A DNA stretch of 35,795 nucleotides from a virus. The notes below the pieces were generated by a model that saw only the letters and a list, made by a program, of their open reading frames with translations, searched no databases and had not been told where the DNA came from. Of this stretch, positions 1 through 35,795 are shown one piece after another. Each line of letters opens with the position of its first letter. The first letter of the stretch is position 1. The position numbers were made by a program, and so were the translations under genes. The stretch lies in the IMG/VR virus record IMGVR_UViG_3300045988_018861; one strand, 5' to 3'.

Positions 1-265
1 CGCCGGAGGCAGTGGCGCAGCTACCGCCGGAGACTTTGGCGCAGCTACCGCCGGAGACAGTGGCGCAGCTACCGCCGGAGGCAGTGGCGCAGCTACCGCC
101 GGAGACTTTGGCGCAGCTACCGCCGGAAACTTTGGCGCAGCTACCGCCGGAGACAGTGGCGCAGCTACCGCCGGATTCCGTGGCGCAGCTACCGCCGGAT
201 TCCGTGGCGCAGCTACCGCCGGAGGCAGTGGCGCAGCTACCGCCGGAGACTTTGGCGCAGCTACA
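1..265 (+). repeat. 24-nt tandem repeat array (about 11 units) inside a coding region; encodes A-T-A-G-x-x-G-A octapeptides
   Basis: Unit is ggcgcagctaccgccgga plus a 6-nt variable patch (gacttt, gacagt, ggcagt, aacttt, ttccgt). It continues the array at 35629-35795. Confidence 0.95.
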
Positions 266-493
266 TCGCGCGGGAGCGCGTCGGTTGGCACAAATGGCAT
301 TGCGTGCGCGCGCGGTTGTGCGCCTATGGCAAGAGGCGGCATCGGCGCCGTGCTGGTGCTCGTCGAAGAGCCATCTAGCAGCTATAACATTGCGCACTGG
401 AAAGCCGTCGAAGTCGATGGCAAAACGGTGAAGGCGGATACGTGGTATCGGCTGAAAAATGGCGAGCTTATGGAAGCAGGTGACGACGAATGA
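2..493 (+). CDS. C-terminal part of the octapeptide-repeat protein (5' part lies at 35275-35795); not in the ORF track because it has no ATG in the window
   Basis: Frame 2 is open from position 2 to TGA at 491-493. It reads AGGSGAATAGDFGAATAGDSGAAT...SRGSASVGTNGIACARG...WKAVEVDGKTVKADTWYRLKNGELMEAGDDE. Confidence 0.85.
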   Translation, partial: AGGSGAATAGDFGAATAGDSGAATAGGSGAATAGDFGAATAGNFGAATAGDSGAATAGFRGAATAGFRGAATAGGSGAATAGDFGAATSRGSASVGTNGIACARGCAPMARGGIGAVLVLVEEPSSSYNIAHWKAVEVDGKTVKADTWYRLKNGELMEAGDDE

Positions 494-645
494 AGGTATT
501 CGGAGACCCGCGCGCGCGGGCAAAGGCGCGCAAATACATTGTGTGGGGCATCGAGGACGGCATCGTCTGTGCGAGCTTCCTCGGCGGCATTGCGCTGGCC
601 GGGTGGGTGTTTCACGTAATCTTCACGGCGCTGGGGGTGGCATGA
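490..645 (+). CDS. Small membrane protein (51 aa), below the ORF-track size cutoff
   Basis: MKVFGDPRARAKARKYIVWGIEDGIVCASFLGGIALAGWVFHVIFTALGVA. ATGA start/stop overlaps at both ends (490-493 and 642-645). AGGTGA lies 8 nt upstream. C-terminal hydrophobic helix. Confidence 0.55.
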   Translation: MKVFGDPRARAKARKYIVWGIEDGIVCASFLGGIALAGWVFHVIFTALGVA

Positions 646-1037
646 TGCAGCACCTCGGTGACATCACAAAACTCGACGGCGCGACCATCGATCCGGTGTG
701 GTGCGTGACGGGTGGCAGCCCATGTCAGGATCTGAGCATCGCTGGCAAGCGCGCCGGTCTCGCAGGCGCGCGAAGCGGCCTGTTTATGGAGCAAATCAGA
801 GTGATAAAGGAGATGCGGGAGCATGACAAACAGCTTGGCTGGGCAGGAGAGCTTATTCGTCCCAGATACATGGTCTGGGAAAACGTCCCCGGAGCGCTCA
901 GCAGCAACAGAGGACGAGACTTCGCGGCCGTGCTCGAAGAGACGATCCGCATCGTCGAACCGGAAGCCCCCGGTATTGAAGTGCCTACAAAAGGCTGGCC
1001 TACCTGGGGCGGGTATCGGGACGTGGACGGACGATGA
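642..1037 (+). CDS. DNA (cytosine-5) methyltransferase fragment, motifs IV and VI only; ends at an in-frame TGA
   Basis: MMQHLGDITKLDG...GGSPCQDLS (PCQ at 720-728) and MVWENVPG (ENVPG at 879-893). The start overlaps the upstream ORF's stop (ATGA). No motif I upstream. Confidence 0.8.
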   Translation: MMQHLGDITKLDGATIDPVWCVTGGSPCQDLSIAGKRAGLAGARSGLFMEQIRVIKEMREHDKQLGWAGELIRPRYMVWENVPGALSSNRGRDFAAVLEETIRIVEPEAPGIEVPTKGWPTWGGYRDVDGR

Positions 1038-2097
1038 AGTGTGGCTTGGCGAGTCCACGACGCGCAATACTGGGGAGTGCCCCAGCGTCGCCGTCGAATC
1101 GCGCTTGTCGCAGATTTTGGAGGCGACACCGCCCACGAAATACTGTTTGAGCGCGCGGGCGTGTCAGGGAATCTTGAACCGCGCGGCGAGGCGGGGGAAA
1201 GCCCTACCGGAAATGCTGAAAGCGGCGTTAATCCGGCAGTCACAAGAAGTATCACCGCAAGAGCGGATGGAAGCCCCTGCGCTGTGCGCCGCCTTTAAGC
1301 TAGGCAACAGTGAACAGGCGCGGAGCATCGGCTATCAGGAGGAGCTGTCCCCTACACTGAACGCCGAGTGCGGCGGGAATAAGCCTGCTGTGGTTACACC
1401 TGCGGCATACGGCATCTGCTCTTACGCCAGCAACAGTATGAAATCATCGAACCCGCACAGCGGCGTCTACAAAGCGGACACCAGCCGGACGCTTGACCTG
1501 AATGGCGGGAATCCGGCTTGCAATCAGGGTGGCATTGCCGTGGTGCAAAGGGCGTATCAGATGCAGGGCTTTGGCGATTACCGCGAAGCTGACGTCGCCA
1601 GCTCCTGCAAACAGCGAGACTACAAGGACAGCACAGATCTGGTTATCGGAATTGACGGAGAATGCAATGCCTATATAGAACAATATGGCACACTGCGAGC
1701 GCACGCGAGCGGCGGTGCGGAAGAAACGCTTATGCATCGCATGGTCGTGCGGCGTCTGACCCCGCTGGAATGTGAACGGCTTCAGGGATTTCCGGATGGC
1801 TGGACGGACATCGGCGACTACACCGACAGCACCGGCAAGAAGCGCAAGACCTCCGACAGCGCGCGGTACAAGGCGCTCGGCAACAGCATCGCGCTGCCGT
1901 TCTGGCGCTGGATGTTCGGGCGCATGGCGGCCTATCTGCCGGAAGGTGCGACACTCGGCAGCCTGTTTGATGGCATCGGCGGATTCCCGCTGTGCTGGGA
2001 GGATGTACACGGTGTCGGGACGGCAATCTGGGCAAGCGAGATTGAGGAGTTTCCAATCGCCGTGACGAAAAAGAGATTTGGAGGGGTAAAAACATGA
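823..2097 (+). CDS. DNA (cytosine-5) methyltransferase, target-recognition region + motifs IX, X and then motif I at the C-terminus; overlaps 642-1298 in the +1 frame
   Basis: RRLTPLECERLQGFPDGW (1750-1794), YKALGNSIALP (GNS at 1879-1887), then GSLFDGIGGFP...WASEIEEFPIAVTKKRF (FDGIGG at 1966-1983). AAGGAG at 807-812 precedes ATG 823. The frame is open from 805 to 2097. Confidence 0.85.
   Translation: MTNSLAGQESLFVPDTWSGKTSPERSAATEDETSRPCSKRRSASSNRKPPVLKCLQKAGLPGAGIGTWTDDEVWLGESTTRNTGECPSVAVESRLSQILEATPPTKYCLSARACQGILNRAARRGKALPEMLKAALIRQSQEVSPQERMEAPALCAAFKLGNSEQARSIGYQEELSPTLNAECGGNKPAVVTPAAYGICSYASNSMKSSNPHSGVYKADTSRTLDLNGGNPACNQGGIAVVQRAYQMQGFGDYREADVASSCKQRDYKDSTDLVIGIDGECNAYIEQYGTLRAHASGGAEETLMHRMVVRRLTPLECERLQGFPDGWTDIGDYTDSTGKKRKTSDSARYKALGNSIALPFWRWMFGRMAAYLPEGATLGSLFDGIGGFPLCWEDVHGVGTAIWASEIEEFPIAVTKKRFGGVKT
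1038..1298 (+). CDS. Same-frame continuation of the methyltransferase after the TGA (motif VIII); possibly pseudogenised or read through
   Basis: SVAWRVHDAQYWGVPQRRRRIALVADFGGDTAHEILFE (QRRRR at 1083-1097). Same frame as 642-1037. Stops at TAA 1296-1298. Confidence 0.6.
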   Translation, partial: SVAWRVHDAQYWGVPQRRRRIALVADFGGDTAHEILFERAGVSGNLEPRGEAGESPTGNAESGVNPAVTRSITARADGSPCAVRRL

Positions 2098-2387
2098 AAA
2101 CCAGACATGATAACGGCGCACCCGCTGTGGAAAGCGTACGCGAGCTGCTGAACCGGCCGCGCTCGAGCGCAGATTTCTCGCCAGCAGCACGCTACGCTGT
2201 TAACAAGCTGTGCGACTATGCTGAACAGGAGCACGAGCAGCGCGAGAAAGCGGAAACCATGCTCTGTAACGAGCGGCGCAAGGCACTTGCGTTCTCTGCC
2301 GAAATGGCGCGGCAGGAACGCACGATCGACGACTTGCGGCAGCAGTTGTCGTTTATGCAGCAGGCGCGGTGGGACGCGGGGGTGTGA
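2094..2387 (+). CDS. Hypothetical protein (coiled-coil-like)
   Basis: ATG with GGAGGGG RBS; start overlaps the upstream stop; 97 aa. Confidence 0.6.
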   Translation: MKTRHDNGAPAVESVRELLNRPRSSADFSPAARYAVNKLCDYAEQEHEQREKAETMLCNERRKALAFSAEMARQERTIDDLRQQLSFMQQARWDAGV

Positions 2388-2389
2388 AT

Positions 2390-2728
2390 ATGGACGTGGC
2401 AGAATTTTTTAGCGAACTCAGACGGATGTGTAAATCGTCCAGTGATTGCGCAAAGTGTGAGTATCATGGTGACAGGTGCGATAACGCCATTGAGCTTCTC
2501 GAAAAAAACGTTGCTGTGGTGGAACAGTGGTCTCTGGAGCATCCGCGCAAGACGCGACAGGACGTGTTTTTGGAACAGTGGCCGGAGGCAAAGATTGAAG
2601 ATGGTATGTTGAAATTATGTCCCTGCATGATTTCCGAGTCGCACAGGGACGCACAAGGTAACTGCGCAACCATACAGCGCCAATGTTCTGACTGCTGCCG
2701 CGAGTTCTGGATGCAGGAGGTGGAGTGA
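2390..2728 (+). CDS. Hypothetical Cys-rich protein
   Basis: MDVAEFFSELRRMCKSSSDCAKCEYHGDRCDN...; ATG 2390 preferred over GTG 2369 (GGGGGTG RBS). Confidence 0.6.
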   Translation: MDVAEFFSELRRMCKSSSDCAKCEYHGDRCDNAIELLEKNVAVVEQWSLEHPRKTRQDVFLEQWPEAKIEDGMLKLCPCMISESHRDAQGNCATIQRQCSDCCREFWMQEVE

Positions 2729-2907
2729 TGGGTTGTGATACTTGTGTATTTTACCCGCCAAGCGCTTGCGACGGTAAACCGTGCTGCGTGTGTGACACTG
2801 ACGATGTATTGTTTAACTGCTATCAACCAGCTTGTGAAAAGGAAGGTGCTGACATGGTTGAATACATCAAGCGTGGAGCGGCGACGCGCGAACTGAAAGA
2901 GGAATAA
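2728..2907 (+). CDS. Hypothetical small Cys-rich protein
   Basis: MGCDTCVFYPPSACDGKPCCVCD...; TGATG overlap with the upstream stop. The C-terminal part carries an internal MVEYIKRGAA motif. Confidence 0.5.
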   Translation: MGCDTCVFYPPSACDGKPCCVCDTDDVLFNCYQPACEKEGADMVEYIKRGAATRELKEE

Positions 2908-2946
2908 CCATGCCGAAAGGTAATGCAAGAATGGAGGACTACTTAA

Positions 2947-3231
2947 ATGATCGCTGAGTATCTTGATAAGGGCAGTTTAGTTGCGCGGATGGGATATTAC
3001 AAGGAGCACACCACTGAGGGATCTGGTGAACATTATGCGTATGGGGTTGCACTGAGAGAGATAAGAAATGCCCCCGCTGCTAACGTTGCGCCGGTGGTGC
3101 GGTGCAAAGACTGCGAATACAGCTACGACGAAATAAGCTATCTGTGCTGTTCGCACGGTGTTTGTGCTGACTGCGAAGTGCCGCCGAACTTCTACTGTGC
3201 AGAGGGGAAAAGAAAGGAGAATGACGAATGA
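2947..3231 (+). CDS. Hypothetical zinc-ribbon-like protein, paralog of 4186-4479
   Basis: MIAEYLDKG...NAPAANVAPVVRCKDCEY...; shares the 21-nt string gttgcgccggtggtgcggtgc with 4186-4479. Confidence 0.65.
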   Translation: MIAEYLDKGSLVARMGYYKEHTTEGSGEHYAYGVALREIRNAPAANVAPVVRCKDCEYSYDEISYLCCSHGVCADCEVPPNFYCAEGKRKENDE

Positions 3232-3506
3232 CAGCAGCAGAAGCGAAAAGGATTATACACCCCGAAACTACGGTAGAAGCGCTTGCAGAAATCAAAGACA
3301 AGAACGCAAAAGTTGCCGCAGTTGATGACGCTTGCTTGGTGGCATGCGCTGCGCTTGATAAGCAGATACCGAAGAAGCCGAGAGAAACAAGGTGCGCTTT
3401 GATGTGCGCAAATTGCGGGCACAAAATCACGGAAAAAGGCTGTAAGAAATTACATAGAAACTACTGCAAAAAATGCGGTCAGCGGATTTTATGGGAGGAT
3501 GAATAA
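3228..3506 (+). CDS. Hypothetical zinc-ribbon protein
   Basis: CANCGHKI...YCKKCGQRI CxxC pairs; ATGA overlap with the upstream stop. Confidence 0.6.
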   Translation: MTAAEAKRIIHPETTVEALAEIKDKNAKVAAVDDACLVACAALDKQIPKKPRETRCALMCANCGHKITEKGCKKLHRNYCKKCGQRILWEDE

Positions 3507-3527
3507 TGGAAGGAGACGGCAGAGAAG

Positions 3528-3584
3528 ATGTCTGAATACATCGAGCGTGAAGCGGCTGTAGCCGCCGGAGGTGGAAAATGCTGA
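3528..3584 (+). pseudogene. 18-aa remnant of an 'EYIERE' family gene start
   Basis: MSEYIEREAAVAAGGGKC stop. The string ctgaatacatcgagcg is shared with the start of 4186-4479. Confidence 0.4.
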
Positions 3585-3919
3585 AGCCAAGTGATCTGAC
3601 GAAGGCGGAACTGCTGCAAGTGGTGGAAATGTTGGCGGAAGCGGCTAACGAATATTATTTGGATCGTGCGCTGGGACGCATCGAAATGCAGCGGAACGAT
3701 GCCCATTACGCAAGATGCCGAAAGCTGATTGACGAAGAGAGAAGACACACCGAGGCATATTTTGAGCTCCTCCGGCCTTATGACGGGCAATCCATTACGA
3801 ATATTCCGCTGGACGTTGTCAAGCGAGCGCAAGCAGAATGGGAGAAAGCCAGGTCTGCGGGAAAAGAGTGGGACAAGCTGAACGGAATCAAACTGAAAGG
3901 GAGGGTAAGTGATGGCTGA
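3578..3919 (+). CDS. Hypothetical protein
   Basis: 113-aa ORF, GGAGGTGG RBS, helical composition. Confidence 0.6.
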   Translation: MLKPSDLTKAELLQVVEMLAEAANEYYLDRALGRIEMQRNDAHYARCRKLIDEERRHTEAYFELLRPYDGQSITNIPLDVVKRAQAEWEKARSAGKEWDKLNGIKLKGRVSDG

Positions 3920-4196
3920 ATACATAAACGAAACGGAAGTGCTGCAGAGAGCGCTGTACACCTATGGATCCGCCCCACAGATTGCGATGGTGTTTGAGGA
4001 AATGAGCGAGCTGCAAAAGGAACTGTGCAAGTACCTGCGCGGCAAATACTCGCTGGCAAACATCGCCGAGGAGATAGCCGACGTGGAGATCGTGCTCGAG
4101 CAAATGAAGATGCTGTTTTGCTGCGCAGATGATGTGCGCAATGAGCGCAGGCGCAAGGTAGAGCGGCTGAAAGAGAGGCTGGACAATGGAACCTGA
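3912..4196 (+). CDS. MazG-like nucleoside triphosphate pyrophosphohydrolase (small, all-alpha)
   Basis: ...MVFEEMSELQKELCKYLRG...IAEEIADVEIVLEQM... matches the EExxE...EE(I/L)aDv pattern of the MazG family. GGGAGGG RBS. Confidence 0.6.
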   Translation: MAEYINETEVLQRALYTYGSAPQIAMVFEEMSELQKELCKYLRGKYSLANIAEEIADVEIVLEQMKMLFCCADDVRNERRRKVERLKERLDNGT

Positions 4197-4479
4197 ATAC
4201 ATCGAGCGGAAAGCGCTGGATAAAGCACTGACGGCCGCCGCGGCACATGACAAGGACAAAAACCGCCGCACATGGGCAAAGGCGATCTGCATTTTGCACG
4301 ATCTACCGGCTGCCGACGTTGCGCCGGTGGTGCGGTGCGAGAATTGCCGCTATGCAATGTGGGTGGAATGGGCGAAGAAATACTCCTGCGGTCAAGTCCG
4401 TGGCCTGTTGGTATTCGGAGATCATTTCTGTGCATTCGGCAAACGAGAGTATGAGAGCAGGCCGCAAGCATCATTATGA
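4186..4479 (+). CDS. Hypothetical zinc-ribbon-like protein, paralog of 2947-3231
   Basis: MEPEYIERKALDKAL...DLPAADVAPVVRCENCRY... Confidence 0.65.
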   Translation: MEPEYIERKALDKALTAAAAHDKDKNRRTWAKAICILHDLPAADVAPVVRCENCRYAMWVEWAKKYSCGQVRGLLVFGDHFCAFGKREYESRPQASL

Positions 4480-4578
4480 CTGCGGCATACATTTTTGCAA
4501 TCGGCTTAGAATGGATTGCCCAGACGATTCGGATTTTTTCTGCTCCTACGGAGAGAGAAAGGACGGAGGTGTAGAATA

Positions 4579-4722
4579 ATGCGAAACCCATGTAAGGACT
4601 GCATCTATTATCACAAGGAGAACAGAACTTGCCAGTCGAAGAAATGCGCTACTGGTGGTAGCGGAAAAGTATCTTGGATTGATAAATTGTTCTGTGCTCC
4701 ACGCAAAAAGGATGGACGGTGA
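4579..4722 (+). CDS. Small Cys-rich hypothetical protein
   Basis: MRNPCKDCIYYHKENRTCQSKKC...; GGAGGTG RBS lies before ATG 4579, so the longer 4516 start was rejected. Confidence 0.5.
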   Translation: MRNPCKDCIYYHKENRTCQSKKCATGGSGKVSWIDKLFCAPRKKDGR

Positions 4723-4727
4723 CAGCG

Positions 4728-4826
4728 ATGCCAAAGCGGATTAACCCACGCCGGAGGCCGGCGACACAGGCAGACGTGCAGCGCGCAAAGGACACGGCAG
4801 GCGTCCGGCGATGCCGGAACATCTAA
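4728..4826 (+). CDS. Possible 32-aa basic peptide (below the track cutoff)
   Basis: MPKRINPRRRPATQADVQRAKDTAGVRRCRNI; weak RBS. Confidence 0.25.
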   Translation: MPKRINPRRRPATQADVQRAKDTAGVRRCRNI

Positions 4827-4844
4827 AAACAGGAGGAAACAACA

Positions 4845-5078
4845 ATGGAAGCAAACACAATGTGGGAAGACGCGCGCAACGACGCGCACAGCGCCGCGCA
4901 CAACAGGGCATGCCTCGACATCCTGACGAATGCGATCTTCAACTCCGCCCGGCTGAACTATAGCGGTGAAAAACTCGCCTTCGACGACGACGAGCTTTGT
5001 ACCGTGCTTCGGGCAATGTACCCGAATGATTACGACAGCGTGCTCGTAAATCTGCAAGCGATCAAGGCGGGCGAATGA
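4845..5078 (+). CDS. Hypothetical protein
   Basis: AGGAGGAAACAACA-ATG; 77 aa. Confidence 0.65.
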   Translation: MEANTMWEDARNDAHSAAHNRACLDILTNAIFNSARLNYSGEKLAFDDDELCTVLRAMYPNDYDSVLVNLQAIKAGE

Positions 5079-5091
5079 AAGGAGAAACACA

Positions 5092-5415
5092 ATGCCGACT
5101 GAATTCCCGTTTGAACGCGCTGCGATGAATGACGAAGATATGCAGAGAGGCCTTGACATCGCAGACGCTTGTTTTTATACCGCTCTGCGGATTATTTACA
5201 AGGCGTATCATAATGGGGTTATCGATAGGAAAACCGGTGTAGAGCTAAAAAAGCAGCTTTCTCGCGCCTATAAAAGCGATAAGAGCGAAGTTGAGTTTTT
5301 AGAGCGAAGTGCGCTTGCTCTGAACGATCGAATCAAAAAAGCGTCGGAGGCATATAAATCCCATCGCACGCTTAAAAACGCCGACGAGCTTTACAACGCA
5401 TTTTACAATCTATAA
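5092..5415 (+). CDS. Hypothetical protein
   Basis: AAGGAGAAACACA-ATG; 107 aa; followed by a terminator. Confidence 0.65.
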   Translation: MPTEFPFERAAMNDEDMQRGLDIADACFYTALRIIYKAYHNGVIDRKTGVELKKQLSRAYKSDKSEVEFLERSALALNDRIKKASEAYKSHRTLKNADELYNAFYNL

Positions 5416-5420
5416 TTTTT

Positions 5421-5453
5421 GCCGTCTGTCTTTTGGCAGGCGGCTTCTTGTTG
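5421..5453 (+). terminator. Rho-independent terminator
   Basis: GCCGTCTG / CAGGCGGC stem (one G-U pair), 8-nt loop, then TTCTTGTTG. Confidence 0.55.
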
Positions 5454-5479
5454 CTTACGCCGGGAAAACATGATATAAT
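5451..5479 (+). promoter_or_regulatory. Sigma-70-type promoter for the ParB-like/Mom-like operon
   Basis: TTGCTT, 17-nt spacer, TATAAT preceded by TGa (extended -10). Confidence 0.5.
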
Positions 5480-5492
5480 TTATTAGGAGGCG

Positions 5493-6098
5493 ATGAAATT
5501 GAACGTTGTGTATAAGAAACTCCGCGAAATTACACCGTATGATAAAAATGCGAAAAAGCATGATAAGACCCAGATTGCAAATGTTGCGGAAAGTATCAAG
5601 CAATACGGCTTTGTGCAGCCGATTGTGATTGACCGCGACGGTGTGATTGTTATCGGCCACTGTCGTGCTCTGGCGGCAAAGAAACTTGGCATGAAAGAAG
5701 TGCCGTGTGTCTGTGTGGATGATCTGACGCCGGAGCAGGTGAACGCTCTGCGGCTGGTAGATAATAAGAGCAACGAGAGCGATTGGGACTTTGATCTGCT
5801 GAAAGATGAACTGCCGGAGTTGGATTTGAGCGATTTTGATTTTGATTTTGATTTTGGCTTGCAAGCCGATGGAGAAGATTATTCACAAGATGAATTTGGC
5901 GATGAATTTTCGTTGCCAGATGGCGATAAACCAGAAATCTGCCAAATGACATTTACCCTACACCAACAGCAAAAGGAATTGATTGAATACGCAATTAGCA
6001 TTGTGAAAGATAATGTATCTGAAACATTTGGTAATGCCAACGAAAATGGGAACGCATTGTATGAGGTGATACGGCAATGGGCAGCGCAAAGGAATTGA
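5493..6098 (+). CDS. ParB N-terminal (ParB/Srx-like nuclease) domain protein
   Basis: ...ITPYDKNAKKHDKTQIANVAESIKQYGFVQPIVIDRDGVIVIGHCRALAAKKLGMKEVPCV...LTPEQVNALRLVDNK... Acidic DFDFDFDF linker. Confidence 0.8.
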   Translation: MKLNVVYKKLREITPYDKNAKKHDKTQIANVAESIKQYGFVQPIVIDRDGVIVIGHCRALAAKKLGMKEVPCVCVDDLTPEQVNALRLVDNKSNESDWDFDLLKDELPELDLSDFDFDFDFGLQADGEDYSQDEFGDEFSLPDGDKPEICQMTFTLHQQQKELIEYAISIVKDNVSETFGNANENGNALYEVIRQWAAQRN

Positions 6099-6829
6099 TT
6101 GTAAAAGTTATTCCGAGCAAGGTTGCCGTTCCGTTTGTGAAAACGCACCATTATAGTGGCAAGGTTGTGAATAACAGCAATTTGCATTTCGGCGTGTTTT
6201 ACGAAGGCAGACTTCACGGCGTCATGTCCTTTGGCCCGTCTTTGGATAAGTCAAAAATACAGGGGCTTGTTGAGGGAACCGGGTGGAACGAATTCATCGA
6301 ATTGAACCGTATGGCGTTTGATGATGTGCTGCCGCGTAATAGTGAGAGCCGGGCGATTGCGATTGCGATGAAGCTAATCAGAAAAAACGCGCCTCAAATC
6401 AAATGGGTCATTTCGTTTGCTGATGGTTGCCAATGCGGTGACGGAACAATCTACCGCGCAAGTGGGTTTATCTTGACGGGTTATTCAAGCGGCTCAATGT
6501 GGAAGCTTCCTGATTACCTCGTGAAAATAAACGGCGGGGACGTTGCCCACAGAATGAAAGTGCAAAACAAACGCAGTGCTTTGTCAAGGTATATTCTCCA
6601 AGAAACGCATGGTAAAAACTTAACGATGGAAAAGTGCGTTGAGAAGTTTGGCGGGGAAATTCTTGATGGGAAGATGTTTCGGTATATCTATTTTATCGAT
6701 TCAACATATAGGGATCGGCTTCTCGTTCCGATCATTCCATTTTCCAAAATCGATGAAATGGGCGCTGGAATGTATAAGGGGAAAAAGGTAACGCAAGCTG
6801 AAAGGCATAATAAAAAGCAACCCGAATAA
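6077..6829 (+). CDS. Mom-family-like (GNAT-fold) putative DNA adenine modification protein
   Basis: PFVKTHHYSGK...HFGVFYEG...ELNRMAF...NSESRAIA...ISFADGCQCGDGTIYRASGFILTG...FRYIYF. This pattern matches what I recall of Mom-like acyltransferase-fold proteins. Overlaps the ParB-like gene by 22 nt. Confidence 0.55.
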   Translation: MGSAKELIVKVIPSKVAVPFVKTHHYSGKVVNNSNLHFGVFYEGRLHGVMSFGPSLDKSKIQGLVEGTGWNEFIELNRMAFDDVLPRNSESRAIAIAMKLIRKNAPQIKWVISFADGCQCGDGTIYRASGFILTGYSSGSMWKLPDYLVKINGGDVAHRMKVQNKRSALSRYILQETHGKNLTMEKCVEKFGGEILDGKMFRYIYFIDSTYRDRLLVPIIPFSKIDEMGAGMYKGKKVTQAERHNKKQPE

Positions 6830-6843
6830 ACGAGTTGCTTCAA

Positions 6844-6917
6844 TGGAGCGGAGGGGTCGGAATTGAACCGCCTATTCCATACGGATGTATGGTGTTTTAA
6901 CAATAGACTACCTCCGC
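6844..6917 (-). tRNA. tRNA-like element with a non-canonical anticodon arm (no assignable anticodon)
   Basis: On the minus strand: 7-bp acceptor stem GCGGAGG/CCTCCGC, T-arm GGCGG-TTCAATT-CCGAC (one mismatch), encoded discriminator + CCA. The anticodon arm is CCATA(C)-ATCC-(G)TATGG (6-nt or 4-nt loop). The D stem is weak, and there is one extra C between the T stem and the acceptor stem. Confidence 0.45.
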
Positions 6918-6984
6918 ATATTTTGGTATTATTATAGCAACTAAAAAATGGTTTGTCAATATATTAAAAAGCGAAGTGAGATAA

Positions 6985-7335
6985 ATGGCGAATGAGCAGA
7001 ATTTAAGGCCGTGTGAGCATAAATTTACCCAAGAAGAAGCCAAGAAAGGCGGCGTTGCATCCAGAGAGGCTCGACGCAAAAAAAAATTGCTACGAGAATG
7101 TCTGCAAGAGCTGATGCAGATGGAATATAGCACTTCGCAAGGGAAAAAATCCGGTTCTGAAATGCTGTCGGCAATGCTGATGAAAAAGGCGATGAGTGGA
7201 GACATCAAGGCGTTTGAAGTCCTGCGAGACACGGCGGGGGAAAAGCCGGTTGATAAAGTCATGTTTGCAGATGTGGACAAAAGCGTGATTGACGAAGTGG
7301 AGAAGATGGTAAATGACACGGGAGCAAGCGGTTAA
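6985..7335 (+). CDS. terS: Terminase small subunit
   Basis: Position immediately upstream of TerL. N-terminal basic segment NLRPCEHKFTQEEAKKGGVASREARRKKK is typical of small terminases. Confidence 0.65.
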   Translation: MANEQNLRPCEHKFTQEEAKKGGVASREARRKKKLLRECLQELMQMEYSTSQGKKSGSEMLSAMLMKKAMSGDIKAFEVLRDTAGEKPVDKVMFADVDKSVIDEVEKMVNDTGASG

Positions 7336-8581
7336 TTTTCTGCTGGAAAAACCTTATCTTTTCGCGCATATGCTTGGGTTTACGAAGCTGACCGAGCTGC
7401 ATAACGGCTGGATTATCGACATGGTGCGTGGCAAAGAAGATAAGACACTGCAAGCACACCGTGGTAGCTATAAAACGACCTGCGTGTCCATCGCGCTGGC
7501 TATCATCATCATTCTAATGCCGCGCAAAAAGACGTTATTCATGCGAAAAACCGACACGGACGTGAAGGAGGTTATCAAGCAGGTTCAAAAAATTTTGCTT
7601 GACCCCCACACGCTTTATTTCGTGCAGGTGATTTATGGCACGCCACTCCGGTTGACCGTTTCTTCCGCGACAGAGATCAACACAAACCTTGCGACAGACA
7701 TCAAGGGCACATCCCAGCTTGTCGGTATTGGTACGCAAGCTAGCTTGACTGGCAAACACTTTGATTGCGTTTTTACGGATGATATTGTCAACGTTAACGA
7801 CCGCATTTCTCGCGCGGAGCGAGACCGGACGAAACTGGTGTATCAAGAATTGCAAAACATCCGAAACCGAGGCGGAAGAATCTATAACACGGGAACTCCG
7901 TGGAGTAAAGACGATGCTTTTACTTTGATGCCTAACATCGAGCGCTTTGATTGCTATCAAACCGGGCTTATCCCGCCGGAAGATTTGGAGCAAATTAAGG
8001 CAAGCATGACCGCGTCTCTGTTCGCCGCGAACTACGAATTACGTCATGTAGCAGAAGAGGACGTTATTTTTTCCAACCCGCGCACAGATTGTGACACAGC
8101 GCTGGTTGAACAGGGCGATTGCCATATCGACGCTGCATATGGCGGCGAAGATTATACCGCATTTACCATCGTGTCAAAGCGCAATGGCAATTACTATTTT
8201 TACGGGCGCTTGTGGCGTAAACACGTAGATGACTGCCTCGACGAGATACAGGGCTTGCGCAAGCGCTTCAATGCTGGTAGAATTTACTGCGAGGACAACG
8301 GCGATAAAGGATATTTGGCGAAAGAACTGCGCAAGCGTGGTGAACGTGCTGTTACCTACCACGAGAATATGAACAAGTTTTTGAAAATCACATCGTATCT
8401 GAAAGCTGAATGGAACAACGTTTATTTCGTCAGCGGGACTGATAAAGAATTTATCGACCAAATTTGCGATTACAACGAAAACGCTGAACACGATGATGCA
8501 CCGGATAGCGTGGCAAGCCAGGTGCGGCGGCTGTGGAGGAAAAACAGCACGGTAGAAAAATATCAATCCATTTTGAGTTAA
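7313..8581 (+). CDS. terL: Terminase large subunit
   Basis: Walker A-like HRGSYKTT, Walker B-like DCVFTDD, nuclease-domain acidic motifs DAAYGGEDYTAF and HDDAPDS. Confidence 0.9.
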   Translation: MTREQAVNFLLEKPYLFAHMLGFTKLTELHNGWIIDMVRGKEDKTLQAHRGSYKTTCVSIALAIIIILMPRKKTLFMRKTDTDVKEVIKQVQKILLDPHTLYFVQVIYGTPLRLTVSSATEINTNLATDIKGTSQLVGIGTQASLTGKHFDCVFTDDIVNVNDRISRAERDRTKLVYQELQNIRNRGGRIYNTGTPWSKDDAFTLMPNIERFDCYQTGLIPPEDLEQIKASMTASLFAANYELRHVAEEDVIFSNPRTDCDTALVEQGDCHIDAAYGGEDYTAFTIVSKRNGNYYFYGRLWRKHVDDCLDEIQGLRKRFNAGRIYCEDNGDKGYLAKELRKRGERAVTYHENMNKFLKITSYLKAEWNNVYFVSGTDKEFIDQICDYNENAEHDDAPDSVASQVRRLWRKNSTVEKYQSILS

Positions 8582-8585
8582 CGGG

Positions 8586-10019
8586 GTGGTAAACATAAAG
8601 ACGTATCAGGACTTGACCGCGCTCGGCGATAATGAAGCGGCGCGGATGGGTTTCATTCTGGCGGCGATCGGGGAGCACAAAAGCAGCTTTGCGTATAAAA
8701 CTGCATCGCTGGCGGAGCAGTACTATCGCGGATTGAACCCAAAAATCATGCATTATCAGAAAGTGCTTTATGATCTTCGTGGTAAGGCACACGCGGACGC
8801 ATGGAGCGCGAACCACAAGATCGCATCAAACTTTTTTAATTTCGCAGTAACACAGGAAAACCAGTATCTTCTTGGCAATGGCGCGATGTTCGGCAAGGAC
8901 GATACGAAACAGCGGCTTTCCGGCGGCGATAAAGAAATGCATAGCAATCGCTATGAATTTGATAGTCAGTTGCAAAAGGCCGGTAAAGAGGCGCTTATCG
9001 GCGGCGTATCTTTCGGCTTTTGGAATTATGACCATTTGGATGTGTTCTCGCTGACAGAATTTGTGCCGCTGTATGACGAAATGGACGGCGCGTTGAAAGC
9101 TGGCATCCGCTGGTGGCAGGTGGCGGAAGATAAGCCGCTCAGAGCGACACTGTATGAAATCGATGGATACACGGATTACGTCGCGCAGAATGGAGCGGAA
9201 ATCAAATCCGCCGATGATGGTGGGAAGCGGCCTTATATCATTAAACGTCGTGGAGATGCGAAGGACGCTGCGGACAACACCGAAGTGTTTGAAGGCGATA
9301 ATTATCCGGCGTTCCCGATTGTCCCGCTTTATGGTAACGACAAAAAGCAGTCAGAGCTTGTTGGACGGCAGGGAACGCTTGATGCCTTTGACCTGCTGAA
9401 TAGTAACCTTGTCAACAATGTGGACGAGGGAAATTACATTTACTGGGCAATCACAAACTGCGGTGGCATGGACGATGAGGACGATCAAAAATTCATCGAG
9501 CGCATGAAAACCGTCCATGTTGCCCACGTTGATGGTGACGGTAGTGGTGGAGCAAAGGTCGAAGCACACACGGTTGAAACACCGTTTCAGGCTTCCGACA
9601 CGGCGATTTCCACAATCAAAACAAGGTTGTACGAAGATTTTCAGTGCCTGAACGTTGCCGATTTGTCAGCCGCGGCAAAAACGGCAACTGAAATTCGCGC
9701 AGCTTATCAGCCGCTTGATAGCAAGGCGGATATGTACGAATATTGCGTGATTGATTTCGTGCAAAAAATTCTTGCGATCGCGGGGATTGAAGACGAAGTG
9801 AGTTTCAAGCGTTCGAAAATTATCAATCAAAGCGAAGAAATCAACATGATTTTGTCAGCGGCCGAATATCTCGATGATGAAACTGTGACGGAGCAGCTTT
9901 GCTTTATTCTCGGCCTCGGAGAGCAGGCCGACGAGATTATCAAGCGTAAGAGGAACGAGGAAACCGAGAGATTTGAACCGGAAAGCGAAGACGAGGTGAG
10001 CGTTAATGGCGACAATTAA
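8586..10019 (+). CDS. Portal protein
   Basis: 477 aa, directly after TerL; acidic C-terminus. The GTG start is uncertain. Confidence 0.8.
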   Translation: MVNIKTYQDLTALGDNEAARMGFILAAIGEHKSSFAYKTASLAEQYYRGLNPKIMHYQKVLYDLRGKAHADAWSANHKIASNFFNFAVTQENQYLLGNGAMFGKDDTKQRLSGGDKEMHSNRYEFDSQLQKAGKEALIGGVSFGFWNYDHLDVFSLTEFVPLYDEMDGALKAGIRWWQVAEDKPLRATLYEIDGYTDYVAQNGAEIKSADDGGKRPYIIKRRGDAKDAADNTEVFEGDNYPAFPIVPLYGNDKKQSELVGRQGTLDAFDLLNSNLVNNVDEGNYIYWAITNCGGMDDEDDQKFIERMKTVHVAHVDGDGSGGAKVEAHTVETPFQASDTAISTIKTRLYEDFQCLNVADLSAAAKTATEIRAAYQPLDSKADMYEYCVIDFVQKILAIAGIEDEVSFKRSKIINQSEEINMILSAAEYLDDETVTEQLCFILGLGEQADEIIKRKRNEETERFEPESEDEVSVNGDN

Positions 10020-10665
10020 AATCGCGGACGGACGTGGAGAACTGTATCAGTGGGACACTGGCAGAAAAGTCGTAATCGACGATGAAAGCATCAAGCAGGT
10101 GCATTATCAAAACCGTTTTTATGGGCGCACGATTGACGTTGATGTGTCTGACGGTTTTGCAATTATCCCAGATCAGCTTTTGCAATCATTCGCGCCGCTG
10201 GTTGTTTTTGCGTGGGCTGGAAGTGCCGAAGACGGTTACACCAAAATCGAAAAGGCTTTTAAGGTACACAAGCGAAACAAACCAGCCGACTATGTGTTTA
10301 CACCTGTAGACCAGAAGACTTTGGACGACCTGCAAAAACAGATTGGTGACATTGCCGACCTGACGACGGAGGCGAAGGAAAATCTTGTCGCGGCCATCAA
10401 CGAAGCTGCCGCAAGTGGCGGCGCTGGCAGCATGGACTTGCGCGTGGCGGACGGCTATATCCAGTACAGCACGGACAGCGGCATGACGTGGCAAAATCTC
10501 ATTGCCGTGGCAGACCTTAAGGGCGCGGTCGGCCCGCAAGGCCCTGCCGGTGCACCCGGCAAGACACCTGTCAGAGGCACGGACTATTGGACGGCAGCTG
10601 ATAAGCAGGAGATTGTCAACAGCGTCATAGCCGCCCTGCCTGATGGCACGGAGGTGAGCTACTGA
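10006..10665 (+). CDS. Fibre-like protein with a short collagen-like segment
   Basis: ...DLTTEAKENLVAAINEAA... and GPQGPAGAPGKTP (Gly-X-Y). Unusual position between the portal and minor head genes. Confidence 0.55.
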   Translation: MATIKIADGRGELYQWDTGRKVVIDDESIKQVHYQNRFYGRTIDVDVSDGFAIIPDQLLQSFAPLVVFAWAGSAEDGYTKIEKAFKVHKRNKPADYVFTPVDQKTLDDLQKQIGDIADLTTEAKENLVAAINEAAASGGAGSMDLRVADGYIQYSTDSGMTWQNLIAVADLKGAVGPQGPAGAPGKTPVRGTDYWTAADKQEIVNSVIAALPDGTEVSY

Positions 10666-10666
10666 G

Positions 10667-12586
10667 ATGAAAAAGCTCTACGAAGAAACCGCCGTACAGG
10701 ACATTGCAGCAGCTATCCGCGAGAAAAATGGCACTGCAACGAAATACAAAGTCGCGGAGATGGGCGATGCGGTGCGCGGCATCACTGGCGCGGAGGAGGT
10801 TGCGTGGCATCAGTGCCCGGAGGCGGTGCGCAATTATCTGAGCAGTGTGACCTATGATCCCGGCGATTACAGCACATCTCAAATTGCCAGTTATGCCCCC
10901 GCGACAGCAGTGGTGAGCAATTACAAGCCCATCGGGCAGACGGTTGGCGGCGTTACGTACTACAACGAAGTGCCAAATGTGCTCACGCCATTTGCCTCTG
11001 GCGGGAAAGCGGGCACGCTCAAACCGCTGGATGCACTGCGGTGGATTCGCACGCGGGACGGCTCCGCAGAAGCGTGGAACGTGCGCGACCTTGGCGGATG
11101 GGCCTGCGACGGCGGCACGGTGAAATATGGTCTGCTGATTCGCGGCGGGCGTATCTCTGCCGCAGATCGGGCGGTACTGGTCGGCCAGTTCGGTGTGCAG
11201 CATGAAATCGACCTTAGAGGCAAAGAGGGGCGCGACCCGTCCGACGGTGATGTCGCAACAGAATCCCCCCTTGGTAGCGATGTGTGGTTTACGATTGCTG
11301 ACAAGGCAGCGTCCTACGCGCTGACGCCGGTTGCGACGTGGCAGCTCTATCTTCGCTGCGTAATTGACGCAGTTACGCACCGTGAACCCGTATACTTTCA
11401 CTGCACGGCGGGGGCAGACCGCACTGCAACTCTCGCGTGTGTGCTGGAGGGGTTGCTCGGTATGTCCCAATCCGATATCGACAAAGACTATGAATTGACG
11501 TGTTTTTACTCTGGCACTGAAACGGACGCACTTGCACGCCGTCGCAATGAACCAGAATGGAAAAGGCTTATTAACGAAATCAATGCTGTTTCAGGCAGTA
11601 CGTTCCGTGACAAATGTGTACACTTTGCTGTCGAAACTTGCGGAATGTCAATGTCCGATATCAACGCTTTCCGGGTGGCTATGACCGACGGAACGCCGGA
11701 GATGCTGCACTGGTATCAGCCAATCACCAAAAATCTCACAGGCTGCTCTATCAGCAACCCTGCAACTCAGATAGAATATGGTGAGGCGTACACCGCTGTT
11801 CTAGCGGCAGATAGCGGAAAGACGATCACGTCGGTAGTGATCAAAATGGGGGGCGTGGATATCACGGCCACTGCTTACTCGGCTGGCAGCGGTGCAGTCA
11901 ACATCGCCAAGGTTACTGGCGCAATTATGATTACTGCTGCGGCATCTGTTCCCACTGTGACTTACAACATCACGCGCAATCTCACAAACTGTTCATCTTC
12001 TAACACTGCCGACAACATTGCAGAGGGCGCGGCCTATACCACGACGCTCGCCCCGACGGGAACTTTCAAGAAGCTCGGCGCAATCACAGTAACAATGGGT
12101 GGAACGGACATATCCACTTCGGCAGTATCTGGGAACACAATCACAATCGCCAACGTAACTGGCAACATTGGGATTACCTGCGCGGCGGTCATCACAAACA
12201 TCATCGACACCATCGGAATCTCTGCGAACACGCGGCTGAGCACATCGAGCGGCACGAACAAAGAGCAGGTAGGATGGGCGACAATCGGCGCAAATATGGA
12301 TGTGCCGAGCCTGATTCACTTGAAAGCAGGAGACACGCTCCGCATCAAGGGCGCGAGCCTCCCCACTGAGAATGATTGGAAAAGCGCGGCGGCAGAGTAC
12401 AGCGCAACGGCAACGTTGGTATCTACGAGCTACATATACAACGGTCATACATGGAATAGTCTTAATTTCAACAGCGATGGGGACATCGTCACGATAACAG
12501 CGCCCGGCGAGCATTACATCCGCGTAAGTCTGATCTGCACGGACGCGACGGCAGTTATCGCTACCATTAACGAACCGATCACGTAA
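10667..12586 (+). CDS. Multidomain fibre/receptor-binding-like protein carrying a protein-tyrosine-phosphatase-like (CX5R) domain, two Ig-like repeats and a C-terminal beta-sandwich-like domain
   Basis: AWNVRDLGGW...LIRGG...HEIDLRGKE...YFHCTAGADRTAT (HCTAGADRT at 11399-11425). Two ~75-aa repeats: ITKNLTGCSISNP... and ITRNLTNCSSSNT... Confidence 0.7.
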   Translation: MKKLYEETAVQDIAAAIREKNGTATKYKVAEMGDAVRGITGAEEVAWHQCPEAVRNYLSSVTYDPGDYSTSQIASYAPATAVVSNYKPIGQTVGGVTYYNEVPNVLTPFASGGKAGTLKPLDALRWIRTRDGSAEAWNVRDLGGWACDGGTVKYGLLIRGGRISAADRAVLVGQFGVQHEIDLRGKEGRDPSDGDVATESPLGSDVWFTIADKAASYALTPVATWQLYLRCVIDAVTHREPVYFHCTAGADRTATLACVLEGLLGMSQSDIDKDYELTCFYSGTETDALARRRNEPEWKRLINEINAVSGSTFRDKCVHFAVETCGMSMSDINAFRVAMTDGTPEMLHWYQPITKNLTGCSISNPATQIEYGEAYTAVLAADSGKTITSVVIKMGGVDITATAYSAGSGAVNIAKVTGAIMITAAASVPTVTYNITRNLTNCSSSNTADNIAEGAAYTTTLAPTGTFKKLGAITVTMGGTDISTSAVSGNTITIANVTGNIGITCAAVITNIIDTIGISANTRLSTSSGTNKEQVGWATIGANMDVPSLIHLKAGDTLRIKGASLPTENDWKSAAAEYSATATLVSTSYIYNGHTWNSLNFNSDGDIVTITAPGEHYIRVSLICTDATAVIATINEPIT

Positions 12587-12599
12587 AAGGAGGCACAAG

Positions 12600-12659
12600 A
12601 TGGAATTTATTGCTTGCAGCACGGACAATTACCGCGCCGGGCGCACGCAGCCGCGCTGA
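12600..12659 (+). pseudogene. Truncated copy of the 5' end of the endolysin (amidase) gene
   Basis: MEFIACSTDNYRAGRTQPR stop, compared with the endolysin start MEFIACNSDNYRSGRTRPVQ at 22711. Most positions match by eye over about 55 nt. AGGAGG RBS is retained. Confidence 0.7.
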
Positions 12660-12707
12660 AACATTGATACATATATACACTGACGAAGATGAATGGGCGT
12701 GAAATAA

Positions 12708-13625
12708 ATGCCAGATTACGCGCATAGGAAAACGGATAAACAGCTAGATGCCATGGAGCGCAAGCTCCGTGGTATCTACTCGCGCGCACACGTCGAAGTG
12801 CAAAAGTCTTGGAATAAATATATGTTGGAATCAGCCAAAAAAATCAAGTCTTTGCAAGACGCGTATGATTCTGCTAAAAAATCCGGGGATAGAGACGCGA
12901 TAAAAAAAGCTGGCAAAGAGCTTGCGTCCGCGCAACGAGAGCAAACGCTGATGAACGATCACTATAAACGCATGGTAGAGCGCACGGCGCAAGAACTTTC
13001 GCAAGTAAATGAAATGGCTATTGCTTACATAAACGGAGAATTGCCAAAAACTTACGCAACAAATTATAATTTTTTTGGCAATCAGATCTCGCGAGAAGTG
13101 CCGAAATATACGTTTGAACTTGTGGACGCTGGAACGGTTGCGAATCTTATCAAATCCGATAAATCCCTTTTGCCGACGAGAAAATTGGATGTCGCTAAAG
13201 ACAAGCGATGGAATACCAAAAAAATGAATTCCGAGGTGCTACAAGGGATTTTGCAGGGCGAAAGTATGCCGGAGATTGCCGAGCGGCTGCAAAAAGTTGA
13301 GCGCATGAATGCCGAATCCGCTATCAGAAACGCAAGAACGATGGTAACTGGCGCGGAGAATAAAGGCAGAATGGATATGCTATACCGCGCGCGTGACGCT
13401 GGAATTGATGTAAAAAGGAGATGGATTGCAACAAAAGATAACCGAACGCGTGATTGGCACGCAGAGCTTGATGGCGTTCTGAAAGATTTAGACGAGCCGT
13501 TTGTAAATTCCGTTGGTGAAATCATGTACCCTGGCGACCCCGGCGCAAGCGGTGCAAATGTATATAACTGCCGTTGCAGTCTGGGATATGAAATTATTGG
13601 CTTTAGAAAGGTTGGTAGACGATGA
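12708..13625 (+). CDS. Head morphogenesis / minor capsid protein (SPP1 gp7-like)
   Basis: ...NRTRDWHAELDG...PGDPGASGANVYNCRCSL... is the characteristic C-terminal motif. Confidence 0.8.
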   Translation: MPDYAHRKTDKQLDAMERKLRGIYSRAHVEVQKSWNKYMLESAKKIKSLQDAYDSAKKSGDRDAIKKAGKELASAQREQTLMNDHYKRMVERTAQELSQVNEMAIAYINGELPKTYATNYNFFGNQISREVPKYTFELVDAGTVANLIKSDKSLLPTRKLDVAKDKRWNTKKMNSEVLQGILQGESMPEIAERLQKVERMNAESAIRNARTMVTGAENKGRMDMLYRARDAGIDVKRRWIATKDNRTRDWHAELDGVLKDLDEPFVNSVGEIMYPGDPGASGANVYNCRCSLGYEIIGFRKVGRR

Positions 13626-13951
13626 GCAGCGTTATTTTTGAGGACAACGGCGAAGAGGTACTTGCCGCCATGAAAAGGGCGCTCGTTCGTGGATTAGAAG
13701 CGATCGGCATGAAGGCGGAAACGTATGCGAAAGACAACACACCTGTCAGAACCGGCCGCCTTCGGAACAGCATGACACACGCCGTCGATAATGACGAACC
13801 CGCCGCTTACGTTGGTACAAATGTAAATTATGGGATTTTTGTCGAGAACGGAACGCAAAAGCAAAAAGCGAATCATATGCTTAAGCGAGCCGCGACAGAG
13901 CATGGAGACGAATACAAACGTCTGCTTGAAGAAAGCATGAAAAACGCCTGA
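13622..13951 (+). CDS. HK97 gp10-like protein
   Basis: ...AKDNTPVRTGRLRNSM...NVNYGIFVENGT... Confidence 0.6.
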   Translation: MSSVIFEDNGEEVLAAMKRALVRGLEAIGMKAETYAKDNTPVRTGRLRNSMTHAVDNDEPAAYVGTNVNYGIFVENGTQKQKANHMLKRAATEHGDEYKRLLEESMKNA

Positions 13952-14055
13952 CAGCTACCATTTGACAAAAAATATTGCAGGCTGTATAATGAAATAAACA
14001 AACAGTAATTTAACGGCAGTGCAATGCCGCCGAAGTACATGGAGGTTACTGCGAA

Positions 14056-14625
14056 ATGAGTTTGACGAGAAAAATGCTCAAGGCAATGGGCATTGAAGAC
14101 GAAAAAATTGACCAGATTATTGAAGCGCATACAGAAACTGTTGACGCGCTAAAGGAACAGCGCGACGGCTATAAAGCTGATGCTGATAAGCTGCCTGAAA
14201 TCCAGAAAAAACTTGGAGAAACCGAAAAGCAGCTTGAAGCAAACGGAAAAGATGGCTATAAGGTGAAGTATGATGCGCTGAAAGAAGATTTTGAAAATTA
14301 TAAGAGCGCGCAGACCGCAAAGGAAACGCATGGCGCAAAGCTGGCGGCTTATCGCAAAATGTTGAAAGATGCGGGCATTTCTGAAAAGCGGCTTGATAGC
14401 GTGCTGAAAGTTTCGGACGTTGACGGCGTGGAGCTTGACGAGCAGGGAAATATCAAAGATTTTGACGCCCTGTCGAAAAACGTCAAGACCGAGTGGGCTG
14501 ATTTCATCGTGACTGAAACTGCTACCGGCGCAAAGGTTGATAACCCGCCCGCAAACAACGGCGCAAAGAGTACGCCAAAAACGCTGGCAGAAGCGCTGCG
14601 CGAAAAATATGATCGAAAGGAATAA
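14056..14625 (+). CDS. Scaffolding protein
   Basis: Highly charged helical 189 aa directly upstream of the capsid gene. Confidence 0.75.
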   Translation: MSLTRKMLKAMGIEDEKIDQIIEAHTETVDALKEQRDGYKADADKLPEIQKKLGETEKQLEANGKDGYKVKYDALKEDFENYKSAQTAKETHGAKLAAYRKMLKDAGISEKRLDSVLKVSDVDGVELDEQGNIKDFDALSKNVKTEWADFIVTETATGAKVDNPPANNGAKSTPKTLAEALREKYDRKE

Positions 14626-14632
14626 ATAATTT

Positions 14633-15631
14633 ATGGCTATTACTCTTACAGAAGCAAAGGTCGGCATGGCTGATCGCGTTGACCAGATGGTGGTTGACGA
14701 ATTTAGACGTTCTTCTCTCCTGCTTGATAATCTCGTGTTTGATAACGCGATTTCCCCGGGCACTGGCGGTTCTACGCTGACTTATGGTTATATCCAGTTC
14801 AAAACCCCAAGCACGGCTTCTGTTCGAACCATTGGCAGCGAGTACACTGCTGGCGAAGCAAAGCGCGAGGAAAAGACCGCGAAGGCCGTCATCATGGGCG
14901 GTTCTTTTGAGGTTGACCGTGTGCTTCAGGAGACTTCCGGCGCGATTGATGAGCTTGCTTTCCAGGCGCAGCAGAAAATTAAGGCGACGAGCAACTATTT
15001 CCACAATCTTGTTATTAACGGCACGTCCGCCGCTTCCGGGGCTGGATATGTCACCAACACTTTTGACGGCCTGAAAAAGCTGCTCAACGGCACGTCGAAC
15101 GAATTTACGACGGATATCGATCTATCTGATTCCGCGAAGGTGACCAGCAACGCTAATGCGTTTGTTGACCAGCTCGACCAGCTTGTTCACGCGCTTGATG
15201 GTGACGCGACCATGCTGCTGATGAATGGCGATATGCTGCTCAAGGCGCGCGCCGCCGCCCGCCGTGTTGGCTACTATGAGCGAACGAAGGACGATTTTGG
15301 CCGCGTGGTTGAAACGTTCGCTGGAATCCCGATGTTCGACATGGGCAAGTATTACAACGGCTCTGCATCCGTCGATGTTATCGGTACTTCTGCCGCGTCT
15401 ACTACTGCTGCCGGTACTTCCAGCATTTACGCGGTCAACATCGGCCTTGACGGTTTCCACGGCATTTCCCCGACCGGCACGAGCGTGATTTCCACCTATA
15501 TGCCGGATATGTCTCAGCCGGGCGCTGTCAAGAAGGGCGAGGTCGAGCTTGTCGCTGGCGTTGTCCTTAAGAACACGCTCAAGGCCGCGGCTCTGAATGG
15601 CATCGTGCTCAAGCCGAAGACCGGCGCTTGA
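14633..15631 (+). CDS. Major capsid protein
   Basis: 332 aa after the scaffold gene; MAITLTEAKVGMADRVDQMVVDEF...; size and position. Confidence 0.8.
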   Translation: MAITLTEAKVGMADRVDQMVVDEFRRSSLLLDNLVFDNAISPGTGGSTLTYGYIQFKTPSTASVRTIGSEYTAGEAKREEKTAKAVIMGGSFEVDRVLQETSGAIDELAFQAQQKIKATSNYFHNLVINGTSAASGAGYVTNTFDGLKKLLNGTSNEFTTDIDLSDSAKVTSNANAFVDQLDQLVHALDGDATMLLMNGDMLLKARAAARRVGYYERTKDDFGRVVETFAGIPMFDMGKYYNGSASVDVIGTSAASTTAAGTSSIYAVNIGLDGFHGISPTGTSVISTYMPDMSQPGAVKKGEVELVAGVVLKNTLKAAALNGIVLKPKTGA

Positions 15632-15651
15632 TGAATAACTGAAAATGGGCG

Positions 15652-16086
15652 GTGCGAGAAATGCTGTTAGATGATATGTGCGCTATCTGCCGGAATTATT
15701 TTACCGATGATTCCGCGAAGCATAAAGGGACTTTTACGGTCAAAGACGGCGTTCTCGCGCCGCTTGACTATTTTGCGGAGGGGCAATACTTCCGTGTTTT
15801 GGGGAGCGTCTTTAACGACGGCGTGCATCAATACCCGGCGTCTGATTTGACGGATGAGGTTTTTGATGGGGAAGTCTGGTCTATGCGCTTGCCTCCGGCG
15901 TTTTTGGCTTTGGCTGGGGAAATCGACGAATACAAGCAAAAGACAGATGGTGGAGGTGCTTCGCCGTACACGTCTGAATCTTTTGGCGGGTATTCTTATG
16001 AAAAAGCAACTGACGCGGAGACTGGCGCGCCGCTTTCGTGGCAAGCCGTGTTCGCGCCGAAGCTTAACAGATGGAGGAAAATCTAA
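15652..16086 (+). CDS. Putative head-tail connector/adaptor (hypothetical)
   Basis: Called by position only; the start may be ATG 15661. Confidence 0.45.
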   Translation: MREMLLDDMCAICRNYFTDDSAKHKGTFTVKDGVLAPLDYFAEGQYFRVLGSVFNDGVHQYPASDLTDEVFDGEVWSMRLPPAFLALAGEIDEYKQKTDGGGASPYTSESFGGYSYEKATDAETGAPLSWQAVFAPKLNRWRKI

Positions 16087-16433
16087 TGTCGCTGTTGGAA
16101 GAAAGCATGAGAGATTGTATGTTTCTCGACAAAACGACGCAGGATAATCAAGAGGGCGGGTATGACGTTATCTGGAAAGAGGGCGCAACATTCAAGGCCG
16201 CGATTGTATGCGATAATAGCATGGAGGCACTCACCGCGCAGAAAGCGGGCGTGACCTCAAATTACACAGTCACGGTTCACAAGCCTGTCGAGTTGACCTA
16301 TCACACTGTTTTCAAGCGGCTGGAAGATGGGAAAATCTTTCGTGTTACCTCTGACAGCGACGATGTGCAGACACCCGCGCGATCGAGTTTTCAGGTCGCG
16401 CAGGTGACTGCCGAGGAATTTACGCCTACTTGA
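16086..16433 (+). CDS. Putative head closure protein
   Basis: TAATG overlap with the upstream stop; GGAGGA lies 7 nt upstream of ATG 16086; size and position. Confidence 0.5.
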   Translation: MSLLEESMRDCMFLDKTTQDNQEGGYDVIWKEGATFKAAIVCDNSMEALTAQKAGVTSNYTVTVHKPVELTYHTVFKRLEDGKIFRVTSDSDDVQTPARSSFQVAQVTAEEFTPT

Positions 16434-16450
16434 TAAGGTGATGCGGAAAA

Positions 16451-16816
16451 ATGACAAAAGAAGCAGCACTTTACAATTTTTACAAGCAATTTCTTCCTCC
16501 TTATGAGGAAAACACTGTGCCGGACAACGCAAAATTGCCCTATCTGACTTATAACATTGTCACTGGCGGCTTTCGTGACGGCGAATGTGCGTTAACCGTG
16601 TCCATCTGGTATCGAGATACAAGCTGGGCAAAATGCAATGCAAAGGCGCGAGAAATTGCGGCTAAAATCCCTGAAAGCGGTGCGTGGATTGAATGCGACG
16701 ATGGCGCGATTTGGCTGAAACGAGGAAGCCCGTTCGCGCAGAATATGCCGGATGACGACAGGGACATTCGGAGAAAGTATTTCAATCTGACTGCCGAATA
16801 CGTTACAACGATTTAA
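16451..16816 (+). CDS. Putative tail completion/terminator protein
   Basis: Position before the major tail gene; 121 aa. Confidence 0.45.
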   Translation: MTKEAALYNFYKQFLPPYEENTVPDNAKLPYLTYNIVTGGFRDGECALTVSIWYRDTSWAKCNAKAREIAAKIPESGAWIECDDGAIWLKRGSPFAQNMPDDDRDIRRKYFNLTAEYVTTI

Positions 16817-16835
16817 CGAAAGGAATGAAAGCAAT

Positions 16836-17426
16836 TTGAAATTCACGAAAATTCCTTCTGATACTTTCCAGAAGCTGCAAATTAACGCAGCTATCATTTG
16901 CAGCGATTTCACACCGGCGACCGGCACGGTCGGCGAAAGCGGTCAGATTGGCGCAACCACTGGCGGCATCAATTTCACTGCCACCCCGACTTATACCGAC
17001 TTCGGCGAGGACATCGATAACTGCCCGAAGAACATGAAGGAACTCAAAAAGCTCGACAGTTGGGAAGCAAAGTGCTCTGGTACTTATGTCACGCTTGATA
17101 CCGCCGTCGCCAAGTCTCTGCTCGGAGCGGCTGATATTGGCACGACCGATACGACGAAGGTCACGCCGCGCAACGACCTTGCGCAGGCGGACTTTGACGA
17201 CATTTGGATTGTCGGCGATTACTCCGACAAAAACGGAGAGGAGAACGGCGGCTATGTAGCAATCAAGCTTATGAACGCGCTTTCTACTGGCGGCTTCCAG
17301 CTTCAGACTGCCGACAAGGCGAAGGGTCAGATGGCATTTGAGTACACCGCGCACTATTCGATGAACGCGCAGAATACCGTGCCGTTTGAAATTTACGTCA
17401 AGGCTGGCACTGCCGAAGCTGGCTGA
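16836..17426 (+). CDS. Major tail protein
   Basis: 196 aa, TTG start, immediately upstream of the chaperone pair. Confidence 0.65.
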   Translation: MKFTKIPSDTFQKLQINAAIICSDFTPATGTVGESGQIGATTGGINFTATPTYTDFGEDIDNCPKNMKELKKLDSWEAKCSGTYVTLDTAVAKSLLGAADIGTTDTTKVTPRNDLAQADFDDIWIVGDYSDKNGEENGGYVAIKLMNALSTGGFQLQTADKAKGQMAFEYTAHYSMNAQNTVPFEIYVKAGTAEAG

Positions 17427-17452
17427 TATAATAATTTAGGAGGCAAATTATT

Positions 17453-17824
17453 ATGAAACTTTCCGAACTTGATACTTCTCGCGCGGCAGACGTGCTTTGC
17501 GAGGCTGGCGCTTATGCGCTTAACATCCTGACCGACGAGGAACTCGCGGCAGAGCTTAAAAGCAAGATTGATAGCTCTGGCGAATTGTCGCGCCTTGAAC
17601 TTTACACCTTTGGCGCGCAGAAGATTAGCACACTTCTGCCGATCATCCTGAAAAAGCACCGCGACGATGTGTTTGGCATCCTCGCGGCTGTGAATGGATG
17701 CGCTATCAAAGACATTGCGCACCAGAACATCATGACAACGATGCAGCAGGTCAAGGAGCTTGTGTCAGACAAGGACATGATCGATTTTTTCAAATCCTGC
17801 GCGCCGGTGGAGACGAATGTTTAA
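17453..17824 (+). CDS. Tail assembly chaperone (gpG-like)
   Basis: Position before the tape measure gene; the slippery site lies near its 3' end. Confidence 0.7.
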   Translation: MKLSELDTSRAADVLCEAGAYALNILTDEELAAELKSKIDSSGELSRLELYTFGAQKISTLLPIILKKHRDDVFGILAAVNGCAIKDIAHQNIMTTMQQVKELVSDKDMIDFFKSCAPVETNV

Positions 17825-18096
17825 TTTGTCTGTCGGGCGCGCCTAAATGCAGTGTACATGGGCTGATTGTTTTATTGCCTAAATTAGTAAAAAATAGGCT
17901 TGAACAATCAGCCTATCGTTTATACACCGCCGAGTGTCTGCGGATGATTACCAAAAACACCGCAAACTTTAACGGTGGGGAATTTATCAAAGCAAAGTTT
18001 GAAGACGTTGTGAATCCGAAGCCGGTGGACAATCGCCCGGCAGAGGAAATCGCAGCTGATGTTATCAAACGTTGTGGACTGGTGGTGAAAGATTGA
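17453..18096 (+). CDS. Tail assembly chaperone frameshift product (gpGT-like) via -1 slip at 17785-17791
   Basis: The -1 frame is open from the slip site to TGA 18094-18096. Confidence 0.55.
17785..17791 (+). promoter_or_regulatory. -1 programmed frameshift slippery heptamer T_TTT_TTC
   Basis: X_XXY_YYZ in the zero frame (ga-T TTT TTC). Confidence 0.55.
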
Positions 18097-20147
18097 ACCT
18101 TTTTAACCTTTTTGTTAAAATTGGAGCCGACACATCAGGGGCTGAAAAAGGAATTGATGATGTCGGGAAAAAGACATCCAGTCTCGGCAGCAAAGTAAGC
18201 AAGGGTCTTGGCGTGACAGCCAAAGTTGTCGGTGCTGCTGTTTCTGCTGCTGCTGGAGGTGTCGCAGCTTTGGCGACTGCTGCTACAAAGTCATACGGTG
18301 ACTACGAGCAGCTTGTTGGTGGCGTGGAGACGCTTTTCAAGGAAAGCCAAGGCGTGGTGATGGAGTACGCCAACAACGCGTACAAAACCGCCGGGCTTTC
18401 TGCGAACGAGTACATGGAGACGGTCACGGGCTTTTCCGCGAGCCTGCTCCAGTCTCTCGGCGGCGATACCGAGAAAGCCGCAAAGTATGCGGATATGGCA
18501 ATCACGGATATGTCCGATAACGCCAACAAGATGGGCACGGATATGTCCTCAATACAGTATGCCTATCAGGGTTTTGCCAAGCAGAACTACACAATGTTGG
18601 ATAACTTGAAGCTTGGTTATGGCGGAACGAAAGAAGAAATGGAGCGGCTTCTTTCCGACGCGCAGAAGCTTTCCGGCGTTGAGTACGACATCTCCAGTTA
18701 CGCGGATATTGTGGATGCGATCCATGTGGTGCAGACGGAAATGGGCATTACTGGCACGACCGCAAAGGAAGCAGCAACCACGATTCAGGGAAGCGTTTCC
18801 GCGATGAAATCCGCATGGAAAAACCTTGTTATCGGCATCGCTGACGATAATCAGGATTTCAATAAGCTCGTAAACAACTTCGTTGACAGCGCTGTCACAG
18901 CCGGGAACAATATTATCCCTAGGATTGAAACATCAATTAAAGGCATTGCGAAGCTCGTATCATCGGCCTCGCAAAGCATAATCCCGCTTGCGGTTGATAC
19001 CATCGTTAATGCGCTCCCGGATGTGGTGTCTGCTGGCGCGAGTTTGATCGGATCGCTTGCAAACGCCATCACTAACAGTTTACCTACACTCGTCGCCTCG
19101 GCTGGTGACATTGTGCTCGAGCTAATTAACGGCATCACAGCCAAATCCGGTGACATTGTCAGCTCCGGCGCTACTATTGTAACTGATCTTGCCGAGGGTA
19201 TTTCAGAATTCGCGGTGAATCTAATTCCGGCTGTCACGACCCTCTCCTATACGCTTTGGGAAGAACTCACAAACCCATCGACACTTTCCTCCATTATGGG
19301 CGCAGCGCTTCAAATCATTATGTCGCTTGTGGAAGGGTTGATGGAAGCGCTCCCGATTATTTTACAGTCTGCTCCTGTAATTATAGGAAACCTCGTTGCC
19401 GGTTTGATCGTGATGCTCCCGCAGATCATCAACGCTGGTATTGAGATTCTGATGTCACTTGTAAACGGGATTCTTAATGCCATCCCCAGCCTCGTGGCGG
19501 CTATTCCAACCATCACTATGGCGATTGTTAATGGCATCTTGACGAATCTCGATGAAATCATACTCGCGGCCATCCAAATCACGCTTTCCATCGCCATGGG
19601 TATGATCGAGGCGATCCCGAACATGATTACGCAGTTGCCCAGGATTTTTCTGGCGATTGTGAACGCATTTAAGGGGTTTAGTTGGAGTGGTATCGGGCAC
19701 GATTTGTTGACAGGCATTTGGAACGGCATAAACGACAAAGTTGCTTGGCTCAAGAGCAAGGTACAGGGCGTTGTCGATAAGATCAAAGGCTGGTTCACCG
19801 GCAAAGATGGCTTCGATGAACACTCACCGTCGAAGTGGTCAAAGAAGGTGTTTCAGTATGTCATGGACGGCGGCGTGAACGGTATTGATGCTGGTATGCC
19901 CGGTATGATGTCCGCAGTTGGCGGTGCTGTTGATAGCATTAAAAATGGATTTGATATTGGCACGATTAGCGCGGGCGCGACCGCTTCTGGCAGCGCTCAA
20001 AACAACATTCGTGCGGCTATCCATGATGAGATTAGCAAGATTGGAATCTATCTTGACGGCAACACTCTCGTCGGCGGCATCTCTGATCGCATGAATCAGG
20101 GGCTTGGCAGTATTTACGCCGGTAACGAAAGGAGGGCGATGGCCTGA
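18072..20147 (+). CDS. Tape measure protein
   Basis: 691 aa, Ala/Gly/Ile-rich helical repeats, after the G/GT pair. Start uncertain (TTG 18072 or 18093). Confidence 0.85.
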   Translation: MWTGGERLNLFNLFVKIGADTSGAEKGIDDVGKKTSSLGSKVSKGLGVTAKVVGAAVSAAAGGVAALATAATKSYGDYEQLVGGVETLFKESQGVVMEYANNAYKTAGLSANEYMETVTGFSASLLQSLGGDTEKAAKYADMAITDMSDNANKMGTDMSSIQYAYQGFAKQNYTMLDNLKLGYGGTKEEMERLLSDAQKLSGVEYDISSYADIVDAIHVVQTEMGITGTTAKEAATTIQGSVSAMKSAWKNLVIGIADDNQDFNKLVNNFVDSAVTAGNNIIPRIETSIKGIAKLVSSASQSIIPLAVDTIVNALPDVVSAGASLIGSLANAITNSLPTLVASAGDIVLELINGITAKSGDIVSSGATIVTDLAEGISEFAVNLIPAVTTLSYTLWEELTNPSTLSSIMGAALQIIMSLVEGLMEALPIILQSAPVIIGNLVAGLIVMLPQIINAGIEILMSLVNGILNAIPSLVAAIPTITMAIVNGILTNLDEIILAAIQITLSIAMGMIEAIPNMITQLPRIFLAIVNAFKGFSWSGIGHDLLTGIWNGINDKVAWLKSKVQGVVDKIKGWFTGKDGFDEHSPSKWSKKVFQYVMDGGVNGIDAGMPGMMSAVGGAVDSIKNGFDIGTISAGATASGSAQNNIRAAIHDEISKIGIYLDGNTLVGGISDRMNQGLGSIYAGNERRAMA

Positions 20148-21220
20148 TGGGTAAACTTTTGACGTTTATGATGCGCTTGCACGGCTCTAGTACATGGGAC
20201 GAGATTGTGCCCGACACCGGCAAGCAAGTGACGGTCGTTTCTGCGACTATTGATAACCCAGTAGTCAAAACGGACACGGTAGACATCAACGCATATGATG
20301 GCGTGCTTGACTTTTCCAGCGTGCAAGGCATCCATTATGGCAACCGTAACATTAAAGTTACCTTGCGTAAGATCGCTGGCTCAACCTATGATTTTGATGC
20401 GCTGCGCAGAAAGTATCTCGGCCAGCTCGTAGACTGCCGGTTTGAAACAACCAGCGGATACTACTACTACGGCAGACTGACGGACATTGAGGACGATTAT
20501 CAGCAGGACTTCCGGACCATAACGCTGACGGTTGACGCGAATCCATTTAGGCGGCCTGTGTCTGGTGCAACAACGGTGGAGATCCCTGTATATAAAACAG
20601 GCGACCTTATGCCAGCTTCGCAAGGAGCCGCGAACATCGACACATATGCAATCGGCGGTATTGTCAATTATAGCTACACGGAAAATTCGAGTGGCAGTCA
20701 CGACATTTCGATGTCCCTTTCCAAGTCTGCCACAAAGGGCTATGTATATCTTACTATTACAGGGTTGACCGCCGGGTCTAAGTACAATCTCGACGTTAAA
20801 GGAATTTATGGAAACTCGTACATAACAATTCGCGCCGGTAGCAAAACAGGGGACATAATTGGGGAAAGCGAAATCAAGCAGTCAACAACGTTCATTTCAC
20901 CGTCAACGGCCGTGGTGCTTGTGTTCACCACTTGGTCCAGCAGCGCAAGATTTTTGTTTGTTAGTTTGTCCTTGGCGCAATGGACATCGACGCACATCGA
21001 TGGCGGCGACCGCGTTGTTTCCCCGACATATCTTGTTAGCATGTACAATATCAATATAGACGTTTTTGACGAAAACGGTAATAGCACTTCGACGGTGCTC
21101 AAAAAGTACACGTCGATGAACCCATATTTTGTTATACCACGTGGTGGGGCTGACATTATTGCGACTTCCAGAGAAAGAAGCATGACACTGGAAATTCAGT
21201 ACATGAAGGAGCGTCTGTGA
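20147..21220 (+). CDS. Distal tail protein (Dit-like)
   Basis: Position after the tape measure gene; ATGA-type overlap with its stop. Confidence 0.65.
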   Translation: MGKLLTFMMRLHGSSTWDEIVPDTGKQVTVVSATIDNPVVKTDTVDINAYDGVLDFSSVQGIHYGNRNIKVTLRKIAGSTYDFDALRRKYLGQLVDCRFETTSGYYYYGRLTDIEDDYQQDFRTITLTVDANPFRRPVSGATTVEIPVYKTGDLMPASQGAANIDTYAIGGIVNYSYTENSSGSHDISMSLSKSATKGYVYLTITGLTAGSKYNLDVKGIYGNSYITIRAGSKTGDIIGESEIKQSTTFISPSTAVVLVFTTWSSSARFLFVSLSLAQWTSTHIDGGDRVVSPTYLVSMYNINIDVFDENGNSTSTVLKKYTSMNPYFVIPRGGADIIATSRERSMTLEIQYMKERL

Positions 21221-22693
21221 ATGTTTGTATGCTATGTAGACGGAGACCTGCTTTTTTCCACCACGCAGATAAGCGGTCGAGAAATCATCTCCGGCTCGCT
21301 GACGGAAGAAATTAACGCGGTCAGCTCGCTTGAATTCACTCTGCCGCCGTCAAACGACATGGCATCGCAGGTAGAACCACATACGTCTGTAATTAAGCTG
21401 GAATCCGATGGCGTGGAAATCTTCCGTGGTACTGCGTCAAGCGTGAGCAAAAATTTTCGCGGTGATACCGTCGTAAGCTGCGATGGCATGATCGCGTTGA
21501 TGTCCGATGTCATCAAAGAGCCGTTCACCGTTTCCGCACGCGGGATTGAAAGCTATGTTACGGCCATTGTTAAAAATTACAACGATGGTGTTACCGCTGA
21601 CAAGGAGATTAAGGTTGGACAAGTCGTTGGGTTTGAAAGCCAGACATTCTCAGTTTCGCACAGCAAAGAGTGTAAAAACATCTTTGAGTTGCTGAAAGAG
21701 CTGAGATCGGAAAAGGGAGGCTATATCTGGGCATCCTACATCGGCGGCGATGTGTATATCAATTACACAAAAACAATCGGAAAAGAAAACAGCCAGCAAA
21801 TCGCGTTTGGCTCGAATCTCGTTAATATCGAGGGGCAGCTCGAAGTCGGTACACTCGTAACACGAGTTTGGCCGCTTGGCAAAGATGGGCTTACGATTGC
21901 AAGCGTTAACGACGGCAAGGCGTATCTGCAAAACGAAGCAGTCGAATTGCGCTATGGGCGCGTGGATAAAACAATACAGGTTGACAGTGACGATCCGTCT
22001 GTTGTAAAATCGTATGGGCAGGCGTATCTAACCCGGTACGCCGCGATGAACAACACCATCGCCTTGACAGCGATTGACCTGCACAATCTCGATAAAGCAA
22101 TTTCGTCGTTTGAAGTCGGTGATTCTGTTCGTGTGCTTTCTCCCCCGCATGGGATTGATGCGGAGATGGTGGTAAATAACATTTCGACCGACTTGGTGCG
22201 GATTTCAAATTCGAGAATCACACTTGGAGCAAAAAAGGGCAGCATCACGAGCATTATCTCGTCTGGCGGCGGGGCTAGTGGCTCTTTCGGTGGGGATTCC
22301 GGCGGCGTTGGTGTTGATTATGTTATCGACCAGGGCACGACCGGTAAATGGGTTTGGCGTAAATGGGCGTCCGGTATCGCAGAGATGTGGGCTACGTTCG
22401 ACACGGACAAACTGGTAATGACAGAGCAGACATGGGGTTCGCTATATACCGCATCGTGGATGGGCCTTGCATCAAACAAGGAAGCGCGCGCATATCCGTT
22501 TGCCTTTATCGAAAGCCCAATCGTGTCGGCAACGCCAACAGTTGGGAGCGGAAACATCTGGCTTGCCACAAACACGGAGAACGACATAGGCACAAGGTTG
22601 ACGCACGCCCCGGCATATCAGTGCGTTAGGGCGTCCGACGCGACGGTTAATAACCCGCAGATCAGCTACTATGTCATGGGCAAGTACAAATAA
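21221..22693 (+). CDS. Tail-associated (Tal / tail endopeptidase-like) protein
   Basis: 490 aa following Dit; Gly-rich linker SSGGGASGSFGGDSGG. Confidence 0.6.
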   Translation: MFVCYVDGDLLFSTTQISGREIISGSLTEEINAVSSLEFTLPPSNDMASQVEPHTSVIKLESDGVEIFRGTASSVSKNFRGDTVVSCDGMIALMSDVIKEPFTVSARGIESYVTAIVKNYNDGVTADKEIKVGQVVGFESQTFSVSHSKECKNIFELLKELRSEKGGYIWASYIGGDVYINYTKTIGKENSQQIAFGSNLVNIEGQLEVGTLVTRVWPLGKDGLTIASVNDGKAYLQNEAVELRYGRVDKTIQVDSDDPSVVKSYGQAYLTRYAAMNNTIALTAIDLHNLDKAISSFEVGDSVRVLSPPHGIDAEMVVNNISTDLVRISNSRITLGAKKGSITSIISSGGGASGSFGGDSGGVGVDYVIDQGTTGKWVWRKWASGIAEMWATFDTDKLVMTEQTWGSLYTASWMGLASNKEARAYPFAFIESPIVSATPTVGSGNIWLATNTENDIGTRLTHAPAYQCVRASDATVNNPQISYYVMGKYK

Positions 22694-22710
22694 ATGGAGG
22701 CGAATAGCTG

Positions 22711-23565
22711 ATGGAATTCATTGCTTGCAACTCGGACAATTACCGTTCTGGGCGCACACGGCCGGTGCAGTACATTGTGATGCACTACACGGCAAACAAC
22801 GGCGACACCGCGCGTAACAACTGCGATTACTATCACCGCGCGAGCGGCCTGCAGGCGAGCGCGCACTATTTTGTGGACGAGTATGGCGCGATGCAGTCCG
22901 TGCGAGAGGGCGACACGGCGTGGCACTGCGGCGCTCGGGCGTACTGGCATCCAGAGTGTCGCAACGCCAATAGCATCGGCATTGAGATGTGCAGCCGCAA
23001 GCGCGCCGATGGCAGCTACTACATCAAGCCGGAGACCGTGGCAAACGCCGCGGCGCTGGCACGGGAGATCATGCAGCGCTATGGCATCGACACCGACCAC
23101 GTGCTGCGGCACTACGACGTGACGGGCAAGCGCTGCCCCATGCCGTGGGTGGATGATCCGGCGCAGTGGACGGCATTTAAGGAGATGCTGACGCCGAAAA
23201 GCACTACTACAGACGAGGAGGATGATGACATGGTACGATACAGCAAAATTGAGGATGTTCCAGATTGGGCGCAGGACACGGTGCGCGAGATGATGGATGC
23301 GGGCGCTCTAAAGGGTGACGAGCACGGATGCATTGACCTTTCGCGGGACATGGTGCGCGGCATGGTGATCGGCAAGCGGTACGCGGACTCGCGCAGCCCT
23401 AGATATGCAACGATTGACGACGTGCCAGGATGGGCACGCGAGGAGACGCAGAAGCTGGTGGAGCGCGGCGCTCTGAAAGGCAATGCGCACGGCAAGATGG
23501 GCGTATCGATGGATATGCTGCGCACGATGATCGTGTGCCAGCGGATGATCGACGAAAACAAGTGA
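22711..23565 (+). CDS. Endolysin: N-acetylmuramoyl-L-alanine amidase (amidase_2/PGRP type) with two SLH-like wall-binding repeats
   Basis: YIVMHYTANNGD...HYFVDE...WHCG...NSIGIEMC...VLRHYDVTGKRCP. Repeats: IEDVPDWAQDTVREMMDAGALKG and IDDVPGWAREETQKLVERGALKG. Confidence 0.9.
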   Translation: MEFIACNSDNYRSGRTRPVQYIVMHYTANNGDTARNNCDYYHRASGLQASAHYFVDEYGAMQSVREGDTAWHCGARAYWHPECRNANSIGIEMCSRKRADGSYYIKPETVANAAALAREIMQRYGIDTDHVLRHYDVTGKRCPMPWVDDPAQWTAFKEMLTPKSTTTDEEDDDMVRYSKIEDVPDWAQDTVREMMDAGALKGDEHGCIDLSRDMVRGMVIGKRYADSRSPRYATIDDVPGWAREETQKLVERGALKGNAHGKMGVSMDMLRTMIVCQRMIDENK

Positions 23566-23579
23566 TGGAGGGACTACAT

Positions 23580-23834
23580 ATGAACATCAACTGGAAACTT
23601 AGATTACAGAACAAAGCGACGTTGACCGCGCTCGTCATGGCGCTGGTGGCGCTGGTGTATCAGGTGCTCGGTGTGTGCGGTGTCGTGCCGCGTGTGTCAC
23701 AGGATCAGGTGACGACGATCATCAGCATGGTTATCAACATTTTGTGTCTGCTCGGCATCGTGGTTGACCCGACGACGGCCGGAGTTGGCGACAGCGTGCG
23801 GGCTATGAGCTATGACAAGCCTAAAAAATACTAA
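23580..23834 (+). CDS. Holin (phi LC3 / LL-H-like family)
   Basis: MNINWKLRLQNKATLTALVMALVALV...LGIVVDPTTAGVGDS...; GGAGGG RBS. Confidence 0.8.
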   Translation: MNINWKLRLQNKATLTALVMALVALVYQVLGVCGVVPRVSQDQVTTIISMVINILCLLGIVVDPTTAGVGDSVRAMSYDKPKKY

Positions 23835-23845
23835 TAAATAATATA

Positions 23846-23884
23846 GGGCGTGAAGATTTCCATTGATTTTCACGCCCTTTTTTG
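23846..23884 (+). terminator. Rho-independent terminator
   Basis: GGGCGTGAA / TTCACGCCC 9-bp stem followed by a T6 run. Confidence 0.75.
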
Positions 23885-23914
23885 ATATATTTTGAATAGA
23901 GAGGAATTTTTACC

Positions 23915-24127
23915 ATGATTGACCAGAGCGATATTGAGCGTTTAGAAAAAATTTTTGTTACCCGTGAGGAATGCAACGACGTGACAAACGGCATCGGCGG
24001 CAAGCTGGCAAAAGATTCGACCAGGTTTGCCGTGCTGGAAGAGCGGATGAAGGTCAATAATTGGCTTACAACTGGAATCTGTGCCGGAATTGTTGCGCTG
24101 CTAATTAAAGTGTTTTTGGGAGGCTGA
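23915..24127 (+). CDS. XhlA-like small membrane protein
   Basis: N-terminal coiled segment (IERLEKIFVTREE...) plus a C-terminal TM helix WLTTGICAGIVALLIKVFLGG. Confidence 0.5.
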   Translation: MIDQSDIERLEKIFVTREECNDVTNGIGGKLAKDSTRFAVLEERMKVNNWLTTGICAGIVALLIKVFLGG

Positions 24128-24131
24128 TAAA

Positions 24132-24395
24132 ATGCCGGATTGCAACACCTGCAAAGCAAAAAAGAGCCCGCCTAATGTGCCGTATGTCGTGCACGAAGGG
24201 GTGATGTCTCGGCTGGAGCGCGTTATCAAGCGACTTTGGATTGCGCTAATTATGACAATCATTCTGCTTGTGGGCACAAATATTTTTTGGATTGCTTATG
24301 AATCGCAATTTGAAGATTCAGTTACCATCACGCAAGAAAACGACGACGGTTATAATAACTACGTCGGGAACGACGGCGATATAATCAATGGCTAA
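24132..24395 (+). CDS. BhlA/UviB-like small membrane protein
   Basis: VPYVVHEGVMSRLERVIKRLWIALIMTIILLVGTNIFWIAYE...NYVGNDGDIING. Confidence 0.5.
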   Translation: MPDCNTCKAKKSPPNVPYVVHEGVMSRLERVIKRLWIALIMTIILLVGTNIFWIAYESQFEDSVTITQENDDGYNNYVGNDGDIING

Positions 24396-24516
24396 ACAGA
24401 CAATAACTAAAACGCACAAGCGAAAAACAGGCGGCAACTCCGGCTATATCAAGTGTAATATCTGTCACGGAACTGGCCGCGTAAAACCCCCAAAGAGAAA
24501 GAAAGGGGGCAAATAA
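24388..24516 (+). CDS. Possible 42-aa basic zinc-knuckle peptide (below the track cutoff)
   Basis: MAKQTITKTHKRKTGGNSGYIKCNICHGTGRVKPPKRKKGGK; overlaps the upstream stop. Confidence 0.35.
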   Translation: MAKQTITKTHKRKTGGNSGYIKCNICHGTGRVKPPKRKKGGK

Positions 24517-24641
24517 TGCTTTCCGATTTTGAAATCATTCAGCATAAATTCCCGAAAAATGCTTATCCCATCATCCTATGCCTTGCAGACAATGACACTT
24601 TGCGGAAAGCGCAAAGATATCGTTATCACGATGTGAGGTGA
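24516..24641 (+). CDS. Possible 41-aa ORF (below the track cutoff)
   Basis: TAATG coupling; MLSDFEIIQHKFPKNAYPIILCLADNDTLRKAQRYRYHDVR. Confidence 0.3.
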   Translation: MLSDFEIIQHKFPKNAYPIILCLADNDTLRKAQRYRYHDVR

Positions 24642-24645
24642 TTAT

Positions 24646-24948
24646 ATGGTGTACTACGTTTCGCACTGCTATCAGGGAAACCAGGAAAATGTTCGCAATG
24701 CTGCAAAAATCACACATGACTTGCAGATGGCAGATCAAAATAACTGCTATATTTGCCCATTACTTGCATTTTCACACATGGAATATGGAGAAATTGGATA
24801 TGAACAGGAAATGGAGTTGTGCCTTGATTTGCTATCGGTGTGTGATGCCATAATCGTCGCATCCAAGGTTAGCGAGGGCGTGCGACGTGAAATCGAGTTT
24901 GCAAAGATGGTCAACATGGAGGTAATTTACCTTGCCGAAACCGACTGA
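24646..24948 (+). CDS. Hypothetical protein, possibly nucleoside 2-deoxyribosyltransferase-like fold (DUF4406/DUF7768-like)
   Basis: YYVSHCYQGNQENVRNAAKITHDLQ...CDAIIVASKVSEGVRREIEFAKMVNMEVIYL. Confidence 0.35.
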   Translation: MVYYVSHCYQGNQENVRNAAKITHDLQMADQNNCYICPLLAFSHMEYGEIGYEQEMELCLDLLSVCDAIIVASKVSEGVRREIEFAKMVNMEVIYLAETD

Positions 24949-25150
24949 CGAATTTGATTTTAGCCGACAGCGATGGGAGCATTTGATTGATAGCTATATT
25001 TTCAACGAGCGAGACCGAGAAATTTTGAAGCGCAGGTTGCTCGACTGCCGCACGTTTGAACAACTTGCATCGGAATTCGATTTGAGCACACAACATACTA
25101 AAACGATTGTGTACAAGGCGCAAAACAAGCTATACAGACACATTAAATAA
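24932..25150 (+). CDS. Sigma-70 region-4-like HTH protein (possible late-gene regulator)
   Basis: ...RDREILKRRLLDCRTFEQLASEFDLSTQHTKTIVYKAQNKL; TTG start with GGAGGT 8 nt upstream. Confidence 0.5.
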   Translation: MPKPTDEFDFSRQRWEHLIDSYIFNERDREILKRRLLDCRTFEQLASEFDLSTQHTKTIVYKAQNKLYRHIK

Positions 25151-25151
25151 T

Positions 25152-25183
25152 ATAGCCGCCCATTACAGGCGGCTATTTTTTAT
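25152..25183. terminator. Bidirectional hairpin terminator between convergent genes
   Basis: ATAGCCGCC-cattaca-GGCGGCTAT followed by a T6 run. Confidence 0.7.
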
Positions 25184-25488
25184 TCGATTGCGTCCAGCTT
25201 TTTCATGACGGCTGTGTATAGCTTCCCGTTGATGATTTTAATGGTATCCATCAATTCATCCATAACGGCAAAAATCTCAACGCTGTTCTTCCCGGAAACC
25301 GCAGACAAGAAATCGCTATCACCTGACACGTCAAGCGGTTCTGGCTGGGAAACTGCCGTTTTTGAAGAAAACATCTTATAAAGCATCGCACAGTACAACG
25401 GCGCAATTTTGGTTAATGCCGCAAAAGATGTATCGTAATTAGCTTCAGATTCGAGCAGCGTCTTTTCGATTTCGGAATAGTCGATCAT
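25180..25488 (-). CDS. Hypothetical protein
   Basis: 102-aa ORF, last gene of the minus-strand island. Confidence 0.55.
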   Translation of the reverse strand: MIDYSEIEKTLLESEANYDTSFAALTKIAPLYCAMLYKMFSSKTAVSQPEPLDVSGDSDFLSAVSGKNSVEIFAVMDELMDTIKIINGKLYTAVMKKLDAIE

Positions 25489-25503
25489 ATGTATATACCA
25501 TCT

Positions 25504-25815
25504 TTACATTTCGCGATACATAGCCTGCATATTTTTGACTTCCTGCGCCTTATCTACCTGCTTGTCGTGCAAATAGTCATATACGGCCTGCATCTCCGCT
25601 GGCGGCTCTCCGTGCTTTGCACGGTACTCCTTGATTACATCTGCAATTTCCGCGTGAAGCAGCGCCATATGGCGCAACTCGTCGGTAGAAAGGTCGTAAA
25701 ATGTCTTGGCAAGTTCAGGGCGTTCATCCTTGTACTTGACAGCGCACTTTGCGTACTTCCCCGCATCGTCAATTTCCTCGTCGATCATTGTTGACAGTTT
25801 TTCGATGAGTTTCAT
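25504..25815 (-). CDS. Hypothetical four-helix (ferritin-like?) protein
   Basis: MKLIEKLSTMIDEEIDDAGKYAKCAVKYKDERPELAKTFYDLSTDELRHMALLH...; GAGG RBS before ATG 25815. The longer 26094 start overlaps the upstream gene. Confidence 0.6.
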   Translation of the reverse strand: MKLIEKLSTMIDEEIDDAGKYAKCAVKYKDERPELAKTFYDLSTDELRHMALLHAEIADVIKEYRAKHGEPPAEMQAVYDYLHDKQVDKAQEVKNMQAMYREM

Positions 25816-25823
25816 GACACGCC

Positions 25824-26225
25824 TCACAGTTTGACGACCGTGACGGCAAGGTTGTCTACAACCGAAGCTGCGCCGCCGAGGACGAACGACAGGATGCTGC
25901 TTTCGCATCCGCAAGCGTTGCGAACGATGGCAGTCAGGCCAATGTTGACGGCTGTCGCGGCAGCGGCAACAGTTTCCGAGCCGGTTGCGCCGATGATTGC
26001 AACGCCGTCTTTCTGCGCGGTGACAGACACAGTTCCGGCCGCTGCCGGTGTGACCGTCGCGGAGACGTTTACGAGATAGTATCCATTGCCGCAAAGCGTG
26101 ATGGCGTTACCGTCCTGCTTGATGTTGCATCCATAACGCCGGGCGGTGCTACCAACCGGGATGATTCCACCGACAGCAACTGCCGGTGCGCTGGTGTTAG
26201 TCGTGTAGATAGCAGATTTACTCAT
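25824..26225 (-). CDS. Small beta-rich protein resembling BclA-C-terminal/C1q-TNF-like jelly-roll domains
   Basis: ...ITLCGNGYYLVNVSATVTP...VSVTAQKDGVAIIGA...LTAIVRNACGCE...LAVTVVKL. Confidence 0.45.
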   Translation of the reverse strand: MSKSAIYTTNTSAPAVAVGGIIPVGSTARRYGCNIKQDGNAITLCGNGYYLVNVSATVTPAAAGTVSVTAQKDGVAIIGATGSETVAAAATAVNIGLTAIVRNACGCESSILSFVLGGAASVVDNLAVTVVKL

Positions 26226-26246
26226 ATAATCAATCCTTTCATAATA

Positions 26247-26274
26247 TGAAAAATGGGGCAGCTATTGCCGCCCC
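26247..26274 (-). terminator. Intra-island hairpin followed by a T-run on the minus strand
   Basis: 8-bp GC stem (7 of 8 paired), 4-nt loop, then ATTTTTC on the minus strand. Confidence 0.45.
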
Positions 26275-26308
26275 AATAACCTCGCCTAAAAGGGCGTTAC
26301 CATGTGGT

Positions 26309-26905
26309 TTAGATGTTATTCCCACAGCCGCAGCCGCAACCGCAGAACGGGGAATTACCAGCGCTGTAAGAGTAGCTCATCGGATAACGGACAACGCCGC
26401 AGAAGCGGGAGTCCATCTCAAGGCTGGAAACCTTGTCACGAAGAGCCTGAATCTCGTTCGTCTGAATCAGCGCGCGAGTAGCTTCGCCCTCGGCATGAAT
26501 CGCCGTAGTGATGTCGCAAGCGTTCTGGTTCATCTGAGCAGACAGGTTCGCCGTGGCGAGCCGGTTGTCGCAGCAGCACTGCGCGAGCTGTGCGGACAGA
26601 TTGCGCCCCTCCGAGGTGATTGAGTTATTAAGCGCGAACGTACTGTCGCAGATACCGTTACCGATATTGTTCAGACGATCATTGAGCTGGCCGAACTGCT
26701 GACCAAACAAGATTTCCTGCTGGGAAGCAGCGGTTGCGTACTGACCAAATTCGCCCTGACGGTTGCCCCAGAAGCCGCCGCCGCCCATAAAGACGAACAG
26801 GAACAGGATGATGATCCACCAAGCGCCTCCGTTGTTCCACCCTTCGCCGCCACCATCAACGGCAGCACGAAGGTCAGAAAGACTGTAATTATCCAGAATA
26901 ATCAT
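26309..26905 (-). CDS. Membrane-anchored coiled-coil protein with Cys clusters and a C-terminal (CG)n tail
   Basis: TM helix AWWIIILFLFVFMGGGGFW; Cys clusters ICDS, QCCCDNR, NACD; C-terminus FCGCGCGCGNNI. Confidence 0.6.
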   Translation of the reverse strand: MIILDNYSLSDLRAAVDGGGEGWNNGGAWWIIILFLFVFMGGGGFWGNRQGEFGQYATAASQQEILFGQQFGQLNDRLNNIGNGICDSTFALNNSITSEGRNLSAQLAQCCCDNRLATANLSAQMNQNACDITTAIHAEGEATRALIQTNEIQALRDKVSSLEMDSRFCGVVRYPMSYSYSAGNSPFCGCGCGCGNNI

Positions 26906-26981
26906 TCCTTTCGATTTATTTAATAATCGGTGTGCACCCCTGATTATTTTTCAAAAAACTTTATTTTTTTATAAGAAAGTG

Positions 26982-27010
26982 TTTACATTTGCGCATATAT
27001 GTGCTATTAT
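26982..27010 (+). promoter_or_regulatory. Sigma-70-type promoter
   Basis: TTTACA, 17-nt spacer, TATTAT, in an AT-rich divergent region. Confidence 0.4.
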
Positions 27011-27063
27011 ATAATCACAGCAAGGGAAACAACAAAAAAACATTAAAAAGGGAGAAATTAAAA

Positions 27064-27264
27064 ATGAGTAAAAAGTTTTATGCAGTCCAGCACGGCAACG
27101 ATTTCGCAAGCGACAACGGCAGCACCGTTAAGCGCGAAGCCATGAAGATGGCACGAGAGCTTGGCAAGGAATTTCCGGAAGAGGAAATCCGCATTTGTGT
27201 CTGCCGCGAGGATGATGATTTTTGCGAGGAAGAAATCATTGTGAGAGAGGGAAACAGATTCTAA
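27064..27264 (+). CDS. Hypothetical small acidic protein
   Basis: AAGGGAGAAATTAAAA-ATG; the track's longer 26989 start lacks an RBS. Confidence 0.55.
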   Translation: MSKKFYAVQHGNDFASDNGSTVKREAMKMARELGKEFPEEEIRICVCREDDDFCEEEIIVREGNRF

Positions 27265-27279
27265 AACAGACTTTACAGA

Positions 27280-27306
27280 GGGCGGCGAGACAGCCGCCCT
27301 TTTTTA
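27280..27306. terminator. Bidirectional hairpin terminator
   Basis: GGGCGGC-gagaca-GCCGCCC followed by a T6 run. Confidence 0.7.
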
Positions 27307-27522
27307 TTTGAGAAGTTGCATAAATGATTGCGCTTGCTGTTTCAGGCTTTCAAACTGCGCTTGCGACATTTGACCGGATGTGAGCATTTTCTCGATCTGC
27401 TGTTGGGCTTTTTGCGGCGTCATGGACTTTGCAAACTGCCGGAATTGCGCGATCATCTGCATTGGGTTACTTGCCGGTTGCGTCTGCTGCATCGGGTTCG
27501 CCCCGAAGATGCTGCTTGCCAT
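27304..27522 (-). CDS. Gln-rich hypothetical protein
   Basis: MASSIFGANPMQQTQPASNPMQMIAQFRQF...QAQFESLKQQAQSFMQLLK. Confidence 0.5.
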   Translation of the reverse strand: MASSIFGANPMQQTQPASNPMQMIAQFRQFAKSMTPQKAQQQIEKMLTSGQMSQAQFESLKQQAQSFMQLLK

Positions 27523-27865
27523 TTAGCACCATTCCTTTCAATTCGTCAAATTCTTTGCGCGTTACATAGTCCTCGGCAGGAGCGACTGACTGCATATCAT
27601 CGCACGGGGAAAACTTGAACCGCCTGATGGACGCAAAGCCCGCACCGTCAGTGCTCTTGATGTAAAAATAATCCTCGTTCGCGTCAAACAGTGCGACAGA
27701 AGCATTCGCGCCCATCTGATAGGCTTGCGCGCCTGGAAGGCCATTCACGCGGATGATCTGGCTCGGCTGGGTGCTCACCTGCCCCTGCGCTGACATCGCG
27801 TTGAGCCTATCCATATACGGATTGTTATATTGCATCGGATTTATATACGGATTGTAATATGCCAT
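27467..27865 (-). CDS. Hypothetical protein with a Tyr/Asn/Pro-rich N-terminus
   Basis: MAYYNPYINPMQYNNPYMDRLN...VALFDANEDYFYIKSTDGAGFASIRRFKF; GAGGTG RBS before ATG 27865. Confidence 0.55.
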   Translation of the reverse strand: MAYYNPYINPMQYNNPYMDRLNAMSAQGQVSTQPSQIIRVNGLPGAQAYQMGANASVALFDANEDYFYIKSTDGAGFASIRRFKFSPCDDMQSVAPAEDYVTRKEFDELKGMVLNGKQHLRGEPDAADATGK

Positions 27866-27972
27866 GATAGCACCTCGTTTCTTACTCCCATGGTATCTTA
27901 GATGGGCGGGAAATGAAAGCAAGTAAAGGTCCGAATTTCGTCTGAATTTTGTATATTTTTTTGAGAAATGTA

Positions 27973-28001
27973 TTGACAATTTAACAAAAATGGTTTATAC
28001 T
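27973..28001 (+). promoter_or_regulatory. Sigma-70-type promoter for the replication-module operon
   Basis: TTGACA, 17-nt spacer, TATACT. Confidence 0.55.
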
Positions 28002-28026
28002 ATAATCACGAAAAGGAGATGATATC

Positions 28027-28260
28027 TTGCCAAGAAAAGCGAAAGACAACGCATCCGGCGTAAAGGATCTTGCACTATATGTGCTTCGTGCAGCAGCTTT
28101 TGACATCCAAAGCGGCGGAAGGGACGAAGAAAGGTGCATCAAAGAAATCAGGGCCGGAGGCATCGACCTGTATCTTGGGTTGCTTGAAACGGAAATGACT
28201 GCAGAAGAGTTCATTTCGTTTTCAAAAAAAGGAGGTAAAAAGAATGTACAAATGTCTTAA
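28027..28260 (+). CDS. Hypothetical protein
   Basis: TTG start with AAAGGAG RBS. Confidence 0.45.
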   Translation: MPRKAKDNASGVKDLALYVLRAAAFDIQSGGRDEERCIKEIRAGGIDLYLGLLETEMTAEEFISFSKKGGKKNVQMS

Positions 28261-28720
28261 CTGCGGCCACGTTTTCGATGATGGCGAGCAGGCAAGATGG
28301 AAAGAGGACGACGGATGGCACGACGGATGCCCTGTGTGCAAAGAAGCATACGGAGAGACGATGCATTGCGCTAGATGCGGCAGAGAGTTTCTAGATGATG
28401 AATTGTTCGGCGGTTACTGCTTCGACTGTCTGGCGGATATGCTTACGCCGCAGACAGCACTTGCGTATATGCTTGACGAGAAGCTGTTTGCGCGGTATAT
28501 GTTCGACCAGTGCTGGAAATCGTCCGTTCCGGAGAGAATCGGAACGCCGCTGGAGCTGGTGATGCTGAAAGAATACTATGACTTCGTTCTTCGGTATGAA
28601 CAAGGCGATGGCGGCGCGTATTACCAGATGAAACTTCTGGAAGATTTTATCTTCAACATTAACGACATCTGTGAAAAAGAGAGATTCGGCGAATGGTGCG
28701 CCGAGAAAAAGAAAGGGTGA
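28244..28720 (+). CDS. Zinc-ribbon hypothetical protein
   Basis: MYKCLNCGH...CPVCKE...CARCG...CFDC. Confidence 0.6.
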   Translation: MYKCLNCGHVFDDGEQARWKEDDGWHDGCPVCKEAYGETMHCARCGREFLDDELFGGYCFDCLADMLTPQTALAYMLDEKLFARYMFDQCWKSSVPERIGTPLELVMLKEYYDFVLRYEQGDGGAYYQMKLLEDFIFNINDICEKERFGEWCAEKKKG

Positions 28721-28724
28721 TTAT

Positions 28725-29348
28725 ATGGCAGTGCTTTGCATGGTGTACGGCCAGAGCGGCACGGGAAAGTCCACAAGCCTGCGGAACTTCGGGCGAGACG
28801 ACGTGGCGATCGTCAATGTATCCGGCAAGCCACTTCCGTTCCGAAACGACTTGAAAACATTCAAAAGCGATAATTACGCCGCTATCACGCGGGCAATTAA
28901 GGCCGCGCCGCAAAAGTCAATCGTGATTGATGATGCGACTTATCTGATGGTTAACGCTTTTATGCGCAATGCCAAGGTTACAGGCTACCAGAAGTACACC
29001 GATTTTGCGTGCGACTTCAACAACCTGATTGATGCGTGCGGCCAGCTCCCGGATGATAAGATCGTTTATTTCATCGGCCACAGCGATCAGAAGGACGATG
29101 GGTCAGAGCATTTTAAAACCATCGGGAAGATGCTTGACAATTACGTCACGCTGGAAGGCAAGTTCACAATCGTCCTAAAAACCGTGGTGCAGGATGGGCG
29201 ATACCTTTTCAGCACCCAAAACAACGGGCAGGACACAGTTAAGACCCCGATGGGGCTTTTCGACAAGCCTCTTATTGATAATGACCTTCGGTATGTGGAC
29301 GAACAAATAAGAAATTATTGGCAGATGGGAGGCGGCGAGGATGCCTGA
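28725..29348 (+). CDS. P-loop ATPase (Sak4-like / RecA-like recombination ATPase)
   Basis: Walker A VYGQSGTGKST, Walker B-like SIVIDDATY; located next to a DUF669-type gene. Confidence 0.7.
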   Translation: MAVLCMVYGQSGTGKSTSLRNFGRDDVAIVNVSGKPLPFRNDLKTFKSDNYAAITRAIKAAPQKSIVIDDATYLMVNAFMRNAKVTGYQKYTDFACDFNNLIDACGQLPDDKIVYFIGHSDQKDDGSEHFKTIGKMLDNYVTLEGKFTIVLKTVVQDGRYLFSTQNNGQDTVKTPMGLFDKPLIDNDLRYVDEQIRNYWQMGGGEDA

Positions 29349-29586
29349 TTTTGAATCCGGCATCACGTCTTATGTCCACGCAACTGCCACAGTGGATGTG
29401 TTTTTTCCCGTTGACAAGCGCGGCACGGCAGACATTAGCTGCCACCAGTGCCCGTACTTGTCCAGCAACGAGCGGATGTGCCAACTAAACAAAGAGCCTA
29501 CGGCATATCCTAACAAGTATGTAGGCGGCAAGTGTCCGCTTAAAATAACAAATAACATGGAGGCAAACGAAAATGAAAGCATTTGA
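29341..29586 (+). CDS. Hypothetical Cys-containing protein
   Basis: 81-aa ORF with overlap-coupled start. Confidence 0.5.
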   Translation: MPDFESGITSYVHATATVDVFFPVDKRGTADISCHQCPYLSSNERMCQLNKEPTAYPNKYVGGKCPLKITNNMEANENESI

Positions 29587-30136
29587 CGGTTACAAAGCAG
29601 AGGCCATGCGCATGAGCGAGCCGCTTCCGGCTGGCGGCTATGTCGCTAAAATCATGGGGGCAGAGGTGAAGTATTACACGTGGGGCGAACAGCTTGTGAT
29701 TTCGTTCGACATCGCCGAGGGCGATCACAAAAACCACTTCGCGGAGGAATGGAAGAACAACCAGAACGAGGACAAAAAGTGGAAAGGCAATTACCGCCTG
29801 ACCGTACCGGATGAAAGAAACCAGCGGGTTGACAGCCAGAAGCGGCAGTTTGGCAATGCAATGTGGGCAATCGAGCAGAGCAATCCGGGCTATCATTGGG
29901 ATTGGGACGAAACCGGTCTTAAAGGCAAGACCGTGGGCGTGCTGTTCCGCAACCGCGAGTGGGAATTCAACGGTAGCACCGGCTGGACAACCGAATGCGG
30001 TATGTTTCTTGATGCGCAGTCCGTCCGCGATGGCAAGTACAAGCCGATGAAAGATCGTCCGCTGAAAAAGAGTGCACAGGAATCCACGACGTTCACGGAG
30101 CTCCCGGCGGAGGACGACGCAGACCTCCCGTTTTAA
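29573..30136 (+). CDS. DUF669-type single-stranded-DNA-binding-like protein
   Basis: Acidic C-terminal tail EDDADLPF is typical of SSB partner-binding tips; located next to the Sak4-like ATPase. Confidence 0.6.
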   Translation: MKAFDGYKAEAMRMSEPLPAGGYVAKIMGAEVKYYTWGEQLVISFDIAEGDHKNHFAEEWKNNQNEDKKWKGNYRLTVPDERNQRVDSQKRQFGNAMWAIEQSNPGYHWDWDETGLKGKTVGVLFRNREWEFNGSTGWTTECGMFLDAQSVRDGKYKPMKDRPLKKSAQESTTFTELPAEDDADLPF

Positions 30137-30146
30137 CCAAGGCTGA

Positions 30147-30656
30147 ATGAACCCACCTGAAATACAAAAAGCGCTATCTACCATGACTATCATCGTCGAT
30201 AGCAGAGAGCACGAAACGCCGGAGGCCGCCAAAAGATGGAATTCCTTCGGCGTTCCGTGGGAGTGTGTGAAGCTGGATAGCGGCGACTATTCTGCCGTGT
30301 TTGTGCTTCCGGGCGAGCAAAAATGGCGCGTACCGTGCTGCGTGGAGCGCAAAATGTCGTTGAGCGAGATATGCTCAAACTTCGGCCAAAACCGGAAAAG
30401 GTTCGTGAACGAATTCGAGCGGCTAAAGCAATCAGGGGAGCGGGTGTATCTGCTGATTGAGGGCGCGAGCTGGGAAAAAGCATACGCCGGACGATATCGG
30501 TCGAAGATGCTGCCGCAAGCCCTGGTCGCGTCTTTGATCGCGTGGATGGCAAGATATGATGCACACATTGTTTTTTGCCATCCAGATACAACGCCAAAAC
30601 TAATACACGATATTTTATATCGAGAAGCAAAGGAGCGATTGCAAAGTGAATTTTGA
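30147..30656 (+). CDS. ERCC4/XPF-type nuclease (structure-specific / Holliday-junction-resolving candidate)
   Basis: IIVDSREH...SGDY...VERKMSLSEI (ERK motif). Confidence 0.7.
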   Translation: MNPPEIQKALSTMTIIVDSREHETPEAAKRWNSFGVPWECVKLDSGDYSAVFVLPGEQKWRVPCCVERKMSLSEICSNFGQNRKRFVNEFERLKQSGERVYLLIEGASWEKAYAGRYRSKMLPQALVASLIAWMARYDAHIVFCHPDTTPKLIHDILYREAKERLQSEF

Positions 30657-31095
30657 ACCTTGCACACCTACGGGATGCGAGGAGGTAAAAAAAGAAAAGC
30701 GAAAAGGGAACTACAGATACACGAGAAATAGAGAAATTGCGATTAAAATGCGTGAAAACGGTATGTCATTTCAGCAAATTGCAGACGAGCTCGGCGTTAC
30801 AAAGCAGCGCGTATCGCAATATTGCGCCGGTGTAAATGCGAAACATTACCGTTTTTGCGGCGAAAAAACGTGCATTTATGTCGGGCTGCGCGATTGGATG
30901 AATAGGAACGGAGTAAACACAACCGTGCTTCTGCAAATGATGGGATATGTTTACAACCCCGGCTCGACCGAAAGATGGCGAGGAAAATTTGCAGGAAAAA
31001 GTGCGCTTAAAATCGACGAAATCAAAAAAATTCTTGCCGTTACCGGCTTGACATTCGAACAGGCTTTCGGCGAAGTGGAGGTAAAAAATGATTAA
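30646..31095 (+). CDS. HTH DNA-binding protein
   Basis: MRENGMSFQQIADELGVTKQRVSQY; GTG start. Confidence 0.55.
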   Translation: MNFEPCTPTGCEEVKKEKRKGNYRYTRNREIAIKMRENGMSFQQIADELGVTKQRVSQYCAGVNAKHYRFCGEKTCIYVGLRDWMNRNGVNTTVLLQMMGYVYNPGSTERWRGKFAGKSALKIDEIKKILAVTGLTFEQAFGEVEVKND

Positions 31096-31600
31096 GGACA
31101 GCGGAGAAAGGACGATGTTTGACACCGGTGCGGTTAGGGATATGCACGAGGGGAAAGGCCGATTTGATCTGCTCCCCATGTGCGTCCTTATGCGCCTCGC
31201 AAAACATTATGAAGCAGGAGCAAAAAAATATGAAGAAAGAGGATGGGAAAAGGGAATCCCGACGCATAGCTTCGCAGACGGCGCAATGCGGCATTTTGTC
31301 AAATACATGGACGGCCAAACCGATGAAGATCATCTGATCGCCGCCATTTGGAATCTGTGCGGCCTCGCGTGGACTGAGGAAAAGATGCCGGAAATGATGG
31401 ATATCCCCGCGCGGATGCAAAGCAAAAAGGCGCAGACCTCATCGGCCACCACAACCGTAAAAACTTGCGTATCTGCCATTTTTGAGAATGGCGGGTATAC
31501 TATCTATAATAACGGAAAAATCGTCGAGAAGGGCGTTTCTGCGCCCAGAATGCGTGAGATTATTTCCAAGTTGGAGGGGAAAAATGGGAACGTTCACTGA
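31088..31600 (+). CDS. dATP/dGTP diphosphohydrolase-type (DUF5664) domain protein
   Basis: DSGERTMFDTGAVRDMHEGKGRFDLLP...LAKHYEAGAKKYEERGWEKG...AMRHFVKY...DEDHLIAAIWN. Confidence 0.65.
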   Translation: MIKDSGERTMFDTGAVRDMHEGKGRFDLLPMCVLMRLAKHYEAGAKKYEERGWEKGIPTHSFADGAMRHFVKYMDGQTDEDHLIAAIWNLCGLAWTEEKMPEMMDIPARMQSKKAQTSSATTTVKTCVSAIFENGGYTIYNNGKIVEKGVSAPRMREIISKLEGKNGNVH

Positions 31601-31817
31601 AAATTTCCGGGAGATTCGGGAGCGAAGAGGATATTCACTTAACCGTCTACAGCACGTGACCGGCATTAGCCGCGCAACTTTATCGAAGTATCAGGCCGGG
31701 CTCGTATCGCCACGGCTAAACATGTTGATCGCAATCGCAGACGCGCTGCACGTCGGCCTTGATGATCTGACGGGATATACTGCAAAGCCGTCGTTTGAAG
31801 ATAGGTTTTGCAGATGA
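31584..31817 (+). CDS. XRE-family HTH transcriptional regulator
   Basis: FRE IRERRGYSLNRLQHVTGISRATLSKYQAG...IADAL; GGAGGGG RBS before ATG 31584. Confidence 0.75.
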   Translation: MGTFTENFREIRERRGYSLNRLQHVTGISRATLSKYQAGLVSPRLNMLIAIADALHVGLDDLTGYTAKPSFEDRFCR

Positions 31818-32359
31818 ACGTTGAGCTGATTAAATATCCGTCAGACGCTGACTGGATGTTTTGCAAGGAATGTACGCTTGTTACCGTGGGCAAGCATCCC
31901 GTCCAGTCACCATCGCAGGCGTGGAAAAGCGAGATTTTGGAGGCGCGGCACAGCCCGATCAGGACGTTGCAGTTCGCTTTCCGTATCACCGATTTGCCAT
32001 ACTGGGTTAGCGTCCATCTATGCAGGCACGTCCATGCGCAGCCGTTTGTACGCAGCCAGCGCAACGATCGGCAGAGCGATTATGACCGCACGAAAGCCCC
32101 GCAGGACGCGCCAGTTGATATGATCTGGTACCTCAACGCAGAAGAGCTGCAAATCATCGCCAACAAGAGGCTATGCAACATGGCTAGTCCAGAAACGCGC
32201 GAGGTTGTGAAAAAAATGTGCCGCGAGGTGCTGAAAGTGTGCCCAGAGTTTACAGGGCTGCTTGTGCCATCTTGCGCCTATCAGGGTGGTGCGTGCCATG
32301 AATTCAACGGGGGATGTAAAAAAAATAAAAAACTACTTGACGCGATACGGCTGATGTAG
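31814..32359 (+). CDS. ThyX-like (flavin-dependent thymidylate synthase fold) protein, divergent signature
   Basis: ...RTLQFAFRITDLPYWVSVHLCRHVHAQPFVRSQRNDRQ...NAEELQIIANKRLCNMASPETREV... RHVHAQ replaces the canonical RHR..S. Confidence 0.5.
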   Translation: MNVELIKYPSDADWMFCKECTLVTVGKHPVQSPSQAWKSEILEARHSPIRTLQFAFRITDLPYWVSVHLCRHVHAQPFVRSQRNDRQSDYDRTKAPQDAPVDMIWYLNAEELQIIANKRLCNMASPETREVVKKMCREVLKVCPEFTGLLVPSCAYQGGACHEFNGGCKKNKKLLDAIRLM

Positions 32360-32442
32360 TATTATAATGTTGTCCATGAGTTCGACGCGGACAAGTGGTT
32401 CCCTTCTTTTTTTATCTCCTTTTTGTTGGTTTCTCTTTGGGA

Positions 32443-32491
32443 GTACCCGTAGGCTTTAACCTTTCGGCCTGCGGGTATTCCCATATTTTTT
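32443..32491 (+). terminator. Hairpin (possible terminator/attenuator) upstream of the primase-module genes
   Basis: ACCCGTAGGC / GCCTGCGGGT stem (one G-U pair); the T-run lies about 9 nt downstream. Confidence 0.3.
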
Positions 32492-32515
32492 ACCATTTCT
32501 GGGGGAAAATCAAAA

Positions 32516-33085
32516 ATGTATAGTTATCTGTATACCATCGCGGAAGAAATAAAATCCAGCCTTGCGACCGAGGACGTGCTGCGGTATTATGGTTTCACCA
32601 TTAACCGATCAAGGAAGATGTACTGCCCGTTTCACGCGGACACAAAGCATCCGTCGATGCACATATATCCCGGCTCTGGCGGTTATCACTGCTTCACCTG
32701 CGGCGCGTCAGGGGACGTTATATCATTTGTTCGTGACTATTTTGGGCTTGGGTTTAAGGGCGCGATTGAAAAACTTAACGCGGATTTTTCGCTTGGTTAT
32801 CCTATCGGCGAAAAAATGACGATGCGTCAGAAGCATAAATTTGACCGTATAAGGGCTGAACGTGAAAATAGTATAAAGACGCGAGAAGAAAATAAAAATC
32901 GCTTAGAGCGCGAATTTTGGGCGAAATTCGATGCATGGAAGCAAATAGATGATGTAATTACGTCCGAGAAACCAAAAAGAGAGGGGGATGCAATTACAGA
33001 TGAGTATGCAAATGCGCTGAAAAAGAAAGACCTGGCAGAATACGAGTTATATTTGGCAGAAAGGGAGATAAGAAAAAATGCTTAG
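32516..33085 (+). CDS. CHC2 (DnaG-type) zinc-finger protein
   Basis: CPFHADTKHPSMHIY...YHCFTCGASGDVISFV. Confidence 0.8.
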   Translation: MYSYLYTIAEEIKSSLATEDVLRYYGFTINRSRKMYCPFHADTKHPSMHIYPGSGGYHCFTCGASGDVISFVRDYFGLGFKGAIEKLNADFSLGYPIGEKMTMRQKHKFDRIRAERENSIKTREENKNRLEREFWAKFDAWKQIDDVITSEKPKREGDAITDEYANALKKKDLAEYELYLAEREIRKNA

Positions 33086-34529
33086 TCTGGATCAAATCGA
33101 AAAAATCACGAACCCATTTGACCTGCTGCGAGTTGATATGCTTGATGATCTGGCCGAAGAACCAGAAGAAGAGCGCATAAGGCTTTCTACGGCGCTGATT
33201 ATCAAGGCAAGTCAGCTCGGCATTCAAAAGCAGTTTGAGCAGCTTTTTAAAGCATACACGAAAGCGCTTGACAAGATTTCGGCTGACTACACACGAGAGA
33301 ACGCAAAAAAACGGTCTGCAATTAGCTTGGATTTTGATGCTAATGGTAGGCCGCTTTCAAGCGTGGACAACTTTTTGCAGGTCCTCGAAAATGATCCGAA
33401 ATTTGCGGGACTGAAATTTAACGAGCTTACATACTCGCCGGAAAAACTGGTTGATGGTAAGATGGAGCGCTGGACGGATGCCGATGACGCCGAAATGCGG
33501 AGATACATCGAGAAAAAGTATAGATTTCATTCCGTTCAAAAATCGGACGATGCTTTGCGCATCGTCATGGCCGAGAACCGGTATCATCCTGTGCGCGATA
33601 TTGTTGGGTATATCCGCTGGGATGGGCAGAGCCGAATTTATGATTTTTTGCACACGTGGACAAAATGCGAGGATACGCCATACACGCGCGAGGTCAGCCG
33701 CCTGATTTTCGCCGGTGGTATCAATCGGCTTTACAATCCCGGATGCAAATTCGATGATATGCCGGTTCTGATCGGCACAAAGCAGGGTGAGGGCAAAAGC
33801 ACACTCGTCCGATGGTTAGCGCTGGAAGATGAATACTTTTCGGAAGTAAACGAGTTTGACGGCCAGCGCGGCATTGAAGCGGTCGAGGGGGCGTGGATTT
33901 GCGAAGTATCCGAACTTCTGGCCATGACCCGCGTAAAGGAGCAGGAGGCAGTAAAAAGCTATCTGACGCGGCAAAACGACCGATATCGGATGCCGTTCGA
34001 CAAGCGCGTTACCGATCATCCGCGTCAATGCATCTTCATCGGGACGACCAACAAAGAGCAATTTTTGACTGACAAAACCGGAAACCGCCGCTTTTACCCG
34101 GTGAAGGTCAATCAAAGCGGGTATGAACTTTTCGAGCACAAGGACGAAATCAAAGCATACATTCGACAGTGCTGGGCAGAGGCGTTAAATTTATACTTTT
34201 CCGGTAATCTTGCGCCGTATGCTGATCGTTCGCTCATTCCGCAAATTCGCGCCGCGCAAGACCGTGCCGTCGAGGACGATTATCGAATCGGGCTTATAAA
34301 AGAGTACCTCGATTGCAAGGACGAGGTATGCATCATCCAGCTTTGGCGCGATGCCCTTCACAGCGATCCGCTCAAACCGACGCGCAAAGAATCGCAAGAC
34401 ATTAGCCTAATTATGCAGTCTTTCCCTGACTGGGAAAAGCAGCCGAACGCGAAAAGAATGGGAGAATACGGTGTGCAGAAGTATTGGAAACGTGTCTCCG
34501 GCCAGGCGAAAGAAGAGCTTCCGCTTTAA
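33078..34529 (+). CDS. VirE-family primase-associated P-loop NTPase (primase/helicase)
   Basis: ...HPVRDIV...WDG...LIGTKQGEGKSTLVRWL...NRRFYPVKV. Confidence 0.75.
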   Translation: MLSLDQIEKITNPFDLLRVDMLDDLAEEPEEERIRLSTALIIKASQLGIQKQFEQLFKAYTKALDKISADYTRENAKKRSAISLDFDANGRPLSSVDNFLQVLENDPKFAGLKFNELTYSPEKLVDGKMERWTDADDAEMRRYIEKKYRFHSVQKSDDALRIVMAENRYHPVRDIVGYIRWDGQSRIYDFLHTWTKCEDTPYTREVSRLIFAGGINRLYNPGCKFDDMPVLIGTKQGEGKSTLVRWLALEDEYFSEVNEFDGQRGIEAVEGAWICEVSELLAMTRVKEQEAVKSYLTRQNDRYRMPFDKRVTDHPRQCIFIGTTNKEQFLTDKTGNRRFYPVKVNQSGYELFEHKDEIKAYIRQCWAEALNLYFSGNLAPYADRSLIPQIRAAQDRAVEDDYRIGLIKEYLDCKDEVCIIQLWRDALHSDPLKPTRKESQDISLIMQSFPDWEKQPNAKRMGEYGVQKYWKRVSGQAKEELPL

Positions 34530-34552
34530 CCAAGTAGCTGTTTTGGCGTACT

Positions 34553-34808
34553 TAGTTACGCTTGGTTACATAGTTGGTTACACCCCGCAAACCATTGGTA
34601 TTACTATATTTATTACTCTTTTTTATGTAGTTTGTAACTATGTAACTAACTTTTTATAAAAATAAAAAAGATATATTTTTTATTTTAGAAATATATAATA
34701 TACAAACGTGGTTTCTTGGTTTTGGTTACACCCCAAAAAGCCGTCAAAGCATTGAAAACACTACGTTTTTTTGTAACTATGATTGCTCGGCTGAAAAAGT
34801 TGGTTACA
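34553..34808. promoter_or_regulatory. Putative replication origin: TTGGTTACA iterons, inverted TGTAAC copies and an AT-rich core
   Basis: TTGGTTACA at 34562, 34574, 34722 and 34800 (two copies extend to TTGGTTACACCCC). TGTAAC at 34633, 34641 and 34772. AT-rich 34651-34705. Confidence 0.5.
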
Positions 34809-34836
34809 AAAAAATCTGCTTTTTCTCAAAAAAGTA

Positions 34837-34865
34837 TTGACAAACGTGATAGAATAGTGTATATT
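34837..34865 (+). promoter_or_regulatory. Sigma-70-type promoter
   Basis: TTGACA, 17-nt spacer, TATATT. Confidence 0.5.
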
Positions 34866-34915
34866 ATAATCATCAAAGGGAAAACACAGAGCCAACAGGC
34901 AGAAAGGAAATTGAA

Positions 34916-35224
34916 ATGAAATACATTCTTTACATCGATTACAGCGCATCCTACAAGCCCATGACTGCCGAATATATTGCCCTGAACGCAAAGACCATCG
35001 CAGAAGCGATCATCGAAGCTGATGCAATACATGACCAGAAAACGATGTACCTCATCAAGATCATGGAAAAGCGCGGCAAGATTGAAAAAGTTGAGAGCGA
35101 TGTTAAAGCTCAAACTTACACGGCGATCATGGAAAAGCGTTCCACGAAGTGGGCAGCAGCAGAGACAAGCCACAGCGCAAAGCATTTCATGGCTAAGTTC
35201 GGCGATTGGTTTGAAATCGCATAA
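34916..35224 (+). CDS. Hypothetical protein
   Basis: AAAGGAAATTGAA-ATG; 102 aa. Confidence 0.6.
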   Translation: MKYILYIDYSASYKPMTAEYIALNAKTIAEAIIEADAIHDQKTMYLIKIMEKRGKIEKVESDVKAQTYTAIMEKRSTKWAAAETSHSAKHFMAKFGDWFEIA

Positions 35225-35274
35225 ACAAGCAAGCCGGTGGGCGGCGGCTAAACCGCCCGGAAAGGAGAAACAAC

Positions 35275-35795
35275 ATGAAAAACGAAATCATTTCCTACAA
35301 GGGCATGGACAGCAAAATGCAGTGCCGCGGGATGCAGTACGAAGTCGGCAAGGAATTCTCCGTCGACGGAGAGATCAAGTGCTGCAGCAACGGACTGCAC
35401 GCCTGCGAGCGTCCGCTGGATGTGCTCGGCTACTACGCGCCGGGCACCGGCAGCCGGTACTTCCGCGTCACGCAGAGCGGCGACCTCGCACGAGAGCTGG
35501 GCGGCGACAGCAAAGTCGCGTCCCGCAAGATGCGTGTGGATGCAGAGATCGGCATCCCCGGTCTTGTCAAAGCGCACATCGAGTACGTAAAAGCGCACAC
35601 AACGACGGAGCACACCGACCCGAAACGCGCTACTGCCGGAGACTTTGGCGCAGCTACCGCCGGAAACTTTGGCGCAGCTACCGCCGGATTCCGTGGCGCA
35701 GCTACCGCCGGATTCCGTGGCGCAGCTACCGCCGGATTCCGTGGCGCAGCTACCGCCGGAGGCAGTGGCGCAGCTACCGCCGGAGACTTTGGCGC
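35275..35795 (+). CDS. N-terminal part of the octapeptide-repeat protein (DUF7666-like N-domain), runs off the window end and continues at 2-493
   Basis: AAAGGAGAAACAAC-ATG at 35275. MKNEIISYKGMDSKMQCRGMQYEVGKEFSVDGEIKCCSNGLHACERPLDVLGYYAPG...TEHTDPKRATAGDFGAATAGNFGAATAGFRGAAT... No stop before the window end. Absent from the ORF track. Confidence 0.85.
   Translation, partial: MKNEIISYKGMDSKMQCRGMQYEVGKEFSVDGEIKCCSNGLHACERPLDVLGYYAPGTGSRYFRVTQSGDLARELGGDSKVASRKMRVDAEIGIPGLVKAHIEYVKAHTTTEHTDPKRATAGDFGAATAGNFGAATAGFRGAATAGFRGAATAGFRGAATAGGSGAATAGDFG
35629..35795 (+). repeat. 24-nt tandem repeat array (about 7 units), same family as 1-265
   Basis: gc(t/a)ac(t/c)gccgga plus a variable 6-mer plus ggcgca, in frame with the ORF starting at 35275. 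Confidence 0.95.

What the first reader, a model, noticed from the sequence alone, without database searches (positions are those of the whole stretch)
823..1298. About 476 nt read in two frames, both protein-like, with an internal SD + ATG for the second frame
Frame 0 (642-1298) carries methyltransferase motifs VI and VIII. The +1 frame is open from 805 to 2097 and has AAGGAG (807-812) 10 nt before ATG 823. It gives a 424-aa ORF whose first ~158 aa lie entirely inside the frame-0 gene. Across this stretch the same nucleotides read as follows:
- YMVWENVPG in frame 0 and DTWSGKTSPE in frame +1;
- GVPQRRRRIALVADFGG in frame 0 and ECPSVAVESRLSQILEA in frame +1;
- HEILFE in frame 0 and TKYCLS in frame +1.
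The +1 text (...SRLSQILEATPPTKYCLSARACQGILNRAARRGKALPEMLKAAL...) looks to me like a genuine methyltransferase-associated segment rather than noise. An alternative frame staying stop-free for about 158 codons is unlikely by chance. Three readings are possible: a natural two-subunit enzyme with overlapping genes (as in M.AquI), overprinting, or a frameshift (programmed, mutational or a sequencing indel) somewhere before TAA 1296.
Basis: partly seen in the sequence, partly recalled or inferred. Interest (0 to 1): 0.75.

Follow-up and report, generated by a model that had tools for sequence, protein, structure and literature searches.

The report
Hidden gene inside phage methyltransferase gene
The two-frame stretch is real: it holds a conserved, unannotated small gene read one base out of step inside a phage DNA cytosine methyltransferase gene, found in thousands of phages and prophages including phage P1, and in this window the methyltransferase around it is also broken.

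Summary
Window 642-2097 is a circularly permuted phage C5 cytosine methyltransferase (MTase) gene, motif order IV-VI-VIII-TRD-IX-X-I-II. Frame 0 is not open, though: TGA sits at 1035-1037.

The +1 reading is not noise. A +1 ORF of about 135-170 codons is nested in this MTase subfamily in all ~175 loci examined, from several phyla and including phage P1 dmt. Synonymous recoding of the MTase cannot reproduce its conserved C-terminal segment (window 1075-1257): 53-69 bits observed, at most 39 recoded. There the wobble position is that of the +1 frame. The upstream part ("WSGKTSPE") is similar only as a by-product of motif VI, but it is kept stop-free (31.5 stops expected, 0 seen).

Normally this nested ORF terminates. 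Here a 230-nt (3n+2) module loss at about 1276-1285 fuses it to the MTase 3' part, giving 424 aa. Four independent contigs share that allele. The TGA is private to the window.

No Pfam or solved-structure relative was found, and no description in the searched literature. Function is unknown.

The parts
642..1034 (+). Frame-0 MTase segment 1 (ORF A, 5' part): start ATG 642 (ATGA overlap with the upstream small ORF 490..645), motif IV GGSPCQ 711-728, motif VI ENVPG 879-893
   Evidence: PF00145 positions 46-129, E 1.4e-16; phrog_363 positions 100-182; coordinates
1035..1037 (+). In-frame TGA nonsense codon in frame 0; G-to-A at 1037 replaces the TGG (Trp) of DGRWSVAWR; private to this window
   Evidence: Four contigs 99.94% identical over 460-2100 differ only at 1037 (G). 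L177, L087 and L088 also read W here.
1038..1298 (+). Frame-0 MTase segment 2: motif VIII QRRRR 1083-1097, poorly conserved linker (HEILFE 1134-1151 ...), first TRD module (NPAVTRSITARADGSPCA), stop TAA 1296-1298
   Evidence: PF00145 positions 137-160; phrog_116 positions 347-393; module shared with L035, L002 and L177
807..825 (+). Translation start of the nested +1 gene: SD AAGGAG 807-812 (read as K-E of frame-0 IKEMRE) and ATG 823-825, just after the +1 stops TGA/TAA 802-807
   Evidence: An ATG with an SD-like stretch 2-5 codons after the upstream +1 stop recurs in most lineages; also in P1 and Thibault gp104.
823..1074 (+). Nested +1 gene, part A: predicted disordered N-terminal region overlying motif VI up to motif VIII. 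Sequence similarity is a by-product of frame 0, but the frame is kept stop-free.
   Evidence: Recoding test not significant. Stop avoidance: 31.5 expected, 0 observed in 16 lineages. Frame-0 position-3 diversity 0.145 versus 0.37 in the IX-X-I-II region. pLDDT below 50.
1075..1257 (+). Nested +1 gene, part B: conserved basic three-helix domain ECPSVAVESRLSQILEATPPTKYCLSARACQGILNRAARRGKALPEMLKAAL..., overlying motif VIII and the frame-0 linker
   Evidence: +1 profile scores 53-69 bits versus at most 39 for synonymous recodings, 0 of 500-1000. Wobble at +1 position 3. pLDDT 78-93 and helices at residues 94-141. pI 10.0.
1276..1285 (+). Out-of-frame junction in the mosaic TRD: 230 nt (2 mod 3) missing relative to intact L035; it removes the nested gene's last codons and stop and joins it to the MTase 3' part
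   Evidence: blastn: window 1020-1282 = L035 2894-3156 and window 1276-1391 = L035 3380-3495; alignment; similarity to L177 ends at 1280; same junction in 4 independent contigs
1286..2097 (+). 3' two-thirds of the MTase, now in the +1 frame: TRD modules, motif IX 1750-1794, motif X 1867-1899, then permuted motif I 1963-1983 and motif II 2029-2052, stop 2095-2097
   Evidence: PF00145 positions 255-315; phrog_16427, and phrog_363 positions 51-96 at ORF residues 215-262; coordinates

Best explanation
Window 642-2097 is a circularly permuted C5 cytosine methyltransferase gene of a tailed phage. Like its relatives, it carries a second gene nested in the +1 frame. That nested gene has its own Shine-Dalgarno sequence and ATG (807-825). 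Its N-terminal ~85 residues are a disordered stretch whose sequence is dictated by the methyltransferase frame. Its C-terminal ~55 residues (1075-1257) form a conserved, basic three-helix domain. This domain lies over the stretch where the methyltransferase reads only a loosely constrained linker after motif VIII. That is the usual way two reading frames share DNA: the ordered part of one lies over a tolerant part of the other. Normally the nested gene stops about 35-70 codons after the LS..AC..IL motif and yields a 135-170-aa protein.

Shown: conservation of the open frame, selection on the +1 amino-acid sequence, and the start signals. Inferred: that the ORF is translated from its own start. 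Its function is unknown. My best guess, at low confidence, is a DNA-binding or methyltransferase-binding accessory factor co-expressed from the same mRNA, because it is strongly basic and never occurs apart from this enzyme.

In this phage lineage, a 230-nt module loss in the target-recognition region (about 1276-1285) shifted the rest of the methyltransferase into the nested gene's frame. This produced overlapping ORF A (642-1298) and a 424-aa fusion ORF B (823-2097). The window has in addition a private G-to-A change that makes TGA at 1035-1037 and truncates ORF A before motif VIII. The methyltransferase here is therefore most likely inactive, while the nested gene's conserved domain is intact.
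For: Nested ORF is universal in this subfamily:
- +1 is open about 86 codons upstream and 59-93 downstream of motif VIII in 80 of 80 IMG/VR relatives; +2 is open only 4-17 and 7-25.
- In 80 of 80 bacterial-genome loci from several phyla, part B is +1 to a C5-MTase frame (motif VIII found by regex in 79) and is never standalone.
- It is present in Streptococcus phage Javan105 (43% GC), Mycobacterium phage Dove and Caulobacter phage DMCA, and in phage P1 dmt, where it is the only alternative-frame open segment of at least 60 codons in 755.

Selection on the +1 protein:
- Real +1 translations score 60-76 bits against a gut-phage +1 profile, versus means of 5-27 and a maximum of 56 for synonymous recodings (0 of 500).
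- The excess is confined to part B: 53-64 bits versus a maximum of 39, with frame 0 scoring only 20-29 bits there. P1 gives 66-69 versus a maximum of 27 (0 of 1000).
- Codon-position diversity inverts in part B, in two independent data sets: frame-0 position 1 = 0.15-0.50 and position 3 = 0.02-0.25, whereas upstream of motif VIII and beyond the nested ORF position 3 is the most diverse or ties for it.

Own start rather than a frameshift:
- Part A is stop-free in 16 non-redundant lineages (31.5 stops expected, summed log10 P = -17.4), while +2 stops are near expectation, 61 observed versus about 73.
- A conserved ATG with an SD follows the upstream stop.
- In phage Thibault an ~800-nt HNH insertion separates motif VIII from part B, and part B persists as an 81-aa ORF with a new ATG and GGAG.

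Structure: residues 94-141 are helical with pLDDT 78-93; the rest is disordered.

Window lesions: junction; the allele shared by 4 independent contigs that differ from the window only at position 1037.

Negative control: in E. coli dcm the +1 segment over motif VIII is only 58 codons.
Against: - There is no direct evidence of translation (no ribosome profiling or peptides).
- The N-terminal two-thirds of the nested ORF show no +1 sequence constraint beyond staying open.
- In GC-rich lineages openness alone is weak evidence: probability of zero stops is 0.4 for L003 and L086.
- No homolog of known function was found in Pfam, NCBIfam, PADLOC, PDB sequences or PDB folds, so the functional proposal is a guess.
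- Many cluster representatives are long fusions. The fused form may therefore be commoner, or more functional, than my sample of loci suggests (about 3%).
- The TGA is a single private base and could be a sequencing error or a minor variant.
Confidence: 0.75

Rival explanations
1. By-product: only the methyltransferase frame is translated. The +1 frame looks protein-like and stays open because the nucleotides are conserved and GC-rich.
For: This is true for the upstream part. +1 similarity over motif VI up to motif VIII (including WSGKTSPE) is no better than in synonymous recodings: 89-151 of 500 shuffles reach the observed score. Within-region shuffles give zero +1 stops in up to 43% of cases for the GC-rich phage Dove.
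Against: It cannot explain part B. Observed scores are 53-69 bits versus at most 39 recoded, with 0 of 500-1000 shuffles reaching them. +1 is better conserved than frame 0 there, and the wobble sits at +1 position 3 in two data sets. The ORF is open at 42-49% GC. Joint stop avoidance has summed log10 P = -17.4.
Confidence: 0.04
2. Split enzyme: in this lineage ORF A (IV-VI-VIII) and ORF B (TRD-IX-X-I-II) are the two subunits of a working methyltransferase, as in M.AquI. The overlap merely supplies ORF B with a start site.
For: Three sister contigs have an intact 218-aa ORF A plus the 424-aa ORF B. The allele is found in 4 independent runs. The break lies in the variable region between motifs VIII and IX, where M.AquI is split (my own knowledge of Karreman and de Waard 1990, not checked here). 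Window-like fusions recur in other lineages: L002, L093, L141, L161 and many representatives.
Against: In the window ORF A is cut by TGA before motif VIII. Among five near-identical contigs, the only two differences in 1.6 kb both disrupt ORF A: G1037A and a 25-nt deletion at 753-777. That looks like decay of an already dead enzyme. This reading also does not explain why intact single-chain relatives conserve the terminating nested ORF.
Confidence: 0.2
3. Programmed +1 ribosomal frameshift: ribosomes translating the methyltransferase slip into +1 near motif VIII (a run of Arg codons) and make a truncated enzyme carrying part B as a C-terminal tail. The +1 ORF is not initiated independently.
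For: +1 selection is confined to the region after motif VIII. Natural fusions of motifs IV-VI to part B exist: the FP_Toutatis 201-aa ORF and database proteins carrying PF00145 plus part B.
Against: This model gives no reason for part A to be stop-free, yet it is. A conserved ATG with an SD lies at the head of the ORF. Thibault gp104 keeps part B behind an ~800-nt insertion with its own ATG. I did not identify a conserved slippery site, and I did not search for one systematically.
Confidence: 0.08
4. Artefact: the two-ORF layout in the window is a sequencing or assembly error in a normal single-frame gene.
For: The exact 424-aa product of the window is not on record elsewhere. The TGA is a single private base.
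Against: The junction and the whole 1.64-kb region are reproduced at 99.94% identity in 4 contigs from 4 different runs. The frame change is a 230-nt module difference, not a homopolymer indel.
Confidence: 0.15

Closest known systems
Lambda Rz/Rz1 and similar phage 'gene within a gene' pairs (my own knowledge)
   Same: A complete gene with its own SD and start codon lies embedded in the +1 frame of a longer phage gene on the same strand.
   Different: Rz and Rz1 are two subunits of one spanin, and the pairing is restricted to lysis cassettes. Here the host gene is an enzyme's catalytic core, the nested product has no known partner or function, and the pairing is conserved across phages of several bacterial phyla.
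M.AquI two-subunit C5 methyltransferase with overlapping ORFs
   Same: A C5 methyltransferase is encoded by two ORFs in different frames, split in the variable region between motifs VIII and IX. The sister contigs of the window have this layout.
   Different: In M.AquI both ORFs encode methyltransferase sequence and overlap only briefly. Here the 476-nt overlap encodes a non-methyltransferase protein in +1, about 97% of relatives are single-chain, and the window's first ORF carries a nonsense codon.
E. coli dcm-vsr overlap
   Same: A gene in another frame overlaps a C5 methyltransferase gene on the same strand. dcm 1400-2818 and vsr 949-1419 overlap by 20 nt in L174.
   Different: That overlap is only 20 nt at the 3' end, and Vsr is a mismatch endonuclease. 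dcm has no part-B-like +1 ORF over motif VIII (58 codons).
Circularly permuted C5 methyltransferases (M.BssHII, plant DRM2; my own knowledge)
   Same: The conserved motifs occur in a rotated order within one polypeptide.
   Different: Here the break lies between motifs II and IV, giving the order IV...X-I-II. I recall the order as IX-X-I...VIII in M.BssHII and VI-X-I-V in DRM2. I did not find this permutation described.
Tymovirus p69 movement protein overprinted on the methyltransferase domain of the replicase (PMC8227390)
   Same: A protein created by overprinting lies over a methyltransferase-coding region, and the newer frame is largely disordered.
   Different: That case is an RNA virus with an RNA-capping methyltransferase and is restricted to one genus. 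The present case is in DNA phages and is far more widely distributed.

Membership tests
C5 cytosine DNA methyltransferase (PF00145 / TIGR00675) | Motifs I (FxGxG), IV (PCQ), VI (ENV), VIII (QRR), IX and X are present | tested here: met
   All were located: IV 711-728, VI 879-893, VIII 1083-1097, IX 1750-1794, X 1867-1899, I 1963-1983. Pfam, NCBIfam and PHROG hits.
C5 cytosine DNA methyltransferase (PF00145 / TIGR00675) | All motifs lie in one uninterrupted reading frame (a functional single-chain enzyme) | tested here: not met
   TGA at 1035-1037 and a frame change at about 1276-1285. The feature is met in relatives L003, L087, L091, L035 and others.
Overprinted (dual-coding) nested gene | The alternative-frame ORF is conserved open across diverged homologs beyond expectation | tested here: met
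   About 175 of 175 loci; 31.5 stops expected versus 0 observed in part A of 16 lineages
Overprinted (dual-coding) nested gene | Purifying selection acts on the alternative-frame amino-acid sequence | tested here: met
   Met for 1075-1257 only: recoding tests and the shift of the wobble position. Not met for 823-1074.
Overprinted (dual-coding) nested gene | Own translation-initiation signals | tested here: met
   AAGGAG 807-812 plus ATG 823. An ATG with an SD-like stretch just after the upstream stop in most lineages; also in P1 and Thibault. This is a sequence pattern only.
Overprinted (dual-coding) nested gene | The product is detected (ribosome footprints, peptides) or there is a phenotype | not testable with these tools
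   No expression data were accessible. The literature searches found nothing.
M.AquI-type two-subunit C5 methyltransferase | Two complete ORFs that together carry all motifs, both intact | tested here: not met
   The window's ORF A is interrupted by TGA before motif VIII. The layout is met in sister contigs L178, L180 and L181, but their activity is untested.
Programmed +1 ribosomal frameshift | A conserved slippery or hungry-codon site at the frame junction, with the upstream alternative frame not required to be open | tested here: inconclusive
   No systematic search for a shift site was made. The stop-free part A and Thibault gp104 argue for independent initiation.
Stop-codon reassignment (TGA read as an amino acid) | In-frame TGA at conserved sense positions throughout the genome, and TGA not used as a terminator | tested here: not met
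   Other window ORFs end in TGA, for example 326..493 and 2094..2387. Four near-identical contigs have TGG at this codon.

The most novel reading that the evidence does not exclude
An ancient protein-coding gene has gone unrecognised inside the catalytic core of phage-type C5 cytosine methyltransferase genes. It occurs in phages and prophages of Bacillota, Actinomycetota, Pseudomonadota and other phyla, and in the classic phage P1 (dmt). It encodes a small basic three-helix protein that works with or alongside the methyltransferase, for example as an accessory, regulatory or anti-restriction factor. Its start site also lets frameshifted alleles such as this window's survive as two-ORF genes.
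Probability: 0.7. Interest if true: 0.85.

Novelty: new member of a known kind. Interest (0 to 1): 0.8.

Why it matters
Long same-strand overlapping genes are rarely established in bacteria and DNA phages, and annotation pipelines forbid them. Here the comparative evidence is unusually strong. The gene sits in a well-known enzyme family and in a tractable model, phage P1 dmt, so it can be tested directly.

There are practical consequences for databases. Thousands of entries for this locus are affected. Gene callers often emit the nested ORF in place of the methyltransferase (L087, L091, L172). At least one phage protein family (phrog_16143) appears to hold nested-ORF gene calls (weak matches) yet is labelled 'DNA methyltransferase'.

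If the product modulates methylation or counters restriction, it adds a player to phage-host epigenetic conflict. The case also shows how a nested start site can turn an out-of-frame deletion into two overlapping ORFs rather than a dead gene.

Tried and rejected
1. A 1-nt indel at the G/A runs near 1190-1200. Rejected: the alignment with L177 over 633-1280 and with four sister contigs is gap-free. The frame change is a 230-nt module difference at about 1276-1285.

2. TGA recoding. Rejected: other genes in the window stop at TGA, and sister contigs read TGG.

3. The +1 text as a known domain. No hit in Pfam, NCBIfam or PADLOC, by PDB sequence search, or in PDB or BFVD folds other than its own family. 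PHROGs gave only weak hits to phrog_16143.

4. A standalone copy of part B. None among the 80 genome loci. Phoebus gene 122 is simply the methyltransferase frame. Thibault gp104 is still inside the interrupted methyltransferase locus.

5. Homology of part B to the segment that follows motif VIII in canonical enzymes. The profile aligns at Dcm 305-326, exactly the expected place, but scores only 3.3 bits over 22 residues. I kept this as a weak lead only.

6. Corroborating the window's exact 424-aa product. Not on record; a one-residue variant was then found through the representative search.

7. Literature. Seven searches and four papers checked; no description of a nested gene in C5 methyltransferases, or of this permutation, was found. 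The held library is incomplete, so prior description cannot be excluded.
Full report
**1. The observation**

The +1 ORF 823..2097 (424 aa), the AAGGAG at 807-812, the ATG at 823 and all quoted peptides are in the sequence as described. Frame 0, however, is not open from 642 to 1298. There is a TGA at 1035-1037 (…VDGR*SVAWRV…).

Pfam places the frame-0 pieces at positions 46-129 and 137-160 of the C5 methylase model, and the +1 ORF at positions 255-315. The last ~45 residues of the +1 ORF are motifs I and II (LFDGIGG…WASEIEEF). They match the N-terminal part of phrog_363 (profile positions 51-96), while the frame-0 pieces match positions 100-235. The gene is therefore circularly permuted, in the order IV-VI-VIII-TRD-IX-X-I-II. 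The same order is seen as one uninterrupted ORF in relatives such as L003 (590 aa).

The window itself is a tailed-phage genome with terminase, portal, major head, tape measure and endolysin genes. The same 24-nt tandem repeat lies at both ends, which suggests a complete circular element.

**2. The normal state of this locus**

In 80 IMG/VR relatives that are 62-100% identical to L003's enzyme:

- Frame 0 runs on uninterrupted for 348-522 codons past motif VIII in every one.
- The +1 frame is open about 86 codons upstream and 59-93 codons downstream of motif VIII.
- The +2 frame is open only 4-17 codons upstream and 7-25 downstream.

The ordinary arrangement is thus a single-chain methyltransferase with a terminating +1 ORF of about 145-180 codons nested inside it. 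Examples are L087 (454 aa with 153 aa nested) and L091 (552 aa with 154 aa nested).

The 158-aa +1 text has no Pfam, PHROG or NCBIfam match. Even so, it matches 797 database proteins, and the proteobacterial version matches 2,614. Nearly all of the listed hits are 140-170-aa "hypothetical proteins". An exhaustive profile search finds 5,134 representative clusters. In several places the public gene caller emitted the nested ORF instead of the methyltransferase.

**3. By-product or gene?**

tblastn finds the +1 text in 136-208 phage records. In every record I inspected it lies +1 to the annotated methyltransferase CDS: Dove, Javan105, DMCA, Phoebus and P1. Four tests separate a by-product from selection.

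- **(a) Synonymous recoding.** The real +1 translations of Javan105, Dove and DMCA score 76, 60 and 68 bits against a profile of the gut-phage +1 ORFs. Recodings of the same methyltransferase protein with the gene's own codon usage average 27, 8 and 5 bits (maxima 56, 35 and 25.5; 0 of 500 reach the observed score).
- **(b) Localisation.** The excess lies only in the 50-60 codons after motif VIII, which I call "part B" (window 1075-1257). There +1 scores 53-64 bits against a shuffle maximum of 39, and frame 0 itself scores only 20-29 bits.
- **(c) Codon-position diversity.** Frame-0 position 1 is +1 position 3. In the gut-phage family, diversity upstream of motif VIII is 0.057/0.053/0.145 for positions 1/2/3. 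At 23-43 codons after motif VIII it becomes 0.15-0.22/0.02-0.08/0.02-0.05. In an independent set of 43 normal-order genes from bacterial genomes the pattern is the same: position 1 = 0.33-0.50 and position 3 = 0.13-0.25 in part B. Upstream of motif VIII and beyond the nested ORF, position 3 is the most diverse or ties for it (0.31-0.62). A three-periodic pattern in the +1 phase points to protein coding in +1, not to an RNA or DNA signal.
- **(d) Stop avoidance in part A.** Across 16 lineages less than 60% identical, recoding predicts 31.5 +1 stops, and none is present (summed log10 P = -17.4). The +2 frame has about its expected number, 61 observed against about 73 expected. Frame-0 synonymous diversity in part A is also depressed, 0.145 against 0.37 in the conserved IX-X-I-II region.

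E. coli dcm, a C5 enzyme of another subfamily, has no such ORF.

**4. Breadth and anatomy**

A scan of one genome per species found more than 600 stretches encoding part B. They are mostly in Bacillota but also occur in Actinomycetota, Bacteroidota, Synergistota, Fibrobacterota and others. In all 80 loci fetched, part B lies +1 to an open frame, and my regex finds motif VIII in that frame in 79 of them. It never stands alone.

The ORF usually begins with an ATG preceded by an SD-like stretch, 2-5 codons after the upstream +1 stop. In the window the SD is the AAGGAG that frame 0 reads as K-E of IKEMRE.

Phage P1 carries the ORF inside dmt as a 163-codon +1 segment. It is the only alternative-frame opening of at least 60 codons in the 755-codon gene at 49% GC. 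Its part B scores 66-69 bits, against a maximum of 27 for recodings, on a profile built without proteobacterial sequences. It is unannotated in the curated record.

In Mycobacterium phage Thibault, an ~800-nt insertion carrying an HNH endonuclease gene sits right after motif VIII. Part B survives there as an 81-aa ORF (gp104) with a new N-terminus, its own ATG and a GGAG. Together with the stop-free part A, this favours independent initiation over a frameshift out of the methyltransferase frame. It also identifies part B as the functional unit.

AlphaFold2 predicts residues 1-90 as disordered and residues 94-141 as three helices with pLDDT 78-93. Part B has a pI of 10.0. No solved structure or known family resembles it. 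phrog_16143, labelled "DNA methyltransferase", weakly matches it and probably consists of such gene calls.

**5. What is special in the window**

Relative to intact L035, window 1020-1282 aligns to 2894-3156 and window 1276-1391 aligns to 3380-3495. So 230 nt (2 mod 3) are missing at about 1276-1285, at a module boundary of the mosaic target-recognition region. Similarity to the close relative L177 also ends at 1280. This removes the nested gene's last few codons and its stop. In relatives the ORF ends …ERTEAPASTEAPTS* at 160 aa. It also puts the remaining TRD, motifs IX and X and motifs I and II into the nested gene's frame, which gives the 424-aa ORF.

The representative search returned P0241, a 424-aa protein identical to the window's except G for E at the codon that overlaps the TGA. 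It is encoded on four contigs from four different sequencing runs. These are 99.94% identical to window 460-2100, and the single mismatch is G instead of A at 1037. The junction is therefore a real circulating allele, and the TGA is private to the window.

The fourth has a 25-nt deletion at 753-777 in ORF A. Thus the only two differences among five near-identical contigs both damage ORF A, and both spare the nested ORF.

Fusions like the window's are rare among loci: the window, L002, L093, L141 and L161 out of about 176. They are frequent among cluster representatives. I think this is because hypervariable TRDs split them into many clusters, but I did not verify that.

**6. Mechanism, with shown and inferred steps marked**

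- **Shown:** the DNA of 1075-1257 is constrained as a +1 protein; the whole +1 ORF is kept open; start signals are conserved; the window's methyltransferase frame has two lesions.
- **Inferred:** the nested ORF is translated from ATG 823. In this lineage it yields a 424-aa fusion protein. The methyltransferase of the window is inactive.
- **Speculative:** the product is an accessory, DNA-binding or anti-restriction factor tied to the methyltransferase.

The M.AquI-like split-enzyme reading remains possible for the sister contigs but not for the window.

**7. Novelty**

Seven literature searches and four papers checked gave no description of a nested gene in C5 methyltransferase genes. Nested +1 genes are a known kind in phages (for example Rz/Rz1; my own knowledge), so I class this as a new member of a known kind. 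Its phylogenetic breadth, its position inside an enzyme's catalytic core and its presence in phage P1 make it a strong and testable case.

Noticed in passing
window 1-264 and 35629-35795: The same 24-nt tandem repeat (11 and 7 copies, about 90% matches) lies at both ends of the window. It encodes octapeptide repeats AQLPPE(T/A/S)(L/V) in an ORF that runs off the 5' end. It suggests a complete circular genome whose assembly broke inside a repeat array. The relative L088 has the same repeats within a gene that hits DUF7666.
   Followed up: partly
window 642-2097; L003 2655-4427: The methyltransferase is circularly permuted (IV-VI-VIII-TRD-IX-X-I-II), with the break between motifs II and IV. In L003 it is a single intact 590-aa ORF. 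There are at least 448 matching stretches in IMG/VR. I did not find this permutation type described.
   Followed up: partly
L173 (phage P1, NC_005856.1) locus 2219-2707, record about 66710-67198: An unannotated 163-codon +1 ORF lies inside P1 dmt and ends …YFLSSKACAGILRRGEKRRKSLPPLLQMALQSVAKA*. It also occurs in P7, SJ46, Bcep22, Vibrio phage CP-T1, Mycobacterium phage Omega and Akkermansia phage Chantilly.
   Followed up: yes
L176 (Mycobacterium phage Thibault) 3555-5063: About 800 nt including an HNH endonuclease gene (gp103) are inserted right after motif VIII (…QRRRRLFFV|C…), yet a 502-codon ORF reads straight through the insertion. It does not have the usual intein ends as I recall them. 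It could be a mobile intron-like element or a homing-endonuclease cassette.
   Followed up: partly
L178-L181 versus window 460-2100: Five near-identical contigs from different runs differ at only two places in 1.64 kb: G1037A (nonsense) and a 25-nt deletion at 753-777. Both inactivate ORF A and both spare the nested ORF. This looks like decay of, or selection against, the methyltransferase half.
   Followed up: partly
L002 about 3490-3509, L035 about 3150-3180, L093; P0242, P0243: Several independent fusions switch frame at the same place: a G-rich stretch where the nested ORF's tail (…QSESG…) meets the TRD module GGCDGGGKGALVQ. This could be a slippage or recombination hot spot, or a phase-variable switch.
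   Followed up: no
L087 3001-3462, L091 3001-3465, L172 2501-3004; phrog_16143: Public gene calls often report the nested ORF and drop or truncate the intact methyltransferase that contains it. One PHROG family that weakly matches the nested protein is labelled 'DNA methyltransferase'. This looks like a systematic annotation error.
   Followed up: partly
window 2369-3506: There is a run of four small cysteine-rich ORFs (119, 60, 94 and 92 aa) with CxxC-like motifs directly downstream of the methyltransferase locus. Similar small Cys-rich ORFs follow the gene in L002 and L003.
   Followed up: no
window 490-645 / 642: The small hydrophobic ORF 490..645 (51 aa, MKVFGDPRARAKAR…) ends in an ATGA overlap with the methyltransferase start codon at 642, which suggests translational coupling. 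The same ORF precedes the gene in L088.
   Followed up: no
L001 (Faecalibacterium phage FP_Toutatis) 2793-4204: In this isolated phage a different 1-nt shift between motifs VI and VIII fuses motifs IV-VI in frame to part B (201 aa). It starts a second ORF at motif VIII (342 aa), and the two overlap by 74 codons. Both are annotated as 'DNA-cytosine methyltransferase'.
   Followed up: partly

What the first reader, a model, noticed from the sequence alone, without database searches (positions are those of the whole stretch)
5451..6829. Two-gene operon: ParB/Srx-like nuclease-domain protein + Mom-like acyltransferase-fold protein (candidate DNA hypermodification / anti-restriction module)
The operon has its own promoter (TTGCTT-17-TGaTATAAT) just after a terminator. 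The two ORFs overlap by 22 nt. The second protein has the string of motifs I associate with the Mom family, the phage Mu adenine-modifying, GNAT-like enzyme: HHYSGK, FGVF, ELNRM, SESRAI, ISFAD...GTIYRASGF, FRYIYF. Pairing with a stand-alone ParB N-terminal domain, a CTP/NTP-binding DNA-clamping or nuclease fold often fused to phage DNA methylases, suggests a DNA-targeting partner for the modifier. This differs from the Com/Dam control known for Mu. Together with the C5-methyltransferase, the phage may carry two independent DNA-modification routes.
Basis: partly seen in the sequence, partly recalled or inferred. Interest (0 to 1): 0.65.

Follow-up and report, generated by a model that had tools for sequence, protein, structure and literature searches.

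The report
Phage DNA-modifier with private tRNA

Summary
ORFs 5493(5499)-6098 and 6077-6829 overlap by 22 nt. They encode a ParB N-domain protein and a genuine Mom-family protein (Pfam Mom E=4e-54; Mu Mom crystal structure 8BV8 is the top sequence and fold hit). The pairing is not chance: ParB lies directly upstream of this Mom subfamily in 115 of 119 independent loci across several bacterial phyla.

Convergent with Mom, at 6917..6844 on the minus strand, is a 74-nt tRNA-like gene with a perfect promoter and its own terminator. ARAGORN and Rfam miss it. A covariance model built here finds relatives abutting the Mom gene in 84 of 119 loci and in 0 of 58 control loci around ParB-less Mom genes.

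The 61 distinct RNAs keep the bacterial GlyRS determinants (G1:C72, C2:G71, U73, an NCC triplet). Only 11 have a decoding-competent anticodon loop, and 50 share an unpaired A in the T-stem.

Mu Mom was shown in 2026 to transfer glycine from Gly-tRNA(Gly) to DNA adenine. A ParB-like activator was shown in 2026 for phage thymine dioxygenases. The best reading is therefore a ParB-assisted, tRNA-dependent DNA hypermodification module with a private, probably non-decoding, donor tRNA. I found no report of this linkage in the searchable literature.

The parts
5421..5444 (+). Intrinsic terminator that closes the upstream gene and insulates the module
   Evidence: 10-bp stem with 7 G-C pairs and a T-rich tail.
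5451..5479 (+). Candidate promoter of the ParB-Mom operon: TTGCTT, 17 nt, then extended -10 TGaTATAAT
   Evidence: Read from the sequence. The -35 matches only 3 of 6, so the scanner did not list it. It is conserved only in the nearest relative.
5493..6098 (+). ParB/Srx N-domain protein. Layout: NTP-binding domain at about residues 1-95, acidic and probably disordered linker at about 97-145, conserved small C-terminal helical region. The true start is probably the TTG at 5499 (199 aa).
   Evidence: - PF02195 at 33.9 bits; phrog_620 at 4.6e-47.
- PDB ParB/Noc N-domains at 1e-7.
- R58 of GHCR, N91 and C-terminal motifs are conserved across 76 homologues of 29-84% identity.
- Start codon.
6077..6829 (+). 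Mom-family GNAT-fold enzyme, predicted to be an aminoacyl-tRNA-dependent DNA adenine N6 modifier. It is translationally coupled to ParB through a 22-nt overlap, and a GAGGTGA ribosome-binding site precedes its ATG.
   Evidence: - PF25680 at E=4.3e-54.
- 8BV8 by sequence at 6e-26 and by fold at 4e-19.
- H25, Y26, R78, S91, D116 and Y126 correspond to Mu H58, Y59, R111, S124, D149 and Y159, and are 100% conserved in 95 clade members.
6814..6841 (-). Intrinsic terminator of the tRNA-like gene. It overlaps the Mom stop codon (6827-6829), so it may also end the ParB-Mom transcript.
   Evidence: 11-bp stem followed by TTTTTATTAT. Conserved in the window's lineage.
6844..6917 (-). tRNA(Gly)-like RNA of 74 nt including an encoded CCA. 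Features: G1:C72, C2:G71, G3:C70, U73; a 6-nt anticodon loop CAUCCG (or 6-bp stem plus AUCC tetraloop); D-loop with G18 but U19; an unpaired A in the 3' strand of the T-stem. Proposed private glycyl donor for the Mom-like enzyme.
   Evidence: - Custom covariance model R1: 64.8 bits, E=4e-15.
- Rfam tRNA only 22.3 bits against a threshold of 29; ARAGORN finds nothing.
- MFE -25.9 kcal/mol, z = -3.7.
- Family covariation: 98.6% of cells paired, 17 of 21 pairs with double changes.
- Compensatory changes within the window's own lineage.
6931..6959 (-). Promoter of the tRNA-like gene: TTGACA, 17 nt, TGcTATAAT (12 of 12, extended -10). The predicted start gives a leader of about 7 nt for RNase P to remove.
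   Evidence: Both hexamers and the TG are unchanged in 94%-identical relatives, although the spacer has 4 substitutions.
6985..8581 (+). Context: small terminase-like ORF (6985-7335) and large terminase (7313-8581), followed by a 477-aa ORF at 8586-10019 in the position where Y8A has its portal gene. The module sits at the ParB-terminase junction.
   Evidence: - ORFs.
- Weak terminase RNaseH-like Pfam hit.
- TerL homologues downstream in related loci.
- Same gene order annotated in Psychrobacter phage Y8A.

Best explanation
The locus is a three-component post-replicative DNA hypermodification module placed just before the packaging genes.

1. **Enzyme.** The Mom-family enzyme (6077-6829) takes an aminoacyl group, most likely glycine, from the 3' end of a charged tRNA. 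It transfers it to N6 of adenine in double-stranded phage DNA. By analogy with Mu, the group would rearrange to N6-carbamoylmethyl-adenine and block host restriction enzymes.
2. **Donor RNA.** The convergent 74-nt tRNA(Gly)-like RNA (6917..6844) is transcribed from its own strong promoter. It is matured by host RNase P and 3' trimming and charged by host GlyRS, because it keeps the GlyRS determinants. It serves as a private glycyl donor. Its aberrant anticodon loop and bulged T-stem keep it out of the ribosome and probably out of EF-Tu, so modification does not compete with late protein synthesis.
3. **Helper.** The short ParB (NTP-binding domain, acidic linker, small C-terminal domain, no recognisable HTH) is translationally coupled to Mom. 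It acts as its activator or loader on dsDNA, as shown for ParB-dependent phage thymine dioxygenases.

**Shown here:** family membership, conserved catalytic residues, the conserved three-part gene linkage, RNA structure and covariation, and retention of identity elements.

**Inferred:** charging by GlyRS, use of the RNA by Mom, exclusion from translation, the role of ParB, and the chemical product.
For: **Mom membership**
-.
- The six catalytic-site residues named in PMC13219725 are invariant in 95 clade members.

**Mechanism precedent**
- Mu Mom uses Gly-tRNA(Gly), acts on dsDNA, and discriminates against Gly-tRNA(Ala) (PMC13219725).

**ParB linkage**
- 78 of 80 viral loci and 37 of 39 genome loci.
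- Also in the cultured phage Y8A and in 6 of 6 close relatives.
- ParB-dependent 5mYOX precedent with the same NBD-linker-CTD, no-HTH layout (PMC13229309).

**RNA linkage**
- ARAGORN tRNA-Gly calls next to Mom.
- Model R1 hits in 57 of 80 viral loci and 27 of 39 genome loci.
- Two copies in Y8A and 6 of 6 close relatives.
- The gene occurs on either strand, in tandem duplicates, and sometimes upstream of ParB.
- 41 sequence clusters at 80% identity.

**Controls**
- 0 of 58 Mu-like and BC-6-like Mom loci (280 kb) have the RNA or ParB.
- None in Mu, PAN70, the Porphyromonas phage or BC-6.

**RNA features in 61 distinct members**
- G1:C72 in 60/60; C2:G71 in 60/60; U73 in 58/61; NCC in 58/61.
- A canonical loop in only 11/61; loop lengths of 5-8 nt; A34 'ACC' in 16.
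- Unpaired T-stem A in 50/61.
- These invariant positions are exactly the bacterial GlyRS determinants (PMC10464925).
- EF-Tu affinity is set by the first three T-stem pairs, and staphylococci use non-proteogenic tRNA(Gly) for GNAT-fold Fem transferases (PMC7826273).

**Covariation:**
Against: - No experiment shows that the RNA is expressed, charged, or used by Mom, or that virion DNA is modified.
- 35 of 119 loci lack the RNA, so it is an accessory and not obligatory. Mu does without it.
- 11 of 61 RNAs have canonical loops and could decode.
- Whether GlyRS reads C35/C36 in 5-, 6- or 8-nt loops is unknown.
- Mu's essential R151 is C or T in this clade and the dimer residue W48 is K. Substrate, product or oligomeric state may therefore differ.
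- The ParB structure model failed (pLDDT 40). The 'no HTH, small CTD' statement rests on Pfam silence and a low-confidence secondary structure.
- ParB could instead be a nuclease.
- Alignment A2 was hand-fitted to a cloverleaf, so its pair counts lean towards that structure. The slid controls and the independent lineage alignment agree with it.
- The supplement of PMC13219725 was not available, so prior notice of the tRNA linkage cannot be fully excluded.
Confidence: 0.6

Rival explanations
1. The RNA is an ordinary phage tRNA-Gly(UCC) that supplements translation of GGA/GGG codons. Its position next to Mom is historical hitch-hiking, and Mom uses only host tRNA.
For: - ARAGORN calls many copies tRNA-Gly(UCC).
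- 11 of 61 have canonical loops.
- GGA plus GGG make up 30% of the phage's glycine codons.
- Phages often carry tRNAs (general knowledge).
Against: - 50 of 61 lack a decoding-competent loop: no U33, loops of 5-8 nt, A34, pyrimidine at 37.
- D-arm-less versions exist.
- Rfam tRNA scores are sub-threshold or low.
- Adjacency is kept through strand flips, duplications and more than 40 sequence clusters, in hosts from several phyla.
- The RNA is absent from 58 ParB-less Mom loci.
- In the 80 viral loci ARAGORN called seven non-glycine tRNAs, none of them next to the Mom stop codon.
Confidence: 0.12
2. The tRNA-like element is a cis-acting structure and is never aminoacylated. It might be a 3' mRNA stabiliser or RNase P/Z processing signal for the ParB-Mom transcript, or a DNA or RNA feature of the packaging (pac/terS) region.
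For: - In most loci it lies 5-14 nt after, or overlapping, the Mom stop on the same strand, and just upstream of terS.
- 33 of 61 lack an encoded CCA.
Against: - In the window and at least 8 other loci it is on the opposite strand.
- In the window it has its own perfect promoter and terminator.
- In three loci it sits upstream of ParB.
- Selection keeps precisely the aminoacylation determinants (acceptor pairs 1-2, U73, NCC) while everything else varies.
- RNA-level compensatory changes argue against a DNA site.
Confidence: 0.1
3. ParB is not a partner of Mom. It is a ParB-type nuclease or DNA-binding protein working for the adjacent terminase (packaging or host-DNA degradation), and Mom is simply cargo inserted at the ParB-terminase junction.
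For: - ParB-terminase loci with variable modification enzymes are described in phages (PMC4738411).
- PHROG relatives are annotated as nucleases or fused to methyltransferases.
- The GERR glutamate is replaced by His.
Against: - The genes overlap, which suggests translational coupling, in the large majority of 119 loci, and ParB is absent from other Mom clades.
- There is direct experimental precedent for ParB activating an adjacent DNA-modifying enzyme with cognate specificity (PMC13229309).
- This clade has lost Mu's dimer residue W48 and R151, which fits a need for a helper.
Confidence: 0.2
4. The Mom-like enzyme of this clade does different chemistry from Mu Mom: another amino acid, another base, or an RNA target. 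The product would not be N6-carbamoylmethyl-adenine.
For: - R151 is never Arg, and the clade has its own invariant motif D-G-x-x-C-G-D-G-T-I-Y-R.
- Only about 34% identity to Mu Mom.
- The closely related L001-type RNAs carry G3:U70, the AlaRS determinant cited in PMC10464925.
Against: - The six other catalytic residues are invariant.
- The linked RNA has glycine identity in 53 of 60 cases at 3:70 and in nearly all at the other determinants.
- The fold is closest to Mom by 13 orders of magnitude.
Confidence: 0.1

Closest known systems
Bacteriophage Mu Mom (PF25680; PDB 8BV8), a Gly-tRNA(Gly)-dependent N6-adenine carbamoylmethylase (Silva et al. 2026, PMC13219725)
   Same: - Same Pfam family and the same GNAT fold, with an insertion at the same place.
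- H58, Y59, R111, S124, D149 and Y159 are conserved.
- The gene is positioned for late expression next to the packaging genes.
- Predicted same co-substrate class (glycyl-tRNA) and the same target (dsDNA adenine).
   Different: - About 34% identity.
- R151 (essential in Mu) and W48 (dimer interface) are not conserved, and the insertion is longer.
- No Com, Dam or OxyR control.
- Coupled to a ParB protein and, in about 70% of loci, to a dedicated tRNA(Gly)-like gene. Mu has neither and scavenges host tRNA.
ParB-dependent phage thymine dioxygenases, the 5mYOX/ParB pairs (O'Toole et al. 2026, PMC13229309), and the 'ParB-terminase large subunit' modification loci of Iyer and Aravind (cited in PMC4738411)
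   Same: - A short ParB (NTP-binding domain, linker, C-terminal domain, no obvious DNA-binding domain) is encoded next to a post-replicative DNA-modifying enzyme and near the terminase.
- The ParB NBD and CTD are both conserved.
   Different: - The partner enzyme is a GNAT-fold aminoacyl transferase, not an Fe/2OG dioxygenase.
- ParB dependence is untested here.
- The GERR glutamate is His in the window protein.
Non-proteogenic tRNA(Gly) isoacceptors NP1-NP3 of Staphylococcus, used by FmhB/FemA/FemB (Rietmeyer et al., PMC7826273)
   Same: - Extra tRNA(Gly) copies keep GlyRS charging but have altered D and T arms and weak EF-Tu and ribosome use.
- They feed a GNAT-fold aminoacyl transferase outside translation.
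   Different: - Phage-encoded and physically linked to the transferase gene.
- The acceptor is DNA, not a peptidoglycan precursor.
- Anticodon loops are much more degenerate (5-8 nt, A33, A34).
- The characteristic unpaired A in the T-stem.
- Some copies lack a D arm.
- The staphylococcal paper states that such tRNAs were known only in staphylococci.
Ordinary phage-encoded tRNAs (Rfam RF00005)
   Same: Cloverleaf with a 7-bp acceptor stem, a T-loop close to GTTCRAnY, and often an encoded CCA.
   Different: - The window copy scores 22.3 bits against a threshold of 29 and is missed by ARAGORN.
- tRNAscan-SE reported none in Y8A (PMC10434257).
- Loop geometry is incompatible with standard decoding in 82% of members.

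Membership tests
Mom family (PF25680) | Significant full-length match to the family profile | tested here: met
   E=4.3e-54, 183.7 bits (cutoff 27.1), profile positions 2-202 of 202. phrog_1384 at 1.4e-48.
Mom family (PF25680) | GNAT fold closest to the Mu Mom crystal structure | tested here: met
   AF2 model with pLDDT 85.8. 8BV8 at E=4e-19, TM 0.59-0.72 over 221-225 columns. The next GNAT is at 4e-6.
Mom family (PF25680) | Active-site residues H58, Y59, R111, S124, D149, Y159 (PMC13219725) | tested here: met
   They correspond to H25, Y26, R78, S91, D116 and Y126 and are 100% conserved in 95 clade sequences.
Mom family (PF25680) | R151, essential in Mu (the R151A variant is inactive) | tested here: not met
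   The aligned residue is C118 or Q119. Across the clade it is C or T and never R. An invariant R127 follows Y126 instead.
Mom family (PF25680) | Dimer-interface residue W48 | tested here: not met
   K15 in the window; K, S or Q across the clade.
Mom family (PF25680) | Helical (HTH-like) insertion in the C-terminal half of the GNAT core, essential in Mu (residues 175-209) | tested here: inconclusive
   The model has an insertion of about 50 residues with four helices (146-191) between strands 141-143 and 194-196, and the alignment shows a longer insertion than Mu's. Its HTH-like geometry and its function were not verified.
Mom family (PF25680) | Transfers glycine from Gly-tRNA(Gly) to N6 of adenine in dsDNA | not testable with these tools
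   The only support is indirect: conserved linkage to a tRNA(Gly)-like gene.
Mu-type mom regulation (Com translational activator, Dam/OxyR/C control) | A small com ORF overlapping the 5' end of mom | tested here: not met
   The upstream overlapping gene is a ParB of 199-201 aa. Mu has com.
ParB/Srx superfamily (PF02195 ParB_N) | Profile match above the gathering score, and the GxxR phosphate-binding arginine | tested here: met
   33.9 bits against 26.3. R58 of G-H-C-R is invariant in 76 homologues, and N91 is invariant.
Chromosome-segregation ParB CTPase clamps | GERR box with the catalytic Glu, a central HTH parS-binding domain, and a ParA partner | tested here: not met
   The box reads GHCR, with Glu replaced by His. 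No HTH domain is detected by Pfam or NCBIfam. The NCBIfam partition models score far below their cutoffs. No parA-like gene was seen among the adjacent ORFs that were examined.
Modification-enzyme-activating phage ParB (5mYOX-associated type, PMC13229309) | NBD plus linker plus CTD without a DNA-binding domain, encoded beside a DNA-modifying enzyme | tested here: met
   Domain layout comes from conservation and low-confidence secondary structure. Adjacency holds in 115 of 119 loci.
Modification-enzyme-activating phage ParB (5mYOX-associated type, PMC13229309) | Required for the partner enzyme's activity on dsDNA | not testable with these tools
   Needs a co-expression or in vitro assay.
tRNA (Rfam RF00005) | Cloverleaf supported by covariation | tested here: met
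   98.6% of cells paired against 44-52% in the slid controls; 17 of 21 pairs have double changes. Compensatory changes also occur in the window's own lineage.
tRNA (Rfam RF00005) | Reaches the curated score or is detected by standard finders | tested here: not met
   The window copy scores 22.3 bits against 29. There are no gathering-level hits and ARAGORN finds none. Only 5 of 16 relatives pass.
Decoding-competent elongator tRNA | 7-nt anticodon loop with U33 and a purine at 37 | tested here: not met
   The window loop is CAUCCG (6 nt, with A before UCC). Across the family only 11 of 61 are canonical.
Bacterial tRNA(Gly) identity set (PMC10464925) | G1:C72, C2:G71, U73, C35, C36 | tested here: met
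   The window copy has all of them. In the family: 60/60, 60/60, 58/61, and NCC in 58/61. Actual charging was not tested.

The most novel reading that the evidence does not exclude
Phages of many bacterial phyla encode a previously unrecognised class of non-decoding, GlyRS-chargeable tRNA(Gly)-like RNAs. Their only job is to hand glycine to a ParB-assisted Mom-type enzyme for DNA hypermodification. This amounts to a self-contained viral donor RNA + enzyme + loader system. In some lineages (G3:U70 variants, D-arm-less minimal forms) it may have been retuned to install other amino acids on DNA.
Probability: 0.5. Interest if true: 0.88.

Novelty: new variant of a known kind. Interest (0 to 1): 0.8.

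Why it matters
1. **Independent support for the Mom mechanism.** This is genome-wide evidence, from hundreds of uncultured phages in several phyla, for the 2026 biochemical finding that Mom-family enzymes draw on glycyl-tRNA.
2. **A new kind of dedicated tRNA.** It would be the first virus-encoded tRNA dedicated to DNA modification rather than translation. It would also be only the second known set of non-proteogenic tRNA(Gly), after the staphylococcal cell-wall tRNAs.
3. **ParB activation may be general.** ParB-dependent activation would extend from dioxygenases to a second, unrelated class of DNA-modifying enzyme. That suggests a general ParB 'loader' at the modification-packaging junction.
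4. **An annotation gap.** These RNAs are invisible to ARAGORN, tRNAscan-SE and Rfam thresholds. Phage genomes reported as having 'no tRNA' (such as Psychrobacter phage Y8A) may carry them.
5. **Experimental material.** Minimal, naturally non-decoding but chargeable tRNA scaffolds, together with their cognate transferase, could help dissect GlyRS, EF-Tu and Mom recognition and could be used to engineer site-specific DNA aminoacylation.
6. **Direct testability.** The cultured phage Y8A and simple E. coli co-expression make all of this testable.

Tried and rejected
- **BLASTN-short with the window RNA against 80 loci found nothing.** The family is too divergent for sequence search, so a covariance model was needed.
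- **The plain MAFFT alignment of the RNAs misplaced the T-stem bulge and anticodon loops.** I replaced it with a hand-curated, N-padded alignment that I verified programmatically.
- **A regex acceptor-stem scan of the 'no-hit' loci gave only random matches.** It showed that Mom is followed directly by the next ORF there, so these are true absences.
- **The ParB AF2 model was unusable.** I ran no fold search on it.
- **Rfam SpF41 sRNA was the best Rfam hit to the window RNA (30.9 bits against 52).** It never reached threshold in relatives. I rejected it as a family assignment and kept it as a passing note.
- **The attP or integration-site remnant idea is rejected.** The RNA is a full-length cloverleaf in the middle of prophages, between Mom and terS, with no integrase nearby in the loci examined.
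- **Three older papers could not be retrieved.** Iyer et al. 2013 (tried by DOI and by a PMC id recalled from memory) and Iyer et al. 2009 are not held. Whether they explicitly list Mom in ParB-terminase loci is unverified.
- **The supplement of PMC13219725 is not held.**
- **The DNA-level search of the phage collection gave only three partial hits.**
Full report
**1. The observation**

- An intrinsic terminator (5421-5444; 10-bp stem, 7 G-C pairs, T-rich tail) precedes them.
- The proposed promoter TTGCTT-17-TGaTATAAT (5451-5479) is in the sequence. Its -35 matches only 3 of 6, so the consensus scan did not list it. It is conserved only in the nearest relative. It is plausible, not established.
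- Homologues begin MNVVYKK. This points to the TTG at 5499, 8 nt after the AGGAGG, as the real ParB start.

**2. What the proteins are**

*The second ORF is a Mom-family protein.*

- Pfam PF25680: E=4.3e-54, covering the whole profile.
- PHROG 'Mom-like DNA modification protein': 1.4e-48.
- The only significant PDB sequence hit is Mu Mom, 8BV8, at 6e-26.
- An AlphaFold2 model (pLDDT 85.8) matches 8BV8 at E=4e-19. The next GNAT is at 4e-6.

I mapped the residues that Silva et al. 2026 (PMC13219725) place in the active site. The GenBank Mu Mom translation is offset by 10 residues from the paper's numbering. H58, Y59, R111, S124, D149 and Y159 correspond to H25, Y26, R78, S91, D116 and Y126, and all six are invariant in 95 distinct clade members.

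Two Mu features are not kept. R151 (essential in Mu) is C or T and never R. The dimer residue W48 is K. The clade has its own invariant motif, D-G-x-x-C-G-D-G-T-I-Y-R. This is therefore a distinct Mom subfamily.

*The first ORF is a stand-alone ParB/Srx N-domain protein.*

- PF02195 above the gathering score.
- phrog_620 at 4.6e-47.
- ParB and Noc N-domains in the PDB at about 1e-7.
- After the N-domain come an acidic, low-complexity linker and a conserved C-terminal region.
- Its GERR box reads GHCR. No HTH domain is detected.
- The AF2 model of ParB failed (pLDDT 40).

**3. The pairing is conserved**

- Among 80 IMG/VR loci encoding relatives of the Mom-like protein (54-93% identity), a ParB homologue lies immediately upstream, usually overlapping, in 78.
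- Among 39 loci from GTDB species-representative genomes, it does so in 37. The two exceptions have no upstream sequence.
- Hosts include Clostridia, Treponema, Bacteroidota, Patescibacteria, Saccharibacteria, Sumerlaeota and Pseudomonadota.
- ParB diverges much faster (29-84% identity) than Mom.
- The cultured Psychrobacter phage vB_PmaS_Y8A has the same gene order: ParB, Mom-like, terS, terL, portal.
- Mu has com-mom and no ParB.

**4.

On the minus strand, just downstream of the Mom stop codon, three features lie in a row:

- A 12-of-12 sigma-70 promoter with an extended -10 (6959..6931).
- A 74-nt tRNA-like sequence (6917..6844) with a 7-bp acceptor stem and an encoded CCA.
- An intrinsic terminator (6841..6814) that overlaps the Mom stop codon.

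ARAGORN finds no tRNA in the window, and Rfam finds nothing at gathering thresholds. In E-value mode the tRNA model scores 22.3 bits against a threshold of 29.

In the related loci, ARAGORN called tRNA-Gly genes directly after the Mom stop in about 30 of 80 loci. Most have anticodon UCC and a few ACC. Some were called 'tRNA-???' with short loops.

I built a structure-guided alignment of 14 distinct copies. Its support is strong: 98.6% of cells are paired against 44-52% for slid partners, and 17 of 21 pairs show compensatory double changes. The alignment was fitted by hand to the cloverleaf, so these counts lean that way.

From it I made covariance model R1. Its results:

| Set searched | Result |
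|---|---|
| Window copy | 64.8 bits, E=4e-15 |
| 80 IMG/VR loci | 54 abut or overlap the Mom 3' end (-100 to +31 nt); 3 more lie upstream of ParB |
| 39 genome loci | 27 have it |
| Phage Y8A, 165-nt Mom-terS gap | two tandem D-arm-less copies |
| 6 closest relatives of the window | 6 of 6 |

The paper describing Y8A reports 'no tRNA genes' (PMC10434257).

The gene occurs on either strand, sometimes duplicated. The 61 distinct sequences fall into 41 clusters at 80% identity. The window copy is at most 68% identical to any other.

In the window's own lineage the RNA shows A5-U68 changed to C5-G68 and A31-U39 changed to G31-C39. The promoter hexamers are unchanged despite spacer substitutions. 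At 78% Mom identity the RNA gene is on the other strand.

The 35 loci without the RNA go straight from Mom into the next ORF.

**5. Controls**

- In 58 loci (280 kb) around Mu-like and Bacillus BC-6-like Mom genes there are no R1 hits, no ParB, and one unrelated tRNA.
- Mu, PAN70, a Porphyromonas phage and BC-6 have none.
- The RNA and ParB are therefore specific to this Mom subfamily.

**6. What kind of tRNA it is**

Across the 61 distinct members:

| Feature | Count |
|---|---|
| G1:C72 | 60/60 |
| C2:G71 | 60/60 |
| Pair 3:70 | G:C 53, G:U 4, C:G 2, A:U 1 |
| U73 | 58/61 |
| NCC triplet in the anticodon loop | 58/61 (UCC 37, ACC 16, GCC 5) |
| Canonical 7-nt loop with U33 and purine 37 | 11/61 |
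| Loop length | 5-8 nt; most are closed by a potential C:G pair |
| Unpaired A in the 3' strand of the T-stem | 50/61 |
| CCA encoded | 28/61 |

Only 5 of 16 reach Rfam's tRNA threshold, with 30-46 bits.

The invariant positions are exactly the bacterial GlyRS determinants G1C72, C2G71, C35, C36 and U73 (PMC10464925). EF-Tu's affinity for the tRNA body is set almost entirely by the first three T-stem pairs, which is where the unpaired A sits. Staphylococci use 'non-proteogenic' tRNA(Gly) with altered D and T arms to feed GNAT-fold Fem transferases, a situation 'so far only detected' there (PMC7826273).

**7. Mechanism**

Silva et al. showed three things about Mu Mom (PMC13219725):

- It transfers glycine from Gly-tRNA(Gly) to N6-adenine in dsDNA.
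- The adduct rearranges to N6-carbamoylmethyl-adenine.
- Mom rejects Gly-tRNA(Ala).

They describe Mom as scavenging host tRNA. Their main text does not mention ParB or phage tRNA genes.

O'Toole et al. showed that a subclass of phage thymine dioxygenases needs a cognate short ParB (NBD plus CTD, no DNA-binding domain) to act on dsDNA (PMC13229309).

Combining these with the linkage data, the most likely mechanism has three parts:

1. ParB helps the Mom-like enzyme engage dsDNA.
2. The enzyme aminoacylates adenine from a glycyl-tRNA.
3. In about 70% of these phages the donor is supplied by a private tRNA(Gly)-like RNA. It can be charged but is kept out of translation, so late protein synthesis and DNA modification do not compete.

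The steps shown here are family membership, conservation, linkage and RNA structure. Charging, donor use, ParB's role and the product are inferred.

**8. Rivals**

- *An ordinary decoding tRNA.* Supported by the UCC anticodon, the 11 canonical copies, and GGA plus GGG making up 30% of glycine codons. It fits the loop geometry and the specific linkage poorly.
- *A purely cis-acting 3' element or pac-region structure.* Contradicted by opposite-strand copies with their own promoter, and by selective retention of the aminoacylation determinants.
- *ParB as a packaging nuclease unrelated to Mom.* This remains possible.
- *Different chemistry.* The loss of R151 and the G3:U70 variants (L001-type) leave room for this in some lineages.

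**9. Novelty**

- The Mom family, ParB-terminase modification loci (PMC4738411) and ParB activation of a DNA-modifying enzyme are all known.
- The ParB-Mom pair is a new combination of known kinds.
- I found no report of the Mom-tRNA(Gly)-like gene linkage. Only four papers in the library mention momylation, and none discusses it.
- Caveats: the supplement of PMC13219725 and the Iyer et al. 2009 and 2013 papers could not be read.
- I rate the finding a new variant of a known kind, with high interest. It gives a directly testable prediction in a cultured phage (Y8A) and by simple co-expression.

Noticed in passing
window 459-1037 and 823-2097 (+): The C5-cytosine methyltransferase is split over two overlapping reading frames. 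The N-terminal motifs (Pfam positions 46-129) are in ORF 459-1037 and the C-terminal part (255-315) is in ORF 823-2097. This could be a frameshift, a pseudogene, a sequencing error, or an unusual architecture with a large insert.
   Followed up: partly
window 6809-6920 (-): The best Rfam hit to the tRNA-like RNA plus its terminator is SpF41_sRNA (RF02435), at 30.9 bits against a threshold of 52. The SpF41 consensus is itself tRNA-like (GCG...CGCU acceptor, GGUUCGAAUCC T-loop) followed by a terminator. SpF41 is reported only in strain-exclusive regions of S. agalactiae (PMC6064168). It may be a streptococcal prophage relative of this RNA family, which would provide expression evidence.
   Followed up: partly
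L001-L022 type loci, e.g. L001:4750-4824: The RNA next to Mom genes 72-93% identical to the window's has G3:U70, the AlaRS determinant, together with the Gly-type G1:C72, C2:G71, U73 and UCC. This raises the possibility of dual or alanine charging.
   Followed up: no
L120 (Psychrobacter phage vB_PmaS_Y8A, OQ059336) 3662-3726 and 3734-3799: There are two tandem D-arm-less copies of the RNA in the Mom-terS gap of a cultured phage whose paper reports no tRNA genes. The phage also has a second, Mu-like Mom paralogue (ORF69 at record coordinates 39393-40157).
   Followed up: partly
L090:3760-3929, L091:3810-3979, L118:3810-4000, L028:573-724: These loci carry tandem duplicates of the tRNA(Gly)-like gene. 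In L091 and L118 the second copy has lost the NCC triplet (loops TGATCG and CGATTG).
   Followed up: no
L002:2839-2907, L016:2965-3033 (also L003, L005, L007, L012, L015, L022): A second kind of aberrant tRNA-like gene lies 1.5-2.5 kb upstream of ParB. It is 69 nt long, has a truncated anticodon arm and G/A73, and scores 39-46 bits with R1. ARAGORN misses it. Related loci have tRNA-Ile(AAU) and tRNA-Trp genes at that position.
   Followed up: no
L027, L031, L048, L055, L057, L074, L099, L104: In these loci the Mom ORF reads through part or all of the tRNA-like gene, with overlaps of up to about 100 nt. The C-terminal tail of Mom is therefore encoded by tRNA sequence.
   Followed up: no
window 5493-5501: The ParB start is probably the TTG at 5499 rather than the ATG at 5493. 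Homologues begin MNVVYKK, and the AGGAGG is 8 nt from the TTG but only 2 nt from the ATG.
   Followed up: yes
window 12-431 (+): The first ORF of the window matches a phage tail-assembly-chaperone family (PF10109) and lies directly upstream of the methyltransferase and early genes. Contigs of about 35-36.5 kb carry near-identical ParB proteins. Both observations suggest that the window is a complete, circularly permuted phage genome.
   Followed up: no

What the first reader, a model, noticed from the sequence alone, without database searches (positions are those of the whole stretch)
10006..12586. Fibre/receptor-binding-like cassette displaced into the head module, carrying a CX5R tyrosine-phosphatase-like domain
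Two genes that look like tail-fibre proteins sit between the portal gene and the SPP1-gp7-like minor head gene:
- a 219-aa protein with a collagen-like GPQGPAGAPG segment;
- a 639-aa protein with a fibre-type N-terminus (QDIAAAIREKNGTATKYKVAEMGDAVRGI), a Y_phosphatase3-like domain (NVRDLGGW...DLRGKE...HCTAGADRT), two Ig-like repeats and a beta-sandwich-like tip.
The regular tail module ends with Tal and has no separate receptor-binding protein. A virion-associated phosphatase-fold domain could act on phosphodiester-linked wall polymers (teichoic acids or phosphoglycans) as a depolymerase. It could also be an ejected effector, or decorate the capsid (Ig-like domains are typical of head decoration).
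Basis: partly seen in the sequence, partly recalled or inferred. Interest (0 to 1): 0.65.

Follow-up and report, generated by a model that had tools for sequence, protein, structure and literature searches.

The report
Relocated phage tail-fibre cassette with phosphatase
A gut-bacterial phage keeps a two-gene tail-fibre cassette between its head genes, moved there from the usual end-of-tail position, and the outer fibre protein carries an intact cysteine phosphatase, an enzyme type not found described on phage fibres.

Summary
ORF219 (10006-10665) and ORF639 (10667-12586) lie between portal and MuF, and Tal is followed directly by the endolysin.

ORF639 has a Y_phosphatase3 domain (Pfam E 4.7e-22). 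A high-confidence model matches C. difficile PTP and M. tuberculosis PtpB. The HCX5R loop is near-invariant across 149 family representatives, and dN/dS on the domain is 0.09.

In most related loci the same gene is the last tail gene before the lysis genes, in several unrelated phage backbones. In the window, the 67 nt after ORF639 are a fossil of the ribosome-binding site plus the first 18 codons of that endolysin. This shows the cassette was imported from a lysis-adjacent position.

The portal-MuF junction is a recurrent slot. Sister phages carry other distal genes there with the same 40-aa N-terminal adaptor. One has an intact metallophosphoesterase in place of the cysteine phosphatase. One lineage keeps its whole fibre-plus-lysis block there.

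Best reading: an accessory tail fibre that displays a phosphoesterase towards a phosphorylated cell-surface polymer. Virion location, activity and substrate are untested. I rate it a new variant of a known kind (enzymatic receptor-binding proteins).

The parts
8586..10019 (+). Portal gene (SPP1 gp6-like). It forms the left border of the slot. Homology to cassette-less relatives ends near 9962.
   Evidence: PF05133 2.2e-32 and phrog_64. Breakpoint mapping by blastn.
10006..10665 (+). ORF219, the proximal fibre segment. The N-terminal domain (aa 1-135) is the presumed virion anchor. It is followed by a BNR-like motif, a short collagen-like stretch and a C-terminal connector.
   Evidence: ORF. 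Weak PHROG tail-fibre and tail-assembly hits. 2721 homologues of 206-382 aa, most with PF01391 collagen. Partner genes in other backbones hit many PHROG tail-fibre families.
10522..10566 (+). Collagen-like segment of ORF219: five G-X-Y triplets, aa 173-187.
   Evidence: Read from the sequence. Homologues carry long PF01391 repeats at this position.
10519..10662 (+). C-terminal connector of ORF219 (aa 172-219, ...TPVRGTDYWTAADKQEIVNSVIAALPDGTEVSY). This piece travels with the N-terminus of ORF639 into other phage backbones.
   Evidence: Only this segment is shared (75-89% identity) with the upstream gene in L028, L030, L031, L038, L070, L074, L080 and L082. A linker protein in L096 carries both connector types.
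10667..12586 (+). ORF639, the distal fibre protein: adaptor, pre-domain, CX5R phosphatase, two Ig-like domains and a tip.
10667..10786 (+). N-terminal two-helix adaptor of ORF639 (aa 1-40). It is shared with alternative distal proteins in sister phages.
   Evidence: The same 40 aa head a Metallophos protein (L111), a BspA-LRR protein (L109) and another PTP allele (L108). Helices at aa 7-21 and 29-38 in the model.
10787..11068 (+). Family-specific pre-domain (aa 41-134), conserved together with the phosphatase domain.
   Evidence: The core aa 40-350 is covered in 134 of 149 family representatives. pLDDT about 90.
11069..11701 (+). PtpB-like CX5R phosphatase domain (aa 135-345).
   Evidence: PF13350 4.7e-22. 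Foldseek: 8DHJ/8DHI E 7e-8 and 1YWF 4e-7, probability 1.0. Family profile against 8dhi: 4.9e-17. dN/dS 0.09.
11399..11425 (+). Catalytic P-loop HCTAGADRT (aa 245-253; Cys246, Arg252).
   Evidence: Among 149 family representatives, counting those aligned at each column: Cys in 141 of 142, Arg in 137 (Lys in 5), His in 139 of 142.
11714..12196 (+). Two tandem Ig-like beta domains (aa 350-431 and 432-510).
   Evidence: AlphaFold model, pLDDT 80-94. Only generic tandem-Ig fold matches, none significant. Two unannotated faecal phage records match this region.
12197..12583 (+). C-terminal beta-sandwich tip (aa 511-639). It is the most variable part and the presumed receptor-binding end.
   Evidence: Model. 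Lowest pairwise identity, 72%. dN/dS 0.19. It occurs without the phosphatase in P0256, P0267 and P0279.
12587..12659 (+). Fossil of the neighbouring endolysin gene: ribosome-binding site AAGGAGG plus ATG and 18 codons (MEFIACSTDNYRAGRTQP), then R-stop. It marks the right-hand recombination joint.
   Evidence: 94.5-97% identical over 73 nt to the end of ORF639 and the start of the Amidase_2 endolysin gene that follows the cassette in L001-L004, L030, L031, L036-L038, L041, L042, L073 and L074. Sequence read.
12708..13625 (+). MuF / SPP1 gp7-like minor head gene. It forms the right border of the slot.
   Evidence: PF04233 2.1e-16. In about 40 related phages portal abuts MuF, with a gap of -13 to 377 bp.
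21221..22693 (+). Tal (tail-associated protein, 490 aa). Its C-terminal domain (about aa 351-490, nt 22271-22693) co-travels with the ORF219-type anchor in phages where the cassette sits at the tail end.
   Evidence: PF06605 4.7e-27, TIGR01665. A TalC-type domain 48-83% identical lies immediately upstream of the ORF219 homologue in 8 of 8 tail-end loci that carry the anchor. GC 0.544 against 0.486 for the Tal N-terminal part.
22711..23565 (+). Functional Amidase_2 endolysin directly after Tal. It is the intact counterpart of the fossil at 12587-12659.
   Evidence: PF01510 1.7e-29. Its N-terminus is MEFIACNSDNYRSGRTRP.

Best explanation
Window 10006-12659 is a horizontally acquired two-gene tail-fibre cassette. 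It was recombined into the portal-MuF junction of a roughly 35.6-kb siphophage of gut Clostridia (Oscillospiraceae-like hosts).

**How it is built and expressed**
- The cassette is expressed as part of the late operon, because the ORF219 start overlaps the portal stop.
- ORF219 is the proximal segment. It has an N-terminal anchor domain, a short collagen-like triple helix and a roughly 45-aa C-terminal connector.
- ORF639 is the distal segment. In order, it has a 40-aa helical adaptor that mates with that connector, a family-specific pre-domain, a PtpB-like CX5R phosphatase with all catalytic motifs, two Ig-like domains and a variable beta-sandwich tip.

**How it most likely works**
- The fibre attaches at the tail tip (the Dit/Tal hub). 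The Tal C-terminal domain is the most likely partner in this phage.
- The fibre binds the cell surface through its tip.
- The phosphatase then removes phosphate esters from a phosphorylated surface glycopolymer, acting as a receptor-modifying enzyme.
- The fibre is probably accessory rather than essential.

**Shown**
- Gene structure, domain identities and fold.
- Purifying selection on the gene.
- The default position of homologues at the end of the tail module.
- The endolysin fossil after ORF639.
- Modular swaps of the distal gene in sister phages.

**Inferred**
- Incorporation into the virion and the attachment site.
- Catalytic activity and substrate.
For: **Position**
- The identical protein P0046 (83% identical to ORF639) sits just before the endolysin in a siphovirus backbone, after a homologous Tal, and in two podovirus-like backbones.
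- Of 54 close-homologue loci with enough downstream sequence, 27 are followed by an Amidase_2 endolysin and 5 by MuF. The rest are followed mostly by other holins and lysins.

**Direction of the move**
- An 18-codon endolysin fossil with its ribosome-binding site lies right after ORF639.
- The cassette has GC 0.54-0.55, against 0.49 for portal and 0.46 for MuF.
- Portal abuts MuF in about 40 related phages.

**Fibre nature**
- Partner proteins carry collagen repeats and match PHROG tail-fibre families.
- The adaptor and connector pieces are exchanged as modules.
- The tip and the adaptor are the most variable parts and the enzyme core the most conserved.
- Phages with the ORF219-type anchor at the tail end share a TalC-type domain with the window but no head, neck or tail-tube protein.

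**Enzyme**
- PF13350 at 79.6 bits.
- A model with pLDDT 92 matches 8DHI/8DHJ and PtpB at probability 1.0.
- N138, R140, D141, G143, G144, H245, C246, D251 and R252 are near-invariant in 149 representatives.
- dN/dS is 0.09.

**Phosphoester theme**
- Sister phage L111 has the same adaptor, Ig-like domain and tip, but a Metallophos domain with intact DxH, GD, GNHD, H and GHxH motifs.
- A distant Metallophos relative is the 'putative tail protein' encoded after Tal in an induced Latilactobacillus phage.
- A GlpQ-like phosphodiesterase domain on the central tail spike of a Staphylococcus phage is a published precedent (PMC13433997).
Against: - There are no virion proteomics or structures for any family member. 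PHROGs has no family for ORF639, and annotated phage genomes have no homologue of the phosphatase part.
- In three of the eight other contigs of the window's own lineage the cassette is damaged or deleted, while the essential structural genes give full-length matches. These are L107, L110 and L112. The cassette may therefore be dispensable, or these genomes may be defective.
- Docking to the Tal C-terminal domain is not general. The L114-type phage keeps the anchor domain (45% overall identity), but its 697-aa Tal lacks that domain. Co-occurrence could also reflect simple gene linkage.
- From established enzymology, CX5R enzymes hydrolyse phosphomonoesters, not the phosphodiester backbone of teichoic acids.
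- The putative general-acid Asp of the DLR motif (D182) is Asp in only 74 of 149 representatives, and Asn in 41.
Confidence: 0.7

Rival explanations
1. The phosphatase domain is a binding module rather than an enzyme. The fibre would use the phosphate-binding P-loop pocket as a lectin-like site for a phosphorylated polymer, with little or no turnover.
For: The DLR aspartate that aligns with the proposed general acid of PtpB-type enzymes is replaced by Asn, Gln or Glu in about 40% of family representatives. From established PTP enzymology, Asp-to-Asn or Asp-to-Ala changes give substrate-trapping variants. Receptor-binding proteins need binding, not catalysis.
Against: Cys246 and Arg252 are almost invariant, and the window protein keeps D182. 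Purifying selection is strongest on this domain. The swap with an intact metallophosphoesterase in L111 is easier to explain by catalysis than by binding.
Confidence: 0.12
2. The two proteins form a head or neck fibre, or decorate the capsid. Their position next to the portal gene would then reflect where they assemble.
For: They are encoded between portal and MuF, and this arrangement recurs in several lineages whose portals are 46-68% identical. ORF639 has Ig-like domains. The cassette looks dispensable.
Against: The same anchor domain (46-60% identical) and the same distal protein occur after Tal in phages with no detectable similarity in portal, capsid, connectors or tail tube, but with a homologous Tal C-terminal domain. 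The endolysin fossil shows that the head position is secondary. In L114-type phages the endolysin and holin also sit in this slot, so the slot does not signify head function.
Confidence: 0.08
3. ORF639 is a non-structural accessory enzyme of the lysis module, or a moron gene. It would be released at lysis and act on the wall or on debris without being part of the virion.
For: In most phages it lies immediately upstream of the endolysin and holin.
Against: It has no signal peptide or hydrophobic N-terminus (sequence). It has an exchangeable N-terminal adaptor paired with the C-terminal connector of a collagen-like partner, and a variable tip. This is fibre architecture. In the window it is separated from the lysis genes by 10 kb.
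Confidence: 0.06
4. ORF639 is an internal protein packaged with MuF and ejected into the cell, where it dephosphorylates host phosphoproteins such as tyrosine-kinase regulators of capsule synthesis.
For: It lies next to MuF. It gives weak hits to polymorphic-toxin DSP-PTPase models (PF22785, E 0.016). Classical substrates of the fold are phosphoproteins.
Against: It is not fused to MuF, and a 121-bp spacer holding the endolysin fossil separates the two genes. Only 5 of 54 close-homologue loci have the MuF neighbourhood. The collagen partner, Ig-like domains and variable tip do not fit a capsid-internal cargo.
Confidence: 0.04

Closest known systems
PtpB-type atypical CX5R phosphatases (Pfam Y_phosphatase3: M. 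tuberculosis PtpB, PDB 1YWF/2OZ5; C. difficile PTP, PDB 8DHI/8DHJ)
   Same: Same fold and the same three sequence motifs: NxRDxGG, DLR...E and HCxxGxDRT.
   Different: The known members are free-standing soluble or secreted enzymes of about 240-300 aa. Here the domain is embedded in a 639-aa modular phage fibre protein, with an N-terminal adaptor, a conserved 95-aa pre-domain, Ig-like domains and a tip. Identity to the solved structures is only about 18%.
Enzymatic receptor-binding proteins of phages of Gram-positive bacteria that act on phosphate-containing wall polymers. Examples are the GlpQ/GDPD-like petal domain of the Staphylococcus phage 812 central spike (PMC13433997) and, from my own knowledge, the phi29 gp12 appendages that degrade teichoic acid.
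   Same: A tail-tip protein that carries a phosphoester-directed hydrolase. The gene lies at the distal end of the tail module in most family members.
   Different: The catalytic fold and chemistry differ. This is a cysteine phosphomonoesterase, not a metal-dependent phosphodiesterase or a beta-helix enzyme. No activity or substrate is known. In the window the genes are not in the tail module.
Collagen-like, multi-segment tail fibres of phages of Firmicutes (PHROG 'collagen like minor tail' and tail-fibre families)
   Same: ORF219 and its homologues have G-X-Y repeats of variable length and match several PHROG tail-fibre families. Connector and adaptor pieces are exchanged as modules.
   Different: The collagen stretch in the window copy is reduced to five triplets, and Pfam Collagen is not reached for it.
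MuF-associated polymorphic toxins of temperate phages (effector domains fused to MuF; from my own knowledge)
   Same: An enzyme domain is encoded at the portal/MuF locus.
   Different: It is a separate gene, not a MuF fusion. It arrived from a lysis-adjacent position and has fibre architecture.

Membership tests
Y_phosphatase3 / PtpB-like CX5R phosphatases | Profile match above the curated Pfam threshold | tested here: met
   PF13350 at 79.6 bits against a cut-off of 22.2, aa 135-312. The family profile matches 8dhi_A at E 4.9e-17.
Y_phosphatase3 / PtpB-like CX5R phosphatases | P-loop H-C-X5-R-(S/T) with the catalytic Cys and Arg | tested here: met
   HCTAGADRT at aa 245-253. Among 149 representatives, Cys in 141 of the 142 aligned at that column, Arg in 137 plus Lys in 5.
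Y_phosphatase3 / PtpB-like CX5R phosphatases | PTP/DSP alpha-beta fold | tested here: met
   Model pLDDT 92.1, pTM 0.87. Foldseek probability 1.0 to 8DHJ, 8DHI, 1YWF and 2OZ5, with target-normalised TM-score 0.53-0.65.
Y_phosphatase3 / PtpB-like CX5R phosphatases | General-acid aspartate (DLR motif) | tested here: inconclusive
   D182 is present in the window protein. The column is Asp in only 74 of 149 representatives, with Asn 41, Gln 10 and Glu 6. Assigning this residue as the general acid rests on my recollection of PtpB and on the motif alignment.
Y_phosphatase3 / PtpB-like CX5R phosphatases | Phosphatase activity | not testable with these tools
   Needs an enzyme assay.
Phage tail fibre / receptor-binding protein | Encoded at the distal end of the tail module (after Dit/Tal, before lysis) | tested here: not met
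   Not met in the window, where the genes lie between portal and MuF. It is met for most homologues, and the endolysin fossil shows the window copy came from such a position.
Phage tail fibre / receptor-binding protein | Modular build: exchangeable N-terminal attachment piece and variable C-terminal tip | tested here: met
   The adaptor is shared with Metallophos, LRR and other PTP distal proteins. The tip is the most variable domain. The tip also occurs without the phosphatase.
Phage tail fibre / receptor-binding protein | Presence in the virion at the tail tip, and a role in adsorption | not testable with these tools
   Needs virion proteomics, electron microscopy and adsorption assays.
Collagen-like tail fibre proteins (PF01391) | Run of G-X-Y repeats reaching the Pfam Collagen threshold | tested here: not met
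   ORF219 has only five triplets and gives no Pfam Collagen hit. Its homologues at 50-95% identity do carry PF01391. ORF219 is therefore a shortened relative.
Ig-like capsid decoration proteins (Hoc-like) | Ig-like domains together with capsid attachment and co-inheritance with a head module | tested here: not met
   Ig-like domains are present. However, the gene is inherited with tail and lysis genes across unrelated head modules.
MuF polymorphic toxins | Effector domain fused to the C-terminus of a MuF domain | tested here: not met
   ORF639 is a separate gene upstream of MuF, with a 121-bp spacer between them.

The most novel reading that the evidence does not exclude
Cysteine (CX5R) phosphatases displayed on virions are a new, widespread class of receptor-modifying enzymes of phages that infect strictly anaerobic gut and rumen Clostridia. 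They would be functionally interchangeable with metallophosphoesterases on the same fibre scaffold. They would dephosphorylate a phosphorylated cell-wall glycopolymer, either to allow adsorption or to stop progeny sticking to debris. A catalytic cysteine exposed on a virion would be viable only in a reducing habitat, which would explain the host distribution.
Probability: 0.35. Interest if true: 0.8.

Novelty: new variant of a known kind. Interest (0 to 1): 0.62.

Why it matters
**A common but unstudied protein family**
- Receptor-binding proteins decide which bacteria a phage can infect. Almost nothing is known about them for the dominant gut Clostridia (the Faecalibacterium, Subdoligranulum and Ruminococcus relatives).
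- This family is large. The exhaustive representative search found 420 clusters at 50% identity with E below 1e-30, and 7667 with E below 0.001.
- It is currently labelled only 'tyrosine phosphatase family protein' or 'hypothetical'.

**What follows if the phosphatase acts on the cell surface**
- It would add a new catalytic fold to the repertoire of virion-borne enzymes.
- It would point to a phosphorylated surface polymer as a common receptor in these bacteria.
- It would supply ready-made modular parts (adaptor, enzyme, Ig-like domains, tip) for engineering host range.

**Annotation consequence**
- The relocation shows that in one clade of siphophages the portal-MuF junction is a regular slot for adsorption genes, and even for lysis genes.
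- Annotation pipelines that infer function from module position will mislabel these genes.

Tried and rejected
- **First structure prediction.** An MSA of 38 close homologues gave pLDDT below 50 for the phosphatase half. A fold search with that model gave only generic tandem-Ig matches, none significant. I solved this by harvesting diverse homologues with a profile.
- **PDB sequence searches.** ORF219, Tal and Dit gave nothing significant.
- **PHROGs and NCBIfam.** Neither has a family for ORF639, and NCBIfam has none for ORF219.
- **Annotated phage genomes.** No homologue of the phosphatase part or of ORF219 was found.
- **Literature searches.** I searched for PF13350 or Y_phosphatase3 in phages, for 8DHI, and for phosphatase domains in tail fibres. 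None returned a relevant paper.
- **Tal C-terminal domain as the universal docking site for ORF219.** I considered this and weakened it. It co-occurs in 8 of 8 tail-end loci, but it is absent from the Tal of the L114-type phage, which keeps the anchor domain. Gene linkage alone could explain the co-occurrence.
- **Promoter and terminator scan of 9500-13200.** Nothing above the shuffled expectation.
- **Host identification by cluster names.** No organism names were returned for the closest proteins. The host inference rests on MAG titles.
- **A frame error of my own.** In one search I first translated the small ORF after ORF639 one base out of frame. The correct ATG is at 12600, giving MEFIACSTDNYRAGRTQPR.

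Full report
**1.

- ORF219 (10006-10665) and ORF639 (10667-12586) are real open reading frames on the + strand.
- Upstream is an SPP1-type portal (PF05133, 2e-32) and downstream is a MuF / SPP1 gp7-like gene (PF04233, 2e-16).
- The full gene order is TerS, TerL, portal, ORF219, ORF639, MuF, an HK97 gp10-like gene, scaffold, major capsid protein, connectors, major tail protein, chaperones, tape measure, Dit, Tal (490 aa), Amidase_2 endolysin, holin.
- Tal is followed after 17 nt by the endolysin.
- The ORF219 ATG overlaps the portal stop codon, and ORF219 and ORF639 are 1 nt apart. No promoter or terminator signal above chance lies in 9500-13200. The cassette is therefore read as part of the late operon.

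**2. What ORF639 is**

- Pfam gives Y_phosphatase3 at 79.6 bits, against a cut-off of 22.2.
- A first AlphaFold model, built from close homologues, resolved only the C-terminal half. It shows two Ig-like domains (about aa 350-431 and 432-510) and a beta-sandwich tip (511-639).
- I then harvested diverse relatives with a profile. A second model of aa 1-352 reached pLDDT 92.1 and pTM 0.87.
- The best structural matches of that model are the Clostridioides difficile protein tyrosine phosphatase (8DHJ/8DHI, E 7e-8) and Mycobacterium tuberculosis PtpB (1YWF/2OZ5), all at probability 1.0.
- A family profile aligns the NxRDxGG, DLR..E and HCxxGxDRT motifs to 8DHI at E 4.9e-17.
- I checked motif conservation in 149 representatives of clusters at 50% identity. 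N138, R140, D141, G143 and G144 are present in every aligned sequence. C246 is present in 141 of 142, and R252 in 137 with Lys in 5 more. The DLR aspartate (D182) is Asp in only 74 and Asn in 41.
- Across 24 distinct gene copies, dN/dS is 0.15 overall. It is 0.09 for the phosphatase domain and 0.19-0.21 for the tip and the first Ig-like domain. dS is near saturation, so these ratios are approximate.
- The enzyme core is also the most conserved part (92% mean pairwise identity). The tip and the N-terminal adaptor are the most variable (72-73%).

**3. What ORF219 is**

- It has 2721 detectable homologues of 206-382 aa. Most carry Pfam Collagen repeats where the window copy has only five G-X-Y triplets.
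- The partner genes in other backbones (273 aa in L001, 331 aa in L003, 319 aa in L109) hit Collagen and many PHROG tail-fibre families.
- In many loci only the last roughly 45 aa of ORF219 (TPVRGTDYWTAADKQEIVNSVIAALPDGTEVSY) are shared with the gene upstream of an ORF639 homologue.
- The first 40 aa of ORF639 are shared with quite different distal proteins.
- A 258-aa protein in L096 has the N-terminal adaptor, a collagen run and the C-terminal connector.
- This pattern points to a chain of fibre segments joined connector to adaptor.

**4. The cassette is displaced, and the direction of the move is recorded in the sequence**

- The identical protein P0046 (83% identical to ORF639) lies immediately upstream of the endolysin in three settings. 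One is a siphovirus with an HK97-type head and a Tal homologous to the window's. The other two are different podovirus-like backbones.
- I classified 54 loci with close homologues and enough downstream sequence. In 27 the next gene is an Amidase_2 endolysin, and in 5 it is MuF. In most of the remainder the next genes are other holins and lysins, including Phage_holin_4_1, CHAP, NlpC/P60, GH25, M15 and Amidase_3.
- In about 40 phages with a related head module, portal abuts MuF with a gap of -13 to 377 bp.
- In the window, the sequence after the ORF639 stop (12587-12653) is the ribosome-binding site plus the first 18 codons (MEFIACSTDNYRAGRTQP) of the Amidase_2 gene that follows the cassette in tail-end phages. 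Identity is 94.5-97% over the 73 nt (12581-12653) that also span the end of ORF639. The reading frame then stops, and the sequence upstream of MuF resumes.
- The left breakpoint lies between 9962 and 10011, within the last codons of the portal gene.
- The cassette is also richer in G+C (0.54-0.55) than portal (0.49) and MuF (0.46). The C-terminal part of Tal and the endolysin share this higher G+C.

**5. The portal-MuF junction is a recurrent slot**

The slot holds different contents in the window's own lineage, defined here as MuF at least 91% identical:

| Locus | Content of the slot |
|---|---|
| L106 | Intact cassette like the window's |
| L108 | A phosphatase allele only 38% identical |
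| L111 | A 629-aa protein with the same adaptor, an Ig-like domain and a related tip, but a Metallophos domain with all five metallophosphoesterase motifs intact |
| L109 | A BspA-type leucine-rich-repeat protein, followed by a CBM5/12 protein |
| L107, L110 | Damaged cassettes |
| L112 | Cassette deleted |

- The deletions in L107 and L112 join at short G-R-T microhomologies to the endolysin fossil.
- In L107, L110 and L112 the portal, MuF, capsid and Tal genes still give full-length matches.
- In a sister lineage (L114, L149, L171, L113, L132; portal 61% identical where covered, MuF about 59%) the slot holds five genes. These are an ORF219-like gene, a BspA-LRR distal gene (or, in L132, a phosphatase one), a CBM5/12 protein, an Amidase_3 endolysin and an SPP1-type holin.
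- In that lineage, nothing of the kind follows the 697-aa Tal.
- L052 and L053 (portal 47% identical) have a 518-aa collagen protein plus a 643-aa phosphatase protein in the slot.

**6. Where the fibre attaches**

- Every tail-end locus that carries the ORF219-type N-domain (8 of 8) has a domain 48-83% identical to the window's Tal C-terminus immediately upstream. These loci show no detectable similarity to the window's portal, capsid, connectors or tail tube. This argues against a head or neck location and for the tail tip.
- The L114-type Tal lacks that C-terminal domain, although the ORF219-like protein is 45% identical overall. Adjacency could also reflect gene linkage alone.
- I therefore treat the tail tip as likely, and the exact partner as unresolved.

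**7. Mechanism**

- Shown: the fibre-like modular architecture, an intact and conserved phosphatase, and in-situ replacement by an unrelated phosphoesterase.
- Inferred: the fibre binds the cell through its tip and presents a phosphoesterase to a phosphorylated surface polymer.
- A related precedent is the GlpQ-like phosphodiesterase domain of the Staphylococcus phage 812 central spike, proposed to cleave teichoic acid (PMC13433997).
- A distant relative of the L111 Metallophos domain is a 'putative tail protein' encoded right after Tal in an induced Latilactobacillus phage.
- From established enzymology, CX5R enzymes are monoesterases. Removal of terminal or side-chain phosphates, or phosphate-dependent binding, is therefore more plausible than depolymerising a phosphodiester backbone.
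- All host assignments are gut or rumen anaerobes: Subdoligranulum, Oscillospiraceae, Ruminococcus, Butyricicoccaceae, other Clostridia, and two Coriobacteriia-type MAGs. This fits an exposed catalytic cysteine needing a reducing habitat. That last point is my inference.

**8. Novelty**

- Family members are in public databases only with automatic names. Examples are three BFVD entries from uncultivated human-associated phages and names such as 'tyrosine-protein phosphatase'.
- No paper on such domains in phage fibres was found.
- The kind of system, an enzymatic receptor-binding fibre exchanged as a module, is well known. The catalytic fold on it, and the head-module slot, are the new aspects.
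- I rate it a new variant of a known kind.
- Interest is 0.62. The core reading has confidence 0.7. The surface-phosphatase reading has probability about 0.35.

Noticed in passing
window 1-264 and 35629-35795: The window begins (11 copies) and ends (7 copies) inside the same 24-nt tandem repeat, consensus CGCCGGAGACAGTGGCGCAGCTAC. In the frame of ORF 12-431 it encodes AQLPPE[TA][LV] octapeptide repeats. The contig is therefore circular or terminally redundant and was broken within the array. It is probably a complete genome of about 35.6 kb. Relatives' contigs that are not obviously partial are 33-36.6 kb. No integrase-sized ORF was seen.
   Followed up: partly
L111:7992-9881 (sister phage, same slot): A 629-aa distal fibre protein has the same 40-aa adaptor, an Ig-like domain and a related tip. 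In place of the CX5R phosphatase it has a Metallophos domain with intact DxH, GD, GNHD, H and GHxH motifs. This is a non-homologous replacement of one phosphoesterase by another.
   Followed up: yes
L114:6520-9906 with L175; also L149, L171, L113, L132: In a sister lineage the whole adsorption-plus-lysis block lies between portal and MuF. The block comprises a collagen fibre, a BspA-LRR protein, a CBM5/12 protein, an Amidase_3 endolysin and an SPP1-type holin. The 697-aa Tal is followed only by two small ORFs and a DNA-repair exonuclease.
   Followed up: yes
L107:7226-8439, L110:3279-4875, L112:6808-6990: In close relatives the cassette is selectively damaged. In L107, ORF219 is frameshifted and ORF639 is cut at about aa 160. 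In L110, ORF219 is split and ORF639 has an internal deletion that removes the phosphatase. In L112 the whole cassette is deleted. The joints in L107 and L112 sit at G-R-T microhomologies with the endolysin fossil. Other structural genes give full-length matches.
   Followed up: partly
window 13622-13951: An HK97 gp10-like (tail-completion / Neck1, phrog_5) gene sits between MuF and the scaffold gene. This is an unusual place for a neck protein, and it is conserved in the related lineages.
   Followed up: no
window 5493-6829: A ParB_N-domain protein (5493-6098) is followed by a Mom-family protein (6077-6829, PF25680, 4e-54) just upstream of the terminase genes. This suggests a Mom-like DNA modification module.
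   Followed up: no
window 459-2097: Two overlapping ORFs in different frames (459-1037 and 823-2097) each match part of the C-5 cytosine DNA methylase profile, the N-terminal part and the C-terminal part respectively. This could be a frameshifted or split methylase, or two separate genes.
   Followed up: no
window 31808-32359: This ORF matches only the last 50 positions of the ThyX (Thy1) profile. It may be a truncated or diverged thymidylate synthase gene.
   Followed up: no
L096:7163-7939: A 258-aa 'linker' fibre protein carries the ORF639-type N-terminal adaptor, a long collagen run and the ORF219-type C-terminal connector. This implies that fibres of variable segment number can be assembled.
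   Followed up: partly
window 22271-23834: The C-terminal domain of Tal (GC 0.544), the endolysin (0.601) and the holin (0.534) are richer in G+C than the N-terminal part of Tal (0.486) and Dit (0.479). In L003 the Tal C-terminal domain is 83% identical but the N-terminal part only 38%. The recombination unit therefore seems to start inside Tal.
   Followed up: partly

What the first reader, a model, noticed from the sequence alone, without database searches (positions are those of the whole stretch)
25180..26905. Terminator-bounded minus-strand island of four unknown genes: Cys-cluster membrane coiled-coil protein, C1q/BclA-C-like beta protein, four-helix protein and one more
This island is inserted antisense between the lysis cassette and the replication module, a classic moron position. 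Bidirectional hairpins lie at 25152-25183 and 27280-27306, and an internal hairpin lies at 26247-26274. The genes are:
- 26309-26905: a short Gly-rich N-terminus, one TM helix (AWWIIILFLFVFMGGGGFW), a long helical region studded with Cys clusters (QCCCDNR, NACD, FCG) and a C-terminal FCGCGCGCGNNI tail;
- 25824-26225: resembles the trimeric jelly-roll C-terminal domain of exosporium BclA / C1q-TNF proteins, but lacks any collagen stalk;
- 25504-25815: a helical bundle with ferritin-like spacing of acidic and His residues;
- 25180-25488: no recognisable feature.
The combination of Cys-rich cross-linkable, TNF-like and metal-binding-like proteins is reminiscent of spore-surface/exosporium components. 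It could instead be a surface-remodelling or superinfection-exclusion set expressed independently of the lytic operons.
Basis: partly seen in the sequence, partly recalled or inferred. Interest (0 to 1): 0.65.

Follow-up and report, generated by a model that had tools for sequence, protein, structure and literature searches.

The report
Conserved membrane-protein operon of gut phages
The four unknown genes are real and belong to a larger six-gene operon, built around a cysteine-rich membrane protein, that recurs in gut phages of very different hosts; its function is unknown and it is probably not spore-related.

Summary
Two fold guesses were right. The 133-aa protein B is a stand-alone TNF/C1q jelly-roll whose best structural matches are the exosporium proteins BclA, F-BclA and ExsFA/BxpB (TM 0.75-0.81). 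The 103-aa protein C is ferritin/rubrerythrin-like.

The island is larger than reported. Two more minus-strand genes, F (27467-27865) and E (27304-27522), belong to it. The conserved unit is F-E-A | hairpin | B (±C, ±D), found in more than 100 Oscillospiraceae phage contigs and, in diverged form, in Clostridium perfringens phages and other gut phages. It sits in varied genome positions.

It is accessory: a close relative has it deleted, and others carry a different version or none. Membrane protein A alone has 888 sequence clusters. Its homologues also occur in crAss-like phages, a Bacteroides phage and viruses assigned to methanogenic archaea. That argues against the spore-surface reading.

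No characterised system matches. My best guess (about 0.4) is a self-contained accessory operon that builds a membrane-anchored complex at the host cytoplasmic membrane, for exclusion or gate-keeping. Lysis control and virion association are the main rivals.

The parts
27467..27865 (-). Gene F (132 aa). It has a Tyr/Asn/Pro/Gln-rich low-complexity N-terminus, a small alpha/beta core (residues ~38-84) and a C-terminal helix.
   Evidence: ORF. phrog_21718 at 5e-17. Co-linear with E-A-B in more than 60 loci. AF2 core pLDDT above 90, with no PDB fold match. dN/dS 0.08.
27304..27522 (-). Gene E (72 aa). A Met/Gln-rich helical mini-protein whose start overlaps the end of F by 56 nt, suggesting translational coupling.
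   Evidence: ORF. phrog_22984 at 6e-11. The F/E overlap is also seen in L164 and in L171, L174, L178 and L179. dN/dS 0.10.
27277..27302 (.). GC-rich hairpin between E and the inserted gene G. It has a terminator-like T-tract on the + strand only.
27064..27264 (+). Gene G (66 aa from the ATG; 91 aa from an upstream TTG at 26989). A small acidic protein on the opposite strand, with a TG-extended promoter-like site at 26982-27010. It is an insertion inside the unit.
   Evidence: Detected only in about 10 closest relatives. No family match.
26309..26905 (-). Gene A (198 aa), the core protein. It has an acidic N-terminus, a Gly-flanked single transmembrane helix, a long helical region with invariant CCC and further Cys, and a Cys-Gly C-terminal tail.
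   Evidence: phrog_16490 at 6e-11. No Pfam match. 888 clusters at E<=1e-3, all about 180-265 aa. dN/dS 0.11.
26283..26296 (-). Small conserved hairpin (CGCC-loop-GGCG, followed by AGG) just upstream of the internal terminator.
   Evidence: One pair shows CG to GC compensatory change in 2 of 20 sequences.
26254..26275 (-). Internal terminator-like hairpin plus T-run between A and B. It probably sets a lower level of B-C-D relative to F-E-A.
   Evidence: Present in 81% of 73 distinct A|B intergenic regions against 0.1% of shuffles. Also at the same place in L174 and in C. perfringens phage L171.
25824..26225 (-). Gene B (133 aa). A stand-alone TNF/C1q-like jelly-roll related to the BclA C-terminal domain.
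   Evidence: Pfam BclA_C at 2.6e-4, below the cut-off. Profile against PDB BclA at 1.8e-5. AF2 pLDDT 86.9. Foldseek TM 0.75-0.81 to BclA, F-BclA, ExsFA and BxpB. dN/dS 0.12.
25504..25815 (-). Gene C (103 aa). A ferritin/rubrerythrin-like helical protein with invariant E14, E46, H49, H54, D80 and H83. It is a variable member of the unit.
   Evidence: Pfam Rubrerythrin 24.6 bits against a cut-off of 22.8. Profile against ferritin BfrB at 4.7e-4. Invariant columns. Detected in 39 of 159 loci.
25180..25488 (-). Gene D (102 aa). A helical protein of unknown function with a homologue at the equivalent position in C. perfringens phages. It is a variable member.
   Evidence: HMM against the L171 6038-6433 product at 6e-8. 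Detected in 37 of 159 loci. Absent from L182. dN/dS 0.07.
25152..25176 (.). Bidirectional terminator that closes the unit and also the convergent + strand sigma-r4-like gene (24932-25150).
   Evidence: scored on both strands.

Best explanation
Window 25152-27865 holds one self-contained accessory operon on the minus strand: F-E-A, then an attenuating hairpin, then B-C-D. In this lineage a small + strand gene, G, has been inserted between E and A.

Shown:
- All six genes are under purifying selection.
- F and E overlap.
- The order F-E-A-hairpin-B is conserved across phages whose A proteins are only 25-50% identical.
- The unit occupies different genome positions, and in related phages it can be deleted, inverted, swapped for another version or absent.
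- Only A has a transmembrane helix.

Seen by reading the translations, not tested with a predictor:
- No product has an obvious signal peptide.

Inferred:
- A inserts into the host cytoplasmic membrane. That is the only envelope layer shared by Clostridia, Bacteroides and the archaeal hosts assigned to viruses that carry A homologues.
- A oligomerises through its long helical, cysteine-rich domain.
- F and E, made in step with A, and smaller read-through amounts of the TNF-like trimer B and helical D, assemble on A into a membrane-anchored complex.
- Ferritin-like C is an optional add-on.
- The most likely job is gate-keeping at the membrane of the infected or lysogenic cell, that is superinfection exclusion or envelope protection. 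In temperate relatives the operon sits in the lysin-to-integrase slot, where conversion genes usually lie.

The resemblance to exosporium proteins is structural, not functional.
For: Conserved order and co-occurrence: (144 A and 153 B hits in 159 loci; F-E-A-B is the commonest pattern). Synteny in distant versions: C. perfringens phages, L174, Dulem virus 39 and bajarodcaudo virus 2, L187.

Internal hairpin conserved.

Purifying selection.

Accessory and swappable: the L181 deletion that fuses F to D, the L182 loss of D, the inverted version in L187, and absence from many phages that share Sak4.

Position next to the integrase and repressor in prophages of Dysosmobacter and other Oscillospiraceae.

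Single TM helix in A with an acidic N-flank. A family is broad and of constant architecture.

A homologues in crAss-like phages, a Bacteroides phage and viruses assigned to archaea.

B fold. Stand-alone B-like proteins in gut sipho-, myo- and podovirus contigs.
Against: - No component matches a characterised exclusion, defence or lysis protein (PADLOC: nothing; Pfam: nothing for A, D, E, F).
- Known exclusion systems are usually one or two small genes, not five to seven.
- Membrane topology, oligomerisation and any A-B-F-E contact are untested.
- A systematic sigma-70 promoter scan upstream of F did not exceed shuffled sequence, so independent transcription rests on terminators and gene arrangement only.
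- In two lineages the unit sits between portal and capsid genes, and in crAss-like phages it sits beside holin and virion genes. Those positions fit the rivals.
- Outside Clostridia phages only A is demonstrably homologous. The neighbouring ORFs are positional analogues.
Confidence: 0.4

Rival explanations
1. Lysis-control module. A would be a single-TM holin-like or holin-regulating protein, comparable in layout to T4 holin T: a short N-terminus, one TM helix and a large C-terminal domain with essential Cys (my own knowledge of T4). The soluble partners would tune lysis timing.
For: The operon lies 1.3 kb from the holin and lysin in the window. It lies directly after the lysin in several Oscillospiraceae phages. 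In crAss-like phages the A homologue is in a block annotated holin / LysB-FtsL-like, and in cr273 it is near the endolysin. E has a very weak hit to an Rz-like spanin PHROG (E=0.098).
Against: There is no match to any holin or spanin family. The window already has a Phage_holin_1 holin. In C. perfringens phages and the B. uniformis phage the unit is among early recombination genes. In prophages it lies next to the integrase. The crAss annotations are the depositors' remote-similarity labels, not tests.
Confidence: 0.2
2. Virion or assembly-associated proteins, for example a capsid or tail decoration made of the TNF-like trimer B, with A, F and E acting as assembly or ejection factors.
For: In L174 and bajarodcaudo virus 2 the unit lies between the portal/minor-head gene and the scaffold/major capsid genes. 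In crAss-like phages it lies beside virion structural and tail tubular genes. TNF-like domains are common tips of phage fibres, and PRD1 P5 is among the Foldseek hits.
Against: The unit is deleted in a close relative whose lysis genes and replication-side neighbours are otherwise co-linear with the window (L181). It is absent from many phages that share the replication module. It lies on the opposite strand from all structural genes here and in the early region of other phages. It occurs in contigs labelled sipho-, myo- and podovirus. B has no N-terminal attachment segment.
Confidence: 0.12
3. A chance neighbourhood of unrelated small morons with separate functions. For example C might act alone as an oxidative-stress factor for a strictly anaerobic host, and B alone as a decoy.
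For: C and D are present in only about a quarter of loci. G is clearly an independent insertion. Outside Clostridia phages only A is demonstrably conserved.
Against: The order F-E-A-hairpin-B is kept across lineages with 25-50% protein identity and in at least five genome contexts. The F/E overlap is conserved. The internal hairpin is conserved at the same junction.
Confidence: 0.1
4. One reading: a phage-borne set of spore-surface or exosporium-like components that remodels the host spore.
For: The best structural matches of B are exosporium proteins: BclA, F-BclA, ExsFA/BxpB. A and B are Cys-rich, F has a Tyr/Gln-rich low-complexity segment, and C is ferritin-like, as some coat proteins are (my own knowledge). 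No product has an obvious signal peptide on reading the translations, as with mother-cell-made coat proteins.
Against: A homologues occur in phages of Bacteroides, in crAss-like phages and in viruses assigned to archaea; those hosts do not sporulate (my own knowledge). There is no match to coat or exosporium families other than the sub-threshold BclA_C hit. B has no collagen stalk. The cultured type species of Oscillibacter and Dysosmobacter are described as non-spore-forming (my own knowledge). A paper on sporulation genes in gut phages mentions no coat or exosporium genes.
Confidence: 0.04

Closest known systems
BclA C-terminal domain / ExsFA-BxpB (TNF/C1q-like exosporium proteins of the Bacillus cereus group; Pfam PF18573)
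   Same: B has the same ten-strand jelly-roll: Foldseek TM 0.75-0.81, E about 1e-8. Its profile finds the BclA structures as the top five PDB hits. Like ExsFA/BxpB, it is a stand-alone domain of about 130-170 aa.
   Different: It scores below the Pfam gathering cut-off (21.3 against 38 bits) with 12-16% identity in the structural alignments. It has no collagen repeats. It is encoded by a phage next to a membrane protein. Some versions of the operon carry a different beta-rich protein in the same slot.
Ferritin / rubrerythrin superfamily (PF02915; ferritin BfrB 3qd8)
   Same: C matches the Rubrerythrin model above its cut-off. It aligns helix A and helix B, with the E and ExxH iron ligands, to BfrB. 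Those residues are invariant in 10 homologues.
   Different: It is only 103 aa, about two-thirds of a ferritin subunit. It has no rubredoxin Cys4 domain. The second metal-site half is uncertain (D80..H83 instead of ExxH). It is optional in the operon.
Morons / lysogenic-conversion cassettes of temperate phages
   Same: It is a terminator-bounded unit placed between lysis genes and the integrase or early region. It is present or absent among otherwise similar phages. It need not share orientation with its neighbours.
   Different: It is a conserved five-to-seven-gene operon with internal attenuation rather than a single gene. It is also found inside head-gene clusters and early operons. Its own promoter is not demonstrated.
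Phage single-TM membrane proteins with a large C-terminal domain (T4 holin T; Rz-type i-spanins; phi29 p16.7)
   Same: A has the same gross layout: a short N-terminus, one TM helix, and a long helical C-terminal domain with conserved Cys.
   Different: There is no sequence or profile similarity to any of them. No lipoprotein partner gene was recognised on reading the translations, and the Oscillospiraceae host belongs to Clostridia, Gram-positive bacteria that I take to lack an outer membrane. The resemblance is recalled from memory and was not tested structurally.

Membership tests
BclA_C / TNF-C1q-like jelly-roll (protein B) | Sequence match to Pfam PF18573 at the gathering score | tested here: not met
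   21.3 bits against a cut-off of 38, E=2.6e-4, but full-length (7-133 against 2-127/128). A distant homologue in L174 carries a precomputed weak BclA_C hit.
BclA_C / TNF-C1q-like jelly-roll (protein B) | Profile-level similarity to solved BclA C-terminal domains | tested here: met
   The profile of 14 homologues hits 3twi, 2z5w, 2r6q, 3tyj and 1wck as the top five, E=1.8e-5 to 2e-4.
BclA_C / TNF-C1q-like jelly-roll (protein B) | Jelly-roll fold superposable on BclA, C1q or TNF | tested here: met
   AF2 pLDDT 86.9, pTM 0.78. Foldseek TM 0.75-0.81 to BclA, F-BclA, ExsFA and BxpB, then BAFF, EDA and C1q.
BclA_C / TNF-C1q-like jelly-roll (protein B) | N-terminal collagen-like (GXX)n stalk, as in BclA | tested here: not met
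   The protein starts four residues before the first beta-strand and has no GXX repeats.
BclA_C / TNF-C1q-like jelly-roll (protein B) | Homotrimer | not testable with these tools
   Only single-chain prediction was available.
Ferritin-like / rubrerythrin (protein C) | Match to PF02915 at the gathering score | tested here: met
   24.6 bits against a cut-off of 22.8.
Ferritin-like / rubrerythrin (protein C) | Di-iron ligands E (helix A) and ExxH (helix B) | tested here: met
   E14, E46 and H49 are invariant and aligned to the BfrB ligand positions.
Ferritin-like / rubrerythrin (protein C) | Complete four-helix bundle with a second E/ExxH pair | tested here: inconclusive
   Only 103 aa. The second half has invariant H54, D80 and H83 and nearly invariant E56, but no canonical ExxH. 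No structure was predicted.
Ferritin-like / rubrerythrin (protein C) | C-terminal rubredoxin Cys4 domain of true rubrerythrins | tested here: not met
   There is a single Cys (C24) and no CxxC pairs.
Moron (independent transcription unit in a phage genome) | Own terminator | tested here: met
   25152-25176 scores on both strands. An end terminator is also present in L171.
Moron (independent transcription unit in a phage genome) | Own promoter | tested here: inconclusive
   Good TGnTATAAT or TATAAT sites occur in a few lineages, but the family-wide scan equals shuffled sequence (7.49 against 7.38). Nothing scored upstream of F or A on the minus strand in the window.
Moron (independent transcription unit in a phage genome) | Present or absent among otherwise related phages | tested here: met
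   L181 deletion, L182 loss of D, L187 inverted variant, and many Sak4-sharing phages without it.
Moron (independent transcription unit in a phage genome) | Expressed from the prophage | not testable with these tools
   This needs transcriptomics of lysogens.
Known anti-phage defence systems (PADLOC-DB) | Match of any component to a defence-system model | tested here: not met
   No families at E<=1 for any of the nine proteins scanned.
Holins / spanins | Match to a holin or spanin family, or (for spanins) a paired lipoprotein gene | tested here: not met
   No Pfam or PHROG holin or spanin match for A. Only E=0.098 for E against an Rz-like PHROG. No lipobox ORF was recognised on reading the translations.
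Spore coat / exosporium protein set | Membership of A in Cys-rich coat or exosporium families (CotY/ExsY and similar) | tested here: not met
   No Pfam or NCBIfam match for A.
Spore coat / exosporium protein set | Restriction to viruses of spore-forming hosts | tested here: not met
   A homologues in the Bacteroides uniformis phage C3_41T2LP, in crAss-like Suoliviridae and in viruses assigned to Methanomassiliicoccales.

The most novel reading that the evidence does not exclude
The A family would be the membrane core of an undescribed machine shared by gut viruses of Bacillota, Bacteroidota and possibly methanogenic archaea. In this reading A is a cysteine-cross-linked coiled-coil assembly in the cytoplasmic membrane. 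It is capped or regulated by interchangeable beta-sandwich proteins, here a BclA/TNF-like trimer. Low-complexity partners (F, E, D) organise it. It would act as a new kind of exclusion gate or egress structure, comparable in concept to T4 holin/antiholin complexes or to archaeal virus pyramids but unrelated in sequence.
Probability: 0.15. Interest if true: 0.85.

Novelty: categorically new. Interest (0 to 1): 0.62.

Why it matters
The operon is not a private oddity of one phage. Protein A has 888 sequence clusters at 50% identity and thousands of homologues, nearly all unannotated. The few public labels ('spike protein/glycoprotein', 'outer capsid protein/viral fiber') look like artefacts of coiled-coil similarity.

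The operon's architecture is stable: coupled F-E, membrane protein A, an attenuating hairpin, then a beta-sandwich protein. It recurs in abundant human-gut phages of Oscillospiraceae, in Clostridium perfringens phages considered for biocontrol, and partly in crAss-like phages.

Working out its function would annotate a sizeable block of gut-virome dark matter. It might also reveal a new membrane-level mechanism of phage-host or phage-phage interaction.

It further shows that the BclA/ExsFA exosporium fold circulates in phages as a stand-alone module. That bears on how the fold spread among Firmicutes.

Tried and rejected
- Nucleotide search of the region against deposited phages: only a 63-bp match.
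- NCBIfam: nothing useful.
- PADLOC: nothing.
- Rfam on 24900-28300: only two sub-threshold chance hits.
- F: a profile against PDB and Pfam on 14 homologues gave nothing. The AF2 model has a confident small core, but the Foldseek best E was 0.2.
- The search for homologous proteins for A and B returned only close, unnamed relatives. Cluster look-up gave only 'hypothetical protein'.
- Representative search for A found no multidomain fusions that could hint at function.
- Plasmid collection: no A homologue.
- Literature searches found no description of the cassette. The virion proteome paper for phiCP39O/26F was not held. The paper on sporulation genes in gut phages mentions no coat or exosporium genes.
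- My by-eye impression of sigma-A promoters upstream of F did not survive a shuffling control, and I withdrew it as general evidence.
- I considered that the beta-rich proteins following A in C. perfringens and crAss-like phages are diverged B homologues. hhalign found no similarity, so they are called positional analogues only. The Dulem/L187-type protein is a probable B homologue (E=6e-4).
- I rejected Ena/DUF3992 and F-ENA/DUF4183 membership for the beta proteins: there is no Pfam match.
Full report
**1. What is in the window**

The window is a complete circular siphovirus-type genome. It has a 42-nt exact terminal overlap. Its gene order is terminase, portal, major head protein, tape measure and tail genes on the + strand. 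These are followed by an Amidase_2 lysin (22711-23565) and a Phage_holin_1 holin (23430-23834). A replication module with Sak4, an ERCC4 nuclease, primase and helicase starts at 28671.

Between the lysis and replication modules the coding strand flips. The quoted sequence features of A are correct.

Terminator-like hairpins were found at 25152-25176 (both strands), 26275-26254 (minus strand) and 27277-27302 (+ strand only).

It includes E (27304-27522, 72 aa) and F (27467-27865, 132 aa), which overlap by 56 nt. A short + strand gene G (27064-27264), with its own promoter-like site, lies between E and A.

**2. The genes are real and belong together**

Pattern scans of IMG/VR with A and B returned 159 loci. 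tblastn over these found A in 144, B in 153, F in 101, E in 97, C in 39, D in 37 and G in 10. The commonest layout is F-E-A-B on one strand, with C and/or D appended in some lineages.

Pairwise dN/dS against relatives is 0.07-0.12 for all six genes.

In A, several features are nearly invariant although identity falls to 48%. These are the N-terminal YSLSDLRAAV segment, the Gly-flanked hydrophobic helix, the QYATAASQQEILFGQQFGQLNDRL stretch, the CCC motif and the FCGVVRYP...SPFCGC tail.

B is more conserved (median 71% identity). F is much less so (median 28%).

Hosts, from a scan of species-representative genomes with B, are Oscillospiraceae MAGs and isolates such as Oscillibacter and Dysosmobacter. 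Two hits lie in contigs of 137 and 202 kb (lineage).

In these prophages the unit F-E-A-B-C is followed on the other strand by a serine or tyrosine integrase and a repressor (LexA-like in L164 and L176). The window itself has no integrase or repressor homologue.

**3. Folds**

B matched Pfam BclA_C over its full length, but below the curated cut-off. A profile of 14 diverse homologues found the five BclA C-terminal-domain sequences in PDB as its top hits, at E=1.8e-5 to 2e-4.

An AlphaFold2 model of B (pLDDT 86.9, pTM 0.78) superposes on several exosporium proteins. TM scores are 0.75-0.78 for BclA, 0.72-0.79 for F-BclA and 0.76-0.81 for ExsFA/BxpB. BAFF, EDA, C1q and other TNF ligands follow.

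Against predicted viral structures, the best matches are stand-alone 130-150-aa proteins from gut sipho-, myo- and podovirus contigs, at TM up to 0.94 and 23-31% identity.

C passes the Rubrerythrin gathering score. Its profile aligns helices A and B, with the E and ExxH ligands, to ferritin BfrB at E=4.7e-4. E14, E46, H49, H54, D80 and H83 are invariant.

A, D, E and F match no Pfam or NCBIfam family. They match only PHROGs of unknown function.

F has a confidently modelled small alpha/beta core but no structural neighbour.

A has one hydrophobic segment. Its N-flank is acidic and its C-flank near-neutral, so topology is not settled. No product has an obvious signal peptide on reading the translations; this was not tested with a predictor.

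**4. The unit is much older and wider than this phage group**

The central domain of A finds Clostridium perfringens phages. In phage HMD-PC1 the neighbouring genes repeat the window's architecture:
- a 146-aa protein with an Asn/Tyr/Gln-rich N-terminus (F-like);
- an overlapping 77-aa Met/Gln-rich protein (E-like);
- a 204-aa A homologue (HMM E=9e-16);
- a 119-aa beta-rich, Cys-rich protein;
- a 65-aa protein;
- a D homologue (E=6e-8);
- a 175-aa protein whose 21 best PDB matches are all ferritins.

Similar blocks occur elsewhere:
- L174, a 52-kb contig, between the portal/minor-head gene and the scaffold/capsid genes; F, E, A and B are all recognisable by HMM.
- Bajarodcaudo virus 2, again between portal and capsid genes.
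- Dulem virus 39, downstream of an integrase gene.
- L187, at the same locus as in the window but in the opposite orientation.

The B-slot protein of Dulem virus 39 and L187 is probably homologous to B (hhalign E=6e-4). The C. perfringens-type protein is not detectably so.

A strong hairpin with a T-run separates A from the next gene in 81% of 73 distinct Oscillospiraceae-phage intergenic regions, against 0.1% of shuffles. The same hairpin is present in L174 and HMD-PC1. A smaller hairpin, CGCC-loop-GGCG followed by AGG, precedes it and shows some compensatory change.

**5. It is accessory**

Loci anchored on the neighbouring Sak4 gene give four observations:
- L181 is otherwise co-linear with the window across the lysis genes and the replication-side neighbours. 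It has a deletion that fuses F residues 1-76 to D and removes E, G, A, B and C.
- L182 lacks D.
- L187 carries a divergent version in the other orientation.
- Many phages sharing Sak4 at 51-73% identity have no such genes within 7 kb upstream.

**6. Beyond Firmicutes phages**

The C. perfringens and Bacteroides A homologues, used as queries, found further members:
- crAss-like Suoliviridae, where the gene is labelled 'spike protein/glycoprotein';
- the cultured Bacteroides uniformis phage C3_41T2LP, labelled 'outer capsid protein/viral fiber';
- viruses whose records name Methanomassiliicoccales as host.

The window-derived A HMM scores cr273 at 3e-15, cr53 at 8e-8, vir215 at 5e-8 and the Bacteroides phage at 7e-4. 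These proteins keep the Gly-flanked hydrophobic helix, the CCC motif and the FCQ..E...Q..I.ALR segment. Most also keep the Cys-Gly tail.

In the Bacteroides and crAss-like versions, A is followed by three further ORFs: a beta-rich ORF, a beta-plus-coiled-coil ORF and an Arg/Gly/Asp/Tyr-rich ORF. I could not show that these are homologous to B, F or D.

An exhaustive search of 1.84 billion representatives found 888 A-family clusters at E<=1e-3. All listed members are about 65-265 aa, with no added domains.

**7. Interpretation**

The spore-surface reading is not supported, for four reasons:
- The core protein occurs in viruses of hosts that do not sporulate.
- Nothing in A matches coat families.
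- B lacks a collagen stalk.
- No sporulation-specific signal was found.

The conserved order, the F/E overlap and the fixed position of the attenuating hairpin argue that the products work together in set proportions.

Only A is membrane-bound. The cytoplasmic membrane is the one envelope layer common to all the hosts involved. I therefore favour a membrane-anchored complex at that membrane.

In temperate relatives the unit sits in the lysin-to-integrase slot, and it is dispensable. Those two facts point to a protective or gate-keeping role, such as superinfection exclusion. This is an inference. No component resembles a characterised exclusion, defence or lysis protein.

Positions inside head-gene clusters and beside holin and virion genes keep the lysis-control and virion-associated rivals alive.

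Independent transcription is supported by terminators, but not by a promoter scan that controlled for composition.

**8. Novelty**

I found no description of this cassette in the literature searches. I also found no match in defence, RNA or protein-family libraries beyond the two fold assignments.

At the level of single proteins, B and C are new, divergent members of known superfamilies. At the level of the system, I could not place it in any known kind.

Noticed in passing
window 35629-35795 and 1-264: A 24-nt tandem repeat (consensus CGCCGGAGACAGTGGCGCAGCTAC, about 16 copies in all) spans the junction of the circular genome. The window ends share an exact 42-nt overlap, so the genome is complete. 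The repeat could be an in-frame 8-aa coding repeat or a set of origin iterons.
   Followed up: partly
window 27064-27264 (+), promoter-like site 26982-27010, hairpin 27277-27302: Small acidic 66-aa gene G, with its own TG-extended promoter-like site and terminator, is inserted on the opposite strand between E and A. It occurs only in the closest relatives: a moron inside the operon.
   Followed up: partly
window 26283-26296 and 26254-26275 (minus strand): Conserved two-hairpin RNA element between A and B. The 5' arm of the small hairpin (CGCCC) could also pair with the 5' arm of the terminator (GGGCG). Two lineages with a changed small hairpin (GGCCC) also have a changed terminator arm. This may be a terminator/antiterminator switch.
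   Followed up: partly
L181 5627-6193: In a close relative (92% Sak4 identity), a natural deletion fuses F residues 1-76 in frame to full-length D, removing E, G, A, B and C.
   Followed up: yes
L187 2486-5448: A related phage carries a divergent version of the operon at the same locus but in + orientation. Its A is 263 aa with a duplicated CCC motif, and it includes an extra Arg/Gly/Tyr/Asp-rich helical protein (4606-5079).
   Followed up: partly
L243 3500-4399, L244 3293-4207, L245 3563-4480: A-family proteins in crAss-like phages and a Bacteroides phage carry the public labels 'spike protein/glycoprotein' or 'outer capsid protein/viral fiber'. These look like coiled-coil artefacts rather than evidence. 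Several crAss ORFs here contain in-frame stops under table 11, consistent with stop-codon recoding.
   Followed up: partly
L246 4141-5022: A homologue (phrog_16490, 293 aa) in a virus whose record names Methanomassiliicoccales as host, downstream of genes annotated 'tail protein' and 'reverse transcriptase'. cr53_1 has a similar tail protein (annotated as similar to major tropism determinant) and reverse transcriptase pair upstream of its A block. I did not verify the host assignment.
   Followed up: no
window 24646-25150: A nucleoside 2-deoxyribosyltransferase-like gene (DUF7768/phrog_355) and a 72-aa sigma-70 region-4-like gene lie between the lysis genes and the operon. The sigma-like gene converges on the operon's end terminator.
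   Followed up: no
window 1-2100 and 6077-6829: G+C is 0.61-0.63 over window 1-2000, against about 0.5 elsewhere. The genome also encodes a DNA methyltransferase (823-2097), a ParB-like protein (5493-6098) and a Mom-like DNA modification protein (6077-6829).
   Followed up: no
window, whole: No integrase or repressor homologue was found, although relatives carrying the same operon have both next to it. This phage may be a non-temperate derivative in which the inverted operon occupies the place of the lysogeny module.
   Followed up: partly
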